Shown here one piece after another: positions 1 to 64,000 of a DNA stretch of 64,000 nucleotides (position 1 is its first letter; every line of letters begins with the position of its first letter). Source of the DNA: Candidatus Saccharibacteria bacterium RIFCSPHIGHO2_12_FULL_41_12 (GTDB lineage: Bacteria > Patescibacteriota > Saccharimonadia > Saccharimonadales > 2-12-FULL-41-12); NCBI GenBank assembly GCA_001790445.1, contig MGCQ01000008.1, positions 90,676 to 154,675 of the forward strand. Reading direction: 5' to 3'. The position numbers were made by a program, and so were the translations under genes. The notes beneath the pieces are model-generated. The model was not told where the DNA came from. It did not search any database and saw only the letters and a list, made by a program, of their open reading frames with translations.

Positions 1-47
1 GCTCTGACCCTCTGAGTAGTACGCAAGCACAGTCAGAACGCCCAATT

Positions 48-398
48 ATGAGTCGAAACGTTGGTAAATCATCATCAAAAACTTCAAAAACTCAATCCCC
101 CAAAGATGACGATAAAAAAACATTGTCAGAGATAGAAGAGCTTATTAAAACTGATGAACCAGGTTTCGCCAAAGAGGATCCATCTCCGCAAACATCGAGC
201 GAGGAAGAGGCAAAAGAAGCTATTGATCGAGCAACATTGGATACACTGCGCCCTGAGCCAGCCCAAGCAACAGGTGCAACCCCAATTGACCTCGATACTC
301 AAGGGATCAAATTTGAAGAAAATGACGCTGGGAGTGCAGATAATGCACCTTCCGTGCCACCACCTCCTGTGCCACCCCCAATGATGCCCCCAGCCTAG
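48..398 (+). CDS. hypothetical low-complexity protein (acidic, Ser/Thr-rich, Pro-rich C-terminus PPPPVPPPMMPPA)
   Basis: 116-aa ORF from the track. No motif recognised. Composition looks disordered. Confidence 0.4.
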   Translation: MSRNVGKSSSKTSKTQSPKDDDKKTLSEIEELIKTDEPGFAKEDPSPQTSSEEEAKEAIDRATLDTLRPEPAQATGATPIDLDTQGIKFEENDAGSADNAPSVPPPPVPPPMMPPA

Positions 399-422
399 AT
401 CCAGACCACAATACCTGACTGC

Positions 423-452
423 CAGCACAGCTGACAGTGCTGTATTGTTCTT
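423..452 (+). terminator. candidate intrinsic terminator
   Basis: Stem CAGCAC (423-428) / GTGCTG (437-442) followed by the T-rich tract TATTGTTCTT. Confidence 0.35.
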
Positions 453-486
453 GGCACAGAACATTATTTTCTTTTGCGATACTCCC

Positions 487-554
487 TTCACTGTACTTCT
501 GTACAGCTCGGTCTGTTTCTCAAAGAGAAATAAAGTTCTGCACTCAAGTCTGAA
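487..554 (+). repeat. intergenic repeat module M1, copy 1
   Basis: TTCACTGTACTTCTGTACAGCTCG...CTGCACTCAAGT. Hand-counted 51/68 ungapped identity to 703-770. The 5' hairpin module recurs at 38229-38252. Confidence 0.6.
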
Positions 555-664
555 CCTAGGTACAACGTAAGCTTAAGGAGGGAAAACCCAGAAAGGTTTT
601 TCGCCTCCTAGTCCGTCCTGGGAAATCAATAGATTTCTCGGTGGATCCTCCCTTTCCAAGGTTC
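552..664 (+). other. structured intergenic segment with an SD-like/anti-SD-like hairpin and a 16S-3'-end-like tail
   Basis: Closing stem GAACCTAGG (552-560) / CCAAGGTTC (656-664). Hairpin 577-608 pairs GGAGG with CCTCC. Hairpin 618-641 (AATA loop) is followed by GGATCCTCCCTTTCC. Confidence 0.35.
571..588 (+). repeat. intergenic repeat module M2 (GCTTAAGGAGGGAAAACC), copy 1
   Basis: Identical 18-mer at 20654-20671. Confidence 0.6.
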
Positions 665-702
665 TTATTTTTAATGAACAAGTAATTAAAAATAAGACAC
701 TA

Positions 703-770
703 TTCACTGTACTCTTGTATGGCTTGTTCCGTTTCTCAACAAGAAATGTTCTTCTGCACTCAAGTGCAAG
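703..770 (+). repeat. intergenic repeat module M1, copy 2
   Basis: TTCACTGTACTCTTGTATGGCTTG...CTGCACTCAAGT. Aligns ungapped with 487-554. Confidence 0.6.
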
Positions 771-838
771 AATTAGCTAACAGCACTAGTCACTCTGTGT
801 AAATTGATCTTGGTGGTGAATTTGTCGTTAATTCGTAC

Positions 839-890
839 TTCTGTAAATATCATTTTCTAAACACGTGTATCAAAAATGATATTTACAGAA
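839..890. repeat. 52-nt palindrome (module M3): 18-bp arms around an ACACGTGT core
   Basis: Arms 839-856 and 873-890 are exact reverse complements. 845-883 matches the reverse complement of 20819-20857 at 37/39. Confidence 0.7.
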
Positions 891-918
891 AGCAGAAGAG
901 AGTCTAAGTTTAATATAT

Positions 919-947
919 TTGACAGGTAATAAAAATTATGCTAATAT
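919..947 (+). promoter_or_regulatory. sigma70-type promoter for the DGR target gene
   Basis: TTGACA (919-924), 17-nt spacer, TGcTAATAT extended -10 (939-947). Lies 39 nt upstream of ATG 986. Confidence 0.5.
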
Positions 948-985
948 CTAATTAATAAATTAATAAAATAAAAAGATATTAGATT

Positions 986-2953
986 ATGTCAAAACCAGAA
1001 AATTTAGCACCAGGGAGCCAATTCCTACACGAGAGAAACCCCAATCTTCACGCTTCGCAAGAAGTAGAAGGCGTGGTGGGCTATTTGCGTGCTGGCGGTG
1101 AGCATACCCCAAACGAGCCAGCAGATAAGATTTCTGTTCATTTAGGCTTTCTTGCTCATAGAGAATACGTCAATGACGGCATACTAACCGGTGACCAATC
1201 GAGTATTGATCGTCAGATTGAAGCCAATGTCATTAAGGCTGAGGACGTACCGGATGGCTACTTTGAACTCCAGCGTCGTATAGCTCGTGAACAAGGACAT
1301 GGTGACGTCACTATCACCCAAGATATGCGCGGGCAAATGACTGAAGCAGTCCAGGCAGATCAGCGGGTAGGACTTGGCAAATGGGTTGAATATCTAGGCG
1401 GCGAAGATGGTGGCTATCCAGACTGGTTTAAGCACTATACCTTTGGCTCTGTTACCAAGCTTGGTGGCTATGACAAGGACAAGAGCGAATTCCTAAAGCG
1501 AAGCAAGGGTACGACTGCAGCCTACCCCGAGCTGAACCGTGAAGCCTTAGCCTATGTTTACGACGTACTCAATAAGTCAAAAGTCCAGGGCGAAAAGGTT
1601 GATGGCGGTGCCAATAACGAACAGCTTCAAAAGCTACTCGGTAATGCCAACTTTGGCAAACTGTACGCTCATGCCGTACTTGACGTTGCCCCGACCTCAC
1701 CTGAGTTACTGAAGGAAACAAAAGGCTCTTGGACTAAATTCAACCAAACTTCAGACCCAAGAACAGCCCGAAGGCTTTCAGGCTCTTTGCAGGGTCACGG
1801 TACTGGTTGGTGTACGGCTGGAGAGTCTACGGCAAATATGCAGTTGCAGGGCGGTGATTTCTACGTCTATTACACTCGTGACGAAGATGGTAAAGATACT
1901 GTTCCCCGGGTAGCTGTCCGTATGCAAGAAGGTACGGTAGCTGAAGTCAGAGGTGTCAACGCAGCTCAAGAACTTGAGCCCGTAATGGCCGACATTACTT
2001 CTGAGAGATTGCAAGATTTGCCAGGTGGCGAGGTGTACATTCGCAAGGCTGAAGACATGAAACTCTTAACTGCTATCGATAAGAAAATAACAGCCGACCC
2101 ATCTGCTGAACTGACTGGTAGTGAGCTACGGTTCTTGTACGAACTGGACCACGATATTCAAGGCTTCGGCTACGAAACAGATCCACGTATCGGTGAAATA
2201 CGGACCAAGCGTGGTGAGCGGGACAAACAAGAACTTGCCCGCGTATTACCCGAAACCATTCGCGATCAGTTAAGAGGTGCGTTTATGGCCTACAGTACTG
2301 TTGCAGAACAGCTAGGTGCTAGAGAAGTATCATCAAACGAGCTTGAGCATCTCTTTGCTCTTAAAGATAAGCAGTGGCAAGAAAACGGCGTCTATGACTA
2401 TTTGGTGGAGCAGTTGATAGAAAACGGCGCCCGTTTCAACTTAGTAGCAACTCCTAACGTGGAAGCCAGCGAACAACAAATTGTTGCACTGGCTGAAGCC
2501 TTTGGCAAAGATCAGCCATACGAAACGTACGTCTATGACGAACTATACCGCAAGGGTCGCTACACAGGTCGTGAATGGTCTGGTAACTCAGGTAATGCAC
2601 CGGTAAGGCTAAGCCTTATTCCTTCCAAAGCAGATGCTGAAATTAGCTCCAAAACCGTAGACGATCAAGTTCGAATGCTGCGAGATCGACAAGCCAAGCA
2701 GCCTGACCTACATGCCCGTGTTCCGAGCCTGTTGGATGCTGTTACCTACTGGTACAGCTTGCGAGCTGGGGGCGACAAGTTAGCCGACAGCAGTGCATTC
2801 GACAAAACCTACATTCGTCACTTTGACCTTGAGCCTAAAACGGTTGGCGGGTGGTCGATTGTTCCGCGCTCCTACGTGGACTGCGATGGCGGGCCGCGCT
2901 TGCACGGCTCGGGTGCTGGCAGTCAGGGCGGTGTTCGCGTGGCGGTGGGGTAA
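986..2953 (+). CDS. DGR target (variable) protein, 655 aa; N-terminal ~610 aa of unknown function
   Basis: Long ORF whose last 37 codons are the VR. The C-terminus ...WSIVPRSYVDCDGGPRLHGSGAGSQGGVRVAVG resembles C-type-lectin-fold VR ends. No N-terminal hydrophobic segment is visible. Confidence 0.85.
   Translation: MSKPENLAPGSQFLHERNPNLHASQEVEGVVGYLRAGGEHTPNEPADKISVHLGFLAHREYVNDGILTGDQSSIDRQIEANVIKAEDVPDGYFELQRRIAREQGHGDVTITQDMRGQMTEAVQADQRVGLGKWVEYLGGEDGGYPDWFKHYTFGSVTKLGGYDKDKSEFLKRSKGTTAAYPELNREALAYVYDVLNKSKVQGEKVDGGANNEQLQKLLGNANFGKLYAHAVLDVAPTSPELLKETKGSWTKFNQTSDPRTARRLSGSLQGHGTGWCTAGESTANMQLQGGDFYVYYTRDEDGKDTVPRVAVRMQEGTVAEVRGVNAAQELEPVMADITSERLQDLPGGEVYIRKAEDMKLLTAIDKKITADPSAELTGSELRFLYELDHDIQGFGYETDPRIGEIRTKRGERDKQELARVLPETIRDQLRGAFMAYSTVAEQLGAREVSSNELEHLFALKDKQWQENGVYDYLVEQLIENGARFNLVATPNVEASEQQIVALAEAFGKDQPYETYVYDELYRKGRYTGREWSGNSGNAPVRLSLIPSKADAEISSKTVDDQVRMLRDRQAKQPDLHARVPSLLDAVTYWYSLRAGGDKLADSSAFDKTYIRHFDLEPKTVGGWSIVPRSYVDCDGGPRLHGSGAGSQGGVRVAVG
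2839..2952 (+). other. DGR variable region (VR)
   Basis: Gap-free alignment to 3252-3365 (offset 413). 23 of 114 positions differ, all opposite TR adenines. The GC-rich 3' end GTTCGCGTGGCGG is a plausible IMH. Confidence 0.9.
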
Positions 2954-2996
2954 AACCTTTAACTTTTCTCCTTCCTTTAATTTTTATTCTTTATTT

Positions 2997-3018
2997 AATA
3001 AACTATATATAGTTTATT
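2997..3018 (+). terminator. perfect 22-nt palindrome downstream of the VR (terminator and/or DGR-associated hairpin)
   Basis: AATAAACTATATATAGTTTATT is self-complementary and is followed by GTTATTTT. It starts 45 nt after the VR end. Confidence 0.4.
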
Positions 3019-3251
3019 GTTATTTTGGGGTAAGTAGTCCAAGGTTATACCCATCGGTGCCCTAAGGTGGATGGTTGTTTGCGTTATGCCTAAAGAGACT
3101 CCTTTAGGGGAGCTGATACTTTTTATGGCAGCAAGCACGTCAAGAACCCTTATACCTCACGAATCTTCGGTAGAAGTGCCAAATGGGTGCTGAAAAAATA
3201 GAGGTTCACTAGTCATGCGTGACTGATGAAACAGGATTCTACTGAAGACTT

Positions 3252-3365
3252 AACGGTTGACAGGTGGTCGATTGTTCCGAACTCCTACGTGAACAACGAT
3301 GGCAAGCCGAACTTGAACAACTCGAATGCTGACAATCAGAACGATGTTCGCGTGGCGGAGAGGTA
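3252..3365 (+). other. DGR template repeat (TR)
   Basis: Contains 33 adenines, 23 of them substituted in the VR. Nine AAC/AAT codons in the target frame. The track ORF 3226-3477 is just its translation. Confidence 0.9.
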
Positions 3366-3381
3366 TAGGGTAATTCGGGAT

Positions 3382-3720
3382 CTATTGCACGCTTTTGAGC
3401 CAGCCACCGGTCATCCGGCGGGCTTCGCTCAAACGTGCTTGGATCTTGAGAACGTTCGTTTCGTTGACAAGCTTTAGCTCTAAAATAGCCCTGAGATGCA
3501 GTGAGGTCATCTCTGCAAGAGAGTTGGCTTTAAGCAGATAGCTTGCTTTCAGGGGTTTGGGCGCATGTTTTGCCAGAAGAAGCTGCTCCGTACAACCAGT
3601 CCAGCTCTTAATAGTCTGTTCACCAAGTGAGTAACGATATTTTCTATCAAGCTTCGTGTTGAGCTCCAGTAATTTTTTGTAAATCTCAAAGGCAATAGTA
3701 ATGACAGATAATTCTTCCAT
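3382..3720 (-). CDS. avd: Avd-like accessory variability determinant (four-helix-bundle family)
   Basis: 112-aa helical basic ORF. Its C-terminal ...EARRMTGGWLKSVQ resembles the Avd tail (Bordetella Avd ...VGRILGSWIARV). Adjacent to the TR and RT. Confidence 0.65.
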   Translation of the reverse strand: MEELSVITIAFEIYKKLLELNTKLDRKYRYSLGEQTIKSWTGCTEQLLLAKHAPKPLKASYLLKANSLAEMTSLHLRAILELKLVNETNVLKIQARLSEARRMTGGWLKSVQ

Positions 3721-4666
3721 AGATATAAGTGTAACAAACGTCTGGTTATCTTATATAGTTTTTAGAAAAGGCAAAAAATCTAGCAGGGCAATTGTTGAAT
3801 TTGAAGGCAAGCTACTGGAAAACATAATTAATTTAGCGATGAGTCTTCAAGCTGGCTCGTATCGTCACGATCCTTATTCACACAAGATCATAAAAGACAA
3901 TAAAAGGCGTGATATAGCGGTTGCGTCTGTTAGAGATAGAGTCATCCACCGTATGCTATACGACTACCTTGTACCAATTTGGGACAAAACTTTCATATAC
4001 GATGCGTGGTCTTGCCGTAAAAACAAAGGGCTTCACGAGGCTATAAAGCGCGCGCAGTTGTTTATGCGTAGATACCCGGATGCCTGGGTATGGCGAACGG
4101 ATATAACAAAGCTCTTTGACTCCGTAGATAAAAACAAGCTGAAGTTACTGCTCAGAAAACGCACAAATGACCCTACAGCACTACTGATACTGGATGAGGT
4201 TATTGACAACTACTGCAGCTATGAGAACTCCAGGGGCATCCCAATCGGTAACCTTACAAGTCAAATACTGGCGAATATCTACTTAAACGAGTTTGACCGG
4301 TTTATGAAGCATAAGTTAAAGCCGTTTGCCTATCTGAGGTACGGCGATGATTGGCTATGTTTTGCTGATAGTCAAAGCAAATTGGTCGAGATGCGTAAAG
4401 AGGCCAAAGTATTTCTTAATACTGAGCTTGGTCTGAGCATTCATCCGACTTTAGATTTGATAAAACCAGTGCGTGCAGGCGTTGCATACTTAGGCGTTGA
4501 TCTTTGGTCGAGTGGAAGAAGAGTGGATAATGCGGCGATGCTTAAGCTTAATGCTAATCTCAATGTTCGTAATGGGTCGAGCTATAAGTCCTTACTCGCC
4601 CATCACCACTCAAAAAAGCATCTTAGGAGGTTTGAGTGGATAGCATTGGAGATTATTAGCAAGTAA
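3701..4666 (+). CDS. DGR reverse transcriptase
   Basis: RT motifs: RDIAVASVRDRVIHRML, IPIGNLTSQILANIYL ([I/L]GxxxSQ, DGR hallmark), YLRYGDDWLCFA (YxDD). Confidence 0.9.
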   Translation: MTDNSSIDISVTNVWLSYIVFRKGKKSSRAIVEFEGKLLENIINLAMSLQAGSYRHDPYSHKIIKDNKRRDIAVASVRDRVIHRMLYDYLVPIWDKTFIYDAWSCRKNKGLHEAIKRAQLFMRRYPDAWVWRTDITKLFDSVDKNKLKLLLRKRTNDPTALLILDEVIDNYCSYENSRGIPIGNLTSQILANIYLNEFDRFMKHKLKPFAYLRYGDDWLCFADSQSKLVEMRKEAKVFLNTELGLSIHPTLDLIKPVRAGVAYLGVDLWSSGRRVDNAAMLKLNANLNVRNGSSYKSLLAHHHSKKHLRRFEWIALEIISK

Positions 4667-4694
4667 GGCATGCAGTATTTGGTATAGTGGGGGT

Positions 4695-5363
4695 ATGTTT
4701 AGCGAAGGGGTTCATTTGATTGATAAGCCGAAGGGGTGGACTTCTTTTGATGTGGTCAATTATATTCGCGGGATCGTAGCAAAAGACCTGGGCAAAAAGC
4801 CCAAGAATGTCAAAGTTGGGCACGCCGGCACGCTTGACCCTCTGGCCACAGGTCTTTTAATAGTGCTGGTCGGCAAAGAATTCACCAAACAGGCATCTCA
4901 ATATTCAAAAATGGACAAAACTTATGAAGTAACTATGAAATTGGGCCAAACATCTGTAACAGGCGACGAGGAGGGAGAGAAGAAAACAGTAAACAGTAGA
5001 CAGCCAACGGTAGAGGAAGTGGAAGAAGCAATTAACAAGTTCGTAGGCGCAATAATGCAGACTCCGCATAGTTTCTCGGCAATCAAAGTCAACGGTCAGA
5101 GAGCATACAAATTGGCTCGAGCGGGTAAAGAAGTCGTTATAGAACCAAGAAAAATTACAGTTTATAGCATACAGCTGACGGATTATAGTTATCCAGAGGT
5201 CAAATTCACCACCAAAGTCAGTAGCGGAACTTACATCCGCTCATTAGTAGAAGATATTGGCAAACAGCTAAAAACTGGTGCCTACATGTCCGGCCTCCGC
5301 CGCACCAAAATAGCAGACTTTTCGGTAGATAAAGCATTTATCTTTGAGAACCTCGTAAAATAG
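4695..5363 (+). CDS. truB: tRNA pseudouridine-55 synthase TruB
   Basis: GHAGTLDPLATGLL catalytic-Asp motif. Conserved truB-rpsO-pnp neighbourhood. Confidence 0.9.
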   Translation: MFSEGVHLIDKPKGWTSFDVVNYIRGIVAKDLGKKPKNVKVGHAGTLDPLATGLLIVLVGKEFTKQASQYSKMDKTYEVTMKLGQTSVTGDEEGEKKTVNSRQPTVEEVEEAINKFVGAIMQTPHSFSAIKVNGQRAYKLARAGKEVVIEPRKITVYSIQLTDYSYPEVKFTTKVSSGTYIRSLVEDIGKQLKTGAYMSGLRRTKIADFSVDKAFIFENLVK

Positions 5364-5406
5364 TAGTTGATTTCCTCTACGCGATCTGTTACAATTGAGC
5401 CTAAGA

Positions 5407-5673
5407 ATGATTACTACGGAGAAAAAGGCAGCTATTGTTGCTGACCACGTTAAAGATAAAAAGAACACAGGTGATCCAGCTGTGCAGGTTGGTATTTTGT
5501 CTGCACGAATTGCAGAAATTACTGAACACCTCAAAGTTAACAAGAAAGATTTTATGGCTCGACGTGGACTACTCCAGATGGTAGGCAAAAGAAAACGACT
5601 TCTAAAATATATTGCAGAAAAAGACAGTCAGAAATATCTTGATTTGATTAAAAAACTGGGAATTCGTCGCTAG
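5407..5673 (+). CDS. rpsO: 30S ribosomal protein S15
   Basis: S15-like sequence (LSARIAEITEHLKVNKKDFMARRGLLQMVGKRKRLLKY). ATG 5407 preferred over the track TTG at 5395. Confidence 0.9.
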   Translation: MITTEKKAAIVADHVKDKKNTGDPAVQVGILSARIAEITEHLKVNKKDFMARRGLLQMVGKRKRLLKYIAEKDSQKYLDLIKKLGIRR

Positions 5674-5834
5674 ATCCTAGATTTTTGTGTGTAAATTTTA
5701 TGCCCAAGAACCTAGAACCTAAAATTCTAGAATTAGAATACGTATTTAATAACTTTAAAGAGGGTGGTAGTTTGTACAAGATCCTAAATAGGGAGCTTGG
5801 AAAGTATCACTCTCACAGATAAGAAAGAGGAAAA

Positions 5835-7976
5835 GTGAGTACAATAAACCCATACGGAAAAGAAATAATAACAGTAGAAACAGAGTTTTGTGGCCGAAAG
5901 CTAACCCTAGAATACGGACGAGTAGGCTTTCGTACCTCGGCAAGCGTTATAGTTAAATATGGCGATACAGTCGTACTTGGTACAGCGATGGTCAAAGATC
6001 AACCTGCAGAAGGTTTCGACTACTTCCCAATGTCAATCGACTACGAAGAAAAGATGTACGCAGCGGGTAAAATCAGTGGCAGTAGATTTATCAAACGTGA
6101 GGGTCGCCCAAGCGACGAAGCAGTACTTATCGGACGGCTTATTGATCGTCCTATCAGACCGTTATGGCCCAAAGGCTACCGCCACGAAGTGCAAGGTGTA
6201 GCATCTGTTATGAGCATGGATCCGGAGTTTCGACCGGATATGATTGCAATGATCGCAGTTAGTTGTGCATTGATGCTAACAGGAGCCCCATTTGAAGGTC
6301 CAGTAGCCGGCGTGCGTGTTGCGCAGATTGACGGCAAGTTTGTTCCTTTTGCTAGTAGAGAGCACTTAGACAATGGAGCACTTGATTTAGTAGTTGCTGG
6401 CACAAGCAAGGGTATCATGATGGTTGAAGCCGGAGCCAACGAAGTCAGCGAAGAAGTTGTGGCAGAGGCTCTAGACGCAGCTTTTACAGCCATACAGCCA
6501 GCAATTGAGCTACAAAAAGAGCTAATTAAAAAGATTGGGGTTAAACCTCAGGAATATACTTTGAGTCTTCCTGATGAATCTTTTCAAAAACGCGTCGATG
6601 CGTGGGTTGACGGCAAGCTTGGTGATGCTCTGAGGTCCCCATATCCGGAGAGAAACGAATTAATCGCTGATCTGCGCACCGCACTACTTGCAGAAATTGA
6701 AGCAGATGACTCAGAACATTATCAGGAACATAAGAATACATATAAAGATGCATTTACTATGGCCCTTCACAAAGATGCTAGAGCTGGCATAGTTGAGAAA
6801 CAACTGCGCCCAGATGGTCGAAAACTCGATGAAATCAGGTCACTTTCTAGTGAAGTGGGCATTTTGCCTAGAACCCATGGATCAAGTCTGTTTACCAGAG
6901 GTTTGACCCAGGCTCTTAATATAGTGACGTTGGCACCACTTAGTTATGTGCAACTTGTAGATACCATGGAAAGAAGTGGAGAAAGACGGTTCCTCCATCA
7001 CTATAATGCGCCCGGATATACAGTTGGAGAAATACGAAGACTCGGCAGTGCTGGGCGTAGAGAAATTGGTCACGGATATCTAGCAGAAAGAGCTTTATCG
7101 GCCGTACTTCCTCCAGAAGCAGAATTTCCCTACACGATTCGGTCTGTAACAGAGATAATGAGCCAAAATGGCAGTACCTCAATGGCTGCAACATGCTCAA
7201 GTTGTTTGGCTTTGATGGATGCTGGTGTCCCGATCAAACGCCCAGTTAGTGGAATTGCAATGGGGTTAATGCTCGGAGACGATGGAACACCATATATTTT
7301 GAGTGATATTGCCGACGCAGAGGATTTTGCTGGAGACATGGACTTCAAAGTTACAGGTACAGAAAAAGGCATTACTGCAATTCAGATGGATATGAAAGTT
7401 CATGGGCTTGGTGTAGATGTCTTGAAAACAGCACTTTTAAAAGGCAAAGAAGGCCGTAACTTTATATTGCAACATATGATTAGTGTTCTGGGAGCACCAA
7501 GAGACGGAATTAGTAAATTTGCCCCTCAGGTGGACAAATTGCAGATAAACCCTGAAAAGATCCGAGAAGTTATTGGTAAAGGTGGCGAGATAATCAACAA
7601 GATTATTGCCGAATCAGGCGCAGAAATAGAAATTAAAGATGACGGTTTGGTGCTAATTTCTGCCGTGAGTAGAGAAAGCATGGACAAAGCTATGCAGATG
7701 ATCAGAGTCATCACTGCCGAGCCGGAAGTTGGCCTAATTTATGAGGATTGTCCTGTGGTCAGTGTGCTTGATTTTGGCGCATTTGTGCAGATAATGCCAG
7801 GCAAAGAAGGTCTAGTGCACGTCAGCGAAATGGCAGAAGAGCGAGTATCAAAAACAACTGACTTTATCAAAGAAGGAGACAAAGTAACTGTTAAGCTGAC
7901 CGGTATTGATGATCGTGGACGTTTGCAACTAAGTATGAAAGCAGCAAAAAGAGAACGAGATGAAAAGAAGAGTTAA
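5835..7976 (+). CDS. pnp: polynucleotide phosphorylase
   Basis: 713 aa with two RNase PH-like halves, a KH region and a C-terminal S1 domain (FGAFVQIMPGKEGLVHVSEM). GTG start. Confidence 0.95.
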   Translation: MSTINPYGKEIITVETEFCGRKLTLEYGRVGFRTSASVIVKYGDTVVLGTAMVKDQPAEGFDYFPMSIDYEEKMYAAGKISGSRFIKREGRPSDEAVLIGRLIDRPIRPLWPKGYRHEVQGVASVMSMDPEFRPDMIAMIAVSCALMLTGAPFEGPVAGVRVAQIDGKFVPFASREHLDNGALDLVVAGTSKGIMMVEAGANEVSEEVVAEALDAAFTAIQPAIELQKELIKKIGVKPQEYTLSLPDESFQKRVDAWVDGKLGDALRSPYPERNELIADLRTALLAEIEADDSEHYQEHKNTYKDAFTMALHKDARAGIVEKQLRPDGRKLDEIRSLSSEVGILPRTHGSSLFTRGLTQALNIVTLAPLSYVQLVDTMERSGERRFLHHYNAPGYTVGEIRRLGSAGRREIGHGYLAERALSAVLPPEAEFPYTIRSVTEIMSQNGSTSMAATCSSCLALMDAGVPIKRPVSGIAMGLMLGDDGTPYILSDIADAEDFAGDMDFKVTGTEKGITAIQMDMKVHGLGVDVLKTALLKGKEGRNFILQHMISVLGAPRDGISKFAPQVDKLQINPEKIREVIGKGGEIINKIIAESGAEIEIKDDGLVLISAVSRESMDKAMQMIRVITAEPEVGLIYEDCPVVSVLDFGAFVQIMPGKEGLVHVSEMAEERVSKTTDFIKEGDKVTVKLTGIDDRGRLQLSMKAAKRERDEKKS

Positions 7977-8220
7977 ACACGTTATTTTAAATCACAATGA
8001 ATATCTTCATTACAGTGTAGCTACCAATGTAGTTCTGGCGATTTTAGTCGTGTTTTTGGGGACGTATGCTCTGGACACTGGGGCTATGATTTGGTGGTTT
8101 GCTTGGATAATCTCTATTTACTATTGGCTAGGCATAACTATGCCAGCGCTGTGGAGATTGACCCACCGACACATAAAAAAACGTAGTAAAAACAATGAGG
8201 AAAAACATAACAATTCTTGA
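7960..8220 (+). CDS. small hypothetical membrane protein
   Basis: 86-aa ORF with two hydrophobic segments. Overlaps both neighbours slightly. Confidence 0.4.
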   Translation: MKRRVKHVILNHNEYLHYSVATNVVLAILVVFLGTYALDTGAMIWWFAWIISIYYWLGITMPALWRLTHRHIKKRSKNNEEKHNNS

Positions 8221-8785
8221 ACAGATCAAGGCAGATATTATAAGTCAAAATATCTGTCCAGATTTGGCCAAGCAGGCCACGAACCTTGTCATGGGTGTAG
8301 GAAATACAGATGCAGATGTCATGTTTATCGGAGAAGCTCCAGGAAAAGCTGAAGATGAGCAAGCTCAGCCATTTGTGGGTGCTGCAGGAAAAATCCTCAA
8401 CCGTGCTTTGATCGATAATGATTTTAAGCGAGAGGATGTCTACATAACCAACATTGTGAAATTCCGTCCACCCAATAATCGCGATCCTCTGCCAGAAGAA
8501 AAACGTGCATTTTGGCCGTTTTTGTTAAGGGAGATTAAGGCAGTTAGTCCTAAGCTGATTGTGCCTCTCGGGCGACATTCTATGGGATATTTTCTGCCAA
8601 ATTACAGCATTTCTACGATGCATGGCAAAACTAGAGATGTAGTAATCACAAATGGCGAGGTAAAGCAGACGATTGTTGTTATGCCAATCTATCATCCAGC
8701 GGCAACCATATACAATCAGTATCTAAAGGGCGATTTTGATAAGGATTTTGCCAAAATTAAGAAAATAATTAAAGAAATTAAATAA
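8195..8785 (+). CDS. uracil-DNA glycosylase, family 4
   Basis: GEAPG...FVGAAG motif and the YHPAA motif. Confidence 0.8.
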   Translation: MRKNITILEQIKADIISQNICPDLAKQATNLVMGVGNTDADVMFIGEAPGKAEDEQAQPFVGAAGKILNRALIDNDFKREDVYITNIVKFRPPNNRDPLPEEKRAFWPFLLREIKAVSPKLIVPLGRHSMGYFLPNYSISTMHGKTRDVVITNGEVKQTIVVMPIYHPAATIYNQYLKGDFDKDFAKIKKIIKEIK

Positions 8786-8795
8786 TAGGAATAAA

Positions 8796-10811
8796 ATGAG
8801 TAATCAACCAAACGAAAAAAACAAAAAGAACCAACCCAAACAAAACTCTAATAACTTAGGTCCGAGACAAGCTAGTCGAGGAGCAGCTATTCGTGCACAA
8901 AAACGCACAACTGAAGATGCCCAAAAACTGGCCAGCCAGTACTTAAATGCCAAAGATAACACTGGTGAGAGGGCAAATTTCATAGACAATAGCCCACGGC
9001 TTAAAATTATTGGACTTGGTGGTATGGACGGTGGCGGGTCCAAAAACTGCCTGTTAATAGAATATAAAAATGATGTAGTAGTTATGGACTGTGGCAATGA
9101 TCTTGGTGTTGATTTGCCGGGTATCAACTATGGTATCGCCGACATGTCATATCTTGAAACTGTAAAACATAAACTCAAAGCTTACATAATTACCCACGGA
9201 CATCTTGATCACGTTGGCGCTTTGCCTCATGTTTTACCAAAATATCCTGCACCTGTATATGGTAGTAAGTTCTCCATTGGTCGTGTAGAGGAAATTTTTG
9301 AGAATTTTGCTCTGCCAATGCCTGATGGTTTTGAGCTGAAAACTATAGCTATGAACGAAGATACACATGAGAGGCTAAAAATCGGTGATTTCTTTGTTGA
9401 GCTAGTTCGTGTGACTCACTCGATACCAGGTAGCACTTGTATTGTCTTGGATACGCCGGTAGGTCGACTTATTAATACTGGTGACTTTAGGCTTGATCCA
9501 AATCCACTTGATCATGAAAAAACAGATGTAGCTAGACTTGAGGAGCTCGGTCGTGAAGGAGTTTTGGCGCTGCTTAGTGAAAGTACCACCACAGAACGTT
9601 CTGGGCGTACTCCTAGTGAGAGCACGATAGAGCAGAGCTTTAACGACATTATGAAGAATGCTCCAGGGCGGGTGTTTATCGGACTTTTTTCAACTAATAT
9701 GAACCGAATCCAAATGCTGGTTAATGCAGCTGTTCACAATAATAAAAAGGTAGCTATGGATGGACGAAGCATGGTTAGTACTCTGGAAATGGCTGTACGC
9801 CATGGGTTTATGAAAATCCCTAAAGGGACATTTATCCCTATATCTAGTGTTGCCAGCATGAAAGATCAAGATATAGTAGTGGTCTGTACCGGCTCACAGG
9901 GTGAGCCCAATTCAGCTCTTCAGAGAATGAGCAACGGGGAGCACCAACACGTCAAACTTAAAGAACAGGACACTGTAGTGTTGAGTTCAACCCCAATTCC
10001 TGAATCTGGCAATGATGCGTTGATCGGCGATATGGTTGATCATTTTATGCGTAATAATGTCCATGTTTACAGGCATGAAACATACAGCTTGGACGGTTGT
10101 GGCCCGCTTCATGTGTCTGGTCATGCCAGTATTGATGAGTACAAAGACATGATTAATATGACTAAACCAAAATTCTTTATTCCGATATACGGTAGTTTTC
10201 GTTCTAAAAAGCGACATCTGGAAATTGCTATCGAAGAAGGCATTCCTCGTAGGAATACTTTAAACGCAGAAAATGGTCAAGTTATTGCCCTTACCCCTGA
10301 TAAATTAGAGATAATAGGTGAAGTACCTCACGGTACAATGCTGGTTGATCAAAGCGGTGAGATTGTTAGCAACGTAGTAGTTAAAGACCGGCTAATACTT
10401 GCCAGAGAAGGTATCGTGGCTGTGATACTGACTATTGATAAAAAAACAGGTGGCTTGCTAACCAGCCCTGATATCATCAGCCGAGGATTTATCTACATGA
10501 AAGACGAAGAAGAATTGATGAACGATTTTAGGGCAGAACTCCGCCGGGCAGTTTCCCAGAGGTTTAAGCGAGTTGACTTGGATAGATTTAAAGTAGAACT
10601 ACGTGAACACGTTACTCATTTTTTGTACCAAAAAACAAACCGCAGTCCAATAGTTATTCCTGTCGTTAACGTTGTTGGCGGTGGCCAAAAGCAACAACAA
10701 CAAAATAGTAAAAACCCAAACCAAAAATCAGGTGAAAACCCAGCCGACGCCCAAAAACGTTTCGCCAACATGAGAGCCAGACTTCTCAACCAAGACCCTC
10801 GTGTTGACTAG
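8796..10811 (+). CDS. rnj: ribonuclease J
   Basis: Metallo-beta-lactamase motif HGHLDHVGALP and beta-CASP architecture. Low-complexity N- and C-terminal extensions. Confidence 0.9.
   Translation: MSNQPNEKNKKNQPKQNSNNLGPRQASRGAAIRAQKRTTEDAQKLASQYLNAKDNTGERANFIDNSPRLKIIGLGGMDGGGSKNCLLIEYKNDVVVMDCGNDLGVDLPGINYGIADMSYLETVKHKLKAYIITHGHLDHVGALPHVLPKYPAPVYGSKFSIGRVEEIFENFALPMPDGFELKTIAMNEDTHERLKIGDFFVELVRVTHSIPGSTCIVLDTPVGRLINTGDFRLDPNPLDHEKTDVARLEELGREGVLALLSESTTTERSGRTPSESTIEQSFNDIMKNAPGRVFIGLFSTNMNRIQMLVNAAVHNNKKVAMDGRSMVSTLEMAVRHGFMKIPKGTFIPISSVASMKDQDIVVVCTGSQGEPNSALQRMSNGEHQHVKLKEQDTVVLSSTPIPESGNDALIGDMVDHFMRNNVHVYRHETYSLDGCGPLHVSGHASIDEYKDMINMTKPKFFIPIYGSFRSKKRHLEIAIEEGIPRRNTLNAENGQVIALTPDKLEIIGEVPHGTMLVDQSGEIVSNVVVKDRLILAREGIVAVILTIDKKTGGLLTSPDIISRGFIYMKDEEELMNDFRAELRRAVSQRFKRVDLDRFKVELREHVTHFLYQKTNRSPIVIPVVNVVGGGQKQQQQNSKNPNQKSGENPADAQKRFANMRARLLNQDPRVD
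10750..10809 (+). repeat. 60-bp perfect direct repeat, copy 1 (last 20 codons of rnj)
   Basis: Identical to 11568-11627 (offset 818). Confidence 0.95.
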
Positions 10812-10843
10812 ACAAACAACAGATAACATGGTATTATCTGACA

Positions 10844-11557
10844 ATGCGACTATCAAATACTGCGGAGTCATCGGTTCATAGTCCGACCTCTGCTTTTGGT
10901 TGGACTACTGATCCCTCTTATTTGCCTAGTTTGGACGAGGTCAGGGCCACTGAAATTTCTTTCGAAGGAAAAGAAGCTCTTCGTCAGTACTATGTACGAC
11001 CGTGGGAGACTGAAAGGTTCGAGGTCTGGACGCAAGAATTTATTGCAGGACTGAGCAAGCACATACTGTCTGGTGTTAATGTGGCGCAAGTAGAGGCACC
11101 TATGATACTAGAAGTCGGCGCAGGTGATGGCAGGCTTGCCGGGTTTCTGGGGCAGATCATTGAGTTAAGCGATCCCCAAGCAAGCGTGGTCGCGACGGAC
11201 ACAGAGCCACAACAAGGTTCTGCTTTTCCCGTCATAAGCATGGACGTGCGTGAGGCGCTTGAGGAGTACAAACCCAATGTAGTCATATCCAGCTGGATGC
11301 CTCTCGGTCATGAATGGACGAGGGACATGAGGGCTGCGCCCACAGTGAATGAGTACATAATTATAGGCGTCCCGCACATGACAGGATCTTATTCGACTTG
11401 GCACGGACCAGAGCTTGGCGAGTTCATACCCGCCGATCTAGAGCAACTTGATCAGCAAAAGATAGGACAACTCAGCGATGAGGCCATCCTTGGTTATAAA
11501 ACTATCACCCGTTCCTTCAAACGCCAGACCAAAGCTAGGCTAATTCCTGAACAGTAA
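10844..11557 (+). CDS. hypothetical protein, class I SAM-methyltransferase-like
   Basis: Glycine-rich motif I-like ILEVGAGDGRLAGFL followed by VVATD. Noticeably more GC-rich than its flanks. Confidence 0.5.
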   Translation: MRLSNTAESSVHSPTSAFGWTTDPSYLPSLDEVRATEISFEGKEALRQYYVRPWETERFEVWTQEFIAGLSKHILSGVNVAQVEAPMILEVGAGDGRLAGFLGQIIELSDPQASVVATDTEPQQGSAFPVISMDVREALEEYKPNVVISSWMPLGHEWTRDMRAAPTVNEYIIIGVPHMTGSYSTWHGPELGEFIPADLEQLDQQKIGQLSDEAILGYKTITRSFKRQTKARLIPEQ

Positions 11558-11567
11558 GCTACTAAAA

Positions 11568-11627
11568 CCCAAAAACGTTTCGCCAACATGAGAGCCAGAC
11601 TTCTCAACCAAGACCCTCGTGTTGACT
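11568..11627 (+). repeat. 60-bp perfect direct repeat, copy 2 (orphan rnj 3' end, followed by TGA)
   Basis: Identical to 10750-10809. The next base differs, so the in-frame stop is TGA instead of TAG. Confidence 0.95.
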
Positions 11628-11638
11628 GAGAAAGAGGT

Positions 11639-11667
11639 TTGACAATTGTTGTGATTTTTGCTATAAT
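11639..11667 (+). promoter_or_regulatory. consensus sigma70 promoter upstream of ftsK
   Basis: TTGACA (11639-11644), 17 nt, TGcTATAAT (11659-11667). Confidence 0.6.
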
Positions 11668-11715
11668 AAAGCTTACAATATTTAAATTTTCTCTGGTAGA
11701 ATAAGAATAAGCATC

Positions 11716-13935
11716 ATGGCAAAAAAGAAACATAGCAAAAAAGCTTCAAGTACAAAAGCAGACAAGCAAAAGAGTAATGTCGTGGCTAATGTTACCAGCG
11801 TGGTTCTGGTCATTATCTCTACTCTTGCCCTAGTCGGCTCTTTCCATACTGGTGGTTCTTTGCCAATTGGTTTATATCGCGGTTTTGATTGGGTTTTTGG
11901 TTGGGCATCATTTGTTGTCGCTTTTTCTATAATCTATATGGTGATTTATCGGTTTACTAGAGAAGATCAGAAATTAAATTTTAAACATCTAGCATCTATG
12001 GACATGTTTATAATTCTGTTGGCGGGGTTTTTCCATGTTTTAACTCTTCATAGCAATTCAACAACTGGCGAAAGAAGTGGGGGAAATGGCGGATTTGTTG
12101 GTGAACTAGTCGGTGGCACACTTTTTGACTATTTAGATAAATACCCATCAATTATCTTAATGTTTTTACTGTGCTTTGTGTTCTTTTTCTTTGCGTTTAA
12201 TTTGTCACTTAAAAATTTCCTTAATTTTGTGAGGAAGAAGATATTTTCAACACCAAAAGAAGATCAAGATCTGGAAAACCTCGATCAGCATGCCGGCTTT
12301 AAGCTTAACAAAGGCGTCCCTCTGGAAGACCACAGTGAAGAGTTAGCAAATAAACCAGCTAGACTTTCATCTTTTAAAAATACTGCAAAACAACTTACAG
12401 GGGCAGATGATCAACAGGCATTAACTGCTCAGAAAGATCCTGACTGGAAGTTCCCAACCATTGACTTGCTAAATCTCAAGCAGGACAAGGCTGACGCGGG
12501 AGATATTAATCAAAATGCCGATATTATCCGTGACACTCTCAGCAATTTTAGTATTAGTGTAGATATGGAGGGCGCAAATGTTGGTCCGAGGGTAACGCAG
12601 TATACCCTAAAACCTCCAACAGGTGTGAAATTAACCAAAATTACCGCGCTTGAAGACAACCTGGCTCTGGATCTGGCGGCACATTCTATTAGAATTGAGG
12701 CCCCGATACCAGGTAAAAGACTGGTTGGCATAGAAGTTCCAAACTATAAGTCAGCTACGGTGAGAATTGGTGGAGTGCTAAGTTCCGATGAGTGGACGAA
12801 CCTTAAATCTCCACTAGGATTTGTGATAGGCAAAGACATTTCAGGGACATCTATTGTGGCAGATTTGGCTAAAATGCCCCACCTTTTAGTGGCTGGTCAG
12901 ACAGGGTCCGGCAAGTCGGTTATGATCAATACTATTTTGGCCAGTTTGTTATTTCACAATACCCCAGCAGATTTAAAATTAATTTTAGTTGATCCTAAAC
13001 AAGTTGAACTGACTCCTTATGACGGCATTCCTCATCTGTTAGCACCGGTTATTCATGAGCCAGAAAAGTGTATCAGTGCTCTCAAATGGGCTATAGCAGA
13101 GATGGAGCGACGTCTAAAAACAATAGCTGGGGTAGGCAAGAGAAATATCGAAGAATATAATAATCTAAAAAAAGAAGAGGGTATGCCTTATATTGTGATT
13201 GTGGTTGATGAGCTTGCAGATTTAATGATGGTGGCAGCGCGCGATGTTGAATCATTGATTGTTAGAATTTCGCAAAAAGCCAGGGCGGCTGGTATTCACC
13301 TCATATTAGCAACGCAGAGACCAAGTGTAGATGTTATCACAGGTTTGATTAAAGCCAATGTGCCATCTCGAATTGCCTTTACGGTGGCTAGCCAAGTGGA
13401 CTCAAGGACGATTATTGACCAAATGGGGGCTAATAAATTGCTTGGTCAAGGTGATATGTTGTTTAAGGCATCAAATATGCCAAATCCTAAGAGAATTCAA
13501 GCAGCATTTATTTCGGAACAAGAGACAGCCAAAATTAATGAATTTTTGAAAAATCAGAGAGAACCGCAATATGATGACGAAATTATTTCTCAACCTGTCC
13601 AGTTAAACGGGCGGGGCGGTCTTGTAACTCATGATAACTTTGGTGGAGGTAGTGCTGATGATGATCTCTGGAAAGACGCTGTGCATGTAGTCCTAGAGGG
13701 GCGCAAGGCCAGCACCAGCTTGCTCCAGAGACGTCTAAGAGTTGGTTATGCGCGGGCAGCTAGGCTAATTGAAACCATGGAAGAACAAGGCATTGTTGGG
13801 CCGGCAGATGGCTCGCGTCCTAGAGAGGTCTTGATATCCAGCATGGATGATGTCTTTGGTAGAGAAGATGACGAAATAATCGCCGGCGGAGATAATGATT
13901 TTTCTGATTCGCACAGTAGCGCCAAAGACGAATAA
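11716..13935 (+). CDS. ftsK: DNA translocase FtsK/SpoIIIE
   Basis: N-terminal TM segments, Walker A GQTGSGKS, Walker B VVDELADLM, and a gamma wHTH domain (LLQRRLRVGYARAARLIETME). Confidence 0.95.
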   Translation: MAKKKHSKKASSTKADKQKSNVVANVTSVVLVIISTLALVGSFHTGGSLPIGLYRGFDWVFGWASFVVAFSIIYMVIYRFTREDQKLNFKHLASMDMFIILLAGFFHVLTLHSNSTTGERSGGNGGFVGELVGGTLFDYLDKYPSIILMFLLCFVFFFFAFNLSLKNFLNFVRKKIFSTPKEDQDLENLDQHAGFKLNKGVPLEDHSEELANKPARLSSFKNTAKQLTGADDQQALTAQKDPDWKFPTIDLLNLKQDKADAGDINQNADIIRDTLSNFSISVDMEGANVGPRVTQYTLKPPTGVKLTKITALEDNLALDLAAHSIRIEAPIPGKRLVGIEVPNYKSATVRIGGVLSSDEWTNLKSPLGFVIGKDISGTSIVADLAKMPHLLVAGQTGSGKSVMINTILASLLFHNTPADLKLILVDPKQVELTPYDGIPHLLAPVIHEPEKCISALKWAIAEMERRLKTIAGVGKRNIEEYNNLKKEEGMPYIVIVVDELADLMMVAARDVESLIVRISQKARAAGIHLILATQRPSVDVITGLIKANVPSRIAFTVASQVDSRTIIDQMGANKLLGQGDMLFKASNMPNPKRIQAAFISEQETAKINEFLKNQREPQYDDEIISQPVQLNGRGGLVTHDNFGGGSADDDLWKDAVHVVLEGRKASTSLLQRRLRVGYARAARLIETMEEQGIVGPADGSRPREVLISSMDDVFGREDDEIIAGGDNDFSDSHSSAKDE

Positions 13936-13943
13936 CTAAGTCG

Positions 13944-14918
13944 CTAGACAAGTTCCTCTGCATAAAAAACGCATGGTTCGCCATGTCTTCTTCTGTAATC
14001 AGCGGTGTCTGCCATTATTCCTGGGACGGTATCTTTAGTTACATCACCTGGTGGGATGATATCACCCAGTTCAAAGAAAGTTTCTCTTTTGCCCTTACCA
14101 AAACTTGCGTTTACCGGCAGCAATCCGCATTCCATATTCATAATTAATCTGGACGTAGCAGGAATTACCTTGTGGGTTATTAGTTTGCCTTCATATTCGT
14201 CTTTACCCCAAATGTTTTTTTCACCCCCAGGTGACATTGTGATCAATGCTTTTAATCCGTCAGGATGGTTCGTTGGGGCTTGTGCTGCTGATTTAGAATT
14301 ATCCTTAAACCTGTTGTTGTATTCTCTTACGAAATCTAGTGGCATTTTAGCCTCTAGCATAGGTTTATTTATAGGAAAAGCGTAATGTGGGCTACCGACA
14401 GAACGCTGTATTGACAAAAAAGGTTTTTTAAATGGGGTATGTTTCCAGCCGATATTGATTGGCAGTAGTCCTCTTGTGGCAACACCAAGAGATATATTGA
14501 TCATTGCGCTTAATCTATCCCACTCAGAGCCCCATGTTTGTTCTGACGCAAGTCCCATATGAGCTGAAGTCAAAGACCGTGCCCCCTGAAGGTCTGGGTG
14601 ATGGTCATTTACTAGGAGCAGTGGATATTGCTGAAGTGCCTCGGTTATAATCGATGCTTTTTCGACAAATGGACGAACGCATACTCTATCAGCTTCTTCT
14701 TTGGAAAGTTTGTCATTTTTTCTTATTATGAAATTAGCGACTTGAAGCCCCCTCTCGCTTGGTTGAGCAGACCAAAAGGTTTTGTCATAATCGCATAGTT
14801 CATTCCCAGCATCATAGGGGACTGCATAAGCTACGGCTCCAAGGTGTGCCTCCTCTATATATCTTGCGGTAAAACCACCAACTAGTTTTTCGTGGACTTC
14901 TCTGGCTTCTGCGCTCAT
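13944..14918 (-). CDS. hypothetical protein (324 aa, soluble)
   Basis: Long ORF with no recognised motif. Confidence 0.6.
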   Translation of the reverse strand: MSAEAREVHEKLVGGFTARYIEEAHLGAVAYAVPYDAGNELCDYDKTFWSAQPSERGLQVANFIIRKNDKLSKEEADRVCVRPFVEKASIITEALQQYPLLLVNDHHPDLQGARSLTSAHMGLASEQTWGSEWDRLSAMINISLGVATRGLLPINIGWKHTPFKKPFLSIQRSVGSPHYAFPINKPMLEAKMPLDFVREYNNRFKDNSKSAAQAPTNHPDGLKALITMSPGGEKNIWGKDEYEGKLITHKVIPATSRLIMNMECGLLPVNASFGKGKRETFFELGDIIPPGDVTKDTVPGIMADTADYRRRHGEPCVFYAEELV

Positions 14919-15002
14919 AGGGATAACTTTAGCGTAGATTTTACTAAAAGAAAATTGCTTAAGGTTTGTTTTTGCAAAAAAAATGGAAAAAACGACCGAT
15001 GT

Positions 15003-15031
15003 TTGACAGAATATATATTATTTGTTATAAT
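15003..15031 (+). promoter_or_regulatory. perfect consensus sigma70 promoter
   Basis: TTGACA (15003-15008), 17 nt, TGtTATAAT (15023-15031). AAAGGAG RBS at 15037-15043 and TTG start at 15052. Confidence 0.65.
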
Positions 15032-15051
15032 AGACAAAAGGAGATAACGAC

Positions 15052-15918
15052 TTGAGCGAAGTGAACTTTGCAAATTTTAATCCAGCGGAGCATTCTGTTT
15101 ACGATGTTGGCGAAGGGGTTATCCGTGAAATGGCAGGAGCTTTTGGCTATGAACTTACAGCTGAGCCTGATGTAGATAATCTGGGTGATTTAATCGGTGC
15201 CGTTGGTCCCGCTAAAACCCTCCAGGACAATATTGAAAAAGTGCAAGCTAGGTTAGGAACTGACCAAGATGCGGTTAATATTGCCAGGGATTGGGTTGAG
15301 CGGTCAGGGCTTTTGACTCCGGTGGAGCGTTCTTTTATGAATCCGGAGCTAGAGGTGCTAAAAGACATTGATGTTGCAGTGATTACGGGTGGTGTAGCTA
15401 ACTGGATGCACAGACGTGCTGATGCATTGATTCAGAGGATAAATCGTGATGGAACTCAAATTGGCAAAGTAATTTTGGCTGCAGGAAACAGAAAAATGCC
15501 AGATAGTGAAAGAGACGATGTGATGGGTGGCGAAACGGAATATATATACATGGGTGATATTATAAAGCCGAAATTGGGTAAAGCGGGCGTTATTGTAAGT
15601 TCAGTTATAGGTGCAGATTCAGGAGTGGGGGATGATGTTGCCGAAGCATTTGTAGAATATGGCATTTCTTCAAAGGCAAGAAATGTTTTAGTTGTTAGTA
15701 ACGCTGGTGCCTGGGTGCAAAATGCTGGCCAAATTAAACGAGCGATGATGCGACGACTTCAGTTAGACGAAGAATTACCAGATAATGAATTGTTTGTTAT
15801 CAGTGATGAATTTCCTTTAGGCACAGGAGTGGAGCCAGCCGCTACACACCAAAACCCGCTTTCTGCACTAGGTCAGATCGCCAGAAACGCACAAGAATTT
15901 GTCCGCCACCAAACCTAG
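15052..15918 (+). CDS. hypothetical protein (288 aa, soluble)
   Basis: ORF with a strong promoter and RBS. A faint resemblance to the DUF218/YdcF-type fold pattern is not verifiable here. Confidence 0.6.
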   Translation: MSEVNFANFNPAEHSVYDVGEGVIREMAGAFGYELTAEPDVDNLGDLIGAVGPAKTLQDNIEKVQARLGTDQDAVNIARDWVERSGLLTPVERSFMNPELEVLKDIDVAVITGGVANWMHRRADALIQRINRDGTQIGKVILAAGNRKMPDSERDDVMGGETEYIYMGDIIKPKLGKAGVIVSSVIGADSGVGDDVAEAFVEYGISSKARNVLVVSNAGAWVQNAGQIKRAMMRRLQLDEELPDNELFVISDEFPLGTGVEPAATHQNPLSALGQIARNAQEFVRHQT

Positions 15919-15921
15919 AAG

Positions 15922-15950
15922 TTGATTTTTAAGAAGTTCTTTAGTATAAT
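15922..15950 (+). promoter_or_regulatory. sigma70 promoter for the rpsF-ssb-rpsR cluster
   Basis: TTGATT (15922-15927), 17 nt, TATAAT (15945-15950). Confidence 0.55.
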
Positions 15951-16029
15951 CAATGTATTAATAACTCAGTTTGTGGCTCCGATAGCTAACGGGTGCGCAC
16001 AGGCAATAACCAGAGGAGGAAACACCTAA

Positions 16030-16395
16030 ATGAAAAGCGAATACGAAGTCGCAATTATATTTGACCCACAGCTTTCTGTAGATTTGGAAAAAGCTACTAC
16101 TAAAATAGAGCAAATTTTCAAAAAAAACGACGTAAAAATACTAAAAAGCGACAATTGGGGTAAGAAAAACTTAGCCTACAGAATTGGTCAACATACTGAA
16201 GGAATTTACATATTCTATAATATCGAAGTCGTCGGTGAAAATGTCGCCAAACTCGAATCAACTTTTAATATTACAGATGAGATTATCCGATATTTGGTGG
16301 TTAAAATCGACCACAAAAAGGTAGAGAAAATCGAAAAGCTAAAGCAGATCAAAAAAAGTAAAATGCCAGCAGTGGCAAGTGAGACAAAGGAATAA
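16030..16395 (+). CDS. rpsF: 30S ribosomal protein S6
   Basis: S6-like N-terminus (YEVAIIFDPQLS...WGKKNLAYRI). rpsF-ssb-rpsR synteny. Confidence 0.9.
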   Translation: MKSEYEVAIIFDPQLSVDLEKATTKIEQIFKKNDVKILKSDNWGKKNLAYRIGQHTEGIYIFYNIEVVGENVAKLESTFNITDEIIRYLVVKIDHKKVEKIEKLKQIKKSKMPAVASETKE

Positions 16396-16407
16396 TAGGA
16401 GGATCAA

Positions 16408-16881
16408 ATGGCAAGAAGTTTTAACCAAGTAACACTTATGGGTAATCTAACGCGTGACCCAGAGCTAAGACAAATACCAAGCGGTCAAAGTGTCTGTAGC
16501 TTTAGTCTTGCGCTTAATCGTAGTTATAAAGGTTCTGATGGAGAATGGAAAGAAGTTACAGATTACGTAGATATAGTAGCGTGGGGGCCCTTGGGCGAAA
16601 GAGTAGCTCAATACATAACAAAAGGACGACCAGTGTTAGTTAGTGGACGTTTGCAAAGCAGATCATGGGAACAAGACGGTCAAAAACGAAGCAAACTTGA
16701 AGTCATTGCCCAGGACGTTACTTTTTTGGGTAATGCAGGTGGTGGTGCACCAGCATCTGTCCAGACGAGCGAAGAGGCTCCTGCGGCGGCGCCAAGCAAA
16801 GCCAAAGCATCCAGCAAAAAAGATGACACCAGCGGCGAAATAGATGATGAGCCAATTAATTTAGATGACATACCTTTCTAG
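16408..16881 (+). CDS. ssb: single-stranded DNA-binding protein
   Basis: OB-fold sequence (VTLMGNLTRDPELR), Gly/Ala-rich linker and acidic tip DDIPF. Confidence 0.95.
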   Translation: MARSFNQVTLMGNLTRDPELRQIPSGQSVCSFSLALNRSYKGSDGEWKEVTDYVDIVAWGPLGERVAQYITKGRPVLVSGRLQSRSWEQDGQKRSKLEVIAQDVTFLGNAGGGAPASVQTSEEAPAAAPSKAKASSKKDDTSGEIDDEPINLDDIPF

Positions 16882-17036
16882 AAACCAAAGAAAGAAGAAA
16901 CAAGAAATGAGAAACAAGCACGAAATAATAAATCAAAAACAAAACGGCAATCAGATTGTTTCGAATTTGAGAATTTCTAGTTTGTTTAGGATTTTGGGCT
17001 TAGGATTTAGAATTTAACGACTAAAAGGAGTAAAAC

Positions 17037-17237
17037 ATGGCAAAGATATTTAGACACAGAGAAGAAGTCCCATATTTTGACTATAAGGATTTCAAGAATT
17101 TACAGAGATACGTTAACCAATATGGTCAGATAGAACCGCGCAAACGCACAGGACTACGTGAGTCAGAACAAAAGCGTTTGGCAACGGCTATCAAAAGAGC
17201 CAGACACTTGGCGCTTCTGCCTTTTGTCAACAAATAA
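17037..17237 (+). CDS. rpsR: 30S ribosomal protein S18
   Basis: RKRTGL...[19 protein letters not shown]. Confidence 0.9.
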
Positions 17238-17253
17238 ACGGTTAGGCGAGTAA

Positions 17254-17553
17254 ATGAACGATTTATATAGAGATGTTATCAACCTAAGACACAAACTAAA
17301 TAATGTTATTGATGATCATAGCCACCCTTCCTCGCAAGCGTTAAAACGTGAGGTTCAGAGACTTGAGGATGAAATGCAAGTTAAAAAACCTCTTAAGAGT
17401 TTAGAGTCACGGGTAAAACAGGTGATAGATTGTCTTAAGCAGGCTGAACGCGCATGCGTTATAAGTCAAGCGGATATTAACTATTTGCACAGACAGCTTG
17501 AAGTAATTTTGCAGTCACTAAGAAGTGGGAAAATATCATGGCATTCGGCATAA
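17254..17553 (+). CDS. hypothetical coiled-coil protein
   Basis: 99-aa ORF overlapping the efp start by 16 nt. Confidence 0.45.
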   Translation: MNDLYRDVINLRHKLNNVIDDHSHPSSQALKREVQRLEDEMQVKKPLKSLESRVKQVIDCLKQAERACVISQADINYLHRQLEVILQSLRSGKISWHSA

Positions 17554-18104
17554 CAGACCTAAAAAAGGGCACGATTTTTGAATATAACGCTGTCCCATAT
17601 AAAGTTGTTGAATATTCTCAGAAGGTTATGGGGCGGGGCGGTTCAATAGTTAATGTCAAAATTAAGAGTTTGATCGATGGGAAAGTGCTCGACAAGACGT
17701 TTAAAGGTAACGAACCTATCAGCCCAGCTCATGTTGAAAATTGTAGTGCTCAATACACCTACGAAGAAGGCAGCACGTATAATTTTATGGACCGAGAGAG
17801 CTTTGAGAATTACGAAGTTAGGGGCTCATTAATTGATGATATCATTGGATATTTTAAAGAAGGTGACGAAGTAACGGTCCAGAAATACGAAGGAAGAGTA
17901 ATCAATGTTAGTTTGCCTAAAAATGTTTTTCTTAGGGTTGTTTACGCAGAGGATGCCGTAAAAGGCGACACAAGTAGTGCCTTGACCAAAAACGCAGAAC
18001 TTGAGACAGGGCTGAAGGTCAAAGTGCCGGCTTTTATCAGGACAGGTGACGAAATAAGTATTGATGTAGCGACAGGTGCTTACCGTGAACGCAAAAAAGC
18101 TTAG
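17538..18104 (+). CDS. efp: elongation factor P
   Basis: 188 aa with the typical N-terminus DLKKGTIFEY...YKVVEY...GRGGS. Confidence 0.9.
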   Translation: MAFGITDLKKGTIFEYNAVPYKVVEYSQKVMGRGGSIVNVKIKSLIDGKVLDKTFKGNEPISPAHVENCSAQYTYEEGSTYNFMDRESFENYEVRGSLIDDIIGYFKEGDEVTVQKYEGRVINVSLPKNVFLRVVYAEDAVKGDTSSALTKNAELETGLKVKVPAFIRTGDEISIDVATGAYRERKKA

Positions 18105-18825
18105 GCTTGACCTAGCGCTGAGTCTGCGACGCAAGATCAGTAGAAGTCAGGCAGAGAATTTTGTAAAACTTGGTATGGTAAAAGTTAATAGTGTGGTGGC
18201 AAAAAAGCCAAGTGCATACGTACAAGCAAATGATAAACTTGAAATTACAGACCAAGAGACCTATGTATCAAGAGCTGGGCTGAAACTTGCATCTGTAGCT
18301 GAAATATTTAATATTAATTTTGAATCTGCCATAGTGCTCGATATTGGCAGTAGCACGGGTGGCTTTACTGACTATGCTCTGAAGCGTGGAGCAGCCAAGA
18401 TTATTGCTGTCGATGTCGGCACAAATCAGCTTCATCACACACTTCGCGGACATCCCAAAATTGAGCTACGAGAAAAAACAGACATCCGAAATATAGAGAA
18501 ATTAGAAGATAGAGTAAATATTGTGCTCATAGACGTGTCTTTTATTAGTATTCGTGAAATTCTCGAACATCTCCCAAAACTAATCGATAAAAATACAGAG
18601 GTAATAGCTATGGTTAAACCTCAATTTGAGGCATGGCAATCACAGCTCAAACACAAAGGAGTGATCAAAAATAATGCAATGCGCAGAGATATATTACATG
18701 ATTTTGAGCAGTGGGTTCGGGCAAAATACAAAATTGTATCCAAACAAGATTCTGGCGTTGCTGGGCAAAAAGGCAACCTAGAAAAATTTTATTTACTTAA
18801 ATTACTTACAAAAAAGAATTATTAA
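18076..18825 (+). CDS. tlyA: TlyA-family rRNA 2'-O-methyltransferase
   Basis: S4-like N-terminus (RLDLAL...) plus FtsJ motif LDIGSSTGGFTDYAL. The start may be GTG 18085. Confidence 0.85.
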   Translation: MLTVNAKKLRLDLALSLRRKISRSQAENFVKLGMVKVNSVVAKKPSAYVQANDKLEITDQETYVSRAGLKLASVAEIFNINFESAIVLDIGSSTGGFTDYALKRGAAKIIAVDVGTNQLHHTLRGHPKIELREKTDIRNIEKLEDRVNIVLIDVSFISIREILEHLPKLIDKNTEVIAMVKPQFEAWQSQLKHKGVIKNNAMRRDILHDFEQWVRAKYKIVSKQDSGVAGQKGNLEKFYLLKLLTKKNY

Positions 18826-18924
18826 AAAGCCATATGTGCAAATGCTTATGCTAAACTTATCTTTGATGATTATGGCTTACACACTTGAGACTAAAATTGC
18901 TTTTTCTTTGAGAAATGGGACGAA

Positions 18925-19581
18925 ATGAGGTATTTCAAAAATAGAGCAGAGGCCGGCGCAGAACTTGCCGATATACTTAGTGATCTGACAGCTGACAATA
19001 CTGTAGTTATTGCCGTTGATGAAAAATCAGTTTTAGTCGGAGAGCCAATTGCGAAGAGAACCAACAGCACGCTTTTTATGTTGGTAACTGATGAAGTTTA
19101 TGTGCCAGGCGAGTCAGAGCCTATCGCTACGCTGACTTCTGCTGATACTTATACGTATAATAGTTCCTATTCTGCCGGGCAAATTGAAGAACTTAATTCT
19201 GAATACAGTGGCGTTATCAACCAAAAACGCGACGAATCGTTCCATAAAATCAATCGCATTGTAGGAAAAGATGGGGCGATGGACAAGCGTCTTCTAAAAA
19301 GACATACGGCTATCGTCGTATCAGACGGGCTAAAAAATGGACGGACAATGGACGTTGTTAAAGATTTTTTCAAGCCTATTGTCCTGGAGAAACTTATAGT
19401 GGTTGCGGTGCTGGCAACCGCAGATGCTATAGATAAAATGCACATTACTGCAGATGAGATACACTGTCTCAGCGTTGTTAATAACTTTATTACCACAGAT
19501 CATTACTACGAAGAAAATGTTGCACCCACCCATGAGGAAATAATCTCTATCATGAAGAATATGGTTTTTAATTGGAAATAA
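18925..19581 (+). CDS. hypothetical protein, phosphoribosyltransferase-like
   Basis: N-terminus FKNRAEAGAELADIL resembles predicted PRTase family proteins. Weak call. Confidence 0.4.
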   Translation: MRYFKNRAEAGAELADILSDLTADNTVVIAVDEKSVLVGEPIAKRTNSTLFMLVTDEVYVPGESEPIATLTSADTYTYNSSYSAGQIEELNSEYSGVINQKRDESFHKINRIVGKDGAMDKRLLKRHTAIVVSDGLKNGRTMDVVKDFFKPIVLEKLIVVAVLATADAIDKMHITADEIHCLSVVNNFITTDHYYEENVAPTHEEIISIMKNMVFNWK

Positions 19582-19705
19582 AGCAAGCAGATTGATAAAA
19601 AAGTGCTTGATTGTGGTTAAAAACTTATGTTAGCCTAGTAATAAGACGATTAATACAAAAACCGTCTCGGCAAAAATATATACAAAAATAACTACCAATA
19701 CAAAA

Positions 19706-20653
19706 ATGAAAAACATAACAAAAAAGAATGTTTATTATGTGCATGGATTTAAAGAATCCAGCACAAATCGAAGGATAGGGCTCCCAGGCTATTTGCTGAC
19801 TTTTCTATTTGCTGGGTTTATTGTCTATGGAGTTTGGGCGAATTTAATTCCGAGTCCAGTCGTAGCTTTTCGGAGTGGTACAGAAAAAATTGCAGCCAAC
19901 ATATTAAATCAAGAGACAACACCTACGCAGGAGCCAAATATTAACGGAGCCACGTCAACTAAAAAACCACAAAAAATTAGGCACAAGAACAAAGAGCTAA
20001 ATCGACAATTAGTTACAAAGACTCGAGAATACAAAGATGTTAAATGGTCAATTTACGTCGAAGATATTAATTCTGGGCTGACTGCGTCGATCAACGAGAA
20101 TGACAGCTACAATATAGGCAGTGTTTCTAGGTTAGTTGCCTTGCCTGCACTGGAGTCAAAAATTAACCCTGATCGTTGGGGCAACTATTTGTTTGGCAAC
20201 TCCGTTAAACAATGTGTTGGTAGCGGGTTAGGGCAAAGTAACGACGCATGTTATGACAAATTAATGAAATATCTTGGCAAAGACTATATCAATAGCACCA
20301 TGAAAAGTTATGGATATGATATAGAGGTGAATAATGAGTTTAATGCCAAAGTTTCTCCGGAGGACCTCGGAGCATATTTGTCGGATATGAAACATGGCCA
20401 GAGCCTATTTTCCAAGACTAGAAGAGCGGTGTTTGATACTCTGTATACGCCAAAGCAGACTCCAGGCTTAAGTCTTGGTTGTGGTGATTGTAGAGTTGCC
20501 GACAAACAATCGTTTGATAAAAATATTGCCGTTGATGCGGGTATTGTTACCCACGGACCAAGAAGTTACGCTGTTGTGATCATGGCAGAAGGCGGAACGC
20601 TAGATCAGATTACAGACATAGCTCAGACTATTGATCGATATATGCAACCCTAG
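19706..20653 (+). CDS. hypothetical membrane-anchored secreted protein
   Basis: One N-terminal TM segment (LLTFLFAGFIVYGVWANLI). A possible beta-lactamase-like fold is not supportable by motif. Confidence 0.5.
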   Translation: MKNITKKNVYYVHGFKESSTNRRIGLPGYLLTFLFAGFIVYGVWANLIPSPVVAFRSGTEKIAANILNQETTPTQEPNINGATSTKKPQKIRHKNKELNRQLVTKTREYKDVKWSIYVEDINSGLTASINENDSYNIGSVSRLVALPALESKINPDRWGNYLFGNSVKQCVGSGLGQSNDACYDKLMKYLGKDYINSTMKSYGYDIEVNNEFNAKVSPEDLGAYLSDMKHGQSLFSKTRRAVFDTLYTPKQTPGLSLGCGDCRVADKQSFDKNIAVDAGIVTHGPRSYAVVIMAEGGTLDQITDIAQTIDRYMQP

Positions 20654-20671
20654 GCTTAAGGAGGGAAAACC
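20654..20671 (+). repeat. intergenic repeat module M2, copy 2
   Basis: GCTTAAGGAGGGAAAACC, identical to 571-588. Begins immediately after the stop codon at 20651-20653. Confidence 0.6.
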
Positions 20672-20680
20672 TCGTCTGTA

Positions 20681-20778
20681 GAATCGAATCAGTACCTAAA
20701 AGAGAGCGTTTCGAGCCGAGAAGATATCTTCTCGGTCTGCACTCCGCTTATACTCTCTTTTAGGTACTGATTCGATTC
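20681..20778. repeat. 98-nt hairpin with a perfect 26-bp stem and a nested 20-nt palindrome
   Basis: Arms 20681-20706 and 20753-20778 are exact reverse complements. Inner palindrome CCGAGAAGATATCTTCTCGG at 20716-20735. Confidence 0.8.
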
Positions 20779-20816
20779 CATCAGGATTTGTAACTCGTAC
20801 TAATTTTATAATCTTT

Positions 20817-20860
20817 AGAATATCATTTTTGATACACGTGTACAGAAAATGATATTTCTG
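20817..20860. repeat. palindrome module M3, copy 2 (inverted relative to 839-890)
   Basis: The reverse complement of 20819-20857 matches 845-883 at 37/39. ACACGTGT core. Confidence 0.7.
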
Positions 20861-20891
20861 GTTTATGCTATTTATGTTCTGAGTTTCTTTG

Positions 20892-20920
20892 TTACTTTCT
20901 TGGTCGGTACAAGAAAGTAA
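20892..20920. repeat. hairpin module M4 (TTACTTTCTTG/CAAGAAAGTAA)
   Basis: 11-bp perfect stem. Its 10-nt arms are identical to those of hairpin 30645-30674. Confidence 0.65.
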
Positions 20921-20990
20921 GATATAAACGTATTGAAAATAATTTGAGATAAAAGTCACAAATAATCAGTAGTTACTAAATTATAAGAAA

Positions 20991-21761
20991 TTAAGTTCTG
21001 AGTTTGTAGCCTCTGTTAAACAGACGAGAGTTTAGTAAATAAAGTCCAGCTACAAAAAGAGTTACTACTCCAATGCAAAGCCAGGGATTAACTTGTGAAT
21101 TGCCAAGGATGGCATAACGGACAGTGTTGACCATGTAATATATCGGGTTAAAAAGGATCAGTGTTTTGAACGGCTCAGGAAGCAAAGTAGCAGAGTAGAA
21201 GACTCCACCAAGGAAAATCATTGGTGACAGTATAAATGTTTGATAAAAACTTATATCATCAAATTTCTCTGCATTTAGTCCGATCAGTACACCCAAAAAA
21301 GCAAAAAACAAGCCTATTGTCGTTAAACTTGCGATTAGCATCAGCGGATGTGCTATAGAGAAGTCAGGGATCAATACACTCGCAGTAGAAATTATGATAA
21401 CAGCGATAATACAAGAACGGACAAACCCGCCCAGTGCATAGCCAAGAAAAAGCTGTACATTGGGGATTGGCGATGTTAATTGGTCGTCAATAGCTTTTTG
21501 GAATTTTTGCTGCAAAATAGATGAGCTGTTGTTTGAGAACACATTCATGGCAAATGACATCATCAGAAGTCCTGGAAAAATAAACAGTATATATGAAACA
21601 CCTTCAAGTTGGTTGATCCTAGAGCCCAGTGATGCCCCGAAAACGGTTATGAACAAAGAGGTTTCTAGTAGTGGGCCTAAGATAGTTTGGCGTTTAATAC
21701 TCCAAAATCTTGAGACTTCACGGCGCAAAATAGTATAGATTGGCAAAAATTGATCAAACAT
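20991..21761 (-). CDS. ABC-2 type transporter permease
   Basis: 256 aa with 6 hydrophobic segments. Start overlaps the stop of the upstream ATPase gene by 1 nt. Confidence 0.8.
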   Translation of the reverse strand: MFDQFLPIYTILRREVSRFWSIKRQTILGPLLETSLFITVFGASLGSRINQLEGVSYILFIFPGLLMMSFAMNVFSNNSSSILQQKFQKAIDDQLTSPIPNVQLFLGYALGGFVRSCIIAVIIISTASVLIPDFSIAHPLMLIASLTTIGLFFAFLGVLIGLNAEKFDDISFYQTFILSPMIFLGGVFYSATLLPEPFKTLILFNPIYYMVNTVRYAILGNSQVNPWLCIGVVTLFVAGLYLLNSRLFNRGYKLRT

Positions 21762-22510
21762 TAGCTATCCCTCTTTGTCCCATGGATTACGTCCAGATAT
21801 ATGCTCTCAAGATTCGTCCTTTTGTAATGTTTTTTGATATCAGCTTTTGTCCCTGAGTAAATAATTTTGCCTTTATTGATTAGAGCAATTTGGTCGCATA
21901 ACTCTTCTGCTTCTTCAATATAGTGAGTGGTTAGCAGAATTGTTGTGCCGGATTTGTTCTCATTTTTCATATATTTCCAGAGCTCGAGCCTTAGCTCTAT
22001 ATCAACGCCTGCTGTAGGTTCATCAAGAATTAGCACCTTCGGGCTGTGCATCAGAGCACGAGCGATCACTAGTCTTCTTTTCATCCCACCAGAAAGTGTA
22101 CGGATATTTTCTTTGCGTTTGTCACCCAACTTAAAAGCTTTAAGCAACGTGTCAATTTGCTTTTTTCTCTCATCACGCTTCATGCCGTGGTAGCCACCAT
22201 GATAGTCAAGGGTATCCTCTACACTCAAGAACCAATCTAAATTGATTTCTTGAGGCGACATACCAATGATTTTACGAGCTTTTTTGTAATCCCGGACGAC
22301 ATCGTAGTCAAATATTTTGGCCTGTCCACCAGTAGGGATTGAGAGACCAGTCAGACAGTGTATCAGAGTAGACTTGCCCGCTCCATTGGGGCCAAGTAGT
22401 CCAAAAAATGACCCTTCTGGCACTTGAAGATTGAGTTTATCAAGTGCTTTGAAATCATTCGAATAGCTTTTATCCAGATTATTAATACTAATTGCTATGT
22501 TTTTAGACAT
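21761..22510 (-). CDS. ABC transporter ATP-binding protein
   Basis: Walker A GPNGAGKST, signature LSGGMKRR, Walker B LILDEPTAGVD. Confidence 0.95.
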   Translation of the reverse strand: MSKNIAISINNLDKSYSNDFKALDKLNLQVPEGSFFGLLGPNGAGKSTLIHCLTGLSIPTGGQAKIFDYDVVRDYKKARKIIGMSPQEINLDWFLSVEDTLDYHGGYHGMKRDERKKQIDTLLKAFKLGDKRKENIRTLSGGMKRRLVIARALMHSPKVLILDEPTAGVDIELRLELWKYMKNENKSGTTILLTTHYIEEAEELCDQIALINKGKIIYSGTKADIKKHYKRTNLESIYLDVIHGTKRDS

Positions 22511-23600
22511 TAAATTTGAACTCCACCACGTCGTCGGGTTTCATGACGTAGTTTTTCCCTTCAGTTCTTATTTTACCAGAATTTTTGGCCTTTTGTTCTG
22601 TGCCTGCCTGGACCAAATCATTGTAATCAACTATCTGAGCAGCTATAAACCCTTTTTCAAAATCTGTATGGATGACCCCAGCAGCTTGTGGTGCTGTAGC
22701 ACCTTGTTTGATGGTCCAGGCCCGAACTTCCTTGGGGCCCCCGGTCAAATAGCTTTGTAAGCCGAGTGTGTCATAGGCCGCATGGATTACCTTGACCAGA
22801 CCAGATTCACTCTGCCCATAGCTTTTTAGCATTTCTTGTTGCTCGGACGTTTCAAGACTGCGCAGTTCATCCTCTAGCTTGGCGCAGACAAAAATAGCAA
22901 TGGCTGGCTCAACAATATGAGATAGTTCCTTCTTAAAAATATCATTTTGCAGATCGTCCTCGTCCAGGTTAAAAAGATAAATCATCGGTTTTGCAGTTAG
23001 AAGCTGCAAACTCTGGAGTAGCTTTATGCTTTGTTCGTCATCTGTCTTAATAATCTCAGGGTGCTTATGGAGAGGAGTCCCAGCTTCTAGGATGTCTTTT
23101 ATTTTGGTCAAAAGTCCAGCTTGGGGTTTTAATTTTGGGTTAGACCGAGATTCTTTTTCTATTTTGGGTAGTGATTTGGTCACTGTTGAAAGATCAGCAA
23201 GGACTAATTCGATAGAGATTATATCAATGTCATAAGTCGGGTTTTTACTGGATTCACTACGGATGATATTCTTGTCGTTAAAAGCTCTAACCACCTGGAT
23301 AATAGCCTTACATTCACGGATATGACTAAGAAATTGGTTGCCAAGACCCTCGCCCTTGCTGGCGCCCTCAACAAGTCCTGCAATATCTACAAATTCTACA
23401 GTAGCAGGCAGGATTTTTGGACTACTATAAATCTTTGCCAGCGTTTTCAATCGGTCATCAGGCACGGGCACAATACCGCTATTTGGCTCAATTGTGGCAA
23501 AAGGGTAGTTGGCCGCCAGCGCCGAACTGTCAGTTAGAGCGTTAAACAAAGTCGACTTGCCAACATTTGGTAAGCCAACTATCCCAATAGATAAACTCAT
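22503..23600 (-). CDS. ychF: redox-regulated ATPase YchF
   Basis: GIVGLPNVGKSTLFNALT G1 motif and a C-terminal TGS-like domain. Confidence 0.95.
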   Translation of the reverse strand: MSLSIGIVGLPNVGKSTLFNALTDSSALAANYPFATIEPNSGIVPVPDDRLKTLAKIYSSPKILPATVEFVDIAGLVEGASKGEGLGNQFLSHIRECKAIIQVVRAFNDKNIIRSESSKNPTYDIDIISIELVLADLSTVTKSLPKIEKESRSNPKLKPQAGLLTKIKDILEAGTPLHKHPEIIKTDDEQSIKLLQSLQLLTAKPMIYLFNLDEDDLQNDIFKKELSHIVEPAIAIFVCAKLEDELRSLETSEQQEMLKSYGQSESGLVKVIHAAYDTLGLQSYLTGGPKEVRAWTIKQGATAPQAAGVIHTDFEKGFIAAQIVDYNDLVQAGTEQKAKNSGKIRTEGKNYVMKPDDVVEFKFNV

Positions 23601-23716
23601 ACAATGTATTTTAACAGATGTAGAGCTTCTTGCATATGTAAAAAACTATCAACCTCAAACTTTTATTATTCTAATTGCTTTACCAGCAAAGCGTTTATGC
23701 TATAATTTAATTAATT

Positions 23717-24754
23717 ATGAGTATATTGAGTGGGGTATCAGAATTTTTCGGACTAGACATCGGCTCAACTGCTATTAGAGTGGTCCAATTATCTTCTGGT
23801 CCAAAAAAACAGCTCCTTCGTTACGGGATGGTTCCTATAGAAGCAAAGATAGCTCTAAGTGATAGCAAGGCAGATCAACAAAAAGTCGCAGCTAAAGTCC
23901 AAGAAGTTATAGCCGCAGCTAAGATAACAACTAAAAATGTCGCTGTAGGGTTACCTTCGACAAGAGTGTTTACAATGGTGACAGACATCGACAGGTTGCC
24001 GCCCCATGAATTGACCAAATCAATAAAATATCAAGCAGATTCGTTGATACCCACTCCTATAGAAGCTTCAAAAATAGACTGGGCAGTTATAGGTGATTCT
24101 CCAGAGAGTAGCAATAAGGTGGAGCTTTTGCTGTCAAGTGTTACAAATGATTACGTAGAAGCAAAGCTTGATCTTCTGGAGTCAATTGGGCTGAATGTTA
24201 TTGCCTTTGAACCCGACAATTTGGTGCTGACAAGATCAATGCTTCCACCAGATGCAAATACAACAAATATGATACTTGATATTGGTAGTCTTAATACAGA
24301 TTTAGTGATTACTATTGATAATATTCCCAGACTTATCAGAGCAGTTCCTACAGGTTCGGAAGCGATTATTAAATCAGCCATGTCAAACCTGAGCATAGAC
24401 GAGAAGCAGGCCACCGAATTTGTATTTAAATTTGGTCTTTCTCAGCAGAAACTAGAAGGACAAGTTTACAATGGCATTATTGGGACCATAGATCTGCTGG
24501 TTTCTGATATAGAGAAATCAATAAAATTCTTCCAAACTCGCTACAAGGATAAAAAAGTTGAGAAGATTGTTATGACGGGGGCTGCCTCATCTTTGCCAGA
24601 ATTTCCTCTGTACATTGCTAACAAATTGGGCGTCAATGTAGAAATAGGCAATTCTTGGAGGAATGTTGCTTATGATCCAGCTCGGCAAAACGAGTTAATG
24701 AATCTTTCCAACCATTTTGGGGTAGCCGTTGGGCTCGCAGAAAGGAACATATAG
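23717..24754 (+). CDS. pilM: type IV pilus assembly protein PilM
   Basis: Actin-like ATPase fold N-terminus (FFGLDIGSTAIRVVQL). First gene of the pilus locus. Confidence 0.85.
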   Translation: MSILSGVSEFFGLDIGSTAIRVVQLSSGPKKQLLRYGMVPIEAKIALSDSKADQQKVAAKVQEVIAAAKITTKNVAVGLPSTRVFTMVTDIDRLPPHELTKSIKYQADSLIPTPIEASKIDWAVIGDSPESSNKVELLLSSVTNDYVEAKLDLLESIGLNVIAFEPDNLVLTRSMLPPDANTTNMILDIGSLNTDLVITIDNIPRLIRAVPTGSEAIIKSAMSNLSIDEKQATEFVFKFGLSQQKLEGQVYNGIIGTIDLLVSDIEKSIKFFQTRYKDKKVEKIVMTGAASSLPEFPLYIANKLGVNVEIGNSWRNVAYDPARQNELMNLSNHFGVAVGLAERNI

Positions 24755-24757
24755 TCG

Positions 24758-25489
24758 ATGGTTCAATTTAATTTATTACCAGACATAAAACTTGAGTTTA
24801 TTAAAACCCAAGCCCGCAAAAGATTAATTATTCTGGCCTCTTTTATTACCAGCGCAGTTTTTTTGACTATATTTATACTGCTTTTGATCAATGTTAAATT
24901 TGCTCAACACAAAAGGATGAACGATCTCACAAAAGATATAAAATCAAGCGTAGCAACAATTCGCAAGACACAAGATTTAGACAAGATCATTACTGTACAG
25001 AACCAACTTGCAAGTTTGCCAGGGCTTCATGACCAAAAAATAATTAGTTCAAGAATCACTGATTATCTGATACAACTCACACCAGCGAACGTAAAAATAA
25101 CAGATGTTGACGCAGACTTCGTTGCAAATACTTTTAGTATCAAGGGGACAGCATCAGAATTATCAACAGTTAATCAATTTGTAGATACTTTGAAGTTTAC
25201 AACCTTTAAGGTCAACACAGAAGGCGGACCTGAAGGTAAGGCATTCAGCGGAGTTGTTTTATCGAGCTTTTCAGTACAGGATAAAGCTACAAATCCGGCA
25301 GAAAAGGTTACATTTAATATAAGCGCCACTTTTGATCCGTATTTATTCAAAATGATTAAAAAAGAGGGTCTAGCCGAGGACAAGGCAGTGAGCCTAGTCA
25401 TTCCGAATATTATTTCGACGAGATCTGTAACTGAAAAGCCAACAGATCTTTTTGGGGCACCGCCGGTAGTACCAAAGGAGGGTCAGTAA
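24758..25489 (+). CDS. pilN: type IV pilus assembly protein PilN-like
   Basis: N-terminal FNLLPD motif followed by a single TM segment. Confidence 0.7.
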   Translation: MVQFNLLPDIKLEFIKTQARKRLIILASFITSAVFLTIFILLLINVKFAQHKRMNDLTKDIKSSVATIRKTQDLDKIITVQNQLASLPGLHDQKIISSRITDYLIQLTPANVKITDVDADFVANTFSIKGTASELSTVNQFVDTLKFTTFKVNTEGGPEGKAFSGVVLSSFSVQDKATNPAEKVTFNISATFDPYLFKMIKKEGLAEDKAVSLVIPNIISTRSVTEKPTDLFGAPPVVPKEGQ

Positions 25490-26206
25490 ATGGCTATTAA
25501 ACTATCAGCCAAAAGACTAGCTATCGACAAAGCCAACTCCACTGTGTTAATCGTTGTTGGTGTGGCTTGTTTTGTGATTGTTCTTTGTAGCGTTGCCGGA
25601 AAATCACTAATTGACCAAATGAAATATCAGTCAAAAGTGATAGGCCTAAAAGAAAATACTTTAAAACAAGCAAAAGCCAACGAAAAAGCAACCGAACAGC
25701 TTAAGACCTCATATCAAGAATTTGCATCTGTCAGAGAGAATGTTTTGGGTGGTAATGCCTCAGGCACAGCAGACAAAGATGGTGAAAATGCTCGAATTGT
25801 TCTTGACGCACTACCTAGTAAGTATGATTTCCCAGCACTTGCGACAAGTATCTATAAACTACTCGGTAGTAATGGCTACAAGATAGACAGCATGACCGGA
25901 ACGGATGATGAAGTGGCGCAGTCCGCGTCTGAGAGTGGGGACGCCTCAGTAGCTGTCGACATTCCTTTTACGGTGTCAGTAACTGCTTCGAGCAGTAACA
26001 CGAAACAACTACTGGCGTTATTCGAAAAGTCAATCCGCCCAGTGCAGATATCAAAAATTAGTATTAAAGGACAAACAGATGGCGTAAAGATATCTATCGA
26101 TGGTAAGACATATTTCAAACCACAGAAAAAGTTCAATGTTAAGACAGAAAAGGTTAATAGAACAGATAAAGTTAGCAAGACAAAGAAAACGGAGACTAAA
26201 AAATGA
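25490..26206 (+). CDS. pilO: PilO-like pilus assembly protein
   Basis: TM anchor plus coiled coil. Position after pilN. Confidence 0.5.
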   Translation: MAIKLSAKRLAIDKANSTVLIVVGVACFVIVLCSVAGKSLIDQMKYQSKVIGLKENTLKQAKANEKATEQLKTSYQEFASVRENVLGGNASGTADKDGENARIVLDALPSKYDFPALATSIYKLLGSNGYKIDSMTGTDDEVAQSASESGDASVAVDIPFTVSVTASSSNTKQLLALFEKSIRPVQISKISIKGQTDGVKISIDGKTYFKPQKKFNVKTEKVNRTDKVSKTKKTETKK

Positions 26207-26439
26207 GGCAGAAAGATCTACCAATTATTTTGGCTATCGTCATAGTTTCTTCGATGTTGTCTCTGCTGATTACAAAAACTTTATTTGTGCCCAAAAAAGA
26301 TCAAAGTTTAACTGCTGAAAAAGTCGATGTGATCACATCGACTTTCAATAAACCCGACCCCTTCATTTTTAATAAGGACGCTGTTAATCCAACACAGTTG
26401 ATCAAAATCGGCGGCAATAACAATACCAATAATAATTGA
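26203..26439 (+). CDS. small membrane protein of the pilus locus
   Basis: 78 aa, one TM segment, overlapping start. Confidence 0.45.
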   Translation: MRQKDLPIILAIVIVSSMLSLLITKTLFVPKKDQSLTAEKVDVITSTFNKPDPFIFNKDAVNPTQLIKIGGNNNTNNN

Positions 26440-26459
26440 GCAGTGCGGGTGATTAAGCC

Positions 26460-28265
26460 ATGAGCGTACTATCAGAAGAAAACCAGCAACTACTCGAGAA
26501 GTATTTGGTAGAGGAAGGCGTTATATCACAGGTTAAGCTTGAAAGTGTCAAAGAAAAAGCCAATGCAAACTCTGCGCCAATTCTGGCTACTTTGGTCGAC
26601 GAGGCACAAGTCTCGAACGAGGTCCTCACTAAACTTATGGCCAAGATCAACCATGTTCCTTACGTCAATTTACAGGATGCAAGAATAGACAAACAGGTTT
26701 TGAGGTTATTGTCTAAAGAAGTTTCACAACGTTATATGGCCGTGCCACTGGGACAAATCCAAAATAAATTAGTTGTAGCCATGCTCGACGCCGACAATGT
26801 CCAGGCAGTTGATTTTTTGTCAAGTCGTATCGGTCGTCCTCTTAAGGTTTATACCGCCAGCGAAGAAGGCATTATAAAAGTCATTAAGCAATACGACGAA
26901 GATATTGAAGCAGATGTTACTAGTACAGTTGGTAGCATATCTTCTGCTGCAACAGAAGAAGCCCAGCAGATCAAAGAAGCGGCTAATGCTCCCACAAACA
27001 GCAACATCAAGACTATTATTCAGGATTCACCGATTTCAAAAGCTCTATCAGCTATTTTGGAGTATGCGGCGCGTACACGGGCTAGTGATATTCACATTGA
27101 GCCACTTGAGCACGAGTTGAAAATTCGTTGTCGAGTTGATGGAGTACTACGTGAGATCATGAAATTACCAAAAAGCACCGAACCGCCACTTATTTCCCGA
27201 ATAAAAATTCTTAGCAATCTTAAAATTGACGAGCATCGTATCCCGCAAGATGGTCAATTTACTGTTGACGTAGAGGGTAATTTGATAGACTTGCGTATAG
27301 CTATCTCGCCTGTGATTTGGGGTGAACAAGTTGTGATCCGTCTGCTTGATAAATCAGGCACGAGCTTAAAGCTCGAAGACATGGGCTATACCGGTCGTGC
27401 TCTAAGAACAATAAAAAAAGGCGTTGCTCAATCAAACGGTATGATTTTAACCTCTGGACCAACGGGTTCTGGTAAATCAACCTCAATGTATGCGTTAATA
27501 CAGGAAATAAAAAACGACACTATCAATATAGTTACGCTTGAAGATCCTGTTGAGTATAAAATTGACGGGATCAACCAAATCCAAGTTAACGCAGAGGTTG
27601 GCTTGACGTTTGCATCTGGGCTCAGGTCTATTTTGCGTCAAGATCCCGATGTTGTCATGGTTGGAGAAATTCGCGACAAAGAGACAGCAGCTCTTGCAGT
27701 GCAAGCTGCGTTGACGGGGCACTTGGTCTTTAGCACGCTTCACACCAACTCTGCTGCTGGCATTTTGCCCAGACTTTTGGACATGGGGATAGAACCATTT
27801 TTGATTGCTAGCACTGTTAGAACTGTCATTGGTCAAAGACTTGTCAGACGAATTGCCGACAAAGACAAAGAGGCATATACGTCCTCAGGAGCTGAAAAAC
27901 AAGCTATTCTTCAAAATGTAGGTAATCTTCTGCCACCAGACGAAAAGAGTAAACTCGCGTACTGCAAAGATCTCGGTTATGAGGATTTGCCTTTGCGCAC
28001 CCAAAACGCTTATACTTTATATAAGGGCAAAGATAGCCCAGACACCCCGGGTGGCTACAAGGGAAGAATGGGATTGTACGAAGTCTTTGAGGTCAGCGAT
28101 GCGATTCAAAAACTTATAATAAATCATTCAACCAGCGCAGTTATCCAAACCCAAGCCATAAAAGAAGGCATGGTAACCATGAGGCAAGACGGTTATCTCA
28201 AAGCCTTAGCGGGGCAAACAACAATTAGTGAGATTAATAGGGTTGCAGCAGAAGATAATGCATAA
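26460..28265 (+). CDS. pilB: type IV pilus extension ATPase PilB (GspE family)
   Basis: N-terminal T2SSE_N-like domain, Walker A GPTGSGKST, and Asp/His boxes. Confidence 0.95.
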   Translation: MSVLSEENQQLLEKYLVEEGVISQVKLESVKEKANANSAPILATLVDEAQVSNEVLTKLMAKINHVPYVNLQDARIDKQVLRLLSKEVSQRYMAVPLGQIQNKLVVAMLDADNVQAVDFLSSRIGRPLKVYTASEEGIIKVIKQYDEDIEADVTSTVGSISSAATEEAQQIKEAANAPTNSNIKTIIQDSPISKALSAILEYAARTRASDIHIEPLEHELKIRCRVDGVLREIMKLPKSTEPPLISRIKILSNLKIDEHRIPQDGQFTVDVEGNLIDLRIAISPVIWGEQVVIRLLDKSGTSLKLEDMGYTGRALRTIKKGVAQSNGMILTSGPTGSGKSTSMYALIQEIKNDTINIVTLEDPVEYKIDGINQIQVNAEVGLTFASGLRSILRQDPDVVMVGEIRDKETAALAVQAALTGHLVFSTLHTNSAAGILPRLLDMGIEPFLIASTVRTVIGQRLVRRIADKDKEAYTSSGAEKQAILQNVGNLLPPDEKSKLAYCKDLGYEDLPLRTQNAYTLYKGKDSPDTPGGYKGRMGLYEVFEVSDAIQKLIINHSTSAVIQTQAIKEGMVTMRQDGYLKALAGQTTISEINRVAAEDNA

Positions 28266-28277
28266 AGAAAAGGTGGA

Positions 28278-29348
28278 GTGATGAGCAGCGAACTTAGGAT
28301 AGAACTTTTACTAGAAGAAGTAGTCAAGAACAAGGCTTCAGATCTGCACCTGCAAGTTGGTCTTCCGCCAATGATTCGGATTGACGGGGCTCTCAAACCG
28401 TCAACTAGTGGCAGCGTACTCAAAGAAGCCCAAGTTGAATCATTAATTTTCTCAATTCTGGATGATGAGCAAAAACAAATTCTGCTAAAAGACAAAGAAT
28501 TTGATTTTAGCTTTAGTTTTGGTGATCTTGGGCGATTCCGTGTCAACGCTTTTCACGAAAGAGGAAATTTGGCTGCGGCCCTTAGGCTAATACCTAATGA
28601 AATGCTAAGTGTTGAACAACTAGGCCTGCCAAAAATAATTAATAAATTTGCTGAATATCCAAGGGGCCTTGTGCTTATTACGGGGCCGACAGGTTCGGGT
28701 AAATCGACGACTCTAGCTGCTCTTATTCATAAAATTAATACAGAACGCGCTGCGCACGTAATAACTATCGAAGATCCAATCGAATTTACGCACAAAAGCG
28801 CCAAATCAGTCATTGTCCAACGTGAAGTTCACTACGATACATACTCATTTTCGGCGGCGCTTAGAAGCAGTTTGCGTCAAGATCCAGACGTGGTGCTTAT
28901 CGGTGAGATGCGTGACCTTGAAACGATTGCAGCTGCAATAACTATTGCAGAGACGGGGCACTTGGTCTTTGCTACACTTCACACCAACTCTGCTGCGCAG
29001 AGCTTGGACCGCATGATAGATGTTTTCCCGCCACATCAACAGCCACAAATAAGGGCGCAGCTCAGTAATATTTTGATGGCTATTTGTTGTCAGAGACTAG
29101 TTCCTTCTATCGGTGGCGGACGAGTTGTCGCCTCAGAGATTTTGATCGCAAACCCAGCTGTAAGAAACATCATCCGTGAAGGCAAAGGGCATCAGCTCGA
29201 TGCAGTTATTCAGACGGGTGCAGAGTTTGGTATGCAGTCGATGGACAAAACACTTGTCAATTTGATTCATGCGGGTACTATCACTTACGATGAGGCGCGA
29301 ATTGTTGCAGTTGATCTTGATGAACTAGATAGACTTATGAGAGGGTAA
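28278..29348 (+). CDS. pilT: twitching-motility retraction ATPase PilT
   Basis: 356 aa with GPTGSGKSTTLAA and AHVITIEDPIEF. Confidence 0.95.
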   Translation: MMSSELRIELLLEEVVKNKASDLHLQVGLPPMIRIDGALKPSTSGSVLKEAQVESLIFSILDDEQKQILLKDKEFDFSFSFGDLGRFRVNAFHERGNLAAALRLIPNEMLSVEQLGLPKIINKFAEYPRGLVLITGPTGSGKSTTLAALIHKINTERAAHVITIEDPIEFTHKSAKSVIVQREVHYDTYSFSAALRSSLRQDPDVVLIGEMRDLETIAAAITIAETGHLVFATLHTNSAAQSLDRMIDVFPPHQQPQIRAQLSNILMAICCQRLVPSIGGGRVVASEILIANPAVRNIIREGKGHQLDAVIQTGAEFGMQSMDKTLVNLIHAGTITYDEARIVAVDLDELDRLMRG

Positions 29349-29363
29349 GTTGGAGATTCAATA

Positions 29364-30584
29364 ATGTTAACTTTTGAATACGAGGCCAAAAACGCAAAAA
29401 CAGGGGAGAAGATAAAAGCCACCTTGCAGGCAGATTCAGAGGCATCAGCAGCCAAATTGATTCGTGAACAGTCACTAGTCCCGCTGGATATTCGTGCGGT
29501 CGGCTCTGGTGGGTTTACATTCCTTGGTAAATTCCGCAATAGAATTTCCGTAAAAGACAAAATACTCTTCTCTAGGCAGATGTCTACACTTATTAATGCT
29601 GGTTTGCCGTTAGTCCAGAGCTTGCGACAAGTTGATGAGCAGACTGACAACAAAGCTTTTAAAGTAGTCATCGGCAAAATAATCACCGATGTAGAGGGTG
29701 GTTTGGCGTTCTCCAAGGCACTGGCTAAACATCCCGAAGTTTTCAATAACATTTATATTAATCTAATAGAGGCTGGTGAGGTATCAGGAACTCTTGACAT
29801 GGCTCTGTCCAGGATAGCCACACAGCAGGAAAAAGACGCAGATATAATCAGCAAAGTTCGTGGGGCTATGGCATATCCGGCAATAGTTATGCTGGTGATG
29901 ATTGGTGTGCTAGGTTTCATGATTGTCAAGGTTTTGCCCCAGGTTGAAGTCATCTATAGAGATCTTCCAGGAGCACATTTGCCACTTTTGACCGTAGTTT
30001 TATTATCTATTTCGCATTTTACTATCAAATACTGGTGGTTAATGCTGATATTGCTTGGTTTAGCTATATTTGCCACCACACGTTACGCTCGCACGGTAGG
30101 GGGCAAGCAAGTAATCGATCTGTGGAAGATGAAAGCATGGCCAATGGGCCCGCTATTTATGAAAGTCTATATGGCTCGGTTTTCCAGAACTGGCACAACT
30201 CTAGTTGCCAGTGGTGTGCCTTTAATCAAAGTGCTCGAGGTTGTGGCTGGCGCTATCAACAATGTCCATGTTGAGGCTTCTATTAATAAGGCGATAGAGA
30301 AAGTTAAAGGAGGCAAATCGTTAAGCGAATCTCTAACGGGTGATCCAAATTTCTTAACTCTTGTGCCGAACATGCTTAAAATTGGTGAGCAATCAGGGGC
30401 CTTAGAAGATATGATGGAAAAGACTGCAGATTATTATGAAAAAGAAGTTGATAACCAGATCAAAACCATTTCTACTATAATTGAGCCAATGATGATGGTA
30501 GTTCTGGGTATCTCGGCGTTTATTATTGTAGCAGCGGTGCTATTGCCAATTTATGGGCTAGCTGGCCAAAATATCATCAAATAG
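29364..30584 (+). CDS. pilC: type IV pilus platform protein PilC (GspF family)
   Basis: 406 aa with duplicated GspF domains and 3 TM segments. Confidence 0.9.
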   Translation: MLTFEYEAKNAKTGEKIKATLQADSEASAAKLIREQSLVPLDIRAVGSGGFTFLGKFRNRISVKDKILFSRQMSTLINAGLPLVQSLRQVDEQTDNKAFKVVIGKIITDVEGGLAFSKALAKHPEVFNNIYINLIEAGEVSGTLDMALSRIATQQEKDADIISKVRGAMAYPAIVMLVMIGVLGFMIVKVLPQVEVIYRDLPGAHLPLLTVVLLSISHFTIKYWWLMLILLGLAIFATTRYARTVGGKQVIDLWKMKAWPMGPLFMKVYMARFSRTGTTLVASGVPLIKVLEVVAGAINNVHVEASINKAIEKVKGGKSLSESLTGDPNFLTLVPNMLKIGEQSGALEDMMEKTADYYEKEVDNQIKTISTIIEPMMMVVLGISAFIIVAAVLLPIYGLAGQNIIK

Positions 30585-30608
30585 TTCTTTCATTATAAGC
30601 GAATAACT

Positions 30609-31110
30609 CATTGCGATTAAAGCCTTAAAAGGCTTTTTAATCACCATACTTTCTTGTGCTAACAAGAAAGTATGCAAAGAAGTAGCAGGCGGTTGAGCAG
30701 ACTTGATGGGATTTCTTGTCGAGGATTACAACAGACTGCGGAACTCTCTCCCTTTGGTCGTTCAAACAGTCCTCGGCTGATAGTTGTAATCTCGACGAAA
30801 TCTCTCAGGTCTGCTCAAGGCCTGACCCAAGCTTCCCTTGTATATTTCCGTAGGAAATATTATTAATTATGACTTTAGACTGCTTTTTGTCCCCTTGATT
30901 AAAACACCTTTAGATTAAATGGCTACGAACAGATTATTCTGAGGACATGGCTTTATGCCCGACTGGAGGGAGTCCCGGAAGAATAGTATGTTTGTAGTTA
31001 TTTAATCTTAGGGCAGTTTTTGATCACTGGGGTGGCACTTTTTGCTTACTTTTTCTTGCTACAGAGAAAAAGTAAGGTGATAGAAGCCCTGCCAAGGGCT
31101 TAGCGCAATG
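30609..31110 (+). ncRNA. ~500-nt heavily base-paired element (candidate large structured RNA, or a MITE-like inverted-repeat element)
   Basis: Closing stem CATTGCG/CGCAATG. Hairpins at 30618-30638, 30645-30674, 30686-30824, 30842-30860, 30911-31010, 31045-31076 and 31084-31101. G-U pairs favour a plus-strand RNA. Confidence 0.5.
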
Positions 31111-31142
31111 AAGCCTTTAATTATAATTTTTAAAAATTAGTG

Positions 31143-31169
31143 TTGCATTCTTGCTCAAGATGGTATATT
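31143..31169 (+). promoter_or_regulatory. candidate pilin promoter
   Basis: TTGCAT (31143-31148), 15-nt spacer, TGgTATATT extended -10 (31161-31169). The spacer is short. Confidence 0.3.
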
Positions 31170-31221
31170 TTGATATTGTATAAGCATAAACATTAATAAA
31201 TCAAAGAAAAGGGTTGGGGAT

Positions 31222-31701
31222 ATGAGAGATTTAATAAAAAAACAAAAGGGTTTCACTATCATCGAGGTATTGATAGTTCTAGCCATAGCCGGACTTATCA
31301 TTTTGATAGTCTTCCTCGCAGTGCCATCATTGCAAAGAAACAGCCGTAATACACAACGTAAGAATGATATTAGTGCACTACTAGGCTCAATACAAGAATC
31401 AACTAATAATAATAATGGTCAACTTCCTACTCGAGCAACCGCAGCCGATTCTGGTAAACTATCATTTTATGCAATAGCTGATTTAGAAGGAAACTTACAG
31501 AATGCAGCAGCTGTTGGTTCGGTCACTCCAACGGAGTCTAGTATACAGTTGAATAATTTCTCAAAATGTCCGGCTGCTAACCCAGCACCAGGGGCTATAG
31601 CTGCTTTGACAATGGGAGCATCTCCAACAAAGAGAAACGTTACTGCTGTATATCGTATTGAAACAAGTGGTGCTTCTCAAACAATTTGCCAAGACCTATA
31701 A
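31222..31701 (+). CDS. pilA: type IV major pilin
   Basis: Prepilin leader plus G/FTIIEVLIVLAIAGLI class III signal. GGGGA RBS. Confidence 0.9.
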   Translation: MRDLIKKQKGFTIIEVLIVLAIAGLIILIVFLAVPSLQRNSRNTQRKNDISALLGSIQESTNNNNGQLPTRATAADSGKLSFYAIADLEGNLQNAAAVGSVTPTESSIQLNNFSKCPAANPAPGAIAALTMGASPTKRNVTAVYRIETSGASQTICQDL

Positions 31702-31725
31702 ATTAGGAAAAGTTAGCATAGTAAT

Positions 31726-31755
31726 AAAAAGGCTCGTTTATTGGAGCCTTTTTTG
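31726..31755 (+). terminator. intrinsic terminator after the pilin gene
   Basis: AAAGGCTC (31728-31735) / GAGCCTTT (31744-31751) followed by a T-run. Confidence 0.7.
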
Positions 31756-31764
31756 CTATCATAA

Positions 31765-32604
31765 GTGCTAATGATTATAGGGATATTAGTTATATTGGGG
31801 CTTTGTTTTGGTAGTTTTGTCAATGCTTTGGTCTGGCGGGTTCATCAACAGAGTCTGCCAAAGGCAAAACAACCAAAAAAAGTCAATCTATCTATCAAAA
31901 AAGGTCGATCTGTCTGCGTCAATTGTCATCATATTTTAAGCTGGCAAGATTTACTGCCGGTTATCAGCTGGGTTGGCCTGAGAGGCAAATGCAGATATTG
32001 TCACAAATCTATATCTTGGCAATATCCACTAGTAGAAATCCTCATGGCTGCTGTATTCGTAATCTCGTACAATTTTTGGCCGTTTAAATTTACAGGTCCT
32101 GAGGCTGCCGTATTCGGTCTGTGGCTAGCGGTTGTAGTTAATTTAGTAGCTCTAGCAGTTTATGACATCAAATGGATGCTTTTGCCCAATAGATTAGTCA
32201 AAATAGCCTTTGGATTTGCTTTAGTGTTGAGTGTGATCACTATATCCATTCGTAGTGGAGAAATATATGTAGATTTGGCAAAAGTATTGGTAGCTATGGC
32301 AATATCTGGAGGTCTTTTTGCCATTTTGTTCTATGTCTCCAGTGGCAAATGGATAGGCGGAGGCGACGTAAAGTTGGGCTTTGTACTTGGGCTTGTCGCT
32401 GCTACCCCAGTTAATGCTTGTTTGATGCTATTTATTGCATCTTTGCTTGGTTGTTTGGTAACGCTGCCGGCCGTAGCTTTGGGCTCTAAGAGCATGCAGA
32501 CCAAAATACCCTTTGGACCCTTTTTGATAATTGCGGCTTTTGTTGTGTATCTGTTTGGCGTAGTAGTGGCAGATGCTTACTTGCGATTACTCGGTCTTTC
32601 CTAA
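31765..32604 (+). CDS. pilD: prepilin peptidase/N-methyltransferase PilD (A24 family)
   Basis: CxxC...CxxC zinc motif (CVNCHH...CRYCHKSISWQYPLVE) and GGGDVKL. Start is GTG 31765 or ATG 31771. Confidence 0.9.
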   Translation: MLMIIGILVILGLCFGSFVNALVWRVHQQSLPKAKQPKKVNLSIKKGRSVCVNCHHILSWQDLLPVISWVGLRGKCRYCHKSISWQYPLVEILMAAVFVISYNFWPFKFTGPEAAVFGLWLAVVVNLVALAVYDIKWMLLPNRLVKIAFGFALVLSVITISIRSGEIYVDLAKVLVAMAISGGLFAILFYVSSGKWIGGGDVKLGFVLGLVAATPVNACLMLFIASLLGCLVTLPAVALGSKSMQTKIPFGPFLIIAAFVVYLFGVVVADAYLRLLGLS

Positions 32605-32654
32605 CCCCCCTGCTTAATACTCACTACTTTTTACTATTTGGGCGATAGCGCTTG

Positions 32655-32663
32655 TGCTATAAT
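32655..32663 (+). promoter_or_regulatory. extended -10 element (TGcTATAAT) 7 nt before ATG 32671
   Basis: TG at 32655-32656 and TATAAT at 32658-32663. No SD lies between it and the ATG. Confidence 0.35.
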
Positions 32664-32670
32664 TTATGGT

Positions 32671-33480
32671 ATGAAACTCTCTGGGGGCACAAGAGGTTAT
32701 ACTATCGTTGAGGTTATGATATTTCTGGTTGTATCAGCCGGACTTTTGGTGTCTGTCTTGGGCGTGATCAGTGGTCAGCAACAAAAGACTCGTTTTCAGA
32801 CTGGTGTCAGGGATTTTGAATCCCAACTGCAAGACACAATCAACGACGTTGAAACAGGATATTATCCTAATACTGCTGGCAACGCCGGGGAAGGCGGAGA
32901 CCTCAAAGCTGGTGACAAAATATTCATCGGCAAAGGCATCCAATTTTACAAAAATTCCTCGACCAACGAACTAACTAGCTGGCGAGAAATGGTTATTAGT
33001 GGGAATACTACAATACCTGATCCTCCCGGAGAGCCAAAGGATGTGACAACCCTCAGTGAAGCTACCCCCACAGCATCAGGCTCTTCCGTTAGTCATGAGC
33101 TTCTCAACGGAGTAGTCCTGACAAGTATCAAATATGGTACAGCAGGTACATCGAGTTTTGGGATTGCCGTAGTGTCAGGTATATCAAGTGATGGCAAAAA
33201 ATCTTCTGGCTCCAGAGGTCAGTTGGCATATCTAGATATTAGTTCTGTCGATAATGAAGGGTTTCTTGATTCAGCCATTGGCTCCCTTACTGATGCTTCA
33301 ATTGCCAATGCAAGCAACGGAGTAGTTTTTTGCCTTAGCGAAGGGGGTGGTGGTAGAGTTGCAGCCGTTGCTCTTGGCCTGGCCCCACAGGGCGCAGGAA
33401 TTGTCAGCACAGGGCAAAAAAATATTTCAACAGTTTATTTTGATGATGAGGCAAAAAATAATTTTGGATGTACCTCATGA
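32671..33480 (+). CDS. minor pilin / pseudopilin
   Basis: MKLSGGTRG/YTIVEVMIFLVV prepilin-type N-terminus. The track start TTG 32638 would give an atypically long leader. Confidence 0.75.
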   Translation: MKLSGGTRGYTIVEVMIFLVVSAGLLVSVLGVISGQQQKTRFQTGVRDFESQLQDTINDVETGYYPNTAGNAGEGGDLKAGDKIFIGKGIQFYKNSSTNELTSWREMVISGNTTIPDPPGEPKDVTTLSEATPTASGSSVSHELLNGVVLTSIKYGTAGTSSFGIAVVSGISSDGKKSSGSRGQLAYLDISSVDNEGFLDSAIGSLTDASIANASNGVVFCLSEGGGGRVAAVALGLAPQGAGIVSTGQKNISTVYFDDEAKNNFGCTS

Positions 33481-34766
33481 AATTAAAAATAATGCATAAC
33501 CAACGAGGCGATACAATCATGGAAGTACTGATCTGTGTTGCTATGCTCGGGTTTATGCTCGGTGCAGCCTTTAGCTTGACGAATAAAAATCAACAAAGCG
33601 CTAGGGCTTCACAGGAGCGATCAGAAGCTACCAAAATAGCAGAAAAACAGATAGAATATCTTCGGGCACACTATGCCAAACATGCCACAGGTCCTTTTGA
33701 CCCACCTTTGACAGATAATTTTTGTTTTAAAGAAGACGCATCAATCCCAGACAAAGGCTATAAGTATGTCGAAAATGTTGGTTTAGCATCACCAAGCCCA
33801 GTAATAGTCAGCGGTGCAGCCAATGAGGACAAAGATTCTAATTATGTAGCTGACTGTAAATTATCTCCAAATGGTTACAATTACAGGATTAGTGCCTGGA
33901 AAGCAGGCACTGCTAACGCAACCACTTTAGGTGCAAAAGCCGGGGCATTTGTTGTCACAGTTCGTTGGGATAGTGTCAAAGGCAATGGTCAAGAAGAAGT
34001 CAAAATGTTCTACACCATAGACCAACTTTCTGCAGGCTTTTACACCAGTGGGATTCCCGTAACACCCCCATCACCCCCACCACCTCCATCAAATTTCTGT
34101 ACCAACATTCCTGGTCCATCGCTTCCTCCAGGAATGACTCAAGATCCTGCCACAGGTTTTTGCAAGTACACTCCTTATACCTGGTATGGAACTTGGAATA
34201 CGGGTTTCTTTGGTTTTATGTCGTTCCAGTTTCCAGGATTGACACCCAACCTTACATGTTCTCCAGTCGATGCCGGCCGGAAAACATGTCTGAATGGCTA
34301 TACATTCTGGCTTCTGTCAACCGTAATTAACTGGTCATCCCCGATAAAAATAACTTATGATCTTAAGACGAACCTATATAATTATAGTCCCGTAGATTAC
34401 ACATTTTCTAATGTTGCTACTCCTTTGGGGAGCAGCACAATACCCGCTGGCCCCGCCATATTAAACATGTATTGGACTAATGACGAAAACAACGGTCTTT
34501 CGCCCCCACCAGGCTATAAACCGCAAGTGAGAATTCGTATCAATGACAGTGGCGGCGGGTCATACAATCCGTGTGCTCCCGCGGACTATTGCCAACTGCC
34601 ATCTTACCCAAATAATTCACTTTCTAATTTAATCCTAGCCCCAATAGATATAGTGGTGCCAGAAAACGCAACCACGCTAACAGTAGAGTGGCTAAATGAT
34701 GCCTGGTCGCCCGGAGTATATGATGCCAATGTTAGTTTCCCAGATCTAAGAATAGAGAGGAACTGA
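33468..34766 (+). CDS. large minor pilin-like protein (432 aa)
   Basis: NQRGDTIMEVLICVAML pilin-like N-terminus and a Pro-rich linker PPSPPPPPS. Confidence 0.65.
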   Translation: MYLMKLKIMHNQRGDTIMEVLICVAMLGFMLGAAFSLTNKNQQSARASQERSEATKIAEKQIEYLRAHYAKHATGPFDPPLTDNFCFKEDASIPDKGYKYVENVGLASPSPVIVSGAANEDKDSNYVADCKLSPNGYNYRISAWKAGTANATTLGAKAGAFVVTVRWDSVKGNGQEEVKMFYTIDQLSAGFYTSGIPVTPPSPPPPPSNFCTNIPGPSLPPGMTQDPATGFCKYTPYTWYGTWNTGFFGFMSFQFPGLTPNLTCSPVDAGRKTCLNGYTFWLLSTVINWSSPIKITYDLKTNLYNYSPVDYTFSNVATPLGSSTIPAGPAILNMYWTNDENNGLSPPPGYKPQVRIRINDSGGGSYNPCAPADYCQLPSYPNNSLSNLILAPIDIVVPENATTLTVEWLNDAWSPGVYDANVSFPDLRIERN

Positions 34767-34769
34767 TAC

Positions 34770-35477
34770 ATGTTTATTTATGAGCGACAAAATAGGGGCA
34801 GGGGAAAAACAGAAGAAGGCTTCACTATCCTTGAGTTGATTATTGCCTCAACGGTTTTCAGTTTGATCATGCTACTTTCTACCACCGGACTTATTCAGAT
34901 TGGCAAAACTTACCACAAGGGACAAATAACAGCCAAAACACAAGAAACAACTCGTGGAATTGCAGAAGAAATATCTAGAGAAGTCCAATTTAGCAATAGT
35001 GCAGTGGAAAAGTCACATAATGATTCTGCCCCAGGAGCAAATTATGGCGGAACCGTGGGTGGGGTCATGGTAAAGGCAAAATGCATTGGTGACACCAGAT
35101 ATAGATACGTAGTTGGTCAACCCAAAATAAAACTTGGTCAAACGGATAATCTTGGTGATCCGGCAAATCCAACATTGAGGCATCTTCTATGGGTTGATAA
35201 AAAAGATCGTCCAGAAGATCTGTGCAAGGCCGACGGTTTGGCTTTTGTTGATCAAAATAAGGGCAGAGAGTTATTGGCACAAAATATGCGTCTAATAAGT
35301 TTCGACGTTTCACCTGCCGGAGACAATGTAAATATCAATATAAAAGTCTATTATGGAGATTATGATTTGGCAGGTGGCTTAGCTGGGAATGGTACGGCGT
35401 CCTGTGAATCAACCAAAAATGGTGGGCAATTTTGTGCCTCCAGCGAACTATCCACAGTTGTACGGAGGAGAATATAA
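34770..35477 (+). CDS. minor pilin / pseudopilin
   Basis: EEG/FTILELIIASTVF prepilin-type N-terminus. Confidence 0.75.
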   Translation: MFIYERQNRGRGKTEEGFTILELIIASTVFSLIMLLSTTGLIQIGKTYHKGQITAKTQETTRGIAEEISREVQFSNSAVEKSHNDSAPGANYGGTVGGVMVKAKCIGDTRYRYVVGQPKIKLGQTDNLGDPANPTLRHLLWVDKKDRPEDLCKADGLAFVDQNKGRELLAQNMRLISFDVSPAGDNVNINIKVYYGDYDLAGGLAGNGTASCESTKNGGQFCASSELSTVVRRRI

Positions 35478-36518
35478 GTGTACTATAAAAGCAATATGAG
35501 GGGACAAAATAACCTAGTGAGTAACCAGTCAGGTATGGTTGCTTTTGTTGTTACGTCTTTTATTATCATCATGATGAGCTTAGTAGTACTAGCTTTTTCG
35601 CAGAATACCCGTCGTGAACAACGCCAAGCTTTAGATCGCCAACTTTCTACCCAAGCGTATTACACTGCAGAATCAGCAGTGAATGAAACTATCAAATATA
35701 TTAAGGATAACACTGCTCAAACCCCACTCCCGGTTGGTTTTAAGGAAAAAAAAGATAATTGTGAATCGTTAACCGGAACAGACATAGATAAGTTAGGTGG
35801 TCAAGATTCAGAAAATACGTTCAAATACACGTGCGTGATGTGGAACATATATCCAAAGCAATTAGTCCTTCAAGAACTTAATGACCAAGGCAAAATTATT
35901 TCGGTGAACACAAAGGATTCAAATCTCAGTAAACTAAAAATCTCCTGGGAAGATGTTGATTGGAAAGATGACACAGTTGGCAGAATCGGCTTTTGCCCAA
36001 CATCCGGCAATAATTTTTCGGCGACCACAATTTACGATTGCAATATAGGTATACTCAGAGCTTCAATCATTCCTTTTACAGGTGATAGGACTAGCTTGAT
36101 TGACAGTACATACACAGTATTTTTGCGTCCAAAAAATGGTTCAACAGCAGTATATTCTCCTCATAATTCTGGATCTTCGACCCAAGGCAATGTTGTTGGT
36201 TCAACATGTGATACAAAAACCTGTTCAGTTACTATAAATAATTTACCAGGCGGGAATAACTTTCTACTTCTTAAGTCAATTTATAGGAAGTCAAATGTGA
36301 CTATTGAAGGTTTCACCGCCGCCGGAGTGCCTGTCGAATTTAGTGAAGGTCAAATAGAAATTGATGTTACTGCCCGAGCCAGCGATATTATCAAAAGAAT
36401 TAAGGTAGCTGTTCCAAAGGGGCACTATGACAGATCGGGTTATTCTGTAGAAGCTCTGGATGGAATTTGCAAAAAACTCGAAGTTTGGCCAACTAGTTCA
36501 ACCAACCCTTGTCCATAA
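35478..36518 (+). CDS. PilX-like pilus-associated protein
   Basis: N-terminal hydrophobic helix MVAFVVTSFIIIMMSLVVLAF lacking Glu5. Last gene of the pilus operon. GTG start. Confidence 0.5.
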   Translation: MYYKSNMRGQNNLVSNQSGMVAFVVTSFIIIMMSLVVLAFSQNTRREQRQALDRQLSTQAYYTAESAVNETIKYIKDNTAQTPLPVGFKEKKDNCESLTGTDIDKLGGQDSENTFKYTCVMWNIYPKQLVLQELNDQGKIISVNTKDSNLSKLKISWEDVDWKDDTVGRIGFCPTSGNNFSATTIYDCNIGILRASIIPFTGDRTSLIDSTYTVFLRPKNGSTAVYSPHNSGSSTQGNVVGSTCDTKTCSVTINNLPGGNNFLLLKSIYRKSNVTIEGFTAAGVPVEFSEGQIEIDVTARASDIIKRIKVAVPKGHYDRSGYSVEALDGICKKLEVWPTSSTNPCP

Positions 36519-36565
36519 CGGGTCTTTTTGATAAAACTTGTTTTTATATAGCTCAGCTTGTAGGG

Positions 36566-37480
36566 TTATGGTTTCTTGCGGTGAAATTTGTCATGCACGC
36601 TCTTAAGATGTGGATCTGTTATGTGGGTGTATATCTGAGTAGTCGAGATATTGCTGTGTCCCAGCATTGCCTGTACGGACCTCAGATCGGCACCGTTCAT
36701 CAGTAGATCCGTGGCATATGAGTGACGCAGAGTATGTGGCGATACATGTTTAGTGATGCCGGCCTTTAGGGCGTAACTTGCGACTAATCTTTGCACACTC
36801 CGTGGGGTTAGACGCATGAAATTTCCGGTTTGGTCAACCTTTTTGAATCCTCCAATGCGCGCAAACAAGGGCGGACTAGAATCAGTGCGTTTTTCTAAGT
36901 ATTTTGCTATCCAACTAGCCGCTTCTTCACTGATAAAAATCGGACGGTCTTTTTGACCTTTTCCGCGCACCATAAATTCTCTGCGAGTTAGATTGATGTT
37001 GTCTTTGTTCAAATTGGTCAGTTCTGACACACGTAGCCCACTAGAAAACAGTAATTCCAGTATCGCTCTATCGCGCAGTCCTGCCAAACTTTCAACATTT
37101 GGTTGGCTGATTAATCTCTCTACTTCTTCGTTGTCCAAAAATGTTACCTGAACGCGCTTGGTTCTCGCCAGTTCAATTTTATCTGCACTAACAACTTCAA
37201 GATCTCTTTTTGAGCAGTACTTTAAGAAGCTTCTCAGAGCAATCAAATGATAATTCTGAGTATTTTTTTGCAGTTCATCACTGTTATTTGTGCCAAGCCT
37301 ATTCAGCCAAAGCCGCCATTTGCGTATCAAATCCGGAGTAATTTCAGCTACGTCGATATCCCCCGCAAAATCTACTAATCTGGTCAAATAATGCCGATAA
37401 TTACTAATAGTTTTTAGAGACCTATTTTGCTCAATTTCCATGTGCTCTAGATATTCTTCGATCATCGGCTCAAGCTTCAT
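36566..37480 (-). CDS. xerC: tyrosine recombinase XerC/XerD family
   Basis: C-terminal catalytic signature HTLRHSYATDLL...GHSNISTTQIYTH and an N-terminal SAM-like domain. Confidence 0.9.
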   Translation of the reverse strand: MKLEPMIEEYLEHMEIEQNRSLKTISNYRHYLTRLVDFAGDIDVAEITPDLIRKWRLWLNRLGTNNSDELQKNTQNYHLIALRSFLKYCSKRDLEVVSADKIELARTKRVQVTFLDNEEVERLISQPNVESLAGLRDRAILELLFSSGLRVSELTNLNKDNINLTRREFMVRGKGQKDRPIFISEEAASWIAKYLEKRTDSSPPLFARIGGFKKVDQTGNFMRLTPRSVQRLVASYALKAGITKHVSPHTLRHSYATDLLMNGADLRSVQAMLGHSNISTTQIYTHITDPHLKSVHDKFHRKKP

Positions 37481-37563
37481 GCACTCATTATACTCGATTA
37501 GCCTAGATGTTCATTCTATACATCTGTTATAATTAGAGCATTAGCATATAAATAGGAAAACTC

Positions 37564-38028
37564 ATGGAAAAAACATTAATTATACTTAAACCAGATGCCC
37601 TGCAGAGAAGTTTAGTCGGCGAAATAACCAGTAGATTAGAAAAAAAAGGCCTCAAACTTATAGGGGTAAAAATGTTACGGCTAGATAATGCCATCCTGCA
37701 GGCTCATTATGCTCACATTGTTGACAAGCCTTTTTACAAGGGTATTGAAGATTTTATGAAGAGTTCGCCGGTAGTAGTGATGGCTTGGCAAGGTTTTGAG
37801 TGCACAGAGTCGGTTAGAATATTGGTGGGGGCGACCAACCCAAGAGAAGCCGCCTCTGGTAGCGTGCGTGGTGATCTCGCCATAGGGCAGGGCAGAAATC
37901 TAATCCATGCATCAGACAGTAAAGAAAGTGGTGAGAAAGAAATCGCTCGTTTCTTTGAAAAATCAGAGATATTTGAATATGAAAAGCTTGAATACGAGCA
38001 TATTTATGAGCCTTACGAGCGCAAATAG
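37564..38028 (+). CDS. ndk: nucleoside diphosphate kinase
   Basis: EKTLIILKPD...NLIHASDS active-site region. Confidence 0.95.
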   Translation: MEKTLIILKPDALQRSLVGEITSRLEKKGLKLIGVKMLRLDNAILQAHYAHIVDKPFYKGIEDFMKSSPVVVMAWQGFECTESVRILVGATNPREAASGSVRGDLAIGQGRNLIHASDSKESGEKEIARFFEKSEIFEYEKLEYEHIYEPYERK

Positions 38029-38056
38029 AGTAAAACGTGCTTTTTTGGCACAATTG

Positions 38057-38132
38057 GCCCTGGTAGCTCAATGGATAGAGCAGTTCCGTCCTAAGGAAAA
38101 GGTTGTAGGTTCGACTCCTACCCAGGGTACCA
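38057..38132 (+). tRNA. tRNA-Arg (anticodon CCU)
   Basis: Hand-folded cloverleaf: acceptor GCCCTGG/CCAGGGT, D arm GCTC/GAGC, anticodon loop GTCCTAA, T arm GTAGG-TTCGACT-CCTAC, encoded CCA. Confidence 0.9.
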
Positions 38133-38337
38133 TCATGACTCTTGCACCAGACAGCCTGCTTTCTGGCAGAGCCAGAAACCCTGCTGTCTTCTTGTACATT
38201 TTTGGTTTAAAAATCTTGCGGTGCGCACTTCACCGTACTTGTGTACGGCTCGTTTACGCTACGCAATTTTTAACCAAAACTGCACTAAGTGCAAAAGCCA
38301 TGAACATCGGTGAAGTTAATATTGTGATGTGTAATTT
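38133..38337 (+). ncRNA. structured tRNA-Arg trailer containing M1 repeat copy 3
   Basis: Hairpin 38149-38189. Long-range helix 38200-38220 / 38262-38279 enclosing TTCACCGTACTTGTGTACGGCTCG. Hairpin TGCAC/GTGCA at 38281-38293. Confidence 0.4.
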
Positions 38338-38877
38338 ATGAAAGGTTTTAAAGATCAGCTCGACGGAGAAGAAGTCCTCTTTGTCTTCCGCAAACACCCG
38401 ATAGTTATGCGAAAAGGACTGATTTTTGCGTCGGTAGCTCTTGTGATAGGAGTCCTCCCATCCTTAGTAAAACCAGAATACAGTGTCCTAATAATCGGTT
38501 TTTTGGTTGGATTTATCATGGCCATAGCAGTGATGTTGCCGTTTTGGATAACATGGTACTACAGCGTCTTTATTGTGACTGATCAGCGTTTTGTCCAGTT
38601 AACCCAAAAAGGCTTATGGAATAAAAGCGTTGTTGACATCGCTCTGCCACAGATACAGATGGTCAACTACGAGGTCCAAGGATTAGAGGAAACCATGCTT
38701 GGATTTGGTACAATAATGATGCAGACATTTGTTGGGGACTTGGTGATCCATGATATTCATCACCCAGAGACAGTCCAGAAAACAATGCTTTCTGTGCTAC
38801 GAGAAAAGGGTTATATAGGCGCTATAAACAGTAATTTTAGTAAAGGAAATGATGAAACGATTCAAGAAGATAATTAG
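38338..38877 (+). CDS. membrane protein with a bacterial PH-like domain
   Basis: Two TM segments followed by a YdbS/YdbT-like pattern (VFIVTDQRFVQL). Confidence 0.5.
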   Translation: MKGFKDQLDGEEVLFVFRKHPIVMRKGLIFASVALVIGVLPSLVKPEYSVLIIGFLVGFIMAIAVMLPFWITWYYSVFIVTDQRFVQLTQKGLWNKSVVDIALPQIQMVNYEVQGLEETMLGFGTIMMQTFVGDLVIHDIHHPETVQKTMLSVLREKGYIGAINSNFSKGNDETIQEDN

Positions 38878-39892
38878 AAAAAAGCCCATCGCTACCGATG
38901 AAGATGATCAACTCTCTCAAAAGATTACCAATGAAAACATAACTGAACACAGGGAAGAGGTTATACAGGCAGGCAGAAAATTTAAGTACCCAATGGCAGT
39001 GACAAAAAACCGGCTTGTTGCGGTGTCATTGATGGTTGGGTTGGTGGCTTTTATTATATTGTTTAGCGTTGTTACAGCTATGCTTTATCAAACAAAAAGC
39101 ACAGCTCCGTATCTTCAAAAAGTCACGAGGGTGGTGCCTTTTCCTATTGCTCGCATAGGTTCAGATTTTGTTCTGTATGAAGATTATCTCTTTGAAGTAA
39201 ACCACTACGCTTTTTACTACAAAAATCAACAAAAGCTTGACCTTAAAAGCGAGTCGGGCAAAGCCCAGATGTCAGAATACAAAAAACGAGCGTTAGAAAA
39301 GGTCATGAACGATGCTTACGTCAAACAAATTGCCAAAAAGAATAATATTACGGTATCAGACAAAGAAGTTGATCAAACTTTAGCAATTTTAAAATCTCAG
39401 AATAGACTCGGTGCCAGTGATGAAGAGTTTAAAACAACGCTGCGCGAATATTGGGACTGGTCAGTCAGCGATTTTAAAAGAAGTCTCAAATTGCAAATTC
39501 TTAACCAAAAAGTACTAGAATATTTGGACAAAGACACCAGCGCCAAAGCAAACGATGCTTACGTAAAACTTCAATCTGGTGTACCTTTTGACCAATTAGC
39601 GACGCAAGTATCCGAAGACACAGTGACCAAAGCTCAGGGTGGAGCTCTCGGTTTGGTTGACAAAAATAACAAGGATATTTCGCCATTTACTGTTGACGCA
39701 ATTTACAAATTGGACGTAGGACAGTTCTCAAAGCCAATTAATATTGGCTACGGGCTTGAAATTGTAAAAAACAACGAAAAATCAGACGATAAGGTCAAAG
39801 CTTCTCACATAGTATTTAATTTCAAAGCCATGAATGACTTCCTAAATCCAATAAAAGAACAAAACAAAGCTCGCCTCTACATCAAAAATTAA
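38849..39892 (+). CDS. membrane-anchored peptidyl-prolyl isomerase (parvulin/PrsA-SurA-like)
   Basis: TM anchor plus a parvulin-like C-terminus (FDQLATQVSED...GGALGLV...GYGLEIVK). Confidence 0.7.
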   Translation: MMKRFKKIIRKKPIATDEDDQLSQKITNENITEHREEVIQAGRKFKYPMAVTKNRLVAVSLMVGLVAFIILFSVVTAMLYQTKSTAPYLQKVTRVVPFPIARIGSDFVLYEDYLFEVNHYAFYYKNQQKLDLKSESGKAQMSEYKKRALEKVMNDAYVKQIAKKNNITVSDKEVDQTLAILKSQNRLGASDEEFKTTLREYWDWSVSDFKRSLKLQILNQKVLEYLDKDTSAKANDAYVKLQSGVPFDQLATQVSEDTVTKAQGGALGLVDKNNKDISPFTVDAIYKLDVGQFSKPINIGYGLEIVKNNEKSDDKVKASHIVFNFKAMNDFLNPIKEQNKARLYIKN

Positions 39893-39952
39893 ACAACCAC
39901 TAACCTAAACTATTTCATATTTAACTCTATTATTTGCTATGATTTTGTCATA

Positions 39953-40528
39953 GTGAGCAATATTAAAGCTATTATTTTTGATTGCTTTGGAGTTATATAC
40001 CCACAGGCTTCAGGTGATTTCTTTGAAAGGCACAAAAAGCTTTTTAATAATGACAGTAGTCCCTTAGATGGCTTGAATCTAAAAATTGATTTAGGAATAA
40101 TTTCGCGGAAGGAGTTCTTCATCGGTCTAGAATCTGTTACAGACATACCAGCTATCGTAATTCAGTCTGAAATAGATCAAGAACTTTGGCCAGATACAGA
40201 CTTAATTGCTTTCATAAAAGAATTGAATAAATCATACAAAATTGGTTTACTTTCAAACGCTGGTCAAGAAGAAATCGCCATCATTTTTCGAGACAAAGTT
40301 GACGCCCTTTTTGATGCTACGGCAATTTCCTATGAATTAGGTGTCGTCAAACCAAATACTGAGATATTTGTTGCCTGCGCTAAAAGGCTAGGGGTAAAGC
40401 CAGAGGATTGTCTATTTATTGATGATAGTATGGTTAATATTGAGGCGGCTGAAAAACTAGGTATGAAAACATTATATTACCCAAGTTTTGGCATTATCCC
40501 TGACGAACTAAACAACCTACCAAAATAA
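39953..40528 (+). CDS. HAD-superfamily hydrolase
   Basis: Motif I-like IIFDCFGVI, SNAG, and a C-terminal FIDDS motif. Confidence 0.7.
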   Translation: MSNIKAIIFDCFGVIYPQASGDFFERHKKLFNNDSSPLDGLNLKIDLGIISRKEFFIGLESVTDIPAIVIQSEIDQELWPDTDLIAFIKELNKSYKIGLLSNAGQEEIAIIFRDKVDALFDATAISYELGVVKPNTEIFVACAKRLGVKPEDCLFIDDSMVNIEAAEKLGMKTLYYPSFGIIPDELNNLPK

Positions 40529-40529
40529 A

Positions 40530-40552
40530 AAGCACTTCTAAATAAAGTGCTT
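40530..40552. terminator. hairpin terminator (T-run on the minus-strand side, after tRNA-Asp)
   Basis: AAGCACTT/AAGTGCTT stem flanked by AAAATAAAA on the plus strand. Confidence 0.5.
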
Positions 40553-40557
40553 ATGCG

Positions 40558-40633
40558 TGGCGGGCTCGACCGGATTTGAACCGGCGATCTCCTCCGTGAC
40601 AGGGAGGCGTGATAACCACTTCACTACGAGCCC
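40558..40633 (-). tRNA. tRNA-Asp (anticodon GUC)
   Basis: Acceptor GGGCTCG/CGAGCCC, anticodon loop CTGTCAC, T arm GCCGG-TTCAAAT-CCGGT, encoded CCA. Confidence 0.9.
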
Positions 40634-40708
40634 TCAATCAATCAAGCATAGCAAAAACAGGGGTAAAAATCAAATCATCTTTTTGATATTCAGGGGCATT
40701 TTGGTATA

Positions 40709-41074
40709 ATGATTACTGTATTTATGCGAGCAACAAACACATTTTTTCATGACCGAATAGTATTATTCTTTTTAACGATCAATACTTTTTTGTTTGTTGT
40801 TTACGAAATATTTTTAACACTCAACTATGATCCAGATGCAAGCTATTTTATCCAATACAGAGCGGGAGCCAGTGTTGACGAGTACAAATCAGGGGACGCC
40901 ACAGATATAATTTTTTTTGCGGTATTTGCAGCTCTTGTGTATGCCCTGCAATTTCTTCTTAGCAAAAAGATATACAAAGACCAAAAACACGCAGCGTGGG
41001 CAATAATGTCCTCATCTACCCTTGTATTAACGCTAACTATTTTGGCAACATGGGCTCTGTTTAAGCTACGTTGA
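40709..41074 (+). CDS. hypothetical membrane protein
   Basis: 121 aa with 4 hydrophobic segments. Overlaps the downstream GT2 gene start. Confidence 0.5.
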   Translation: MITVFMRATNTFFHDRIVLFFLTINTFLFVVYEIFLTLNYDPDASYFIQYRAGASVDEYKSGDATDIIFFAVFAALVYALQFLLSKKIYKDQKHAAWAIMSSSTLVLTLTILATWALFKLR

Positions 41075-42654
41075 TGAAAGATATCGAAATACCTCTTCAG
41101 CCACAAAAGACAAAAAAGTATATATTTTTTGAAAAAGTACCAGCACTTTTGTCTTGGTCACTTCTGCTTTTGCCAATCGTTCTGAGCCAAATTAGTCCCC
41201 CATTGACGGCTTTGTTTATCCTGACCTATCTGTTGATGTGGTTTGCCAGAGCCATCGGTATGAACATTCGAGTGTTACATGCCTGGAAAGTACTCCATGA
41301 ACACCAGCGTCAAAATTGGGAAATATTACTTAATGATCTAGAGCATAGGACAGTTTCTAATAATACACCTGTTTGGCATGGAAGAAGTATCAAACGATTA
41401 GACAAATACCCCGCCAAATTTAAACCCAGCGAAGTTGTTCATGGTGTAATTATTGCTGTTTACAACGAAAGCGTAGATATTGTTGAGCCAACAATCAAAG
41501 CCGTTATCGCTTCTAATTTTGACAAAAACAAGATCGCTCTGACAATTGCTTGTGAACAAAGAGGTGGCAAAGCAGTAGAAAAAACCGTAAAAGACCTGAT
41601 AGAAAAATATAGGAAGCATTTTATGATGGCAGATGTTTATATGCACCCCATGGATATTCCGGATGAAGTTATTGGCAAAGGTGGTAATATTAACTTCGCT
41701 GGTAGAAAATTACAGGCTTGGTTTGAGTCCAAAAGTATTGATCCCGCACGGGTTTTAATTACCATTCTTGACGCGGATAATCGACCACACCCTAACTACT
41801 TGGCCTCTCTAACTTACACATTCTGCCTCTGTCCGGAACCAAAATATATTTCTTTTCAGCCAACGCCAATCTTTAGTAATAATATCTGGGACGTTCCCGC
41901 TCCAATGCGCGTGATAGCTACTGGTAACTCTTTTTGGATGGTTGTTTTGTCGATGAGAGAACACATGCTGCGTAATTTTAGTGCGCATGCTCAACCTCTT
42001 GATGCGCTGATTGAGACAGATTTTTGGAGTAGCAGAACAATCGTAGAAGATGGGCATCAGTTTTGGCGCTCATATTTTAAATTTAATGGAAAATACGAGG
42101 TATATCCAGTCTATTCAAGTATTTACCAAGACGCAGTTCTAGCAAAGACTTACAGGGCAACGCTCAAAGCTCAGTTTATCCAGCTCAGGAGGTGGGCTTG
42201 GGGGGCTTCAGATATAGCATATGTAGCGCAAAAGGGGTTTTTGACCAAGAACAAAGTTCCCAAAGTAGATCTCTTTATCAAATTATTTAGATTAATAGAG
42301 GGACACGTTAGTTGGGCCACAGCACCTATCATCGTCACTTTTGCGGCATTTGTGCCGATAATTTTTAACTCAGACGACATTGCAGCCAATCAACTACCTA
42401 ATCTGGCCAGCTATATCCAGCGGATCGCTATGGTCGGTCTTATCATCACTATGTATTTGAGCTTCAAGTCTCTACCACCTAAGCCCGCGCGTTACAAAAG
42501 ACATAGAAGTATCTTTCTTGTATTTCAGTGGGTACTGCTCCCTGTAACTGGTATTTTATATAATGCTTTGTCAGCGCAAGTGGCACAAAATAGACTACTT
42601 TTTGGCAAATACTTGGATAAATTCGACGTTACAGAAAAATCTGTTAGAAAATAA
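41071..42654 (+). CDS. membrane glycosyltransferase family 2
   Basis: VIIAVYNES and ILDADN (DxD) motifs. N- and C-terminal TM segments. Confidence 0.75.
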   Translation: MMKDIEIPLQPQKTKKYIFFEKVPALLSWSLLLLPIVLSQISPPLTALFILTYLLMWFARAIGMNIRVLHAWKVLHEHQRQNWEILLNDLEHRTVSNNTPVWHGRSIKRLDKYPAKFKPSEVVHGVIIAVYNESVDIVEPTIKAVIASNFDKNKIALTIACEQRGGKAVEKTVKDLIEKYRKHFMMADVYMHPMDIPDEVIGKGGNINFAGRKLQAWFESKSIDPARVLITILDADNRPHPNYLASLTYTFCLCPEPKYISFQPTPIFSNNIWDVPAPMRVIATGNSFWMVVLSMREHMLRNFSAHAQPLDALIETDFWSSRTIVEDGHQFWRSYFKFNGKYEVYPVYSSIYQDAVLAKTYRATLKAQFIQLRRWAWGASDIAYVAQKGFLTKNKVPKVDLFIKLFRLIEGHVSWATAPIIVTFAAFVPIIFNSDDIAANQLPNLASYIQRIAMVGLIITMYLSFKSLPPKPARYKRHRSIFLVFQWVLLPVTGILYNALSAQVAQNRLLFGKYLDKFDVTEKSVRK

Positions 42655-42657
42655 CGT

Positions 42658-43062
42658 TCATTTATAGTGGTGGGCATTGTAGTGCACGTAAGAAGCGTGG
42701 TCAAATCTCTTTAAAGTTTCAGATGCCAAGTCGCGCAGAGATCCCATATTGATAATGCCGTTTTTCTGAGTTGTATAAATTGTCTCTACGATTGTGCTGG
42801 TTATACCCCGCGCATCTTCGACAGGGTGCTTTCTGTGCGTTAAGGACTTAAATACACTAATGAGTAGCTTATCAGTCGAAAACGGGCTTATTTGGCCGTT
42901 TTTTTGGCTGACAGAGATTGATAGAGCAATATCAGGCAGTTCCCTAGAGGTAAACACAGCACTGCAAGACAAACATTTGTGTCTCCGCCAGGTTTTTGGT
43001 GTGGTCGGTGAGCTACGGGTTATTGTTGTTTTAGTCCCTTGACCACAGTATATACATATCAT
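42658..43062 (-). CDS. nrdR: NrdR-like transcriptional repressor
   Basis: N-terminal zinc ribbon CxxC...RRHKCLSCSAVFTSRE plus an ATP-cone-like C-terminus. Confidence 0.7.
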   Translation of the reverse strand: MICIYCGQGTKTTITRSSPTTPKTWRRHKCLSCSAVFTSRELPDIALSISVSQKNGQISPFSTDKLLISVFKSLTHRKHPVEDARGITSTIVETIYTTQKNGIINMGSLRDLASETLKRFDHASYVHYNAHHYK

Positions 43063-43200
43063 GTATATATATTGACATATCGCTATATAAAAAACTAGTG
43101 GATAAGCTACAAAAACCTGTTGGTTCGTTAATAATGTTGTCTATTTTTGTGCCATTCCCAGGTACTGAAAAAAAGGTTATTTATATACAGAAATTCATCC

Positions 43201-43235
43201 AAAAATTAAATGACCCCCTCCGTTTCCAGAGGGGG
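43201..43235 (-). terminator. intrinsic terminator (minus strand)
   Basis: CCCCCTC (43214-43220) / GAGGGGG (43229-43235). On the minus strand it is followed by TCATTTAATTTTT. Confidence 0.6.
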
Positions 43236-43259
43236 CTGCTTGTTTGTCTTTCGTTAATA

Positions 43260-43322
43260 TTACTTATCGAGTTCTTCGTAAAATAGGTCGAACTCGTCAA
43301 GAATCTTGACTCCTGTACTCAC
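43260..43322 (-). CDS. candidate 20-aa small ORF (MSTGVKILDEFDLFYEELDK)
   Basis: GTG start 6 nt after an AGGAG (43329-43333), with a terminator hairpin just downstream. Below the track length cut-off. Confidence 0.25.
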   Translation of the reverse strand: MSTGVKILDEFDLFYEELDK

Positions 43323-43407
43323 TAAACACTCCTGTTTAACCTAAGTATATTAACATAAACAAAATATAATGTCAATACCTATGCTTAAACTTTTCCAAGT
43401 TCGTATC

Positions 43408-43484
43408 TGGTGGGCGATAGAGGATTCGAACCTCTCACCTCCACAACGTCAATGTGGCGCTCTAGCCAAATGAGCTAATCGCCC
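43408..43484 (-). tRNA. tRNA-Val (anticodon GAC)
   Basis: Acceptor GGGCGAT/ATCGCCC, anticodon loop TTGACGT, T arm AGAGG-TTCGAAT-CCTCT, encoded CCA. Confidence 0.9.
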
Positions 43485-43681
43485 CCAGTAGAAACATAAT
43501 AACACACGCCCCTAGGTAGCCAATAAGCTAAAGATTTCCACATTATTAATGTAAATATAACAATATAGTAGTACTAGCTTTATAATACCATTACTGCTAT
43601 GATAGTCCTTGTTGGTGGGTTTTGCGATGTGTCAGTGTATATCAACTGGCAGTGAGTCCAGGCGGGCTTTATCGCAAATTT

Positions 43682-43746
43682 AAGCGTTTGTCTTATCAAA
43701 AAGTATAACTCTGCGAGGATACTTTTGGGGCAGACGCTTTTTTATT
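43682..43746 (+). terminator. leader terminator/attenuator upstream of thrS
   Basis: Outer stem AAGCGT/ACGCTT and inner stem AAAAGTAT/ATACTTTT, followed by TTTTTTATTT. Ends 34 nt before the thrS ATG. Confidence 0.45.
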
Positions 43747-43779
43747 TGCGCCAGTTCAAGTAGAATAACAGGTGATAAT

Positions 43780-45633
43780 ATGGTAAAAGCAGGGAATAAT
43801 ACTGATCTTGATACAATGCGCCACAGTTTGGCGCATATAATGGCCTCTGCAGTAACTTCAATTTGGCCAGAGGTCAAATTGGGTGTGGGCCCGCCTGTTG
43901 AGGACGGGTTTTATTATGATATTGACCTTGGCGACAAGACGTTGTCAGAAGAAGATTTTGGTCGCATAGAAAAGGCCATGACCCAAATAATTAACGAAAA
44001 ACAGCCTTTTGAGCAGATTATTAAACCGATAGATGAAGCGATTGATTGGGCAAAACAGTCAAAACAGCCATACAAAGAAGAATTACTTAACGATCTCAAG
44101 CGGGCCGGGACAACAGTTGCTAAGGATTTAGACAAAAGTGAACTCGGAACGATATCTACGGGTCAAGCCAAAGTCAAAGAAGTCAGTTTTTACCGTAACG
44201 GTAACTTTATTGACCTCTGCAGAGGCCCGCAGGTAGAAAATACTGCCAAAGTGGGCGCATTTAAGCTTATGAGGGTGGCTGGGGCCTATTGGCGAGGTCG
44301 TGAGACTAATCCGCAGATGCAACGACTGTATGCGGTGGCTTTTGCAACCAAGGCCGAATTAGACCAATATCTTGATAGATTAGAAGAGGCCAAAAAACGT
44401 GATCACCGCAAGCTTGGCAAAGAGCTAGACCTATTTGTTATTTCTGATTTAGTTGGGCCTGGTTTGCCGCTGTTTACCCCAAGAGGGACCGTTCTCAGAG
44501 ATGAATTAGGGCGATTTTCTCAGGAGATACAGGAAAAGTATGGTTATCAAAGGGTTATGATCCCCCACATAACCAGAGCAGAACTTTACAAAATTTCTGG
44601 TCATTATGATAAATATCCGGAAAAATTTACAGTCACCAGTGAAGAATCGGATGACGAATTTATATTAAAACCAATGAGTTGTCCGCACCACGCAATGATA
44701 TATGCCTCAAGACCGAGAAGTTACAGAGACCTTCCTATACGTTATATGGAGAATACTCAGGTCTATCGTGATGAAAAGTCTGGTGAATTACACGGATTGT
44801 CAAGGGTCAGAATGATCACCCAGGATGATAGTCATTGTTTTTGTACGCCCCAGCAGGTTGGTGATGAGCTTTCCAATATTGTCGAGATGGTACGTGAAAT
44901 GTACACAATTTTGGGGATGGAGTATAAAGCTACGCTATCTTTTAAGGACAGTGACGATGACGATAAATATCTAGGAGATGCCAAGACTTGGCAAACAGCC
45001 CAAAAGGCTCTTGAGGATACTGTAAAAGCTCAAAACATCGAATATGAAATTGTTGAAGGAGAAGCAACCTTTTATGGTCCCAAAGTAGACTTTATGGTCA
45101 AGGATGCTCTGGGTAGGCAGTGGCAATGCGCCACCTTGCAGCTTGATTTTTTGCAACCTCAGAGATTTGGCTTGGAGTATGTAGATTCCACAGGGGCAAA
45201 AAGCCAGCCAGTTATGATTCACAAGGCTCTACTCGGATCAATAGAGCGGTTTCTCAGCGTTTATATCGAACATACAGCAGGGAAGTTCCCAATATGGCTA
45301 GCCCCTGAACAGATTAGAATCATAACTGTTAATCAAGAATATGAAACCTATGCTTTCGCTGAGAGCGTTGTTGATCAAGCCAAAAAATTTGGTTTGAGAG
45401 TAAGCCTAGATAATGACTCAGAAAGTGTTGGCAAAAAGATTAGAAAATCAGAGCAAGATAAAGTGCCGTATACTTTGGTTATTGGACCAAAAGAAATTAA
45501 AGATAAAGTTGTAACGCCTAGAATTCGAAGTGACATGGCGGTTATTGCGGCTCACCCAGAGTTAGGGATAGAGGAATTCTTAAAAACTGTCGCTCATGAA
45601 ACAAAAGGCAGAGTTACCAAAAGTTCGCTTTAA
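43780..45633 (+). CDS. thrS: threonyl-tRNA synthetase
   Basis: HSLAHIMA editing-domain motif, DLCRGPQ, class II core and anticodon-binding domain. No TGS N-terminus. Confidence 0.95.
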   Translation: MVKAGNNTDLDTMRHSLAHIMASAVTSIWPEVKLGVGPPVEDGFYYDIDLGDKTLSEEDFGRIEKAMTQIINEKQPFEQIIKPIDEAIDWAKQSKQPYKEELLNDLKRAGTTVAKDLDKSELGTISTGQAKVKEVSFYRNGNFIDLCRGPQVENTAKVGAFKLMRVAGAYWRGRETNPQMQRLYAVAFATKAELDQYLDRLEEAKKRDHRKLGKELDLFVISDLVGPGLPLFTPRGTVLRDELGRFSQEIQEKYGYQRVMIPHITRAELYKISGHYDKYPEKFTVTSEESDDEFILKPMSCPHHAMIYASRPRSYRDLPIRYMENTQVYRDEKSGELHGLSRVRMITQDDSHCFCTPQQVGDELSNIVEMVREMYTILGMEYKATLSFKDSDDDDKYLGDAKTWQTAQKALEDTVKAQNIEYEIVEGEATFYGPKVDFMVKDALGRQWQCATLQLDFLQPQRFGLEYVDSTGAKSQPVMIHKALLGSIERFLSVYIEHTAGKFPIWLAPEQIRIITVNQEYETYAFAESVVDQAKKFGLRVSLDNDSESVGKKIRKSEQDKVPYTLVIGPKEIKDKVVTPRIRSDMAVIAAHPELGIEEFLKTVAHETKGRVTKSSL

Positions 45634-45640
45634 AAAGGGT

Positions 45641-46225
45641 ATGAAAAAGACAATTGCTATAGATATTGACGATGTTATTGCGCAGCATGTTCCAGAATTT
45701 ATAGAGTTTAGTAATAAAAATTATAATACTAACTTGTCTATGCATGATTACAGGGACCATTGGGCAGAAATTTGGCAGGTCGATCACGAAGAAATGAAGA
45801 AAAGGGAGCTCGATTTTCATTCGAAGAGAGTTCATAATTTTAAGAAGCTTAAAGAAGCTGATAGGGTTCTGGAGTTTCTAAAAGAAAACTATGATTTAGT
45901 TATAGTGACTGCTCGACCACAGTATCTTGTAGACTCGACTCATGTTTGGCTGGAACGATTTTACGATGGTATATTCTCTGACGTTCATTTTGTTCCCATA
46001 TGGGAGGCTGGCAGTAAAATAACAAAGGCAGATGTATGTCGCCAAATAGGCGCGGATTATCTTATTGATGATATGCCTCTGCATTGTAATATTGCCTCAA
46101 GTGCTGGGATTACAGCACTTTTATTTGGCGACTATCCTTGGAATCGCAACCTAGATTTGTCCGAGGGTGTTGTTAGGGTAAATAAATGGTCAGACGTAGC
46201 GGAGTATTTTGATGCCAAAAATTGA
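45641..46225 (+). CDS. 5'(3')-deoxyribonucleotidase-like HAD phosphatase
   Basis: IAIDIDDVIA (DxDxV) motif. ATG 45641 preferred over the track start 45596, which overlaps thrS. Confidence 0.6.
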   Translation: MKKTIAIDIDDVIAQHVPEFIEFSNKNYNTNLSMHDYRDHWAEIWQVDHEEMKKRELDFHSKRVHNFKKLKEADRVLEFLKENYDLVIVTARPQYLVDSTHVWLERFYDGIFSDVHFVPIWEAGSKITKADVCRQIGADYLIDDMPLHCNIASSAGITALLFGDYPWNRNLDLSEGVVRVNKWSDVAEYFDAKN

Positions 46226-46538
46226 TCGAAAATTTAAAGACATGGTTTATTATTTTGTATTTCAGATTCCAGAGGGGAGAGTTATGACGTATGGGCAACT
46301 GGCAACGCTCTGTGGTTATCCCAGAGCAGCCAGAGCAGTTGGACAAATAGCGCATTTTGGGCCAATAGACTTGCCATGGCATAGGGTAGTCAATAAAAAA
46401 GGGGGTTTGGCTGCAACATTTTCATTTGGTGGGCTAGAAGGGCAGAGAAAGCTACTCGAACAAGAGGGCATAGACATAGTTGATAATCGAATTAACAATT
46501 TAGAAGAGTATTTATGGCAACCGATAAACTACCGATAA
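46209..46538 (+). CDS. alkyltransferase-like (ATL) protein, MGMT DNA-binding domain without the catalytic Cys
   Basis: TYGQLA...PWHRVV: Trp replaces the Cys of the PCHRV motif. Confidence 0.75.
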   Translation: MMPKIDRKFKDMVYYFVFQIPEGRVMTYGQLATLCGYPRAARAVGQIAHFGPIDLPWHRVVNKKGGLAATFSFGGLEGQRKLLEQEGIDIVDNRINNLEEYLWQPINYR

Positions 46539-47395
46539 TAATCATATTGGGACCGACTGCTTCGGGCAAGACCGGTTTGTCTCTCAAAATTGCCAAAAAA
46601 CTGGGTAACATAGAGATAATTTGTGCGGACTCAAGAACCATTTACAGGGGGATGGATATTGGTACAGCTAAACCTTCAGCACAGGAGCAAGCAGTGGCGC
46701 CACATCATCTCATCGATATTTTGAATCCTGATCAGAGATATAGCGCAGCTGAGTTCCAGAGACAAGCGAAATTATTGATCAATGACATCAAAAAACGAAA
46801 TAACATCCCGGTGATTGTTGGTGGCACGGGGCTGTATGTCTTTTCGATAATATACGACTACTCTTTTCCGGCAGGTCCGGCTAGTGCTTCAAGATCAGAA
46901 CTCGAGTCAAAAGACATTGAAGAGCTTAAATCTATGTTGCAATATCTTGACGCAGAGGCATTTTCGATGATTGATACAAGCAACCCCCGCAGGGTTATTA
47001 GGGCGATTGAGACAGCGGGCATGGACAAACCTGATAATTCCCAGCTAATCGATAATGTATGCGTTCTGGGCATTCAGATCCCGCTACCGCAACTAGAGCA
47101 AAGAATATCCGCAAGAACTAAACAGATGATAGACACTGGCTTAGTTGAAGAAGTTAAGTCTTTAGTTGACCAATACGGACAGGACATTGAACCACTACAA
47201 ACAGTAGGCTACAAAGAGATGGTCGATTATATTATGGGCAAACAAAGTTTAAATGAAACGATAGAACTCATTAATCTCCATACCCGACAGTTGTCAAAGA
47301 GGCAAATGACATGGTTTAAGAGGTCAAAGGACATTAAATGGGTAGATAGTTACTCAGCCGCAATAAAAGAAATTAATATATTTACTCAAATTTGA
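46514..47395 (+). CDS. miaA: tRNA dimethylallyltransferase
   Basis: P-loop GPTASGKT and DSRTIYRGMDIGTAKP. Confidence 0.9.
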   Translation: MATDKLPIIIILGPTASGKTGLSLKIAKKLGNIEIICADSRTIYRGMDIGTAKPSAQEQAVAPHHLIDILNPDQRYSAAEFQRQAKLLINDIKKRNNIPVIVGGTGLYVFSIIYDYSFPAGPASASRSELESKDIEELKSMLQYLDAEAFSMIDTSNPRRVIRAIETAGMDKPDNSQLIDNVCVLGIQIPLPQLEQRISARTKQMIDTGLVEEVKSLVDQYGQDIEPLQTVGYKEMVDYIMGKQSLNETIELINLHTRQLSKRQMTWFKRSKDIKWVDSYSAAIKEINIFTQI

Positions 47396-47407
47396 TATAC
47401 TGGAGTT

Positions 47408-47986
47408 ATGATTGAGCAACTTTTTGGGTCGAAGACACGTGTAAAGCTACTGCAGCTTTTTTATGCCAATCCAAACAGGGCATTTTATGTGCGAGAAATC
47501 ACTCGCAAAATCGATGAGCAAATTAATTCCGTACGGCGAGAACTAGCTAATTTGCTCAGTATTGGCATCATTTCATCAGAAACACAGAACAACAAACTTT
47601 TTTACGAAGTTGACAAGACGTATGAGTACTACAAGCCGCTTTTGCAGATTTTTAGCACAGAGGGTTCTGTCGGTGAAGAAGGTGGTGTAGAAGATGAACT
47701 AAAGGCACTAGGCCGAGTCGACATTGCAATATTTACCGGTCAACTTACCAGAGATAAATCGATAGATGTTGATTTTTTAGTCGTTGGGGATATTAATAAA
47801 ACCCAGCTAGATAAATATGTGCACGATTTAGAAAAAAAAGAAGGCAAAGAAATTCGCTACGTTGTTATGTCAAACAAAGATTTTGAGTACAGAGGCAAGG
47901 TCAATGATAAATTTTTGAATAATATCATGTCTGCAAAAAAACAAATATTACTGGATCGTGATAATTATTTTGGTGAAAGGGGTTAG
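47408..47986 (+). CDS. winged-helix transcriptional regulator-like protein
   Basis: N-terminal wHTH pattern (KTRVKLLQLFYANPNRAFYVREITRKI...VRRELANL). Confidence 0.55.
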   Translation: MIEQLFGSKTRVKLLQLFYANPNRAFYVREITRKIDEQINSVRRELANLLSIGIISSETQNNKLFYEVDKTYEYYKPLLQIFSTEGSVGEEGGVEDELKALGRVDIAIFTGQLTRDKSIDVDFLVVGDINKTQLDKYVHDLEKKEGKEIRYVVMSNKDFEYRGKVNDKFLNNIMSAKKQILLDRDNYFGERG

Positions 47987-47989
47987 TCG

Positions 47990-48613
47990 GTGCAAATAGA
48001 ATATTTTGGGGCAAATTGTGTTGTGGTTTCGTCAAAAAAAACGCGTATTGTTATTGATGACAATTTGTCAGAGTTAGGGCTCAAGTCAATTACAAAACCA
48101 GACGATATAGCCCTTTTTACTTCGGTAGAACACGTCCAGTCGAAAGCAAGCTTTGTCGTAGACACCCCAGGTGAATATGAGGTAAAAGACATCTCAATCA
48201 AGGGCATTGGCGCACAGCTTCATATTGATGAGTCAGGTAATAACTCAATTATTTATCTGATTACAATTGGTAATACTCGTGTTTGTGTTGTCGGTAACAT
48301 TATAAGCAGTTTGACAGAAGCCCAACAAGAGGCAATAGGCGTTGTCGATGCGCTCATAGTACCGGTAGGTGGCAGTGGTTTTACCCTTGATCCTATCGGA
48401 GCGAAAAAAGTGATTCACACTATAGCCCCAAAGGTTTTTATTCCTGTTCATTACGCTGATAAAGCAATTAAATACCAAGTGCCTCAGATAGATCTAAGTG
48501 TAGTTATCAAGGAAATGTCGATAGAGAACACAGAAGAAATTGAAACTTATAAAATTAAGTCACGTGAAGCTATTGACGAGCATCAAAAAACTATTATTCT
48601 CAAAAGAAAATAA
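47990..48613 (+). CDS. MBL-fold metal-dependent hydrolase-like protein
   Basis: UPF0173-like pattern (IEYFGANCVVV...IVIDD...IPVHY). GTG start. Confidence 0.5.
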   Translation: MQIEYFGANCVVVSSKKTRIVIDDNLSELGLKSITKPDDIALFTSVEHVQSKASFVVDTPGEYEVKDISIKGIGAQLHIDESGNNSIIYLITIGNTRVCVVGNIISSLTEAQQEAIGVVDALIVPVGGSGFTLDPIGAKKVIHTIAPKVFIPVHYADKAIKYQVPQIDLSVVIKEMSIENTEEIETYKIKSREAIDEHQKTIILKRK

Positions 48614-48685
48614 CCTACAACCTACACACCACCTTTTCCTGACAACTGGCCCAGCCAGCTGTGCCGAAAAGATTCTTGGGCCAAA

Positions 48686-48907
48686 TTAGTTGTTAATTTT
48701 TTGGGCAGAGGCAGTAGTAGGCAGAAGACCCTTTTTCTTGAGTGTGCGTATGCCGGCTGCTGATACCTTTATTTTTGTCTTTTTCCCATCAATAACGACG
48801 GTTTTGGTTTGTAGATTTGGCTTCCAGGTTTTGCTGGTACGTCGAAGTGAGAAGCTCACATTGTGGCCAAATTGCTTACCTTTGCCAGTTATCTCGCATT
48901 TTTGCAT
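48686..48907 (-). CDS. rpmB: 50S ribosomal protein L28
   Basis: CEITGKGKQFGHNVSFSLRRTSKTWKPNLQ. Confidence 0.9.
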   Translation of the reverse strand: MQKCEITGKGKQFGHNVSFSLRRTSKTWKPNLQTKTVVIDGKKTKIKVSAAGIRTLKKKGLLPTTASAQKINN

Positions 48908-48999
48908 GAGTTAAACTTTCTTAATAAAACTACTAAATGTTCTACATATTGTATATTTTTAGTCGAAAGAAGTCAATGTTGAGATATAATAACTAGAAC

Positions 49000-49626
49000 A
49001 TGGATATAATCAACGGCGTTAACATTGTTAATATTGGGATTTTACTGGTTGCTTTGCTGCTTTCTATGAGTATTCATGAGGCTATGCACGGCTTTGTTGC
49101 TTTTTGGCTTGGAGACGACACCGCAGAGAAGGAAGGTCGTTTGACGTTGAATCCTTTTGCACACATTGATCTATATATTACGATACTTCTACCTCTGTTT
49201 TTAATAATTTTGGGGATGCCTCCGATATTAGCAGCCAAGCCAGTCCCGTTTAACCCAAACAGATTGAGATATGGTGATTTTGGGGCTGCACTTGTCGGCG
49301 TATCTGGGCCAATCACCAATTTATTGCTAGCTGCGGCTTGCGCTCCAATACTTCATGTTGTTGCCCCAGGCACAATTATCTACTCCTTTATAACGGTGAT
49401 GATTACCTTAAATGTGCTTTTGTTTGTGTTTAATATGCTACCTATCCCGCCCCTTGATGGGTCGCGACTACTTTATGCGTTTTCACCAGAGCCGGTGAGA
49501 AGAATTTTAGAGAGCATTGAGTCTATCGGGATAATGTTCATTATAGTTATTTTGCTACTGCTCATGCCGATAATCGCACCATTTATTTCGGGCGTATCTA
49601 CTGAAATAATTAATTTTCTTGTATAA
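49000..49626 (+). CDS. site-2 protease family (M50) membrane metalloprotease
   Basis: HEAMHGF (HExxH) in a TM helix and a downstream PIPPLDG motif. Confidence 0.8.
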   Translation: MDIINGVNIVNIGILLVALLLSMSIHEAMHGFVAFWLGDDTAEKEGRLTLNPFAHIDLYITILLPLFLIILGMPPILAAKPVPFNPNRLRYGDFGAALVGVSGPITNLLLAAACAPILHVVAPGTIIYSFITVMITLNVLLFVFNMLPIPPLDGSRLLYAFSPEPVRRILESIESIGIMFIIVILLLLMPIIAPFISGVSTEIINFLV

Positions 49627-49637
49627 TCTAAGATAGC

Positions 49638-49763
49638 CATACCGGTGAATTTACTGATTAACTTAATACTATAAAGATTGGGAAATCAAGATTTAATAAA
49701 ACCGTGGTTTTATTGTGAGATAACCCACCTGCAATTCGCAGGTCAATCAGTTGACCCGGTATG
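49638..49763. other. structured intergenic element between convergent genes
   Basis: Long-range helix CATACCGG...ACTGATT (49638-49659) / AATCAGT...CCGGTATG (49745-49763), enclosing hairpins TAAAAC/GTTTTA and CCTGC/GCAGG. Confidence 0.4.
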
Positions 49764-49771
49764 ACTTTTAT

Positions 49772-50935
49772 TTAAGCGGCTTCTTTCTCGGGTGCTTCTA
49801 TAACAGCAGCTTTTGGTAGGGAAGTAGCACGAGTATCAAGGTCTTGTGCAGCCTCATGTGCAAGTCGAAGATGGCGAGGTGGGTTTTTGCCAGCAAGAGA
49901 AGCCAGCAATTCAGGAGGTATTTGCGCCAACATTTCTGTCCCCAGCAAGTGATTACGTCTCATTTGTTCGTGGGCCAGATTTTCTGGTGATAATTCCATT
50001 GCTCCGTACTGGGCAAAATCGAGACCTGCTGTTTTTGCTCCCATCTGAGATTGTTTAGAATTATAGTGCCAGTATTCTTCGGCATAAGGCTCCAAACCAA
50101 CTGCAATCATAACATTGCAAAGAAGTCTTCTGTTTTGCTTGGCGTTTTCCTCTGCCTCTGTTAGAGGGCGTTCTTCGGCTAGCACTTCAAAGTAATTTAA
50201 TGCTGATTCTGGGCCTCCATGATCCCATTTTGTGCCAAAATCTAGCATCTCTGCATTTTGAGCTATTAAACCAATTCTTTCCATCTCTAATTTGTATATA
50301 TCCTCTACATGAGAGGCATCATCTTCCATCTCTGATACTAAATTATTTATTTCGTTAACTCTGGTTTCAATATTCTCTGGTAGCTGATATAGTACAACAT
50401 CTATAGAGCCCCCAGTATTGTGAGGAGAAGGTTTATCTGGATCAGTAGATGGTATAGAAACGAATTTTTGAGTTTCTGCAGAGAGCTCTTCCTCCTTCAC
50501 ATCTGGTCTCTGCTTTCTTATGCTATCAAGGTAGTTATCGTATAGTGCCCCTTGGACATCGAGAGTACGAAAGGAATCCATGACCATGATATGGACACCT
50601 TCTGGCAAAAGTTCTTCAGCTTCAATTAATTGGTTAGCCACTTCTCTCCGAGCAAATGTCGTAACCAAAGCTCCTTCTAATTGATTACGTGAATATGGCG
50701 AATCATTGCGTTCACCAAAATATATTGAACTTGTAAATATTCGGTCATAGGGATTATCGCTAAATGGGCCTATTGCTTCCAGGGGCTCGCCACACTCAGT
50801 AAGTGGCACTTCCTTCCATCCAGCGACAGAGGCTATCTCCAGAGGGATTGGATGAAGAAGGTCATTTTTGTTTATTTCATTTTGTTTTTCTGTTTCCATG
50901 GATGGTACGGTACTTCTTATATATTTATAACTCAT
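49772..50935 (-). CDS. VanX-like D-Ala-D-Ala dipeptidase family (M15) protein
   Basis: MDSFRTLDVQ, PSPHNTGGSIDVV (SxHxxGxAxD-like) and EEYWHYN (ExxH). Confidence 0.6.
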   Translation of the reverse strand: MSYKYIRSTVPSMETEKQNEINKNDLLHPIPLEIASVAGWKEVPLTECGEPLEAIGPFSDNPYDRIFTSSIYFGERNDSPYSRNQLEGALVTTFARREVANQLIEAEELLPEGVHIMVMDSFRTLDVQGALYDNYLDSIRKQRPDVKEEELSAETQKFVSIPSTDPDKPSPHNTGGSIDVVLYQLPENIETRVNEINNLVSEMEDDASHVEDIYKLEMERIGLIAQNAEMLDFGTKWDHGGPESALNYFEVLAEERPLTEAEENAKQNRRLLCNVMIAVGLEPYAEEYWHYNSKQSQMGAKTAGLDFAQYGAMELSPENLAHEQMRRNHLLGTEMLAQIPPELLASLAGKNPPRHLRLAHEAAQDLDTRATSLPKAAVIEAPEKEAA

Positions 50936-51006
50936 ATTCTATCAAAAAATAACCATTTTGTCAAGTAACTGAGATTCCATAACCGCGTAATCGTGTAGGC
51001 TATTAA

Positions 51007-51726
51007 ATGATTCAGAGGTATAATAAGCGCATGGATAATAGCCCTCTTAAGAAGGAGTATGATTTTAAAAGCTACAAAGCTGGAGCAGATTTTGTTTTTG
51101 CTGTTTCGGAAATTGCTGAGAGTATTGATCATCACCCCCTAATCACTTTAGATTATAAAAAGGTGAGGGTAGAATCTATTTCTCACGATTTGGGGGAAGT
51201 AACAGATAGAGATAGAGATTTGATGAGCAAAATTGATGATTATTTTGTCAATAATTATCAATCAAATGGGGCAGATATGCCCGATCAGGACAACCAATAT
51301 GATTACTCTACAGTAACAATATATACAGATGGGGGATCCAGAGGAAACCCAGGACCGTCGGCCTCAGGGTTTGTTATATATGATGCTAATGAAAAAATCA
51401 TAGTCCGGTCCGCCAATTATATTGGCGTTACGACTAATAACCAAGCAGAATACATTTCAGTTAAAAATGCTCTAACTTATGCTCAAAAACTTTCTGCAAA
51501 AAAAGTTGTTGTTTTTATGGATAGTCAGTTAGTTATTAATCAGCTAAATGGTGAGTACAAGGTAAAAAATCGTGATTTATGGCCAATATACCAGTCGGTT
51601 AAGGAGTTATCCAAGACATTTGGGCATATTAGTTTTAATCATACGCCAAGAGAGGGCAATAAATTAGCTGATGCTCTTGTTAACGAGAGCCTAGATAAAG
51701 CTACTGATATTCTCTATAATAACTAG
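51007..51726 (+). CDS. rnhA: fusion protein: pterin-4a-carbinolamine dehydratase-like domain + RNase HI domain
   Basis: N-terminal DHHPLITLDYKKVRVESISHD. C-terminal TDGGSRGNPGPSASG...NNQAEY...DSQLV...GNKLADAL. The start may be ATG 51031. Confidence 0.8.
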   Translation: MIQRYNKRMDNSPLKKEYDFKSYKAGADFVFAVSEIAESIDHHPLITLDYKKVRVESISHDLGEVTDRDRDLMSKIDDYFVNNYQSNGADMPDQDNQYDYSTVTIYTDGGSRGNPGPSASGFVIYDANEKIIVRSANYIGVTTNNQAEYISVKNALTYAQKLSAKKVVVFMDSQLVINQLNGEYKVKNRDLWPIYQSVKELSKTFGHISFNHTPREGNKLADALVNESLDKATDILYNN

Positions 51727-51728
51727 TG

Positions 51729-52082
51729 TCAGACTATTGGCTGATCGCCCCGCCATAGGTGGGGAGGAAAGTCCGGGCAGCATATGAGGAGGGCAGTTGC
51801 TAACGGCAACCGGAGGAGACTCTAGGGAAAGTGCCACAGAAACTAAACTACCTCTGTTTACAGAGGAAAAGGTGAAAAGAGTGGGGTAAGAGCTCACAGC
51901 TGTCTATGGTGACATAGACGGGAGGTAAACCCTGCCTGCTGCAAGGAGAGAAACGAGCATTAAAGTTCCTCGCTGTTTGTTTCTCATAAGACCCGCTTGA
52001 CCCTAATGGCAACATTAGGGCTAGATAGATGATCAGCCCCCCGACTTGTCGGGGGACAAAACCCGGCTTATAGATAGTCTGA
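51729..52082 (+). ncRNA. rnpB: RNase P RNA, bacterial type A
   Basis: GAGGAAAGTCCGGGC (P4 5' strand), ACAAAACCCGGCTTAT (P4 3' strand), P1 TCAGACTAT/ATAGTCTGA, P2 GGCTGATC/GATCAGCC, GGTAAACCC. Confidence 0.95.
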
Positions 52083-52087
52083 TAATT

Positions 52088-52121
52088 AAAAAAGACTTAC
52101 CCTCAAAGGGTAAGTCTTTTT
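52088..52121. terminator. bidirectional intrinsic terminator (rnpB / rplT)
   Basis: 11-bp stem AGACTTACCCT/AGGGTAAGTCT flanked by an A-run and a T-run. Confidence 0.8.
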
Positions 52122-52139
52122 AGTTTATAACTAGTTGTC

Positions 52140-52484
52140 TTATTTTTTGACTGTTTGCACTATCTTTTTGAAGACAGCTGGTTCGTTGACGGCTAACTCG
52201 CTTAAGATTTTTCTATCAAGAGCTATATTTTTCTTTTTGAGAGCAGAGATTAATTGGCTGTATGTAGTCCCATTTTCTCTGGCAGCTGCATTTATGCGGA
52301 TGTTCCACAGAGAACGAAAAGTTCGCTTACGGTTTTTGCGGTCTCTAGTCGCATAAACAAGCGCTTTTGTTATCGCTTGCTTACCTCTGCGAATGCTTGA
52401 TCTGTTAGACCGAGTCATTCCCTTGGTTGCTTTGCGGATTTTGTTGTGCCGCTTGTGTGTAGTGGTTCCTCTTTTGACTCTCAT
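52140..52484 (-). CDS. rplT: 50S ribosomal protein L20
   Basis: MRVKRGTTTHKRHNKI... typical L20. infC-rpmI-rplT operon. Confidence 0.95.
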   Translation of the reverse strand: MRVKRGTTTHKRHNKIRKATKGMTRSNRSSIRRGKQAITKALVYATRDRKNRKRTFRSLWNIRINAAARENGTTYSQLISALKKKNIALDRKILSELAVNEPAVFKKIVQTVKK

Positions 52485-52681
52485 TATTGGACTCCAAGCT
52501 TTCTTTTCATATTCTTAACTGATTTGCCACTGACTTTTTCTGATCCTGCAAAAGTTCTCTTTCTTGAGGCGCTTTTTTTCTGAAGGTTGTGAGCAACGCC
52601 TCCGTGACGGCGCATAACTTTGCCATTTTTGGTAATTTTTATACGGTCTTTTGTCCCGCTATGAGTTTTTAGCTTTGGCAT
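52484..52681 (-). CDS. rpmI: 50S ribosomal protein L35
   Basis: MPKLKTHSGTKDRIKITKNGKV... Confidence 0.95.
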   Translation of the reverse strand: MPKLKTHSGTKDRIKITKNGKVMRRHGGVAHNLQKKSASRKRTFAGSEKVSGKSVKNMKRKLGVQ

Positions 52682-53186
52682 GGTTGCTCCTTACTATGAA
52701 TATTAGTTGTTTGCCAGAAAATTGCGGTTGTTGATCTACAATTATATCATCACCTAGAATTTCTATCACCTTCGTCGCTAGAGTAAAACCTATCTCTTTG
52801 TGAGCTAGCTCTCTCCCTCTGTACATAATTGTTATTTTGGTCTTATGACCATGTTCGAGGAAGTCGATAACTTTCTTTAATTTTACTCCAAGATCGTGAT
52901 CGCTGATCTTAAGGCCTAGCCTTATTTGTTTAACATCGAGCGTTTTGGCGTTTTTCTTGTTTTTTTGAAGTTGTTTGGTGCGCTGGTAATTGTATTTACC
53001 CCAGTCAATTATTTTCGCAACGGGCGGGTCTGCATTTGGAGATATCTCAACAAGGTCAAGATTATTCAAATTAGCTAGCTTCAGAGCTTCTTCTTTGGAT
53101 ATTACTCCGATTTGTCGCCCTTCGTGATCAATAACCCGTAGGTTTTTTGCCCTTATGCCGTCATTGATGCGGGTATGCTTAGCTAT
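52659..53186 (-). CDS. infC: translation initiation factor IF-3, non-canonical ATA start
   Basis: The track ORF (from 53069) lacks the conserved N-domain. The frame stays open upstream and reads (M)AKHTRINDGIRAKNLRVIDHEGRQIGVI from ATA 53184-53186, which lies 9 nt after AAGGAG. Confidence 0.8.
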   Translation of the reverse strand: MAKHTRINDGIRAKNLRVIDHEGRQIGVISKEEALKLANLNNLDLVEISPNADPPVAKIIDWGKYNYQRTKQLQKNKKNAKTLDVKQIRLGLKISDHDLGVKLKKVIDFLEHGHKTKITIMYRGRELAHKEIGFTLATKVIEILGDDIIVDQQPQFSGKQLIFIVRSNHAKAKNS

Positions 53187-53286
53187 TGTTAGTTTCTCCT
53201 TATTCTTCTCGCCAATTACTACTCACGATATTTTACCAAATTTATTCAGCAATTTCAATCTGTTTTTAATCTATATAACGGCGTGT

Positions 53287-54807
53287 CTATAAGTAAATAT
53301 CTTTTTTCCGGTACTGAAGAGCCTCTGTAAGATGTGGAAGTCCAACTTTTTCTTTATCATCGATGTCAGCAATTGTTCTAGCTATTTTGAGTACTTTCAT
53401 ATAGCTTCTAGCAGAAAGGAGCAGTTTTTCGGCAGCAGAGTTAAAAAATTCCTCACTTGGCTTATCTAATTGGCAGAATTTTTTAATTTCTTTGTTAGAT
53501 AAGTCATTGTTGAGTTTGCCTGCGCGCAAAAGCTGTTTAGATCTGGCTTTGCTGACTATACTTTGCCAATTCCGCAAGTTTTTTTGATTATTTCGTAGCA
53601 GGCGATCATGTTTTACTTCGTCAACACCTACATAAATATCAATTCTGTCGAGTATTGGTCCAGATATTTTTTGCTGGTACCGGATGATGTTGTGAGGCAA
53701 GCACGAGCATTCTTTGCGACTGCCAAAGTACCCACAGGGGCAGGGGTTAGCAGTGGCTACAAGAATAAATTTGGCTGGAAAAGTGGCAGAACTTTTGACT
53801 CTGGCAACAGTGATTACTTTGTCTTCAAGAGGTTGACGGAGTGCTTCGATAATTTGTTTGTTAAATTCGGGGAGTTCATCCAGAAATAGCACACCGTTAT
53901 GGCTTAAGCTAATTTCTCCAGGCTTTGGGTGTTGACCACCCCCGATGATGGCAATATGGCTTGAACTATGGTGAGGCGAACGAATAGGCCTCTGGGTAAT
54001 AATTGTTTCATATTGTTTACTAACTAAGCTGTGAAGATGAGTTACTTCTAATGCTTCGTTTTTTGTTAGATCAGGCAATATGCCAACAAAAGCTTTTGCA
54101 AGCATGCTTTTTCCGCTTCCAGGAGGACCATTAAGTAGTATATTGTGATGACCAGAGGCAGCAATCATCATGGCGCGCTTTGCTTGGTCTTGATCGACAA
54201 CGTCATCAAGGGTTATCAATTGTTGCCCCTGAGGCTTATTAGATGAGTTTTTTGTAGGTTGAACATCCCCGCTTGAAGGGTAAAAAGCCAGGGAACTACC
54301 GCCGTTCATTGATTGGAAGAGATCCTTGAGGTTTTCGGCTTGGTGAATATATATACCAGGGATAATGTTTGCTTGAGCACCGTTGTCGCTGGGGATAATA
54401 AAATGTTTATACCCGAGGCTTTTTGATGCAATAACTTTACCTATTAATCCTCGAATTGCCTTGATTTCCCCGTTTAGACCAAGCTCTCCCATAACGATAG
54501 TTTTATCTGGTAGTTTGACGTTGACCATCTCGCTGGCTTTTAATATGGCAAGTGCCATTGGCAGATCATAGCTTGATCCCTCTTTAGGTATATCAGAAGG
54601 CGCCATATTTATGGTTATTTTTTTGCGAGGAATTTTAATCTTGCTGGCGCTAAAAGCATTACGTATTCTTTCTTTTGCCTCATCAATTGATTTGTTGCCG
54701 AGACCCACGATAACTATGTTTGGGAGTGAGTTTGATAAGGCACATTCGACGTCAATTATGATAGCTTCACTACCACTTTCTAGTACTGACTGAATTATAT
54801 TTTTCAT
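53287..54807 (-). CDS. comM: Mg-chelatase-like ATPase YifB/ComM
   Basis: Lon-like N-domain, Walker A GPPGSGKSML, and VLFLDELPEF. Confidence 0.9.
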   Translation of the reverse strand: MKNIIQSVLESGSEAIIIDVECALSNSLPNIVIVGLGNKSIDEAKERIRNAFSASKIKIPRKKITINMAPSDIPKEGSSYDLPMALAILKASEMVNVKLPDKTIVMGELGLNGEIKAIRGLIGKVIASKSLGYKHFIIPSDNGAQANIIPGIYIHQAENLKDLFQSMNGGSSLAFYPSSGDVQPTKNSSNKPQGQQLITLDDVVDQDQAKRAMMIAASGHHNILLNGPPGSGKSMLAKAFVGILPDLTKNEALEVTHLHSLVSKQYETIITQRPIRSPHHSSSHIAIIGGGQHPKPGEISLSHNGVLFLDELPEFNKQIIEALRQPLEDKVITVARVKSSATFPAKFILVATANPCPCGYFGSRKECSCLPHNIIRYQQKISGPILDRIDIYVGVDEVKHDRLLRNNQKNLRNWQSIVSKARSKQLLRAGKLNNDLSNKEIKKFCQLDKPSEEFFNSAAEKLLLSARSYMKVLKIARTIADIDDKEKVGLPHLTEALQYRKKDIYL

Positions 54808-55922
54808 TCATTACTCATTATACATTTAATAAATATATAGTTCTAAATTTCTGCTATAAACAAAAACAACGGCCTGCGAGGTGCCGTTGTTAACAGATAC
54901 GTTTTTGTTTTTGAGCACTTTATTTGTTCAAAGTGCTATGTACATAATAGTAGTACTCATGCTTACTGTCAACCACTTTTTTTAGATTTATTTTGATAAT
55001 AATAATCAATTAAATATTAAGCAGGTAACCAATAGCTAATTAATAGACAAATATGATGCAAAATTCCAACAAAATATATCAAATTATTTAATAATTAATT
55101 ATTAAATAATAGTGCTTTTGGCGCGTGGCTAATTGATAAGTTATCCTATGTATTGGATAAAGATTCCTTAGGTGTATATTTATGTTTGTATTAATAAATT
55201 AGCTGCATCTTAACTTTTTTGTGTTAAAAGTTAAAAATCAACTAACAATTATTCTCTGAATAATAATTAAACAGCCAGGATACAATTAAATATGTGTTTA
55301 TAATCACGATCCAAAATTATGTATTGATTTTGTAATTTTAGACGATATGTATTTTGCGTTAAGAAAATGAATATAAGAGCCACAATAAGGTTTATGCAAA
55401 AGTCTAATGTATACAAGTACACAAGCTACCGTTTGTGAAATAAATTATTAATATAAAATAAGACATTTGTCAACTTACATATTGACAAGCCCAAAAAATA
55501 TATTTTTCGTCCGCATGTACATAAATATTCTGTCCTAAAAGCTGGGTAAGCTCAAAGTATATAAATATTGATAAAATCCAAATAACAGCCCAATGAATAG
55601 CCAATATTGAAACATATATAATTTATTCATTAAAACTATTGTAAATAATATTACAAAGATAAATACGATTTTTAAGTAGTAACAATGTGCATAATACAAC
55701 TATAATACATTGACTAATAATTAAAAATATACTAGCATATACCTATAGTAATCTAAAATAAAAATAAGAAGTTTTTGGGAAGATTACTAGAGATTTCGCT
55801 CATGGTTGTGCTATTTAGACCATCCTGAGCGGTCAGTCAGCCAATGGATAGTAAGCGCTAAAAGTAATTATAAAGAGCGGTTTTACTGTCCTTGGCGTTT
55901 TGTTTGCTTTAGAAAGGGGAAA
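54808..55922. other. 1.1-kb AT-rich ORF-free region with several palindromes
   Basis: No ORF of 60 aa or more in any frame across 54808-55805. Palindromes include TTTAATAATTAATTATTAAA (~55087-55106), TTATCC-N8-GGATAA (~55140-55159) and TTGTCAA-N8-TTGACAA (~55467-55488). Confidence 0.7.
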
Positions 55923-56252
55923 ATGAATAAATTCATACTAGTTATCTCATTAATATTACTTGGGATCATGGCAGTTTCTATCAGTCCAGATGAGATAAAA
56001 ATGGCTCAACTTATGACTATACTAGCGTTAATTTTCTTTCTACTGGTCAGTGCCCTAGATATAGTTTTAAAATATGTATTTGGTAGCTCAAGAAAAACAA
56101 CGGTGGGGGCTTTTATATTGACATTATATATATGGCTAGCTTTAGCCATGCAATCCATCGGCTCAGGGTCGATAAAGGACATTGTAATTTTTAGTTGTGT
56201 ATTCTTGATAGCGTTTTTTTACGTTAAACAAAATTTTGAAGCTACAAAATAA
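55923..56252 (+). CDS. small polytopic membrane protein
   Basis: ATG 55923 preceded by AAGGGGA. ~110 aa with 4 hydrophobic segments. The track start TTG 55806 is unlikely. Confidence 0.55.
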   Translation: MNKFILVISLILLGIMAVSISPDEIKMAQLMTILALIFFLLVSALDIVLKYVFGSSRKTTVGAFILTLYIWLALAMQSIGSGSIKDIVIFSCVFLIAFFYVKQNFEATK

Positions 56253-56300
56253 TAGCGATACCTAGTGTTGGTTCGCTAATCTGTTATAATACAGGATATT

Positions 56301-56615
56301 ATGGCAGATCAACAAAACAATGATGGGCAACTTCTTCCTAAAGTAGATGACAGCGTTAGTTACGATGATTCTTCTAGCGCTACAAGTGATCCGCAACAGG
56401 TTGATGATCAGACAACTACTTCGATGCATAGTCAAACAGATAGTTTTGAGGCCGGGGACGTAGATGTTATCGAAAAAGAATGGATAGACAAAGCAAAGCA
56501 TATTGTTGAACAGAACTCTAGTGATCCGTTTGAGCAACAAAAAATGATTAGCCAGGTAAAGGCAGAATATATTAAAAAAAGATTCAATAAGGACATTAAG
56601 AAAAGCGACAAATAA
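56301..56615 (+). CDS. small acidic hypothetical protein
   Basis: 104 aa. Its stop overlaps the next start (TAATG), implying translational coupling. Confidence 0.55.
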   Translation: MADQQNNDGQLLPKVDDSVSYDDSSSATSDPQQVDDQTTTSMHSQTDSFEAGDVDVIEKEWIDKAKHIVEQNSSDPFEQQKMISQVKAEYIKKRFNKDIKKSDK

Positions 56616-59422
56616 TGGGCATACTTCTAAGCATACTTATCGGGCTACTGATAGTCGGTTTGATAACTGGACCGATACTGTATCTCCATTCGAGATCTGT
56701 TTTTAGGGAACAAAAAGATTTTGAACGTGGTCTTAAGATGATCACTCTTCTGATCCATTTGCCTCCACCAAGTGACGATACAGATATTGGCTCCAGAGAT
56801 GTCAGAGATGTTATAGACGAGAACATCTCAAAAGCTGAGATCGTCTACAATATCCTAGCAAGCACCCTGCAGAAGGGGTTCAAGAGTAGTTTTTATGGTC
56901 AGAGACATATCTCGTTTGAAATTGTAGGAGCGAAGGGTTTTATTAATTTTTATGTCGCAGTCCCGATATCATTACTGGAAGTAGTGCGACAAGCTGTGAT
57001 TAGCGCTTACCCGGCTGCTCAGCTCGAAGAAGTTGCAGAACATAACATCTTTAGCCCTGTCGGTAAAATTAGCGGAACGGTCGGGGGTGAATTGACGCTG
57101 AAAGAACAGTTTGTTTACCCGATAGCTACTTATAGAGAAATAAAGCGTGACCCAATGTATTCAATTCTTAATGCATTGTCGTCGCTGGAGAAGGAAGACG
57201 GAGTCGGTATTCAGTTTATGGTTCGTCCAGCAAGTGACGGATGGCGGAAAACAGCATCAGATTTTGCAGGCAAGAAGAGAAAAGGACAGAAGGGGCATAA
57301 AGGGGGTGGGCTTGCTCTTTGGTGGGTTAGACAGGTTTTTGAAGCATTATGGAGACCTCCAGAAGACCAGGGAGAAGGGGGCGATAAACACAGCCTCTCA
57401 AGCCATGAAGATTCAGTAGTTAGTTCTATAGAAGATAAAACTAAGCATCCTGGCTTTGAAACTTCTATCCGTGTAATATCTTCTTCTAATATTGCCCAGA
57501 AATCTCAAACTGTTTTGAATAATGTAGTGTCTAGTTTTGCTCTATTTGATGCTCCGGGAAAAAACGGGTTTAAGTATACTCCTGCCCAAGACATTGAACG
57601 TTTCGCTACAGCGTACATCATGAGATTCTTTCCAACTGGGCTTTCTAAGAATATCCTTAACTCTGTAGAATTGGCGACACTGTTTCATTTTCCACAACAA
57701 GAAGACATTCCTACTTCTCAGTTGTCTAGGCAGGACTCAAAACAAGTAGACGGACCACGTAATGTCCCAGATAAAGGTCTCTTGCTCGGCTATAACGTGT
57801 TCAGGAGCGTTAAAAAGCCAATACGACTCTCTGGTGGTGATAGGCAAAGACATATGTATATCGTTGGTCAAACCGGAACTGGTAAATCAGTTTGCCTAGA
57901 GAATTTGGCTCTGCAAGACATGATAGATGGGAACGGATTTGCTTTTATAGATCCACATGGCGATACAGCAGAAAAACTTCTGTCAATGGTACCTAAAGAA
58001 CGTGCAGAAGACGTCATATATTTTTGCCCCGCCGATACAGATTACCCATTGGGGCTCAATATTTTTGAAGCAAAAACAGATGATCAAAAGGATTTCGTTA
58101 TACAGGAAGTAATAAATGTACTATATAAGTTGTACGATCCACAACGCCAAGGAATAATTGGGCCTCGCTACGAACATATATTCAGAAATGCAGCTTTAAC
58201 GGTGATGGCAGGACCAGAGGGAGGAACTTTTATTGATATACCAAAACTTTTTTCAGACCCAGATTTTGTGAATAAGAAACTTGAGCATGTCAAAGATCAA
58301 AATGTTATAGATTTTTGGCGGAAGGAAATGGTTCAAGCCAAGAGGTCAAATGAATTTGGTGATGTTGTAAGCTGGTTTGTTAGTAAATTTGGTGCTTTTT
58401 TGTCTAATTCGATGATGCGCAACATTATTGGTCAAACAAAGAGTTCCTTTGACATTAGAGAAATAATGGACAACAAAAAGATTCTTCTGGTAAATCTCAG
58501 CAAAGGGCGCACAGGGGAACTTAACTCCAAGCTTCTTGGCATGATCTTTGTTATGAAATTCCAAGCAGCGGCTATGAGCAGAGCAAATATACCAGAAAGC
58601 CAGAGAGTAGAATTCTGTCTGTATGTTGATGAGTTTCAGAACTTTTCTACGGATTCATTCGCCACAATCATGTCAGAGGCGCGAAAGTATAGGTTGAGCC
58701 TAACTGTGGCTAACCAATTCACTACCCAACTTACAGATGAAATTAGAGATGCAGTATTTGGTAATATGGGCACAATCATTGCGTTCAGGGTTGGCCAGAA
58801 TGACGTAGAATCTCTAAGTCGATATTTCCAGCCTATGTTTGACTCTGATGATCTTTTGAGGGTTCCAAACTACAACACAATAGTTAGAACACTTATCGGT
58901 GGTGTGCCGACTCAACCATTTAGTATGGCTACACTACCGCCACTGGGTAATCCGAGTAAAGAGCTTCTGTTAGCTCTCAAACAGTTGTCTGCTGCAAAAT
59001 TCGGTCGACCACGGGCAGAGGTAGAAAAAGAGATTTTTGCTCGAATCATTATCAAACCAAGCTCGACTAATTCAGCGCAGGGTGATCCTTTGGCTCGGAC
59101 AAGTGCGGGTCTACAGAATAGCCCCACTGCCCAAGCTCCTTCTCAAGCATCATTTTTAGACCAATGGCTAGCAAAAAAGCAACAAAGAGGTGGGGGTAGC
59201 GGTATTGCGAGCGTGGATAGGGCTCAAACTTTTCAGCAGAACCCTGTGGCTCCTGGTGTTTCAAATACTCCGACGTCGTCTATAGCTGACGATAAAGTCA
59301 TAAAACCTTCTGCAGTGGATCTAACACAACCAAAACAAAAGGATGAAACACCTCCACCACAAAAGCAAAGGCTACGTGGCAAAGATATATTTATAGGCAG
59401 AGATGGGAAAATAGGAAGTTAA
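56615..59422 (+). CDS. membrane-anchored P-loop NTPase of the FtsK/HerA/VirD4(TraD)-like superfamily
   Basis: N-terminal TM segment, ~400-aa unknown domain, Walker A GQTGTGKS, FIDPHGD, Walker B YVDEFQNF, and a Q/P-rich disordered tail. Confidence 0.7.
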   Translation: MGILLSILIGLLIVGLITGPILYLHSRSVFREQKDFERGLKMITLLIHLPPPSDDTDIGSRDVRDVIDENISKAEIVYNILASTLQKGFKSSFYGQRHISFEIVGAKGFINFYVAVPISLLEVVRQAVISAYPAAQLEEVAEHNIFSPVGKISGTVGGELTLKEQFVYPIATYREIKRDPMYSILNALSSLEKEDGVGIQFMVRPASDGWRKTASDFAGKKRKGQKGHKGGGLALWWVRQVFEALWRPPEDQGEGGDKHSLSSHEDSVVSSIEDKTKHPGFETSIRVISSSNIAQKSQTVLNNVVSSFALFDAPGKNGFKYTPAQDIERFATAYIMRFFPTGLSKNILNSVELATLFHFPQQEDIPTSQLSRQDSKQVDGPRNVPDKGLLLGYNVFRSVKKPIRLSGGDRQRHMYIVGQTGTGKSVCLENLALQDMIDGNGFAFIDPHGDTAEKLLSMVPKERAEDVIYFCPADTDYPLGLNIFEAKTDDQKDFVIQEVINVLYKLYDPQRQGIIGPRYEHIFRNAALTVMAGPEGGTFIDIPKLFSDPDFVNKKLEHVKDQNVIDFWRKEMVQAKRSNEFGDVVSWFVSKFGAFLSNSMMRNIIGQTKSSFDIREIMDNKKILLVNLSKGRTGELNSKLLGMIFVMKFQAAAMSRANIPESQRVEFCLYVDEFQNFSTDSFATIMSEARKYRLSLTVANQFTTQLTDEIRDAVFGNMGTIIAFRVGQNDVESLSRYFQPMFDSDDLLRVPNYNTIVRTLIGGVPTQPFSMATLPPLGNPSKELLLALKQLSAAKFGRPRAEVEKEIFARIIIKPSSTNSAQGDPLARTSAGLQNSPTAQAPSQASFLDQWLAKKQQRGGGSGIASVDRAQTFQQNPVAPGVSNTPTSSIADDKVIKPSAVDLTQPKQKDETPPPQKQRLRGKDIFIGRDGKIGS

Positions 59423-59441
59423 AAGTTTGCCGATTGTTAGT

Positions 59442-60017
59442 TTAGTACGTAGTTTTTCTACGAAAGATTACTTTAAGGATGATTTCTAAGAGTACGCCTA
59501 TAATAAATCCCCCAACGAATGCCATAATACCAATAAGAAAGTTGTACGTATAACCAAAGAAATAACTAGCCCACAATACAAACAGGCTAGCCAGGAGAGA
59601 GAATGCTCCACCCATAGCTAAACCACTCGGACGGGCTATAGTTTTTGCAGAAAATTCACTGACATTATCAATGATGGGTTTGTGCACAAATTTGCTAAGA
59701 ATTTTTTGATCAAAGGGGAGGCGTTTGCGAGTAAGATTCAATACTTGTTTTAATGAATTATTCCGAACATCTTTGCTAATTAAATGAACTGTTCCTTTGG
59801 TGTTTTGTGATCCATCTAGGGCTTTTGAGGTTGTTTCGCCACTTCTAGCTTTTTCTTGAGCTGCTCTGAGAAGTTCGTTGAGCTCTTCCTTAGTCGGTTT
59901 GCCTGGTTTTTGCTCGGGGGTTTTGGTTTTGGTCTCATGAACCTTCGACCCATCTCTTTCTGGTCTGTTTTCTGGAGAGTTTTCATCTTCGTAACTAATG
60001 TTTAATCTTTCAGACAT
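59442..60017 (-). CDS. hypothetical membrane protein (disordered N-terminus, 2 C-terminal TM segments)
   Basis: 191-aa ORF, co-directional with and adjacent to the LPXTG protein gene. Confidence 0.55.
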   Translation of the reverse strand: MSERLNISYEDENSPENRPERDGSKVHETKTKTPEQKPGKPTKEELNELLRAAQEKARSGETTSKALDGSQNTKGTVHLISKDVRNNSLKQVLNLTRKRLPFDQKILSKFVHKPIIDNVSEFSAKTIARPSGLAMGGAFSLLASLFVLWASYFFGYTYNFLIGIMAFVGGFIIGVLLEIILKVIFRRKTTY

Positions 60018-60020
60018 ATT

Positions 60021-61688
60021 TTATTTCCCCCCATATGTAAATTCTTGTTTGATAATTCCAAGCTCTTTGGTGAACAATCTGCTTCTGGCGAAGAAATAGC
60101 CACTGACAGTTGTTATGGCAAAGGCGAAGAAGACGCTTTGTCCTGGACCCGTGTTTGGTAATTGTTCTACTTGTTTAAGAACTGGACATTCAACGCCCAT
60201 TGAGATCTCATTGCCGTAGCCATTTTGGATTTTGCAGTCGTAGCTGGTTGAGCTTGCACTTGGAGCTCGGGTCACTGGGATAGAAGACTTCATTTTTACC
60301 CGGAATAATTTTTGCAGTTCACCTTTTGCAGGTATTGTTTCGTTGTCCCAAGAGATTACTTTTGTGACTGCGTTGAATTTGCCTCCTTGTGACTCAAGGT
60401 ATGCCATGTCAATGTCAGCATAGTCAAGAACATCACCAATGTAATCTTCAACTAAATACCCTTTTTTGTTCACAATATTTGTGTTTGTTGTGATTAAGCT
60501 ATACTCGATCACGTCGTTTGCTCGAGCTTTGGATGCAAGAGTTTGTTCAGAGTTTAAGTTTTGAGTTACGTTGCGTGCTTTTTTTTGTCTGCCTGGTGTT
60601 GTGCATTTTGAATCATCTGCAGGAAGCTTTGGGTTATCTATACACATGCATTTTGGATCATCTTTAGGCAGTGCTGGGTTGTTCGGGCAGGCTTCCTTAC
60701 ATTTAGGGTCATTTTTTGCTAGTGCAGGATTGTAAGGACAAGGGTTGCATTCAGGTAAGTTTGGGTTAACTGTACATTTCTCTGGTGTTACGGTTATGGT
60801 CGTTTGACATGCTGAGCTAGTTTTATCACCTACAGTACTATTAATTGTCAGGGTAGCAGTATAAGTTACAGGTGTTGTTCCATTGTTGGTGTAGGTGTGG
60901 TCAATAACTGTTCCGTTGTGCTTGACGGACTGCCCATCACCGAAATTGAAGGTTAGGCCATTAACTATATTGTTTGTATTAGCAGAATAAGCTCCTGTGA
61001 ATTTAACACTAAGAGATTTAGTCCCAGTTCTTTGGTTAGCAGTCAGGCTGGTGCAGGCAACAACAGGTGGTGTTACTTGTGGAGGTGGAGGTCCTTCGGC
61101 TGGTCGATAAGCGATATTGCCGCAGTCCTTCAATACCCATACGTACCAGTATCTATTATCTGTACCTTTACTTTTACCGAAGTAATAAGCGGGTGTGCTT
61201 CCTTGCCATTCAGCAGCGTTTCTGCTGTAAAAAGTTTTGCCACCAAACCGCCCAAGGTTATGATCGTTCGTGCTAGCGAAGTTTATTCTTCCTACTGTTC
61301 TGGTCCCTTTTGAGCCTTGGTCTTGGAAATTAAAAGAAGTATTTTGAACACTGTCCATACCTGCGGCATTAAGGCCAAACCTGTTATATAGCTCTTTCAC
61401 GTCTTGTTTATGATAATAATTTGATTTCAGGTCACTAATACTACTAACACCTCCAGATATCACGTCATTTGGAGATGCTGCGAGAGATTGTCGAGCTGGC
61501 AAAGAAGTAGCTACAATTTGGACTAAAAAACTTAATATAACAAAGAACAAACCCAGCCGTCTGATTGATTGTTCTTGGTGCAATCGGCGTAAATAAAAAG
61601 ATACCTGATCTATAGATCCAGGATTAAAGCTTAGCTTTGAGACGTATTTATTTATGCTCATGATTTGTATTTTTATAACCTCTAGCAT
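60021..61688 (-). CDS. LPXTG-anchored surface protein with a PKD-like domain and Cys-rich tandem repeats
   Basis: N-terminal signal/anchor. FNFGDG...HTY PKD signature. NPxLPxxDxKC repeats (DNA 60603-60776). LPNTG (60147-60161) followed by a hydrophobic stretch and RSR. Confidence 0.8.
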   Translation of the reverse strand: MLEVIKIQIMSINKYVSKLSFNPGSIDQVSFYLRRLHQEQSIRRLGLFFVILSFLVQIVATSLPARQSLAASPNDVISGGVSSISDLKSNYYHKQDVKELYNRFGLNAAGMDSVQNTSFNFQDQGSKGTRTVGRINFASTNDHNLGRFGGKTFYSRNAAEWQGSTPAYYFGKSKGTDNRYWYVWVLKDCGNIAYRPAEGPPPPQVTPPVVACTSLTANQRTGTKSLSVKFTGAYSANTNNIVNGLTFNFGDGQSVKHNGTVIDHTYTNNGTTPVTYTATLTINSTVGDKTSSACQTTITVTPEKCTVNPNLPECNPCPYNPALAKNDPKCKEACPNNPALPKDDPKCMCIDNPKLPADDSKCTTPGRQKKARNVTQNLNSEQTLASKARANDVIEYSLITTNTNIVNKKGYLVEDYIGDVLDYADIDMAYLESQGGKFNAVTKVISWDNETIPAKGELQKLFRVKMKSSIPVTRAPSASSTSYDCKIQNGYGNEISMGVECPVLKQVEQLPNTGPGQSVFFAFAITTVSGYFFARSRLFTKELGIIKQEFTYGGK

Positions 61689-61755
61689 TATTTATACATA
61701 TATATGCAAAAAAAAGCAAGAACGAGATATGTATTTGTGGATGATCGATACTTAG

Positions 61756-63771
<2,016 letters not shown>

Positions 63772-63772
63772 T

Positions 63773-64000
63773 ATGGATCCTGACATGGAAGATAATACTA
63801 CAGACCAAATAGAAGAACCAACAAATGAATTACCAGAGGAACTATCTATGGATGAACGACGTGCTGGGATAGAAAATGCCTCTGACATACTGGATACAGG
63901 TCATGCACGTTCGGTAGAGAGACGCACGGTTGAAAACGTCATGGAAGATAGTTATCTTCGTTATTCTATGAGTGTTATTATTGATCGGGCTTTGCCAGAT
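63773..64000 (+). CDS. gyrA: DNA gyrase subunit A (5' partial, runs off the window)
   Basis: ATG 2 nt after the gyrB stop. YLRYSMSVIIDRALPD motif. Confidence 0.9.
   Translation, partial: MDPDMEDNTTDQIEEPTNELPEELSMDERRAGIENASDILDTGHARSVERRTVENVMEDSYLRYSMSVIIDRALPD

What the first reader, a model, noticed from the sequence alone, without database searches (positions are those of the whole stretch)
3366..3720. Atypical DGR layout: the Avd-like gene is antisense and fills the whole TR-RT spacer
Seen: the TR ends at 3365 and the RT starts at 3701. The 335-nt spacer between them is almost entirely occupied by the Avd-like ORF on the opposite strand (3382-3720). Its start codon overlaps the RT start head-to-head by 20 nt. 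Established: in the BPP-1 paradigm, avd, TR and brt are co-directional, and the TR-brt spacer RNA provides the priming site and structure for cDNA synthesis. Inference: here any spacer (Sp) function would have to be encoded in the antisense of the avd coding sequence. A TR-to-RT transcript would also be fully complementary to avd mRNA, giving built-in antisense coupling between accessory-protein expression and template RNA. I do not know of this arrangement being characterised.
Basis: partly seen in the sequence, partly recalled or inferred. Interest (0 to 1): 0.6.

Follow-up and report, generated by a model that had tools for sequence, protein, structure and literature searches.

The report
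CPR-type DGR with antisense avd
The backwards-facing accessory gene between the template repeat and the reverse transcriptase is real, but it is the standard, already catalogued layout of diversity-generating retroelements in candidate-phyla-radiation bacteria; the less expected thing here is a conserved structured RNA just upstream of the template.

Summary
TR is 3252-3365, the RT starts at 3701, and a 112-aa minus-strand ORF (3382-3720) fills the 335-nt gap and overlaps the RT start by 20 nt.

The ORF is a genuine Avd. It has 158 homologues, a model with pLDDT 94, and TM 0.84 to Bordetella phage Avd (4DWL).

The layout is not atypical or uncharacterised. Wu et al. 2018 (PMC5758913) list it as architecture B3, TR-(avd)-RT, which makes up 90% of their CPR DGR set. 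In my survey, 69 of 77 informative RT-anchored loci and 69 of 70 informative Avd-anchored loci share it. None has a co-directional avd.

- A 30-bp hairpin starts 9 nt after the TR, inside the last avd codons. It has compensatory changes, but only among close relatives.
- The rest of the spacer shows no covariation.
- The 'empty' gap 5' of the TR (3016-3251) is a strongly covarying structured RNA: 47 of 53 pairs are compensatory across 44 loci. It includes a UGCG-capped hairpin found across the whole family.

Antisense coupling of avd to the TR transcript remains untested.

The parts
986..2953 (+). DGR target gene (655 aa, no Pfam family) carrying the VR at its 3' end
   Evidence: ORF; the VR ends at the stop codon; no family hit.
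2839..2952 (+). Variable repeat (VR)
   Evidence: 114-nt repeat of the TR with 23 mismatches, all at TR adenines.
3016..3251 (+). Conserved structured RNA leader directly 5' of the TR. Helices: 3024-3032/3058-3067, 3076-3082/3131-3137, 3088-3097/3119-3129, 3175-3180/3186-3191 and 3205-3215/3220-3230.
   Evidence: RNAalifold on 12 relatives gives 53 pairs, 22 of them compensatory. The covariance model R1 hit 3016-3262 scores 233 bits. Across 44 loci, 93% of cells pair and 47 of 53 pairs are compensatory. G-U pairs number 235 against 41 A-C, so the + strand is the folded strand. Rfam has no match.
3205..3230 (+). 10-bp hairpin with a UGCG tetraloop (loop 3216-3219), about 36 nt before the TR start
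   Evidence: Every pair is compensatory in A7 and A8. A UGCG- or UGUG-capped stem lies at -51 to -27 from the TR start in 40 of 56 loci across the family, against 0 of 56 in a control window.
3252..3365 (+). Template repeat (TR)
   Evidence: The homology may extend to 3366-3367.
3375..3449 (+). 30-bp hairpin with a UCAU loop, starting 9 nt after the TR and overlapping avd codons about 91-112 on the opposite strand. Candidate Sp-like (Avd-binding) stem-loop.
   Evidence: Energy is -41 kcal/mol and the region z-score is -3.7. The z-score is -3.3 against synonymous-codon permutations. In 15 distinct close relatives, 84.7% of cells pair, 4 pairs are compensatory and 0 of 500 shuffles reach this. 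G-U pairs number 45 against 10 A-C. The hairpin is not recovered in wider alignments.
3382..3720 (-). avd (accessory variability determinant), 112 aa, pI 9.7
3701..3720 (.). Head-to-head overlap of the avd and RT start regions (20 nt; third codon positions of the two frames coincide)
   Evidence: In 65 loci the overlap is 20 nt (35 loci), 17 (11), 23 (7), 26 (4), or 2/8/29/32, always 2 mod 3. Synonymous freedom is lost at avd codons 2-3 and RT codons 4-7.
3701..4666 (+). DGR reverse transcriptase (321 aa)
   Evidence: RVT_1 E 6e-16 and nearest NCBIfam group II RT. The IGNLTSQ motif is invariant in A1. The protein is 100% identical to GenBank A3F37_03890 from Candidatus Saccharibacteria bacterium RIFCSPHIGHO2_12_FULL_41.

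Best explanation
This is an ordinary chromosomal DGR of a Saccharibacteria (CPR) genome, with the cassette order target/VR - noncoding leader - TR - (avd, reverse strand) - RT. That order is the published B3 architecture.

Shown here:
- The TR/VR pair has adenine-only differences.
- Avd is a real, conserved, basic four-helix-bundle protein with the fold of phage BPP-1 Avd.
- avd is wedged tail-to-tail against the TR, and head-to-head, overlapping in a fixed phase, against the RT.
- This geometry is inherited across the whole clade.

Inferred, by analogy with the BPP-1 mechanism in which RT plus pentameric Avd bind structured RNA flanking the TR and cis-prime cDNA synthesis: the functional DGR RNA here is a + strand transcript made of three parts. 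The first is the roughly 235-nt covarying leader (3016-3251), whose UGCG-capped hairpin sits about 36 nt before the TR. The second is the TR. The third is a short 3' tail whose first element is the 3375-3449 hairpin, encoded on the antisense strand of the last avd codons. Most of the RNA scaffold that lies 3' of the TR in BPP-1 (Sp) therefore probably lies 5' of the TR in this family. Only the TR-proximal part of the 'spacer' does double duty with avd coding sequence.

Convergent TR and avd transcription would make the two RNAs complementary. Whether that regulates Avd is unknown.
For: DGR identity.

Avd: 4dwl TM 0.84, rmsd 1.7; 8ub7 RNP chains; pI 9.68.

Layout is the clade norm. The literature agrees: PMC5758913 defines B3 = TR-(avd)-RT as 90% of the CPR set.

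Leader RNA:
- 93% of cells paired, 47 of 53 pairs compensatory, covariation score 0.473 against at most 0.068 when partners are slid.
- an independent MAFFT alignment of 34 non-Saccharibacteria loci gives 22 of 22 predicted pairs compensatory.
- strand asymmetry.
- the leader stays with the TR when no VR is upstream.
- the UGCG hairpin is family-wide.

3' hairpin:
-.
- the C-terminal 34 avd codons are more structured than synonymous permutations (mean z -1.0, n=65), while the middle and N-terminal parts on the + strand are not.

The TR/avd junction is kept when the RT is elsewhere.

BPP-1 RNA elements, including UNCG-capped stem-loops that bind Avd: bioRxiv 10.1101/2023.10.23.563531.
Against: No transcript data exist. 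The promoter and terminator scan found nothing above shuffles.

The 3' hairpin is not recovered as a consensus in 65 diverse loci or in 39 Saccharibacteria loci. Its register differs between clades. The synonymous-permutation signal is as strong on the minus strand, so the strand is argued only from G-U counts on a structure derived from the + strand.

I found no convincing covarying duplex between the leader and the post-TR region, that is, no clear cPRT-Stop or primer duplex.

Alignment A7 is fitted to the model, which inflates pair counts, although A6 and A8 are not fitted. The loci are phylogenetically related, so the p-values are not independent.

The function of the leader is inferred only from its position and conservation.
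Confidence: 0.8

Rival explanations
1. All Sp-like RNA functions (Avd and RT binding, priming) are encoded in the 335-nt TR-RT spacer, antisense to avd. A TR-to-RT transcript that is fully complementary to avd mRNA couples Avd expression to template RNA.
For: There is no noncoding DNA 3' of the TR: the TR-to-avd-stop gap is -6 to +16 nt in about 45 of 47 loci. A TR-proximal hairpin has compensatory changes. The head-to-head overlap is conserved. BPP-1 needs 140 nt of Sp 3' of the TR.
Against: Beyond the first roughly 85 nt, the spacer shows no compensatory pairs in 13 close relatives. No consensus structure appears in wider sets. Synonymous sites of avd are unconstrained except at the RT overlap. 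A far better conserved structured RNA lies 5' of the TR. In five loci the RT is upstream of the target, so no TR-to-RT transcript can exist, yet TR-(avd) is kept.
Confidence: 0.25
2. The 3375-3449 hairpin has no role in the TR RNA. It would be a by-product of the Avd C-terminal codons (RRxxGGW gives C- and G-rich antisense runs), or a feature of the avd mRNA 3' end. All RNA scaffold functions would then sit in the 5' leader.
For: The minus strand shows the same excess of structure. The hairpin register is not conserved outside close relatives. The apex is formed by conserved Gly and Arg codons (alignment).
Against: Window-clade z-scores of about -3 against synonymous permutations show that codon choice, not just amino-acid sequence, makes the stem. 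There are four compensatory pairs and a 45:10 excess of G-U over A-C on the + strand. The middle and N-terminal parts of avd show no + strand signal.
Confidence: 0.3
3. The hairpin is a bidirectional intrinsic terminator that separates the convergent TR and avd transcription units.
For: It sits at the junction of two convergent units. A loosely U-rich stretch (CGUUCGUUUCGUU) follows it on the + strand.
Against: The terminator scan found no site. There is no U-tract directly after the stem. On the minus strand the stem lies inside the avd reading frame, upstream of the stop codon, so termination there would truncate the avd mRNA.
Confidence: 0.08
4. The minus-strand ORF is a chance ORF and this DGR has no Avd.
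For: The Pfam and NCBIfam scores are below the curated cut-offs. A PDB sequence-profile search found nothing.
Against: There are 158 homologues of the same length, many with precomputed PF22296 hits. The model has pLDDT 94.4 and matches 4DWL and the DGR RNP structures. Synonymous sites vary freely while the protein is conserved.
Confidence: 0.01

Closest known systems
DGR cassette architecture B3, TR-(avd)-RT (Wu et al. 2018, Nucleic Acids Res 46:11, PMC5758913)
   Same: The order and strands of TR, avd and RT are identical, and the host group (CPR) is the same. [quoted passage not shown]
   Different: Nothing in the layout differs. The main text of that paper does not mention the fixed-phase start overlap, the abutment of the TR on the avd stop codon, or a structured RNA 5' of the TR. 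Its supplementary tables are not held, so I could not confirm that this exact locus is listed.
Bordetella phage BPP-1 DGR (mtd-avd-TR-brt, architecture B1) and its RT-Avd-RNA complex (Handa et al., bioRxiv 10.1101/2023.10.23.563531; PDB 8UB7 and related entries)
   Same: TR/VR adenine mutagenesis signature. The Avd fold matches (TM 0.84 to 4DWL). The RT is related to group II intron RTs. Structured RNA flanks the TR, including stem-loops capped by UNCG-type tetraloops.
   Different: avd is on the opposite strand and downstream of the TR instead of co-directional and upstream. There is no noncoding Sp. The large conserved RNA structure lies 5' rather than 3' of the TR. No cPRT-Stop-like duplex or priming site could be identified here.
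Retron ncRNA (msr-msd)
   Same: A topological resemblance only: a structured RNA segment lies 5' of the reverse-transcribed template, with the RT gene downstream.
   Different: The RT clade differs. No a1/a2 inverted repeats were found. The product is homed into a VR. This is from my own knowledge of retrons and was not tested here.

Membership tests
Diversity-generating retroelement (DGR) | TR/VR repeat pair whose differences fall at TR adenines | tested here: met
   114 nt with 23 of 23 mismatches at TR adenines, at codon positions 1 and 2.
Diversity-generating retroelement (DGR) | VR inside a protein-coding target, typically at its 3' end | tested here: met
   The VR, 2839-2952, ends at the stop codon of ORF 986-2953.
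Diversity-generating retroelement (DGR) | Adjacent RT of the DGR clade (group-II-like, with the [I/L]GxxxSQ motif) | tested here: met
   RVT_1 at E 6e-16, and the best NCBIfam match is the group II RT. IGNLTSQ is invariant in 44 homologues. That this motif is DGR-specific comes from the literature and my own knowledge.
Diversity-generating retroelement (DGR) | IMH at the VR end and a non-identical IMH* at the TR end | tested here: inconclusive
   The GC-rich ends read GCGTGGCGGTGGGGTAA (VR) and GCGTGGCGGAGAGGTAT (TR). They resemble the TGGGGT / TGGAAT pair reported for nanoarchaeal DGRs (PMC4372165). No function was tested.
Diversity-generating retroelement (DGR) | Demonstrated mutagenic retrohoming | not testable with these tools
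   This needs population sequence data or an experiment.
Architecture B3 (Wu et al. 2018) | Core order TR - avd on the reverse strand - RT, with no other accessory gene | tested here: met
   TR 3252-3365 (+), avd 3382-3720 (-), RT 3701-4666 (+). The definition is quoted.
Avd (bAvd PF22296 / NCBIfam DivGenRetAVD) | Score above the curated family cut-off | tested here: not met
   24.8 bits against a cut-off of 40 (Pfam) and 33.6 against 80 (NCBIfam). Both alignments are full length. Most homologues carry a precomputed PF22296 hit.
Avd (bAvd PF22296 / NCBIfam DivGenRetAVD) | Four-helix bundle of about 110-130 aa with the Avd fold | tested here: met
   pLDDT 94.4 with four helices. Foldseek gives 4dwl TM 0.84, rmsd 1.7 A, and also matches the 8ub7, 8ubb and 8ube Avd chains.
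Avd (bAvd PF22296 / NCBIfam DivGenRetAVD) | Basic protein (Wu et al. report a mean pI of 9.5) | tested here: met
   pI 9.68.
Avd (bAvd PF22296 / NCBIfam DivGenRetAVD) | Homopentamer that binds the RT and the DGR RNA | not tested
   Only a monomer was modelled.
BPP-1-type DGR RNA (TR flanked by Sp elements) | Avd-binding stem-loop immediately 3' of the TR | tested here: inconclusive
   The hairpin 3375-3449 is supported in close relatives. It is not a consensus across the family.
BPP-1-type DGR RNA (TR flanked by Sp elements) | cPRT-Stop duplex between sequences upstream and downstream of the TR, and a short primer:template duplex at the TR 3' end | tested here: inconclusive
   The covariation scan of leader against post-TR columns found only 4-5-bp G-run/C-run pairings with few pair types.

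The most novel reading that the evidence does not exclude
CPR-type (B3) DGRs may use a permuted DGR RNA. Here a roughly 235-nt covarying leader 5' of the TR would take over most of the RT/Avd-binding scaffold role that the 3' spacer (Sp) plays in phage BPP-1. This leader is absent from Rfam and from the DGR papers I could read, and it includes a family-wide UGCG-capped hairpin about 40 nt before the TR. The only 3' element would be a hairpin written on the antisense strand of the last avd codons, so that the TR RNA and the avd mRNA are obligatorily complementary at their 3' ends.
Probability: 0.4. Interest if true: 0.65.

Novelty: already known. Interest (0 to 1): 0.33.

Why it matters
The layout itself changes nothing. 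It is the dominant, published architecture of CPR DGRs, and this locus comes from a public groundwater genome bin.

What could matter is mechanistic. All biochemical and structural knowledge of DGR priming comes from the phage BPP-1 element, where the essential RNA lies 3' of the template. CPR and DPANN organisms hold a very large share of known DGRs, and in their cassette that 3' position is occupied by a gene on the other strand.

The strongly covarying RNA 5' of the TR is a concrete, testable candidate for how these elements assemble their ribonucleoprotein. It also gives a defined RNA to include when someone tries to reconstitute a CPR DGR.

Tried and rejected
- **Consensus folding of the post-TR region.** RNAalifold on 65 diverse loci and on 39 Saccharibacteria loci predicted 0 pairs. 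There is therefore no family-wide conserved structure at fixed alignment columns.
- **Folding the whole spacer.** In 13 close relatives, compensatory support stops after the first hairpin.
- **Long-range covariation scan.** Comparing leader columns with TR 3' end and post-TR columns gave only low-complexity 4-5-bp candidates. I rejected them as evidence for a cPRT-Stop or primer duplex.
- **Synonymous-site entropy along avd**. There is no sequence-level constraint except at the RT overlap, so no conserved sequence motif or promoter is hidden in avd.
- **Promoter and terminator scan**. Nothing rose above shuffles.
- **Rfam**. Only sub-threshold chance hits appeared (ARRPOF, 18.8 bits against a gathering score of 127).
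- **PDB sequence-profile search with the Avd alignment**. There was no hit, and a fold search was needed instead.
- **Wu et al. supplementary table.** I tried to look up this exact locus, but the table is not held. Paul et al. 2017 (PMC5436926) is also not held.
- **TR 3' end pairing with the antisense GGW codons.** This was seen in the folds of L058 and L068, but it does not covary across loci.

Full report
**1. Observation**

The region holds a complete DGR.
- The 655-aa ORF 986-2953 (+) ends with a 114-nt variable repeat, 2839-2952.
- The repeat recurs at 3252-3365 with 23 differences. Every one falls at an adenine of the downstream copy, almost all at codon positions 1 and 2. That fixes 3252-3365 as the TR.
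- A 321-aa reverse transcriptase runs 3701-4666 (+). Its matches are RVT_1 at E 6e-16 and, as the nearest curated family, group II intron RT. It carries the IGNLTSQ motif.
- A 112-aa ORF on the minus strand occupies 3382-3720. The TR-RT gap is therefore 335 nt, the avd stop lies 16 nt after the TR, and the two start codons overlap head-to-head by 20 nt.

Every number in the finding is correct.

**2. The minus-strand ORF is a real Avd**

- It has 158 database homologues. Most are exactly 112 aa, come from Saccharibacteria or Patescibacteria, and many carry a precomputed bAvd (PF22296) hit or the source name 'four helix bundle protein'.
- The N-terminus MEELSVI and the C-terminal ARRxxGGWxKS are nearly invariant.
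- Its own Pfam and NCBIfam scores are full-length but below the curated cut-offs: 24.8 bits against 40, and 33.6 against 80. A PDB sequence-profile search found nothing.
- An AlphaFold model built on 41 homologues is a confident four-helix bundle (pLDDT 94.4).
- Foldseek places the model on the Bordetella phage Avd crystal structure (4DWL, TM 0.84, rmsd 1.7 A). It also matches the Avd chains of the cryo-EM DGR ribonucleoprotein (8UB7, 8UBB, 8UBE) and the related 2GSC and 2RLD bundles.
- The protein is basic, pI 9.68, as Wu et al. report for Avd proteins.
- The 64-kb window holds no second avd, RT or VR.

**3. The layout is neither atypical nor uncharacterised**

Wu et al. 2018 (PMC5758913) classify DGR cassettes. 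[quoted passage not shown] The window's RT is 100% identical to GenBank protein A3F37_03890 of Candidatus Saccharibacteria bacterium RIFCSPHIGHO2_12_FULL_41, a groundwater genome bin. [quoted passage not shown] I could not open their supplementary table to confirm that this locus is listed.

I checked the generality independently.
- **RT-anchored loci.** Of 80 loci from one genome per species, 77 have enough upstream sequence to judge.
  - 69 have avd on the opposite strand, immediately upstream and head-to-head.
  - 1 has it on the opposite strand but further upstream.
  - 5 have it on the opposite strand downstream of the RT.
  - 2 show no avd.
  - None has a co-directional avd.
- **Avd-anchored loci.** Of 80 metagenome loci, 70 are informative, and 69 of those have the RT head-to-head.
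- **TR strand and position.** The TR is always on the RT strand. It ends -6 to +16 nt from the avd stop codon in about 45 of 47 loci, and the VR lies roughly 300 nt further upstream.

**4. Details not mentioned in the papers I could read**

- **The start overlap is conserved in phase.** Across 65 loci the overlap is 20, 17, 23, 26, 2, 8, 29 or 32 nt, always 2 modulo 3. In that phase the third codon positions of the two genes coincide, which is the least constraining antisense phase. Synonymous freedom is lost only at avd codons 2-3 and at RT codons 4-7.
- **The TR-avd junction persists when the RT moves.** In five loci (L058, L059, L064, L068, L070) the order is RT - target/VR - TR - (avd). 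In the four that retain avd (L064 is cut at the contig end), the TR still sits 12-57 nt from the avd stop. The TR/avd tail-to-tail junction is thus a module in its own right. A TR-to-RT read-through transcript cannot be a universal requirement.

**5. Is Sp function encoded antisense to avd?**

On the + strand, a 30-bp hairpin with a UCAU loop starts 9 nt after the TR (3375-3449, -41 kcal/mol). The region folds better than dinucleotide shuffles (z = -3.7).

Evidence from close relatives:
- In 15 distinct relatives with Avd at least about 80% identical, 84.7% of cells pair and four pairs show compensatory changes. No shuffle out of 500 reaches the observed covariation.
- G-U pairs, which are possible only on the + strand, outnumber A-C cells 45 to 10. 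This count is biased, because the structure was derived from the + strand.

Evidence from a null that permutes synonymous codons within each avd gene:
- The last 34 codons are more structured than expected across 65 loci: mean z -1.0, and about -3 in the window's clade.
- The middle and N-terminal thirds are not, on the + strand (z -0.12 and -0.05).
- The minus strand gives a similar value for the C-terminal third, so this test does not assign a strand.

Evidence against a general element:
- RNAalifold finds no consensus pairs in 65 diverse loci or in 39 Saccharibacteria loci.
- The hairpin register differs between clades.
- The remaining roughly 250 nt of spacer has no compensatory support, even among close relatives.
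- Synonymous sites of avd are otherwise free.

My reading is that one TR-proximal stem-loop plausibly does double duty with the last avd codons. It would correspond in position to the BPP-1 Avd-binding stem-loop, Sp 3-33. The bulk of the spacer shows no sign of RNA-level function.

**6. A conserved structured RNA 5' of the TR**

The roughly 300-nt 'empty' interval between the VR and the TR is not empty. From about 3016 to the TR start, the sequence is highly conserved among relatives, with invariant blocks and visibly compensatory hairpins.
- RNAalifold on 12 relatives predicts 53 pairs, 22 of them with compensatory changes.
- A covariance model built from that alignment finds full-length matches in 44 loci. 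Each lies directly 5' of the TR on the TR strand.
- On that model-fitted alignment, 93.1% of cells pair and 47 of 53 pairs have compensatory changes. The covariation score is 0.473, against at most 0.068 when partners are slid and 0.163 in shuffles.
- G-U pairs outnumber A-C 235 to 41, so the + strand is the folded strand.
- An independent MAFFT alignment of the same interval from 34 loci of other CPR phyla also yields a structure. All 22 predicted pairs covary, including a 9-bp helix and a hairpin with a UGCG loop.
- A stem of at least 4 bp capped by UGCG or UGUG lies 27-51 nt before the TR start in 40 of 56 loci across the whole family, including the RT-displaced ones. The control window gives 0 of 56. 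In the window this hairpin is 3205-3215/3220-3230.
- The leader stays with the TR when the target is not upstream (L018, L061).
- Rfam has no match. The DGR papers I could search do not mention the element. Handa et al. examined only 40 nt upstream of the TR.

**7. Most likely mechanism**

Established for BPP-1 (bioRxiv 10.1101/2023.10.23.563531): the RT and pentameric Avd are wrapped by RNA flanking the TR. UNCG-capped stem-loops grip Avd. A duplex between upstream and downstream flanks positions a cis-primer at the TR 3' end.

For this cassette I infer a + strand RNA made of leader + TR + a short 3' tail. Most of the protein-binding scaffold would be moved to the 5' side, and the first 3' stem-loop would be written on the antisense strand of avd.

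Not shown: transcript ends, the priming site, which element binds which protein, and whether TR/avd complementarity regulates Avd. I could not find a covarying duplex linking the leader to the post-TR region. The promoter scan is uninformative.

**8. Verdict**

The interpretation as an unusual, uncharacterised layout is not supported: this is architecture B3, the norm in CPR.

The mechanistic inference is partly supported for the TR-proximal hairpin only. It is overtaken by a better candidate, the 5' leader.

The finding as written scores low for novelty. The leader RNA and the fixed-phase overlap are modestly interesting leads for DGR specialists and are recorded separately.

Noticed in passing
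window 3016-3262 (+): A roughly 235-nt strongly covarying structured RNA lies directly 5' of the TR, in what looks like an empty VR-TR gap. It has full-length covariance-model matches in 44 Saccharibacteria-type loci, and a homologous version occurs in other CPR phyla. It is not in Rfam or in the DGR papers I could read.
   Followed up: yes
window 3205-3230 (+); the same position in L059, L061, L064, L068, L070 and others: A hairpin capped by a UGCG (sometimes UGUG) tetraloop sits 27-51 nt before the TR start in 40 of 56 loci across the family, against 0 of 56 in a control window. UNCG-capped stem-loops bind Avd in the BPP-1 complex.
   Followed up: partly
L058 4995-7406, L059, L064, L068, L070: A variant cassette has the order RT - target/VR - TR - (avd). 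The RT is displaced, but in the four loci that retain avd the TR still lies 12-57 nt from the avd stop codon on the opposite strand (L064 is cut at the contig end before avd).
   Followed up: partly
window 3725-3733 (RT codons 9-11): Synonymous-site freedom in the RT is reduced beyond the avd overlap (S10 ratio 0.29, L11 0.34). This stretch lies in the 13 nt just upstream of the avd ATG on the minus strand. It may be an avd translation or transcription initiation signal. Neither start codon has an obvious Shine-Dalgarno sequence.
   Followed up: no
window 487-549 and 703-765; 839-890; 941-982: Upstream of the target gene there is a 63-nt imperfect direct repeat (79% identity, 216 nt apart). 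Two perfect-centre palindromes also occur: 26-nt arms at 839-890 and 21-nt arms at 941-982. Their function is unknown.
   Followed up: no
window 5387-5460 (+): A weak, sub-threshold Rfam match to the ribosomal S15 leader (19.6 bits against a gathering score of 39.5, E 0.36) lies at the start of the rpsO-like ORF 5395-5673. The match is plausible but unproven.
   Followed up: no
L008, L034, L041, L056, L057, L068, L069, L072: The same CPR-type cassette appears on contigs binned as Oceanicoccus, Gammaproteobacteria, Pseudomonadales, Bdellovibrionales or Dormiibacterota. This reflects either mis-binning of CPR contigs or horizontal transfer.
   Followed up: no
L037, L041, L062, L076, L077, L079, L080: The RT match is split over two ORFs (for example L079 5001-5564 and 5681-6091). 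These may be decayed or frameshifted DGRs, or assembly errors.
   Followed up: no

Follow-up and report, generated by a model that had tools for sequence, protein, structure and literature searches.

CIMEs are cargo regions delimited by attL/attR-like repeats at the 3' end of a gene, which lack recombination genes of their own, derive from ICEs and depend on the cognate integrase. Minimal mobile elements have been described in Neisseria, a competent organism, as two conserved genes that bracket varied cargo, or none, with no mobility genes; they are exchanged by double crossover within the two flanking genes, and no duplication results. In E. coli, the e14 prophage and phage 21 reside in the icd gene. 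At e14, icd extends into the prophage, a C-terminal pseudogene (icdC) is found at the far end, and the duplicated ends are direct repeats which allow excision (PMC13626634).

The genomes of Patescibacteria (CPR) are tiny and contain few mobile elements that can be recognised, yet differ in gene content by lineage, and single-gene gain is poorly documented in them. The locus described here preserves such a gain unusually well, as donor and host homology, the junction and an independently evolving second copy are all readable. It is found in the window, the whole stretch of 64,000 nucleotides from Candidatus Saccharibacteria bacterium RIFCSPHIGHO2_12_FULL_41_12 that was analysed, at the 3' end of rnj, where two copies of the end of this gene surround one cargo gene, called X. 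The locus was probably formed by a recombinase-less cassette, carrying a copy of the rnj tail, that integrated by homology-guided, Campbell-type recombination. Its features are, by position:

8796 to 10811, plus strand: rnj (RNase J, 671 aa), intact; ORF list and Pfam (RNase_J_b_CASP 2.6e-40, RNase_J_C 8.4e-25).
10750 to 10809, plus strand: direct repeat copy 1 (attL-like), the true rnj 3' end, through the T of the stop codon, resident type.
10809 to 10837, plus strand: promoter-like site of X, TAGACA-17-TATTAT with TG upstream, 10 of 12 consensus matches.
10820 to 10840, no strand assigned: palindrome CAGATAA-N7-TTATCTG in the X promoter, from the sequence; a hairpin in the computed fold.
10844 to 11557, plus strand: X, 237 aa, predicted class I SAM-dependent methyltransferase fold (AF2 model, Foldseek, motifs).
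11540 to 11567, plus strand: diverged left part of the second rnj-tail copy (compared over 11540-11569).
11568 to 11627, plus strand: direct repeat copy 2 (attR-like), a displaced rnj pseudo-tail, resident type.
11639 to 11667, plus strand: ftsK promoter, TTGACA-17-TATAAT, 12 of 12 consensus matches, marking the right-hand host flank.
11716 to 13935, plus strand: ftsK (739 aa), the conserved right neighbour of rnj.

As e14 and phage 21 in icd, the insert lies within the 3' end of a housekeeping gene that is left intact, and copy 2, a displaced C-terminal pseudo-fragment at the far end, is the counterpart of icdC. The e14 element, however, measures ~15 kb and has its own integrase and excision functions and a defined att core, whereas the rnj insert is 758 nt long, has one cargo gene and no recombinase, and its host-type boundaries vary between hosts. 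The topology (target, insert, duplicated homology, chimeric repeats) is that left by Campbell integration of a non-replicating circle, as in suicide plasmids. In contrast to these, the rnj insertion is natural, involves ~60-90 nt of diverged homology and recurs in different species; a circle was not seen. CIMEs resemble the cassette in their repeats at a gene end and in the lack of recombination genes, but the rnj repeats behave as homologous tracts, not as specific sites, and no integrase partner of that kind is known. Similarly to the Neisseria minimal mobile elements, the rnj-ftsK interval holds different, unrelated cargo or none according to the species, but the cassette uses one flank only, the rnj tail, which is duplicated. 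Integron gene cassettes are likewise single-gene units at a fixed chromosomal position; in contrast to them, the rnj cassette lacks attC and IntI and has its own promoter.

The rnj gene terminates in a conserved tail, QKRFANMRARLLNQDPRVD, followed by TAG. The tail is kept in 30+ Saccharibacteria and, in copy 1, is closest to that of the nearest relative, L010 (47/57 nt, 18/19 aa). Copy 1 takes in the final 19 sense codons, preceded by 2 nt of an Ala codon and followed by the T of TAG, and as rnj reads through it to the stop the target gene is intact. Copy 2 is followed by GA, which gives a TGA stop (11627-11629) in the same register, and the ftsK promoter is found 9 nt beyond, as in relatives with an empty site. 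The sequence-only reading had described identical 60-mers ending in TAG and TGA in the same frame, and between them a single ORF with a SAM-methyltransferase-like glycine motif. Sequence comparison confirms the former (60/60 positions, 818 nt from start to start), and the latter is found in the 758 nt between the copies, which hold one promoter and one long ORF. The rnj homology had been put at 60 bp, a value correct for the perfect repeat but too low for the whole, as the rnj-derived stretch after X measures ~90 nt and extends ~28-30 nt to the left of the 60-mer. The pair is the longest perfect repeat of the window, and exact direct repeats of at least 18 nt within 6 kb are almost lacking in 539 kb of related loci. 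Selection at the protein level cannot explain the repeats, because synonymous sites are identical as well.

X carries the motif LEVGAGDGRL, and LEVGAGDG and VVATD are invariant or near-invariant across its family. The AF2 model (pLDDT 90, pTM 0.87) was compared with the PDB by Foldseek, and the top matches listed are SAM methyltransferases, with TM scores of 0.4-0.5. By modelled fold and motifs, X agrees with the hallmarks of class I SAM-dependent methyltransferases: a Rossmann-like fold of seven strands, the glycine loop of motif I, and an acidic residue that follows strand 2. No curated family was found for it: the best Pfam match, Methyltransf_16, scores 13.6 bits against a cutoff of 21, NCBIfam, PADLOC and PHROGs gave no meaningful match (none in PADLOC, noise in PHROGs), and members of the X family have weak, mixed, sub-threshold matches to methyltransferase Pfam entries. 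The family counts 1,941 cluster representatives at E<=1e-3, and the locus marks a methyltransferase-like family of at least 1,900 sequence clusters without curated annotation. Word-sharing homologues are about 10 among 5.8 billion proteins, and distant homologues alone are among the matches listed in a metagenome scan. Homologues were not found in the viral and phage collections IMG/VR and INPHARED; an origin of X from a phage or plasmid was rejected on these results and those from PADLOC and PHROGs. X had been noted as GC-rich from a spot count, and the full comparison makes the point more strongly: GC is 0.504 and GC3 0.489, against means of 0.416 and 0.368 for the 47 window ORFs of at least 150 aa, among which X ranks first in both (z 3.1 and 2.6).

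The left part of the second tail copy differs from the rest. Over the 30 nt compared, which overlap the 60-mer by 2 nt, it matches the rnj tail of another species (L011) at 21/30 positions in register, above all 58,047 out-of-register windows, and the window's own rnj at 12/30. Its alignment to the rnj tails of other species keeps both register and frame; in the frame of X, it reads LIPEQ*ATK(T), providing X with its last 5 codons and a TAA stop. By these matches, it is evidently of the sequence type of a different species' rnj and not of the resident type, to which the right 60 nt belong. Copy 2 is a donor/recipient chimera, in which a foreign-type segment (11540-11567) is joined in register to resident DNA. 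A reciprocal chimera was not found in the other repeat, copy 1 being resident-type throughout.

As a foreign tail and the resident 60-mer are joined in register in copy 2, the view that the incoming DNA brought its own rnj homology is supported. Such a collinear mosaic indicates that homologous tails paired, and speaks against random joining. A Campbell-type event predicts such a mosaic; duplication of the target at a staggered cut does not, and cassette capture with target duplication, offered in the sequence-only reading as an alternative to a Campbell-type single crossover, is disfavoured on this ground. The single crossover itself stands in part. Incoming rnj homology agrees with the mosaic, but a crossover alone should leave one cassette-type and one host-type right half, and both are resident. 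As the two 60-mers are of resident type, either an extra conversion step or a conspecific donor has to be assumed. For the same reason (the need for conversion or for an identical tail in the donor) perfect identity is no proof of recency. Among the hallmarks of Campbell integration, duplicated target homology on both sides of the insert, an intact target gene and one chimeric repeat, copy 2, are found; the second, reciprocal chimera is not.

The same cassette resides in a distant genome, L006, at the same place, with the same junction, CCTGAACAGTAAGCT, and the same 818-nt spacing. The first 21 nt of the foreign left part (to 11560) are common to both cassettes. In L006 the tail copies are alike at 54/60 positions (90%), versus 60/60 in the window, and tails of the two genomes match at 46-48/60 (77-80%). 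There are 10 sites at which the two L006 copies share a base not found in the window, and the flanking tails are, to judge from these sites, host-specific. Host-type sequence starts after GCT in L006 and after ACTAAAA in the window, 7 nt further left in the former. Nucleotide identity between the genomes is 67% in the rnj body and 91-92% in the 34-nt promoter region and X; the downstream flanks are unrelated. The dS of X is 0.156 versus a pS of 0.81 for rnj, which is saturated, and rnj is saturated at synonymous sites also when the window is compared with its closest relative. On these figures, the cassette appears to have moved horizontally to the same site. The transfer of X between the genomes seems recent; the timing of integration we infer. 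A one-off event does not fit the presence of the same cassette at the same site, with repeats 90% identical, in so deeply diverged a genome. Its position there points to recombinase-free gene gain in these small bacteria. In a search for an empty site of the L006 lineage, the rnj fragments closest to that of L006 led to L091, which is L005/L048-like and uninformative.

Thirty related species, L010 included (RNase J 92% identical), have contigs that span the rnj 3' end and lack X, and no second tail copy was found in other species in the 30 loci; a duplication carried by all relatives, which the sequence-only reading had set against itself, is not what is seen. X is foreign, because of its composition, its absence from the 30 relatives, and its low dS versus a saturated rnj, and the earlier suggestion that a foreign gene was gained without disruption of rnj is borne out by the same data. 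Homologues of X are found between rnj and ftsK in L009 and L005 (65% and 56% identity), with no duplication. In the rnj-ftsK gap of L010, a 17-nt stretch resembles the cassette promoter (15/17, p ~0.02 before multiple-test correction), and could be the scar of a lost cassette. This stretch, the L006 arrangement with its diverged repeats, and the presence of the insertion in all assemblies of the window species would all suit an ancient, vertically inherited duplication whose repeats have undergone concerted evolution. The low dS of X next to saturated host rnj genes, the still foreign composition of X, and the 30 relatives with neither X nor second tail strongly disfavour that history, which is very improbable. 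Neither an empty site nor a circle junction was found in public assemblies with exact RNase J, X and FtsK proteins; every public contig of the window species carries the insert, and one (L086) merely ends inside X. The rnj-ftsK gap measures 240 nt or less in 8/27 relatives, and in the rest contains unrelated ORFs on either strand. Varied cargo and, from the ORF lists, no mobility genes, as expected of a hot spot of the minimal-mobile-element type, are found in this interval.

The -35 hexamer of X overlaps the rnj stop codon, and the -10 hexamer lies 6 nt before the ATG, which suggests that the mRNA may be leaderless or have a short leader. The same promoter layout is found in L006, L009 and L005. 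The TAG was also considered as an element-borne stop codon that travels with the cassette; it is simpler to view TAGACA as the -35 box. The promoter palindrome, present in L006 and absent from L009 and L005, may be an operator. An ATAA-N7-TTAT core is contained in it. A Xer/dif site (IMEX) was discarded, as the palindrome is inside the cassette, away from the junctions, and is not conserved in L009 and L005. At the opposite end, the right flank of copy 2 (stop, ~10 nt, ftsK promoter) resembles the empty site of relatives, and the ftsK promoter motif directly follows the rnj stop in L014, L016, L020, L023, L026, L028 and L047. A read-through fusion of X and the RNase J tail keeps the frame in the window; it was dropped as a candidate because of a second in-frame stop in L006. 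RNA structure at the tail or junction was rejected too, fold z scores (-1.4 to -1.8) not being significant.

The cassette encodes no recombinase. The insert has neither terminal inverted repeats nor a transposase, and no tyrosine or serine recombinase, as prophages, ICEs and CIMEs would require, is found in or beside it. No integrase-like gene was recognised, by ORF list and Pfam, among the neighbours (PNPase, UDG, rnj, ftsK, S6, SSB, and ORFs of 86, 324 and 288 aa with no Pfam match), nor any integrase-like ORF in the rnj-ftsK gaps of 27 relatives, surveyed through ORF lists rather than domain searches. These results bear on site-specific integration, a hypothesis that views the cassette as a remnant mobilisable in cis (CIME-like, or a satellite): an integrase of the tyrosine or serine type, with its gene on a phage, on an ICE or at another place in the chromosome, would recognise attL and attR and target the conserved rnj tail. 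The hypothesis accounts for the use of the same gene end in two genomes of saturated divergence and for an identity segment that is sharply bounded, with unrelated arms on both sides; it also agrees with a layout like that of e14 in icd (PMC13626634), and with an identity of tails across species too low for efficient RecA pairing. No integrase was recognised in the places surveyed, however, X homologues are missing from viral and phage collections, and the different starts of host-type sequence in L006 and the window are better explained by crossover or conversion points that vary than by a fixed core, although the 7-nt offset could hide a core blurred by later conversion. On balance, site-specific integration is unlikely.

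Far less credible, indeed extremely unlikely, is an assembly artefact, or an insertion of transposon type that made a very long target-site duplication. In favour, repeats are of host type in each genome, and the contig of a distant analogue, L062, ends within its second repeat. Against this, terminal inverted repeats and transposase are lacking, 60-67 nt is far above known target duplications, and copy 2 runs leftward as a foreign, in-register rnj tail, which a staggered cut cannot yield. The arrangement is not an assembly artefact, because independent assemblies from several samples, including k141 contigs, carry it base for base; the k141 names suggest an assembly k-mer longer than the repeat. 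Strain variants of the window species differ by one CAA indel alone. Other element classes were also rejected: an IS or DDE transposon for the missing inverted repeats and transposase and the repeat of 60-90 nt, an integron cassette for its own promoter, the lack of IntI nearby and of a conserved attC-like palindrome. The window tail features a weak imperfect palindrome with AAC and GTT ends, which is absent in L006. A VR/TR pair of a DGR was rejected because the window pair has 0 mismatches and the six L006 mismatches are not A-specific. A genuine DGR is found elsewhere in the window.

According to the preferred, Campbell-type reading, 10810-11567 would be a small non-autonomous gene cassette made by its own promoter, X and a tail copy. 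The tail copy, which corresponds to the C-terminal end of RNase J and continues X in frame, would have been acquired in an earlier host, and the cassette would have entered by homology-guided recombination between it and the rnj tail of the chromosome. The outcome would be equivalent for a circular form, through a Campbell-type single crossover, and, equally possible, for a linear tail-X-tail fragment brought by natural transformation: rnj with its intact tail, TAG/promoter, X, pseudo-tail, TGA and ftsK promoter. X would be expressed from its own promoter, with rnj undisrupted. The repeats would have been homogenised afterwards or be recent, and their identity over 60 nt might result from heteroduplex conversion, from later gene conversion, or from a donor tail already of this type. 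The duplicated tails would serve as recombination substrates, analogues of attL and attR, and the insertion would be reversible. In that case the empty-site junction should read GAAAACCCAGCCGACG, the 60-mer and GAGAAAGAGGTTTGACA, and the circle junction CAGTAAGCTACTAAAA, the 60-mer and AGACAAACAACAGATAAC. The circular intermediate, RecA dependence, uptake route, timing and excision, as a biochemical role of X, are presumed.

Homology of 60-90 bp is near the reported lower limit for Campbell integration, such as ~70 bp in B. subtilis. Across species, tails have a mean identity of 65% and match the 60-mer exactly over 12-15 nt at most; on these values, they would be a poor substrate for RecA. 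Saccharibacteria in culture show natural competence, and homologous recombination lets them integrate linear DNA through arms down to 221 bp (PMC10633639). By analogy, natural transformation is a plausible route.

Transformation enters also the hypothesis of one illegitimate event (homology-facilitated recombination or a template switch in replication) that joined X to an rnj tail. The arrangement would have spread later by ordinary double crossover among related genomes, the two tails being kept alike by intragenomic gene conversion, with no circle or att-like cycle. According to PMC3784515, duplications can be made in transformation by alternative pairing of repeats. The identical junction and 818-nt spacing of the window and L006 suit a single origin of the architecture, the L006 copies are 10% diverged, as a neutral pseudo-tail would be, and L009 and L005 have X at the locus with no duplication, a pattern that could reflect in part an older residence followed by decay. 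The adjacent rnj bodies are only 67% identical and the right flanks unrelated, however, so that long flanking homology cannot have carried the cassette; the tail is the sole shared homology, and the model returns to tail-mediated insertion. We regard this course of events as improbable.

Were the Campbell-type mechanism general, a conserved gene end of ~60-90 nt could move a gene between species of saturated divergence with no integrase, and the rnj-ftsK interval would be a natural landing site, usable for engineering cultivable Saccharibacteria. It is a doubtful extension that X-family genes form a new class of recombinase-less selfish cassettes in CPR bacteria, with a captured gene end as portable attachment site. 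Such cassettes would have no stop codon of their own, would end in the captured 3' end of a conserved host gene and, in new hosts, would enter the same gene end and duplicate it. The architecture is known from two genomes and one distant analogue, and the extension draws support from the latter, L062, because it is independent and has a different target, and from a third locus, L057. Protein-level remnants of a tail were found after no other X homologue except that of L062. There, the 3' end of an ATP-grasp gene flanks a homologue of 29% identity, and the repeat, inside the second copy of which the contig stops, supplies the stop codon. In L057, a 30-nt perfect repeat flanks the X homologue.

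The 3' end of the RNase J gene (rnj) of the window is duplicated. Positions 10750-10809 (copy 1) and 11568-11627 (copy 2) make up a perfect 60-nt direct repeat (60/60 identity, spacing 818 nt), as the sequence-only reading had stated. Copy 1 starts at the second base of an Ala codon and takes in the 19 sense codons that close rnj, as well as the T of its TAG stop; GA residues found directly 3' of copy 2 complete a TGA in the same register, and the two different stops in one frame are thus confirmed. The 758 nt separating the copies host, again as first read, a single long ORF of 237 aa (X, 10844..11557). The elements flanking X are:

8796..10811, + strand: rnj, intact, 671 aa, Pfam matches to RNase J beta-CASP and C-terminal domains
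10809-10837, + strand: sigma-70-like promoter of X, TAGACA-17-TATTAT, with TG upstream
beginning 9 nt after copy 2, + strand: ftsK promoter, TTGACA-17-TATAAT (12/12 consensus), followed by ftsK

A repeat search found no second perfect repeat of this size elsewhere in the 64-kb window, and exact direct repeats of at least 18 nt, at most 6 kb apart, are almost missing from 539 kb of related loci. The same arrangement is found in independent assemblies from several samples, and an assembly artefact is therefore ruled out; these include k141 contigs, a name which suggests a k-mer exceeding the 60-nt repeat length. RNase J proteins of Saccharibacteria feature a Q/N/K/P-rich low-complexity linker past the Pfam C-terminal domain (window 10680-10811; tails of loci L005 to L048), which in strains of the window species varies by one CAA (Gln) codon at 10691. 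C-terminal to the linker, the same proteins carry a strongly conserved 19-aa end peptide, QKRFAxMRxKLLNQDARxD, probably a short interaction motif.

The -35 hexamer of the X promoter shares bases with the rnj stop, and 6 nt separate the end of the -10 hexamer from the X ATG. The same layout is found 5' of X homologues in three other loci (L006, L009, L005). X is predicted to fold as a class I SAM-dependent methyltransferase (AF2 model, pLDDT 90, pTM 0.87); the top PDB matches listed by Foldseek are SAM methyltransferases, with TM-scores of just 0.4-0.5. The glycine motif initially taken as methyltransferase-like is motif I (LEVGAGDG); across the family, it and VVATD show little or no variation. 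Neither Pfam nor NCBIfam has a curated family that X reaches, no PADLOC model matches it, and its PHROGs matches are noise. A profile search collected 1,941 cluster representatives (50% identity) at E<=1e-3, and 340 at E<=1e-30, pointing to a sizeable, uncurated family.

X ranks first for both GC (0.504) and GC3 (0.489) among the 47 window ORFs of at least 150 aa (means 0.416 and 0.368; z = 3.1 and 2.6), in agreement with its early description as an atypical, GC-rich ORF. Relatives were surveyed by scanning one genome per GTDB species, which provided 39 Saccharibacteria rnj loci. X is encoded at none of the 39, and a second tail copy is found at none of the 30 whose contig spans the rnj 3' end. 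The closest relative of the window species (L010) lacks both; its RNase J is 92% identical to that of the window. The rnj-ftsK synteny is kept among relatives, and the interval varies in length and content: in 8 of 27 species it measures at most 240 nt, with the ftsK promoter directly 3' of the rnj stop, and in the others hosts unrelated ORFs on either strand, spanning up to 2.6 kb. In one relative (L018, 6229-8229) it carries a homologue, 71% identical, of the target protein of the diversity-generating retroelement (DGR) of the window. The same accessory gene thus resides at different sites in related genomes, and the interval is an accessory-gene hot spot. In L010, positions 6392-6408 (AACAGATAACAGGGGAT) match the promoter of the X cassette at 15 of 17 residues, an ATG following at the aligned position; on one side of the segment lies a different cargo ORF, on the minus strand (6010..6378), and on the other the ftsK promoter. 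The match may be due to chance, or a cassette may have been lost here and left this scar (p ~0.02 for that locus, uncorrected for the 26 loci tested).

The acquisition is not unique to this genome: a 1.8-kb contig from SRR30681676 (L006) carries the cassette at the identical site, with the same position, 818-nt spacing and right-hand junction (CCTGAACAGTAAGCT). The encoded X proteins are 87% identical.

Nucleotide identity between the window and L006
rnj body: 67%
tail copy 1: 80%
promoter region (34 nt): 91%
X gene: 92%
tail copy 2: 77%
downstream flank: unrelated; the L006 flank is not ftsK

Nei-Gojobori estimates give dS 0.156 for X (omega 0.42), whereas the rnj segment is saturated (pS 0.81); rnj synonymous sites are saturated even between the window and L010. 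The hosts had thus long diverged when the cassette moved horizontally: X is foreign, and its transfer between genomes is recent. The dS contrast conflicts with wholly vertical descent in which concerted evolution keeps the repeats alike, and so does the absence of X from 30 relatives. After the second tail copy, L006 features an ORF of no recognised identity (1359-1835; GC 0.43, vs 0.52 for the L006 rnj fragment), which may be a further gene inserted in the same gap.

Tails resemble each other within a genome (60/60 in the window, 54/60 in L006) more than across genomes (46-48/60), and at 10 sites both L006 copies are alike and unlike the window. Among 34 tails, that of L010 is the best match to the window 60-mer (47/57 nt, 18/19 aa), which is hence of resident type. 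Each host thus has its own type of flanking tail, around a cassette that the two genomes share. At the age of the L006 pair, which has diverged by 10%, the window pair would show 0 differences over its 60 nt with P ~0.002; the window repeats are therefore younger, or homogenised.

The rnj-derived DNA 3' of X exceeds the 60-mer, extending to its left. In the X frame, 11540-11569 reads LIPEQ*ATKT, running on into QKRFANMRARLLNQDPRVD*, and over these 30 nt rnj tails from other species can be aligned in register (KLTPQQQAAKT in L011; KTPEQEA in L013, L023 and L038). Identity to L011 rnj is 21/30, against 18 for the best of 58,047 out-of-register windows, and only 12/30 to the window's own rnj. The estimate of about 60 bp of homology thus stands for the perfect repeat, and falls short for the whole rnj-like stretch. 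The in-register match indicates that the last five codons of X and its TAA stop come from the rnj tail of a former host; the stop would be a mutated CAA or GAA codon. Low confidence of the AF2 model at residues 231-237 (mean pLDDT 57) would fit with an end lying outside the fold. The first 21 nt of the segment are common to the window and L006 cassettes, and host-type sequence starts after GCT in L006, 7 nt further on in the window. Copy 2 reads as a collinear in-frame mosaic of foreign and resident tail. Cassette capture with target duplication had been put forward as an alternative; a target duplication of transposon type cannot produce a foreign rnj extension in register to the left of the 60-mer.

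Collinearity of the mosaic implies pairing between homologous tails. The cassette arrived with its own rnj homology, which crossover or conversion joined to the resident tail; the resulting topology is that of a Campbell-type single crossover, with restored target gene, insert and displaced duplicate. The Campbell-type integration originally proposed is supported in its incoming homology and topology, but a simple reciprocal crossover is insufficient, since the right half of copy 1 should then be of cassette type, and both 60-mers are of resident type. Heteroduplex or gene conversion would be needed, unless the donor already had a resident-type tail. A linear tail-X-tail fragment could yield the same product by alternate pairing during transformation (cf. 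PMC3784515). In culture, Saccharibacteria show natural competence, and arms down to 221 bp suffice for recombination of linear DNA (PMC10633639). An integrase acting in trans on the tail would account for the constant site where nucleotide homology is poor (mean tail identity 65%, longest exact matches 12-15 nt). Against this, the genes near the cassette include none recognisable as an integrase, nor do the rnj-ftsK gaps of 27 species, judging from ORF lists, and the host/cassette boundary is not the same in the window and L006. Gain of one foreign gene sparing rnj, as first suggested, via DNA carrying rnj homology, is well supported: by composition, absence in relatives and the dS contrast for the gain, and by the mosaic of copy 2 for the homology. 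Circular form, RecA dependence, timing and reversibility are inferred for the integration, which may be recent and reversible, as first suggested.

The rnj-ftsK interval also hosts X homologues in L009 (65% identity) and L005 (56%), where the tail is not duplicated. The L005 cassette promoter begins 35 nt past the rnj stop, after host-type intergenic sequence common to L048 and L091. These insertions may be older, may have formed differently, or may represent a precursor of the tail-bearing cassette. In a low-GC genome (L062), a 271-aa homologue (3923..4738, 29% identity) resides downstream of an ATP-grasp gene, whose last codons (KILKALGR) recur exactly at the homologue stop (20 nt exact, 26 nt with mismatches); the contig terminates within the second repeat. 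L062 looks like a second, independent case of an X homologue flanked by a duplicated gene end. In L057, two genes lie within a repeat pair: an X homologue (78..821) and, on the minus strand, an ORF for a membrane protein. Either terminator duplication or a REP-like element could account for the repeat.

L062, 3798-3830 and 4729-4754: ATP-grasp 3' end and its duplicate, which supplies the X-homologue stop codon
L057, 29-58 and 1412-1441: 30-nt perfect direct repeat, GC-rich terminator-like hairpin CCCCGCCCCTCTGGGGCGGGG plus AGCTTCATT

Flanking repeats mark three or four of ~33 X-family loci, versus 0 of ~30 control rnj loci, an excess which is suggestive, not statistically secure.

In layout, the cassette comes closest to e14, or phage 21, at icd of E. 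coli: the gene runs on into prophage DNA, and at the far end remains icdC, a pseudogene of the C-terminal part (PMC13626634). Those elements are large and encode their own integrase, whereas the cassette is made by one gene, without recombinase. Lack of mobility genes is shared with cis-mobilisable elements. The variable rnj-ftsK interval recalls the minimal mobile elements of Neisseria, which, in contrast to the cassette, leave no duplication. The cassette is not an IS element, having neither terminal inverted repeats nor recombinase; integron cassettes were likewise rejected on their defining features, as was a DGR VR/TR pair for the tail repeats. We would file the cassette as a recombinase-less single-gene unit for which gene-end homology may serve as attachment site.

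The DGR of the window spans 986-4666:

986..2953: target ORF, 655 aa, GC 0.50, no Pfam match
2839-2952: VR, last 114 nt of the target ORF
3252-3365: TR, 80% identical to VR, mismatches nearly all at adenines of the downstream copy
3382..3720: weakly bAvd-like ORF, minus strand
3701..4666: reverse transcriptase (RVT_1, 5.9e-16)

Upstream of the target gene, a 63-nt non-coding direct repeat (487-549 and 703-765, 79% identical) has no Rfam match. A 45-nt repeat (27713-27757 and 28952-28996, 91% identical, 1,239 nt apart) looks, by eye, like a conserved motif of two adjacent PilT/PilB-type ATPase paralogues. The segment 54800-56200 is strongly AT-rich (GC 0.25-0.31, vs 0.41 for the whole window). 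RNA genes include:

51729-52086: RNase P RNA, class A
38057, 40558, 43408: tRNA genes (Arg-CCT, Asp-GTC and Val-GAC)

Follow-up and report, generated by a model that had tools for sequence, protein, structure and literature searches.

A hairpin-rich insertion between pilC and the pilin gene of a Saccharibacteria pil locus, probably a mosaic of dispersed non-coding repeat modules

What are the nested helices that fill the space between pilC and the major pilin gene (pilA) in a Saccharimonadales (Saccharibacteria/TM7) contig: a large structured RNA, a mobile element, or a switch placed upstream of the pilin? The window, i.e. the whole stretch of 64,000 nt that was analysed, holds a type IV pilus locus whose gene calls proved correct: T2SSF, N_methyl and XerC/D-type domains were found in PilC, the pilin and the tyrosine recombinase respectively (Table 1). 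The pilC-pilA gap (30585-31221) measures 637 nt, against a pilC-pilin distance of 0-139 nt in most of the 80 other Saccharimonadales species whose pilC loci made up our comparison set; one tally puts this distance at 0-134 nt in 79 of the 80 and in four of five close relatives.

No other intergenic gap of the window is as structured as this one; some of the others are structured too. On the plus strand its MFE is -228.6 kcal/mol, against -157 +/- 5.8 kcal/mol for dinucleotide shuffles (z = -12.3); on the minus strand it is -194.9 kcal/mol (z = -11.8 against shuffles), the plus-strand fold being better by 31-34 kcal/mol. The original prediction had singled out the plus strand for its wobble pairs, and a modest excess is indeed present: 16 G-U pairs on the plus strand versus 9 on the minus strand over 30599-31114, and 5 versus 2 in the ~100-nt hairpin alone. 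Both strands nevertheless fold very well, and the structure of the block is a property of DNA palindromes as much as of either transcript.

The block measures ~516-555 nt and its sole ORF, a frame of 64 aa, has no match in Pfam. The helices that had been read from the sequence were all recovered: the terminal heptamers, the long bulged hairpin, the 8-bp hairpin, the ~100-nt hairpin and the perfect hairpins of the two ends, of which the right one has the 12 bp foreseen and the left one 13 bp instead of 12. The ends (~70-95 nt) are roughly 73% complementary. That they are imperfect inverted copies of one another, as proposed, is borne out by the inverted repeats I2 (30 nt at 73%) and I3 (24 nt at 71%) and by the alignment of one arm with the other; the termini CATTGCG/CGCAATG are perfect over only 7-8 nt. 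The entire block is a degenerate large inverted repeat made of two arms (the left part versus the reverse complement of the right). Each arm is composed of a short GC hairpin, a 12-13-bp TACTTT-type hairpin and one long-hairpin module, which is of type A in the left arm and is read as a diverged, inverted type B in the right; a central piece lies between them.

Table 1. Features of the pil locus and of the hairpin block, in window coordinates.
Feature	Position	Strand	Remarks
pilB	26460-28265		window gene order
pilT	28278-29348		window gene order
pilC	29364-30584		T2SSF domain in product
Whole inserted segment	30585-31138		from pilC stop to just 5' of promoter block; ~555 nt extra
Left copy of flanking 12-nt direct repeat CTTTCATTATAA	30587-30598		partner 31115-31126; possible target-site duplication
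Left terminal inverted heptamer CATTGCG	30609-30615		pairs with CGCAATG 31104-31110; L197 has GTTGCG
Short GC hairpin AAAGCCT/AGGCTTT, then T-run	30619-30638	+	MFE structure; weak-terminator-like for pilC
Perfect 13-bp hairpin CATACTTTCTTGT-GCTA-ACAAGAAAGTATG	30645-30674		repeat I8; conserved arm sub-module
139-nt bulged hairpin, type-A module	30686-30824	+	long-hairpin repeat family
Apical core ACAACAGACTGCGGAACTC ... TCAAACAGTCCTCGGCTG	30728-30779	+	loops UGC/UC and ACUC/UCAAACAG around GGA/UCC
Central piece	30839-30905		8-bp hairpin 30842-30860 plus AT-rich sequence
~100-nt hairpin, read as diverged inverted type-B module	30907-31013	-	repeat I1
Perfect 12-bp hairpin CTTACTTTTTCT-TGCTACAG-AGAAAAAGTAAG	31045-31076		repeats I10, D1; right-arm counterpart of 30645-30674
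Right-arm GC hairpin AAGCCCT-GCCA-AGGGCTT	31084-31101		MFE structure
Right terminus CGCAATGAAGC	31104-31114		window similarity to L003 and L200 copies ends at 31114
Pilin promoter block	31139-31200	+	TTGCAT 31143-31148, TATTTT 31166-31171; context, outside the hairpin element
Major pilin (pilA)	31222-31701		N_methyl in product
Prepilin peptidase	31765-32604		window gene order
Minor pilin-like genes	3' of prepilin peptidase, to 36518		window gene order
Tyrosine recombinase, XerC/D-type	36566-37480	-	domain match

We then compared the site with that of the nearest relatives of the window, whose PilC proteins are 84-89% identical to its own. Five of them (L006, L195, L196, L198 and L199) are without the block. 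The promoter block of the window is 80-87% identical to the sequence directly 3' of pilC in L006, L195, L196 and L198, and L199 matches window positions 31166-31215 at 88% identity. The prediction that the pilin promoter lies downstream of the block thus holds, the promoter being conserved in relatives devoid of the element. Since ~14 nt separate the pilC stop from the TTGCAT...TATTTTGATATTGTATAAGCAT promoter block in L006, L195, L196 and L198, ~555 nt (30585-31138) are extra in the window. The block is an insertion, and it left the pilin promoter region intact downstream.

One further relative, L197 (88% PilC identity), has the left end of the element at the same pil site, its contig ending in the loop of the 13-bp hairpin. 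When the gap was searched by BLAST against the 80 Saccharimonadales pil loci the promoter block was the sole match, and the covariance model described below (R1) gave 0 matches over 650 kb around these 80 loci. Three other long pilC-pilin gaps do not contain the element: in L037 and L082 the pilin is present and had been passed over by the motif scan, and L020 has two minus-strand ORFs there instead.

Within the species of the window, the contig L003 follows the window sequence to 31114 and then enters an unrelated gene of 88 aa, the homologues of which sit between the gene of a class II ribonucleotide reductase (RNR) and ileS. In the window species (L200-L205, contigs that come partly from the same samples as the pilC contigs) the RNR-to-88-aa spacer is 571 nt long and holds a paralogous composite. 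The corresponding spacer of a related species (L191/L192) has 421 nt and one inverted arm with a type-A module, and that of L185 has 185 nt and no arm. Window positions 30647-30876 align with L191 4842-4609 at 79% identity over 237 nt, and positions 30872-31114 with L200 2737-2977 at 90% over 245 nt. The L200 composite consists of GC and 13-bp hairpins, a type-B long hairpin, a centre and a right arm; the type-B core in its left arm, in forward orientation (UGCGGGACUCC...GUCCUC), is related to type A yet distinct. The central piece of the window block is common to the RNR-to-88-aa spacers of the window species and of the related species, and the alignment of L185 with L191 puts part of it outside the arm insertion. 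The pil copy thus has sequence in common with another intergenic locus, which recombination or the copying of a segment explains no less well than classical transposition does.

L196, in which the pilC-pilA site is empty, comes from the same sample as L192 (SRR14271370). If both belong to one organism, its RNR locus is filled and its pil locus is empty.

L003 itself is a single contig of 2.4 kb that joins pilC and the element to the 88-aa gene and not to pilA; its right end is of the L200 type, and the switch from one variant to the other lies within ~50 nt of this end. It is either a real recombinant between two copies or a low-k misassembly. A simple k=141 assembly chimera is unlikely, the copies sharing no identical run of 141 nt. 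The element is also where the contigs L002, L005, L004 and L197 stop, either in the middle of the palindrome or at points of divergence between variants, as is expected of a repeat in an assembly graph; same-species contigs break off or change variant within it. Multiple copies had been proposed as the mark of a miniature mobile element (MITE). BLAST of the gap against the 64-kb window found no second copy, i.e. the window has one clear copy, and the element is multi-copy in the species and beyond.

These copies allow each part of the arms to be followed. The short GC hairpin at 30619-30638, which scores under the threshold of a consensus terminator scan, is retained with a different sequence in L197, L191 and L200. 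The 13-bp hairpin is also found in L197, L191, L200 and L163, and at positions 20891-20921 of the window. In the right arm, L003 and L200 keep the 12-bp hairpin with changes confined to its loop; their counterpart of the GC hairpin at 31084-31101 is AAGCCTCC-TT-GGAGGCTT, in which the stem is kept and both of its sides are changed. The reverse complement of the ~100-nt hairpin carries UUCCGGGACUC ... GUCCUCAGAA, and this hairpin is 90-95% identical to its L200 paralogue. It was not detected by R1 with filters off. We read it as a type-B relative of the type-A module from its position in the arm, the short motifs that they share and the L200 paralogue, i.e. it would be the inverted type-B module of an arm common with L200. 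As for the outer boundary, the flanking direct repeat D10 (11/12 identical, spacing 528) could be due to chance, such repeats being common in the AT-rich gap; the empty pil sites of the relatives are too diverged to confirm it, and no unambiguous target-site duplication was found at the block.

The long type-A hairpin is itself variable within the species. In L004, where pilC is identical, the 139-nt hairpin shares only 90% identity with that of the window; the changes compensate each other and leave the apical sequence ACAACAGACTGCGGAACTC...TCAAACAGTCCTCG untouched. Metagenome contigs were scanned with the core pattern AGACTGCGGAAC-N8-38-CAAACAGTCCT, which gave 99 stretches, ~97 of them clearly homologous. 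Two long contigs, BNJT01002489 and BNJS01003949 (2.4-2.6 Mb, ~37% GC), each bear at least 20 copies. In BNJT01002489, Rho shares 71% identity with its counterpart in a Johnsonella sp. and 67% with that in Lachnoclostridium, which makes the host Lachnospiraceae-like, of the gut/oral type, and not a CPR bacterium. In these copies the hairpin measures ~140-240 nt and often forms an inverted pair in a repeated unit of ~1.08 kb; many have an A-run on one side and a T-run on the other, as bidirectional terminators do. Modules are all intergenic, 38 of the 54 unique contexts lying 70-200 nt 3' of a co-directional gene, and either orientation is found, inverted pairs being frequent. Besides the pil locus, arms and modules are present elsewhere in the species of the window, in species related to it and in a phylum unrelated to it.

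We aligned 25 non-redundant representatives of the family, the window included. RNAalifold predicts for this alignment a single long hairpin of 36 pairs, 21 of which show changes on both sides, a number reached by none of 500 shuffles. Paired cells amount to 94% of the alignment, compared with 82.7% in partner-shuffled and ~40% in partner-slid controls. The UGC/UC and ACUC/UCAAACAG loops and the GGA/UCC pairs are identical in the 25 representatives and in the ~97 metagenome loci, an invariance partly imposed by the search pattern, the loci having been picked by that motif; the apical hairpin between the core motifs is variable. Two variant cores deviate: UCAGACAG in L191, and CUGUGGAACUU...UUUAAACAGUCCUCG in the second module of L163. 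These two show that the truly conserved parts of the core are CUG-Y-GGAACU and A-R-ACAGUCCUCG. The stems of the module covary around an invariant apical core, and the pairing is under structural constraint.

R1, the covariance model built from the 25 sequences, recognises the window hairpin, one of its training sequences, at 30690-30817 on the plus strand (67.9 bits, E = 1.7e-15). It finds 135 modules in the 99 metagenome loci and scores the L191 module, outside the training set, at 43 bits. A candidate third type of module at window positions 20674-20788 obtained 8 bits, which is not significant. A search of Rfam had been suggested for the block, and no known RNA family matches it: the whole window at the gathering threshold and 30400-31400 at E up to 10 gave chance-level matches only (mir-1, snoRNAs), those in 30400-31400 including none with E < 0.18 and all scoring far under their gathering thresholds. 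Nor did the canonical Lachnospiraceae composite match any Rfam family. The module was not found in the plasmids of PLSDB (distant mode) or in IMG/VR scanned with the core pattern, and a literature search by core sequence and keywords retrieved no relevant paper containing the core sequence. The long-hairpin family is new: previously undescribed, and absent from Rfam.

The block is probably a BIME/MITE-like insertion, i.e. non-coding, non-autonomous and selfish, put together from dispersed hairpin modules in mosaic fashion. Among the alternatives of the original prediction was a non-autonomous inverted-repeat mobile element, and the copies elsewhere and the empty sites of relatives uphold it, with the refinement that what is dispersed are modules combined into a mosaic. 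Several traits expected of a MITE are found here: a small non-coding block, terminal inverted repeats, dispersed copies, and a site that is filled in L197 and empty in L006, L195, L196, L198 and L199. The invariant core and covarying stems, retained across Patescibacteria and Bacillota, exceed the conservation typical of MITEs, which counts against this reading and could point to a functional RNA. Clustering of ORFs across the 99 module loci showed no recurrent transposase beside the modules and no cognate autonomous IS with the same ends, and a scan of the window's pil-locus ORFs likewise revealed no transposase and no other enzyme of mobilisation.

We propose that the modules are spreading selfish DNA and that an enzyme which the block does not encode mobilises them in trans. 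Its most likely target would be the hairpin in folded form, invariant internal loops included, whether RNA or single-stranded DNA; we favour the folded hairpin as the unit of recognition because the invariant unpaired bases sit in a freely covarying stem, and RAYT recognises REP/REPIN hairpins in a comparable way. Recombination between copies would then reshuffle the arms. At the pil locus the insertion may have no dedicated pilus function, its likely side effect being that hairpins which resemble terminators and would be open to RNases now separate pilC from the intact pilin promoter. In the relatives, pilC is too close to the -35 box of the pilin for a terminator to fit between them; the insertion puts a GC hairpin and a T-run directly 3' of pilC, followed by 500 nt of stable helices. 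A plausible outcome would be that pilA is uncoupled from read-through of the pilBTC transcript.

The alternative that deserves most discussion, although we regard it as rather doubtful, is that the module is a functional structured RNA: a cis-acting 3'UTR element, a terminator, a stabiliser or a multi-copy small RNA, whose loops bind a protein. At the pil locus it would act as a plus-strand pilC 3'UTR affecting pilC/pilA expression, much as the original prediction had it. The strong covariation around invariant unpaired nucleotides and the conservation of the core across two phyla speak for it, as do the placement of most modules (38/54) 70-200 nt 3' of a co-directional gene and the A-run/T-run flanks of many Lachnospiraceae-like copies. 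The better fold of the plus strand and its G-U pairs (16 versus 9) would likewise hint at selection on a plus-strand transcript; the plus strand is however the G- and T-rich strand, so that a mutation bias could create the excess, and a tally of the pair table of the family alignment reveals no excess of G-U over A-C outside two conserved positions. Against a pilus-specific RNA stand nearly all orthologous pilC-pilA spacers, which are without the block, and the element lies upstream of the conserved pilin promoter. Moreover, with modules in both orientations and often in inverted pairs, one member of each pair is antisense in any transcript. Of the RNA proposal, the covarying stems and the better plus-strand fold stand; an RNA dedicated to the pilus is less likely.

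It is very improbable that the block is a recombination switch or a hot spot of rearrangement, the arms being recombined by the nearby tyrosine recombinase or homologously so as to exchange the sequence that follows pilC. In its favour, the arms are inverted repeats, the locus encodes a XerC/D-type recombinase, and L003 joins pilC and the element to the 88-aa gene rather than to pilA. But L003, as a single contig, may be an assembly chimera of two 90%-identical copies, and the recombinase is of ordinary XerC/D architecture and sits 5.5 kb away from the block, six other genes intervening. The perfect inverted termini measure only 7-8 nt. The internal orientation of the window is seen in all six contigs that cover the pil site (L001-L005 and L197). 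The pilin promoter is not within the repeats, and as a promoter the element itself contains just a weak 9/12 match on the minus strand. The proposal of an invertible switch upstream of pilA is thus not sustained; passive insulation or termination between pilC and pilA is plausible. At the other extreme, the block might be a chance pile-up of unrelated terminator hairpins in a long spacer, its GC hairpins being terminator-like and other gaps of the window also structured. This is excluded, its probability being practically nil: the fold stands at z = -12, the two arms are homologous to each other, paralogous copies at other loci have 79-90% identity, and the covariance model of the family gives a highly significant match.

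To place the mosaic insertion that we favour among known systems, we compared it with several types of repeats. By analogy, the closest would be the BIME/REP-REPIN mosaics and the hairpin MITEs (Correia, BOX, RUP). In Enterobacteria and Pseudomonas, BIMEs, REPs and REPINs are mosaic extragenic palindromes mobilised by RAYT Y1-transposases. Like the block, they are non-coding mosaics of a few hairpin motifs in alternating orientation, their inverted doublets form long hairpins usually just 3' of genes, and they show compensatory stem changes and presence or absence between close relatives. The present modules differ by their length (100-240 nt versus ~35 nt for REP, i.e. 4-6 times longer), by their hosts, Patescibacteria and Lachnospiraceae, and by the conserved part, which is the apical internal loop here and the stem foot with a GTAG-type tetranucleotide in REP. 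The MITEs Correia/NEMIS (Neisseria), RUP and BOX (Streptococcus pneumoniae) and ERIC resemble the block as small, non-autonomous, intergenic elements with terminal inverted repeats, which form long transcript hairpins and may hold terminators or change the stability of mRNAs; the modular build of BOX (boxA-B-C) recalls that of the arms here. Unlike these MITEs, the block has no clear target-site duplication, no cognate IS found and perfect termini of 7-8 nt only, and its family places the same core module in differently bounded composites, such as the 1.08-kb Lachnospiraceae unit with GCAACGTAAACAAT-type ends.

In PATEs and at the ends of IS200/IS605 a folded hairpin with unpaired or bulged bases is the unit of recognition, as proposed here for the module, and a target-site duplication is not obligatory. 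The end hairpins of IS200/IS605 are recognised as single-stranded DNA by TnpA. The left and right end hairpins of these IS are however co-oriented on one strand, whereas the present modules are inverted or alone, and a scan of the pil-locus ORFs found no tnpA or tnpB near the block. The Rfam families OLE, GOLLD, ROOL, HEARO and raiA share with the block several hundred nucleotides of conserved covarying helices, an obscure function and discovery by comparison; they are single-copy orthologous genes, unlike this lineage-specific insertion of repeated modules in two orientations. Integron attC sites, retron msr/msd and IS110 bridge RNA were dropped for a wrong conservation pattern, the lack of an associated gene or of an Rfam match, as were TnpB/IscB omega RNA, plasmid single-strand origins and self-cleaving ribozymes on the same grounds, these six being set apart mostly by general features of the families.

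For the pil locus, the favoured reading means a repeat insertion that separates pilC from the pilin promoter, and not a pilus riboswitch or a phase-variation switch; nothing that we found ties the block to pilus regulation. More generally, these data document dispersed hairpin repeats in the very small and dense genomes of Saccharibacteria, of which we found no published description, present in some and absent in others of a set of close relatives, and with evidence that copies recombine. They define a repeat module that is missing from Rfam and shared with Lachnospiraceae, and R1 could serve for masking false ncRNA candidates, accounting for assembly breaks and seeking the enzyme that recognises the invariant loop. 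A more ambitious reading, which we consider quite unlikely, takes the long-hairpin module as a horizontally mobile structured nucleic-acid element of Patescibacteria and Bacillota, either a new class of protein-binding regulatory RNA that repeats carry about or the cis-recognition hairpin of a mobilisation machinery of a new kind. If this is true, the pil locus would be a natural rewiring of the operon structure of a type IV pilus. Of greater interest would be an invariant loop that is the mark of a new system of protein-RNA or protein-ssDNA recognition, shared by Patescibacteria and Lachnospiraceae.

Other intergenic gaps of the window contain pieces of the same kind. A TTACTTTCTTG hairpin at 20891-20921 adjoins a 100-nt hairpin, a 39-nt hairpin is common to 845-883 and 20819-20857, and at 572-695 lies a 125-nt element with 86% identity to the spacer downstream of RNR in L185. 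These related pieces therefore indicate a small repertoire of intergenic hairpin modules, combined differently at each locus.

Four short-read contigs of the window species and of a related species (L002, L005, L004 and L197) end within the pil element, the two-armed hairpin block that lies between pilC and the pilin gene. These breaks fall either in the middle of the perfect 13-bp palindrome or at points where the copy variants diverge (see Table). The element acts as a systematic assembly breakpoint.

A further contig of the same species, L003, joins pilC and the element to an 88-aa gene whose usual upstream neighbour is the ribonucleotide reductase (RNR) gene. The junction was compared over L003 1990-2370 and L200 2930-3010, L200 being the RNR locus of the window species, which carries a paralogous copy of the element. 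The join is either genuine, through rearrangement or through gene conversion between the element's two copies, or else a chimera of the assembly. Downstream of the 88-aa gene, the spacer that precedes ileS measures 563 nt in the window species versus 229 nt in another species (L185); the extra part is a further long hairpin of ~170 nt, TATAGCCCCAACAA...TTGTTGGGGCTATA. Upstream of ileS in L200 a T-box match is weak (25 bits, E = 0.004), i.e. below the gathering threshold.

Two other gaps of the window are structured. That at 20654-20990 (337 nt) folds strongly, with a z of about -10 relative to mononucleotide shuffles, and contains three hairpins. The reverse complement of the 100-nt one reads GCGGAGUGCAGAC[hairpin]CUCGAAACGCUCUC and is, by its sequence, reminiscent of the module core, i.e. 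the invariant apical loops of the long-hairpin module; the covariance model of this module (R1, 25 aligned representatives) gave the 100-nt hairpin 8 bits, which is not significant. In the second gap, 492-985 (z about -6.9), positions 845-883 repeat the 39-nt hairpin of the first with 95% identity. Positions 572-695 share 86% identity with the spacer 3' of RNR in L185 and so represent another dispersed intergenic element.

In a Lachnospiraceae-like genome the modules are found inside a repeated non-coding unit of ~1.08 kb, composed of two inverted modules with GCAACGTAAACAAT-type 14-mers at each end and in the middle; this unit looks like a larger MITE bearing modules. The intergenic block of the metagenome locus L163 is built like the window element: end hairpins CATACTTTG...CAAAGTATG, two inverted modules (64 and 30 bits with R1) and a central hairpin. 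In one Saccharimonadales species (L020) the pilC-pilin gap reaches 965 nt (L020 5216-6180) and holds two ORFs on the minus strand, 115 and 89 aa long, which may be a small gene pair that was inserted there.

Table. Location of contig ends, hairpins, composite units and RNA genes (window numbering unless a locus is named)
Feature	Location	Remark
Contig end, L002	30659	
Contig end, L005	30691	
Contig end, L004	30813	
Contig end, L197	~30665	
Hairpin TTACTTTCTTG...CAAGAAAGTAA	20891-20921	resembles the pil element's 13-bp hairpin
100-nt hairpin	20681-20780	gap 20654-20990
39-nt hairpin	20819-20857	gap 20654-20990
88-aa gene-ileS spacer features, window species	L200 3268-3440 and 3558-3797	
~1.08-kb unit	L087 7790-8870	paralogues on BNJT01002489 and BNJS01003949
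600-nt intergenic block	L163 (Ga0105047_10224082), oriented 665-1270	44% GC organism
RNase P RNA, bacterial class A	51729-52086	259 bits
tRNA-Arg (CCT)	38057-38132	
tRNA-Asp (GTC)	40558-40633	
tRNA-Val (GAC)	43408-43484	

Elsewhere in the window, the 998 nt at 54808-55805 are devoid of ORFs of at least 110 aa, have a GC content of only 25% and are moderately structured (z about -4).
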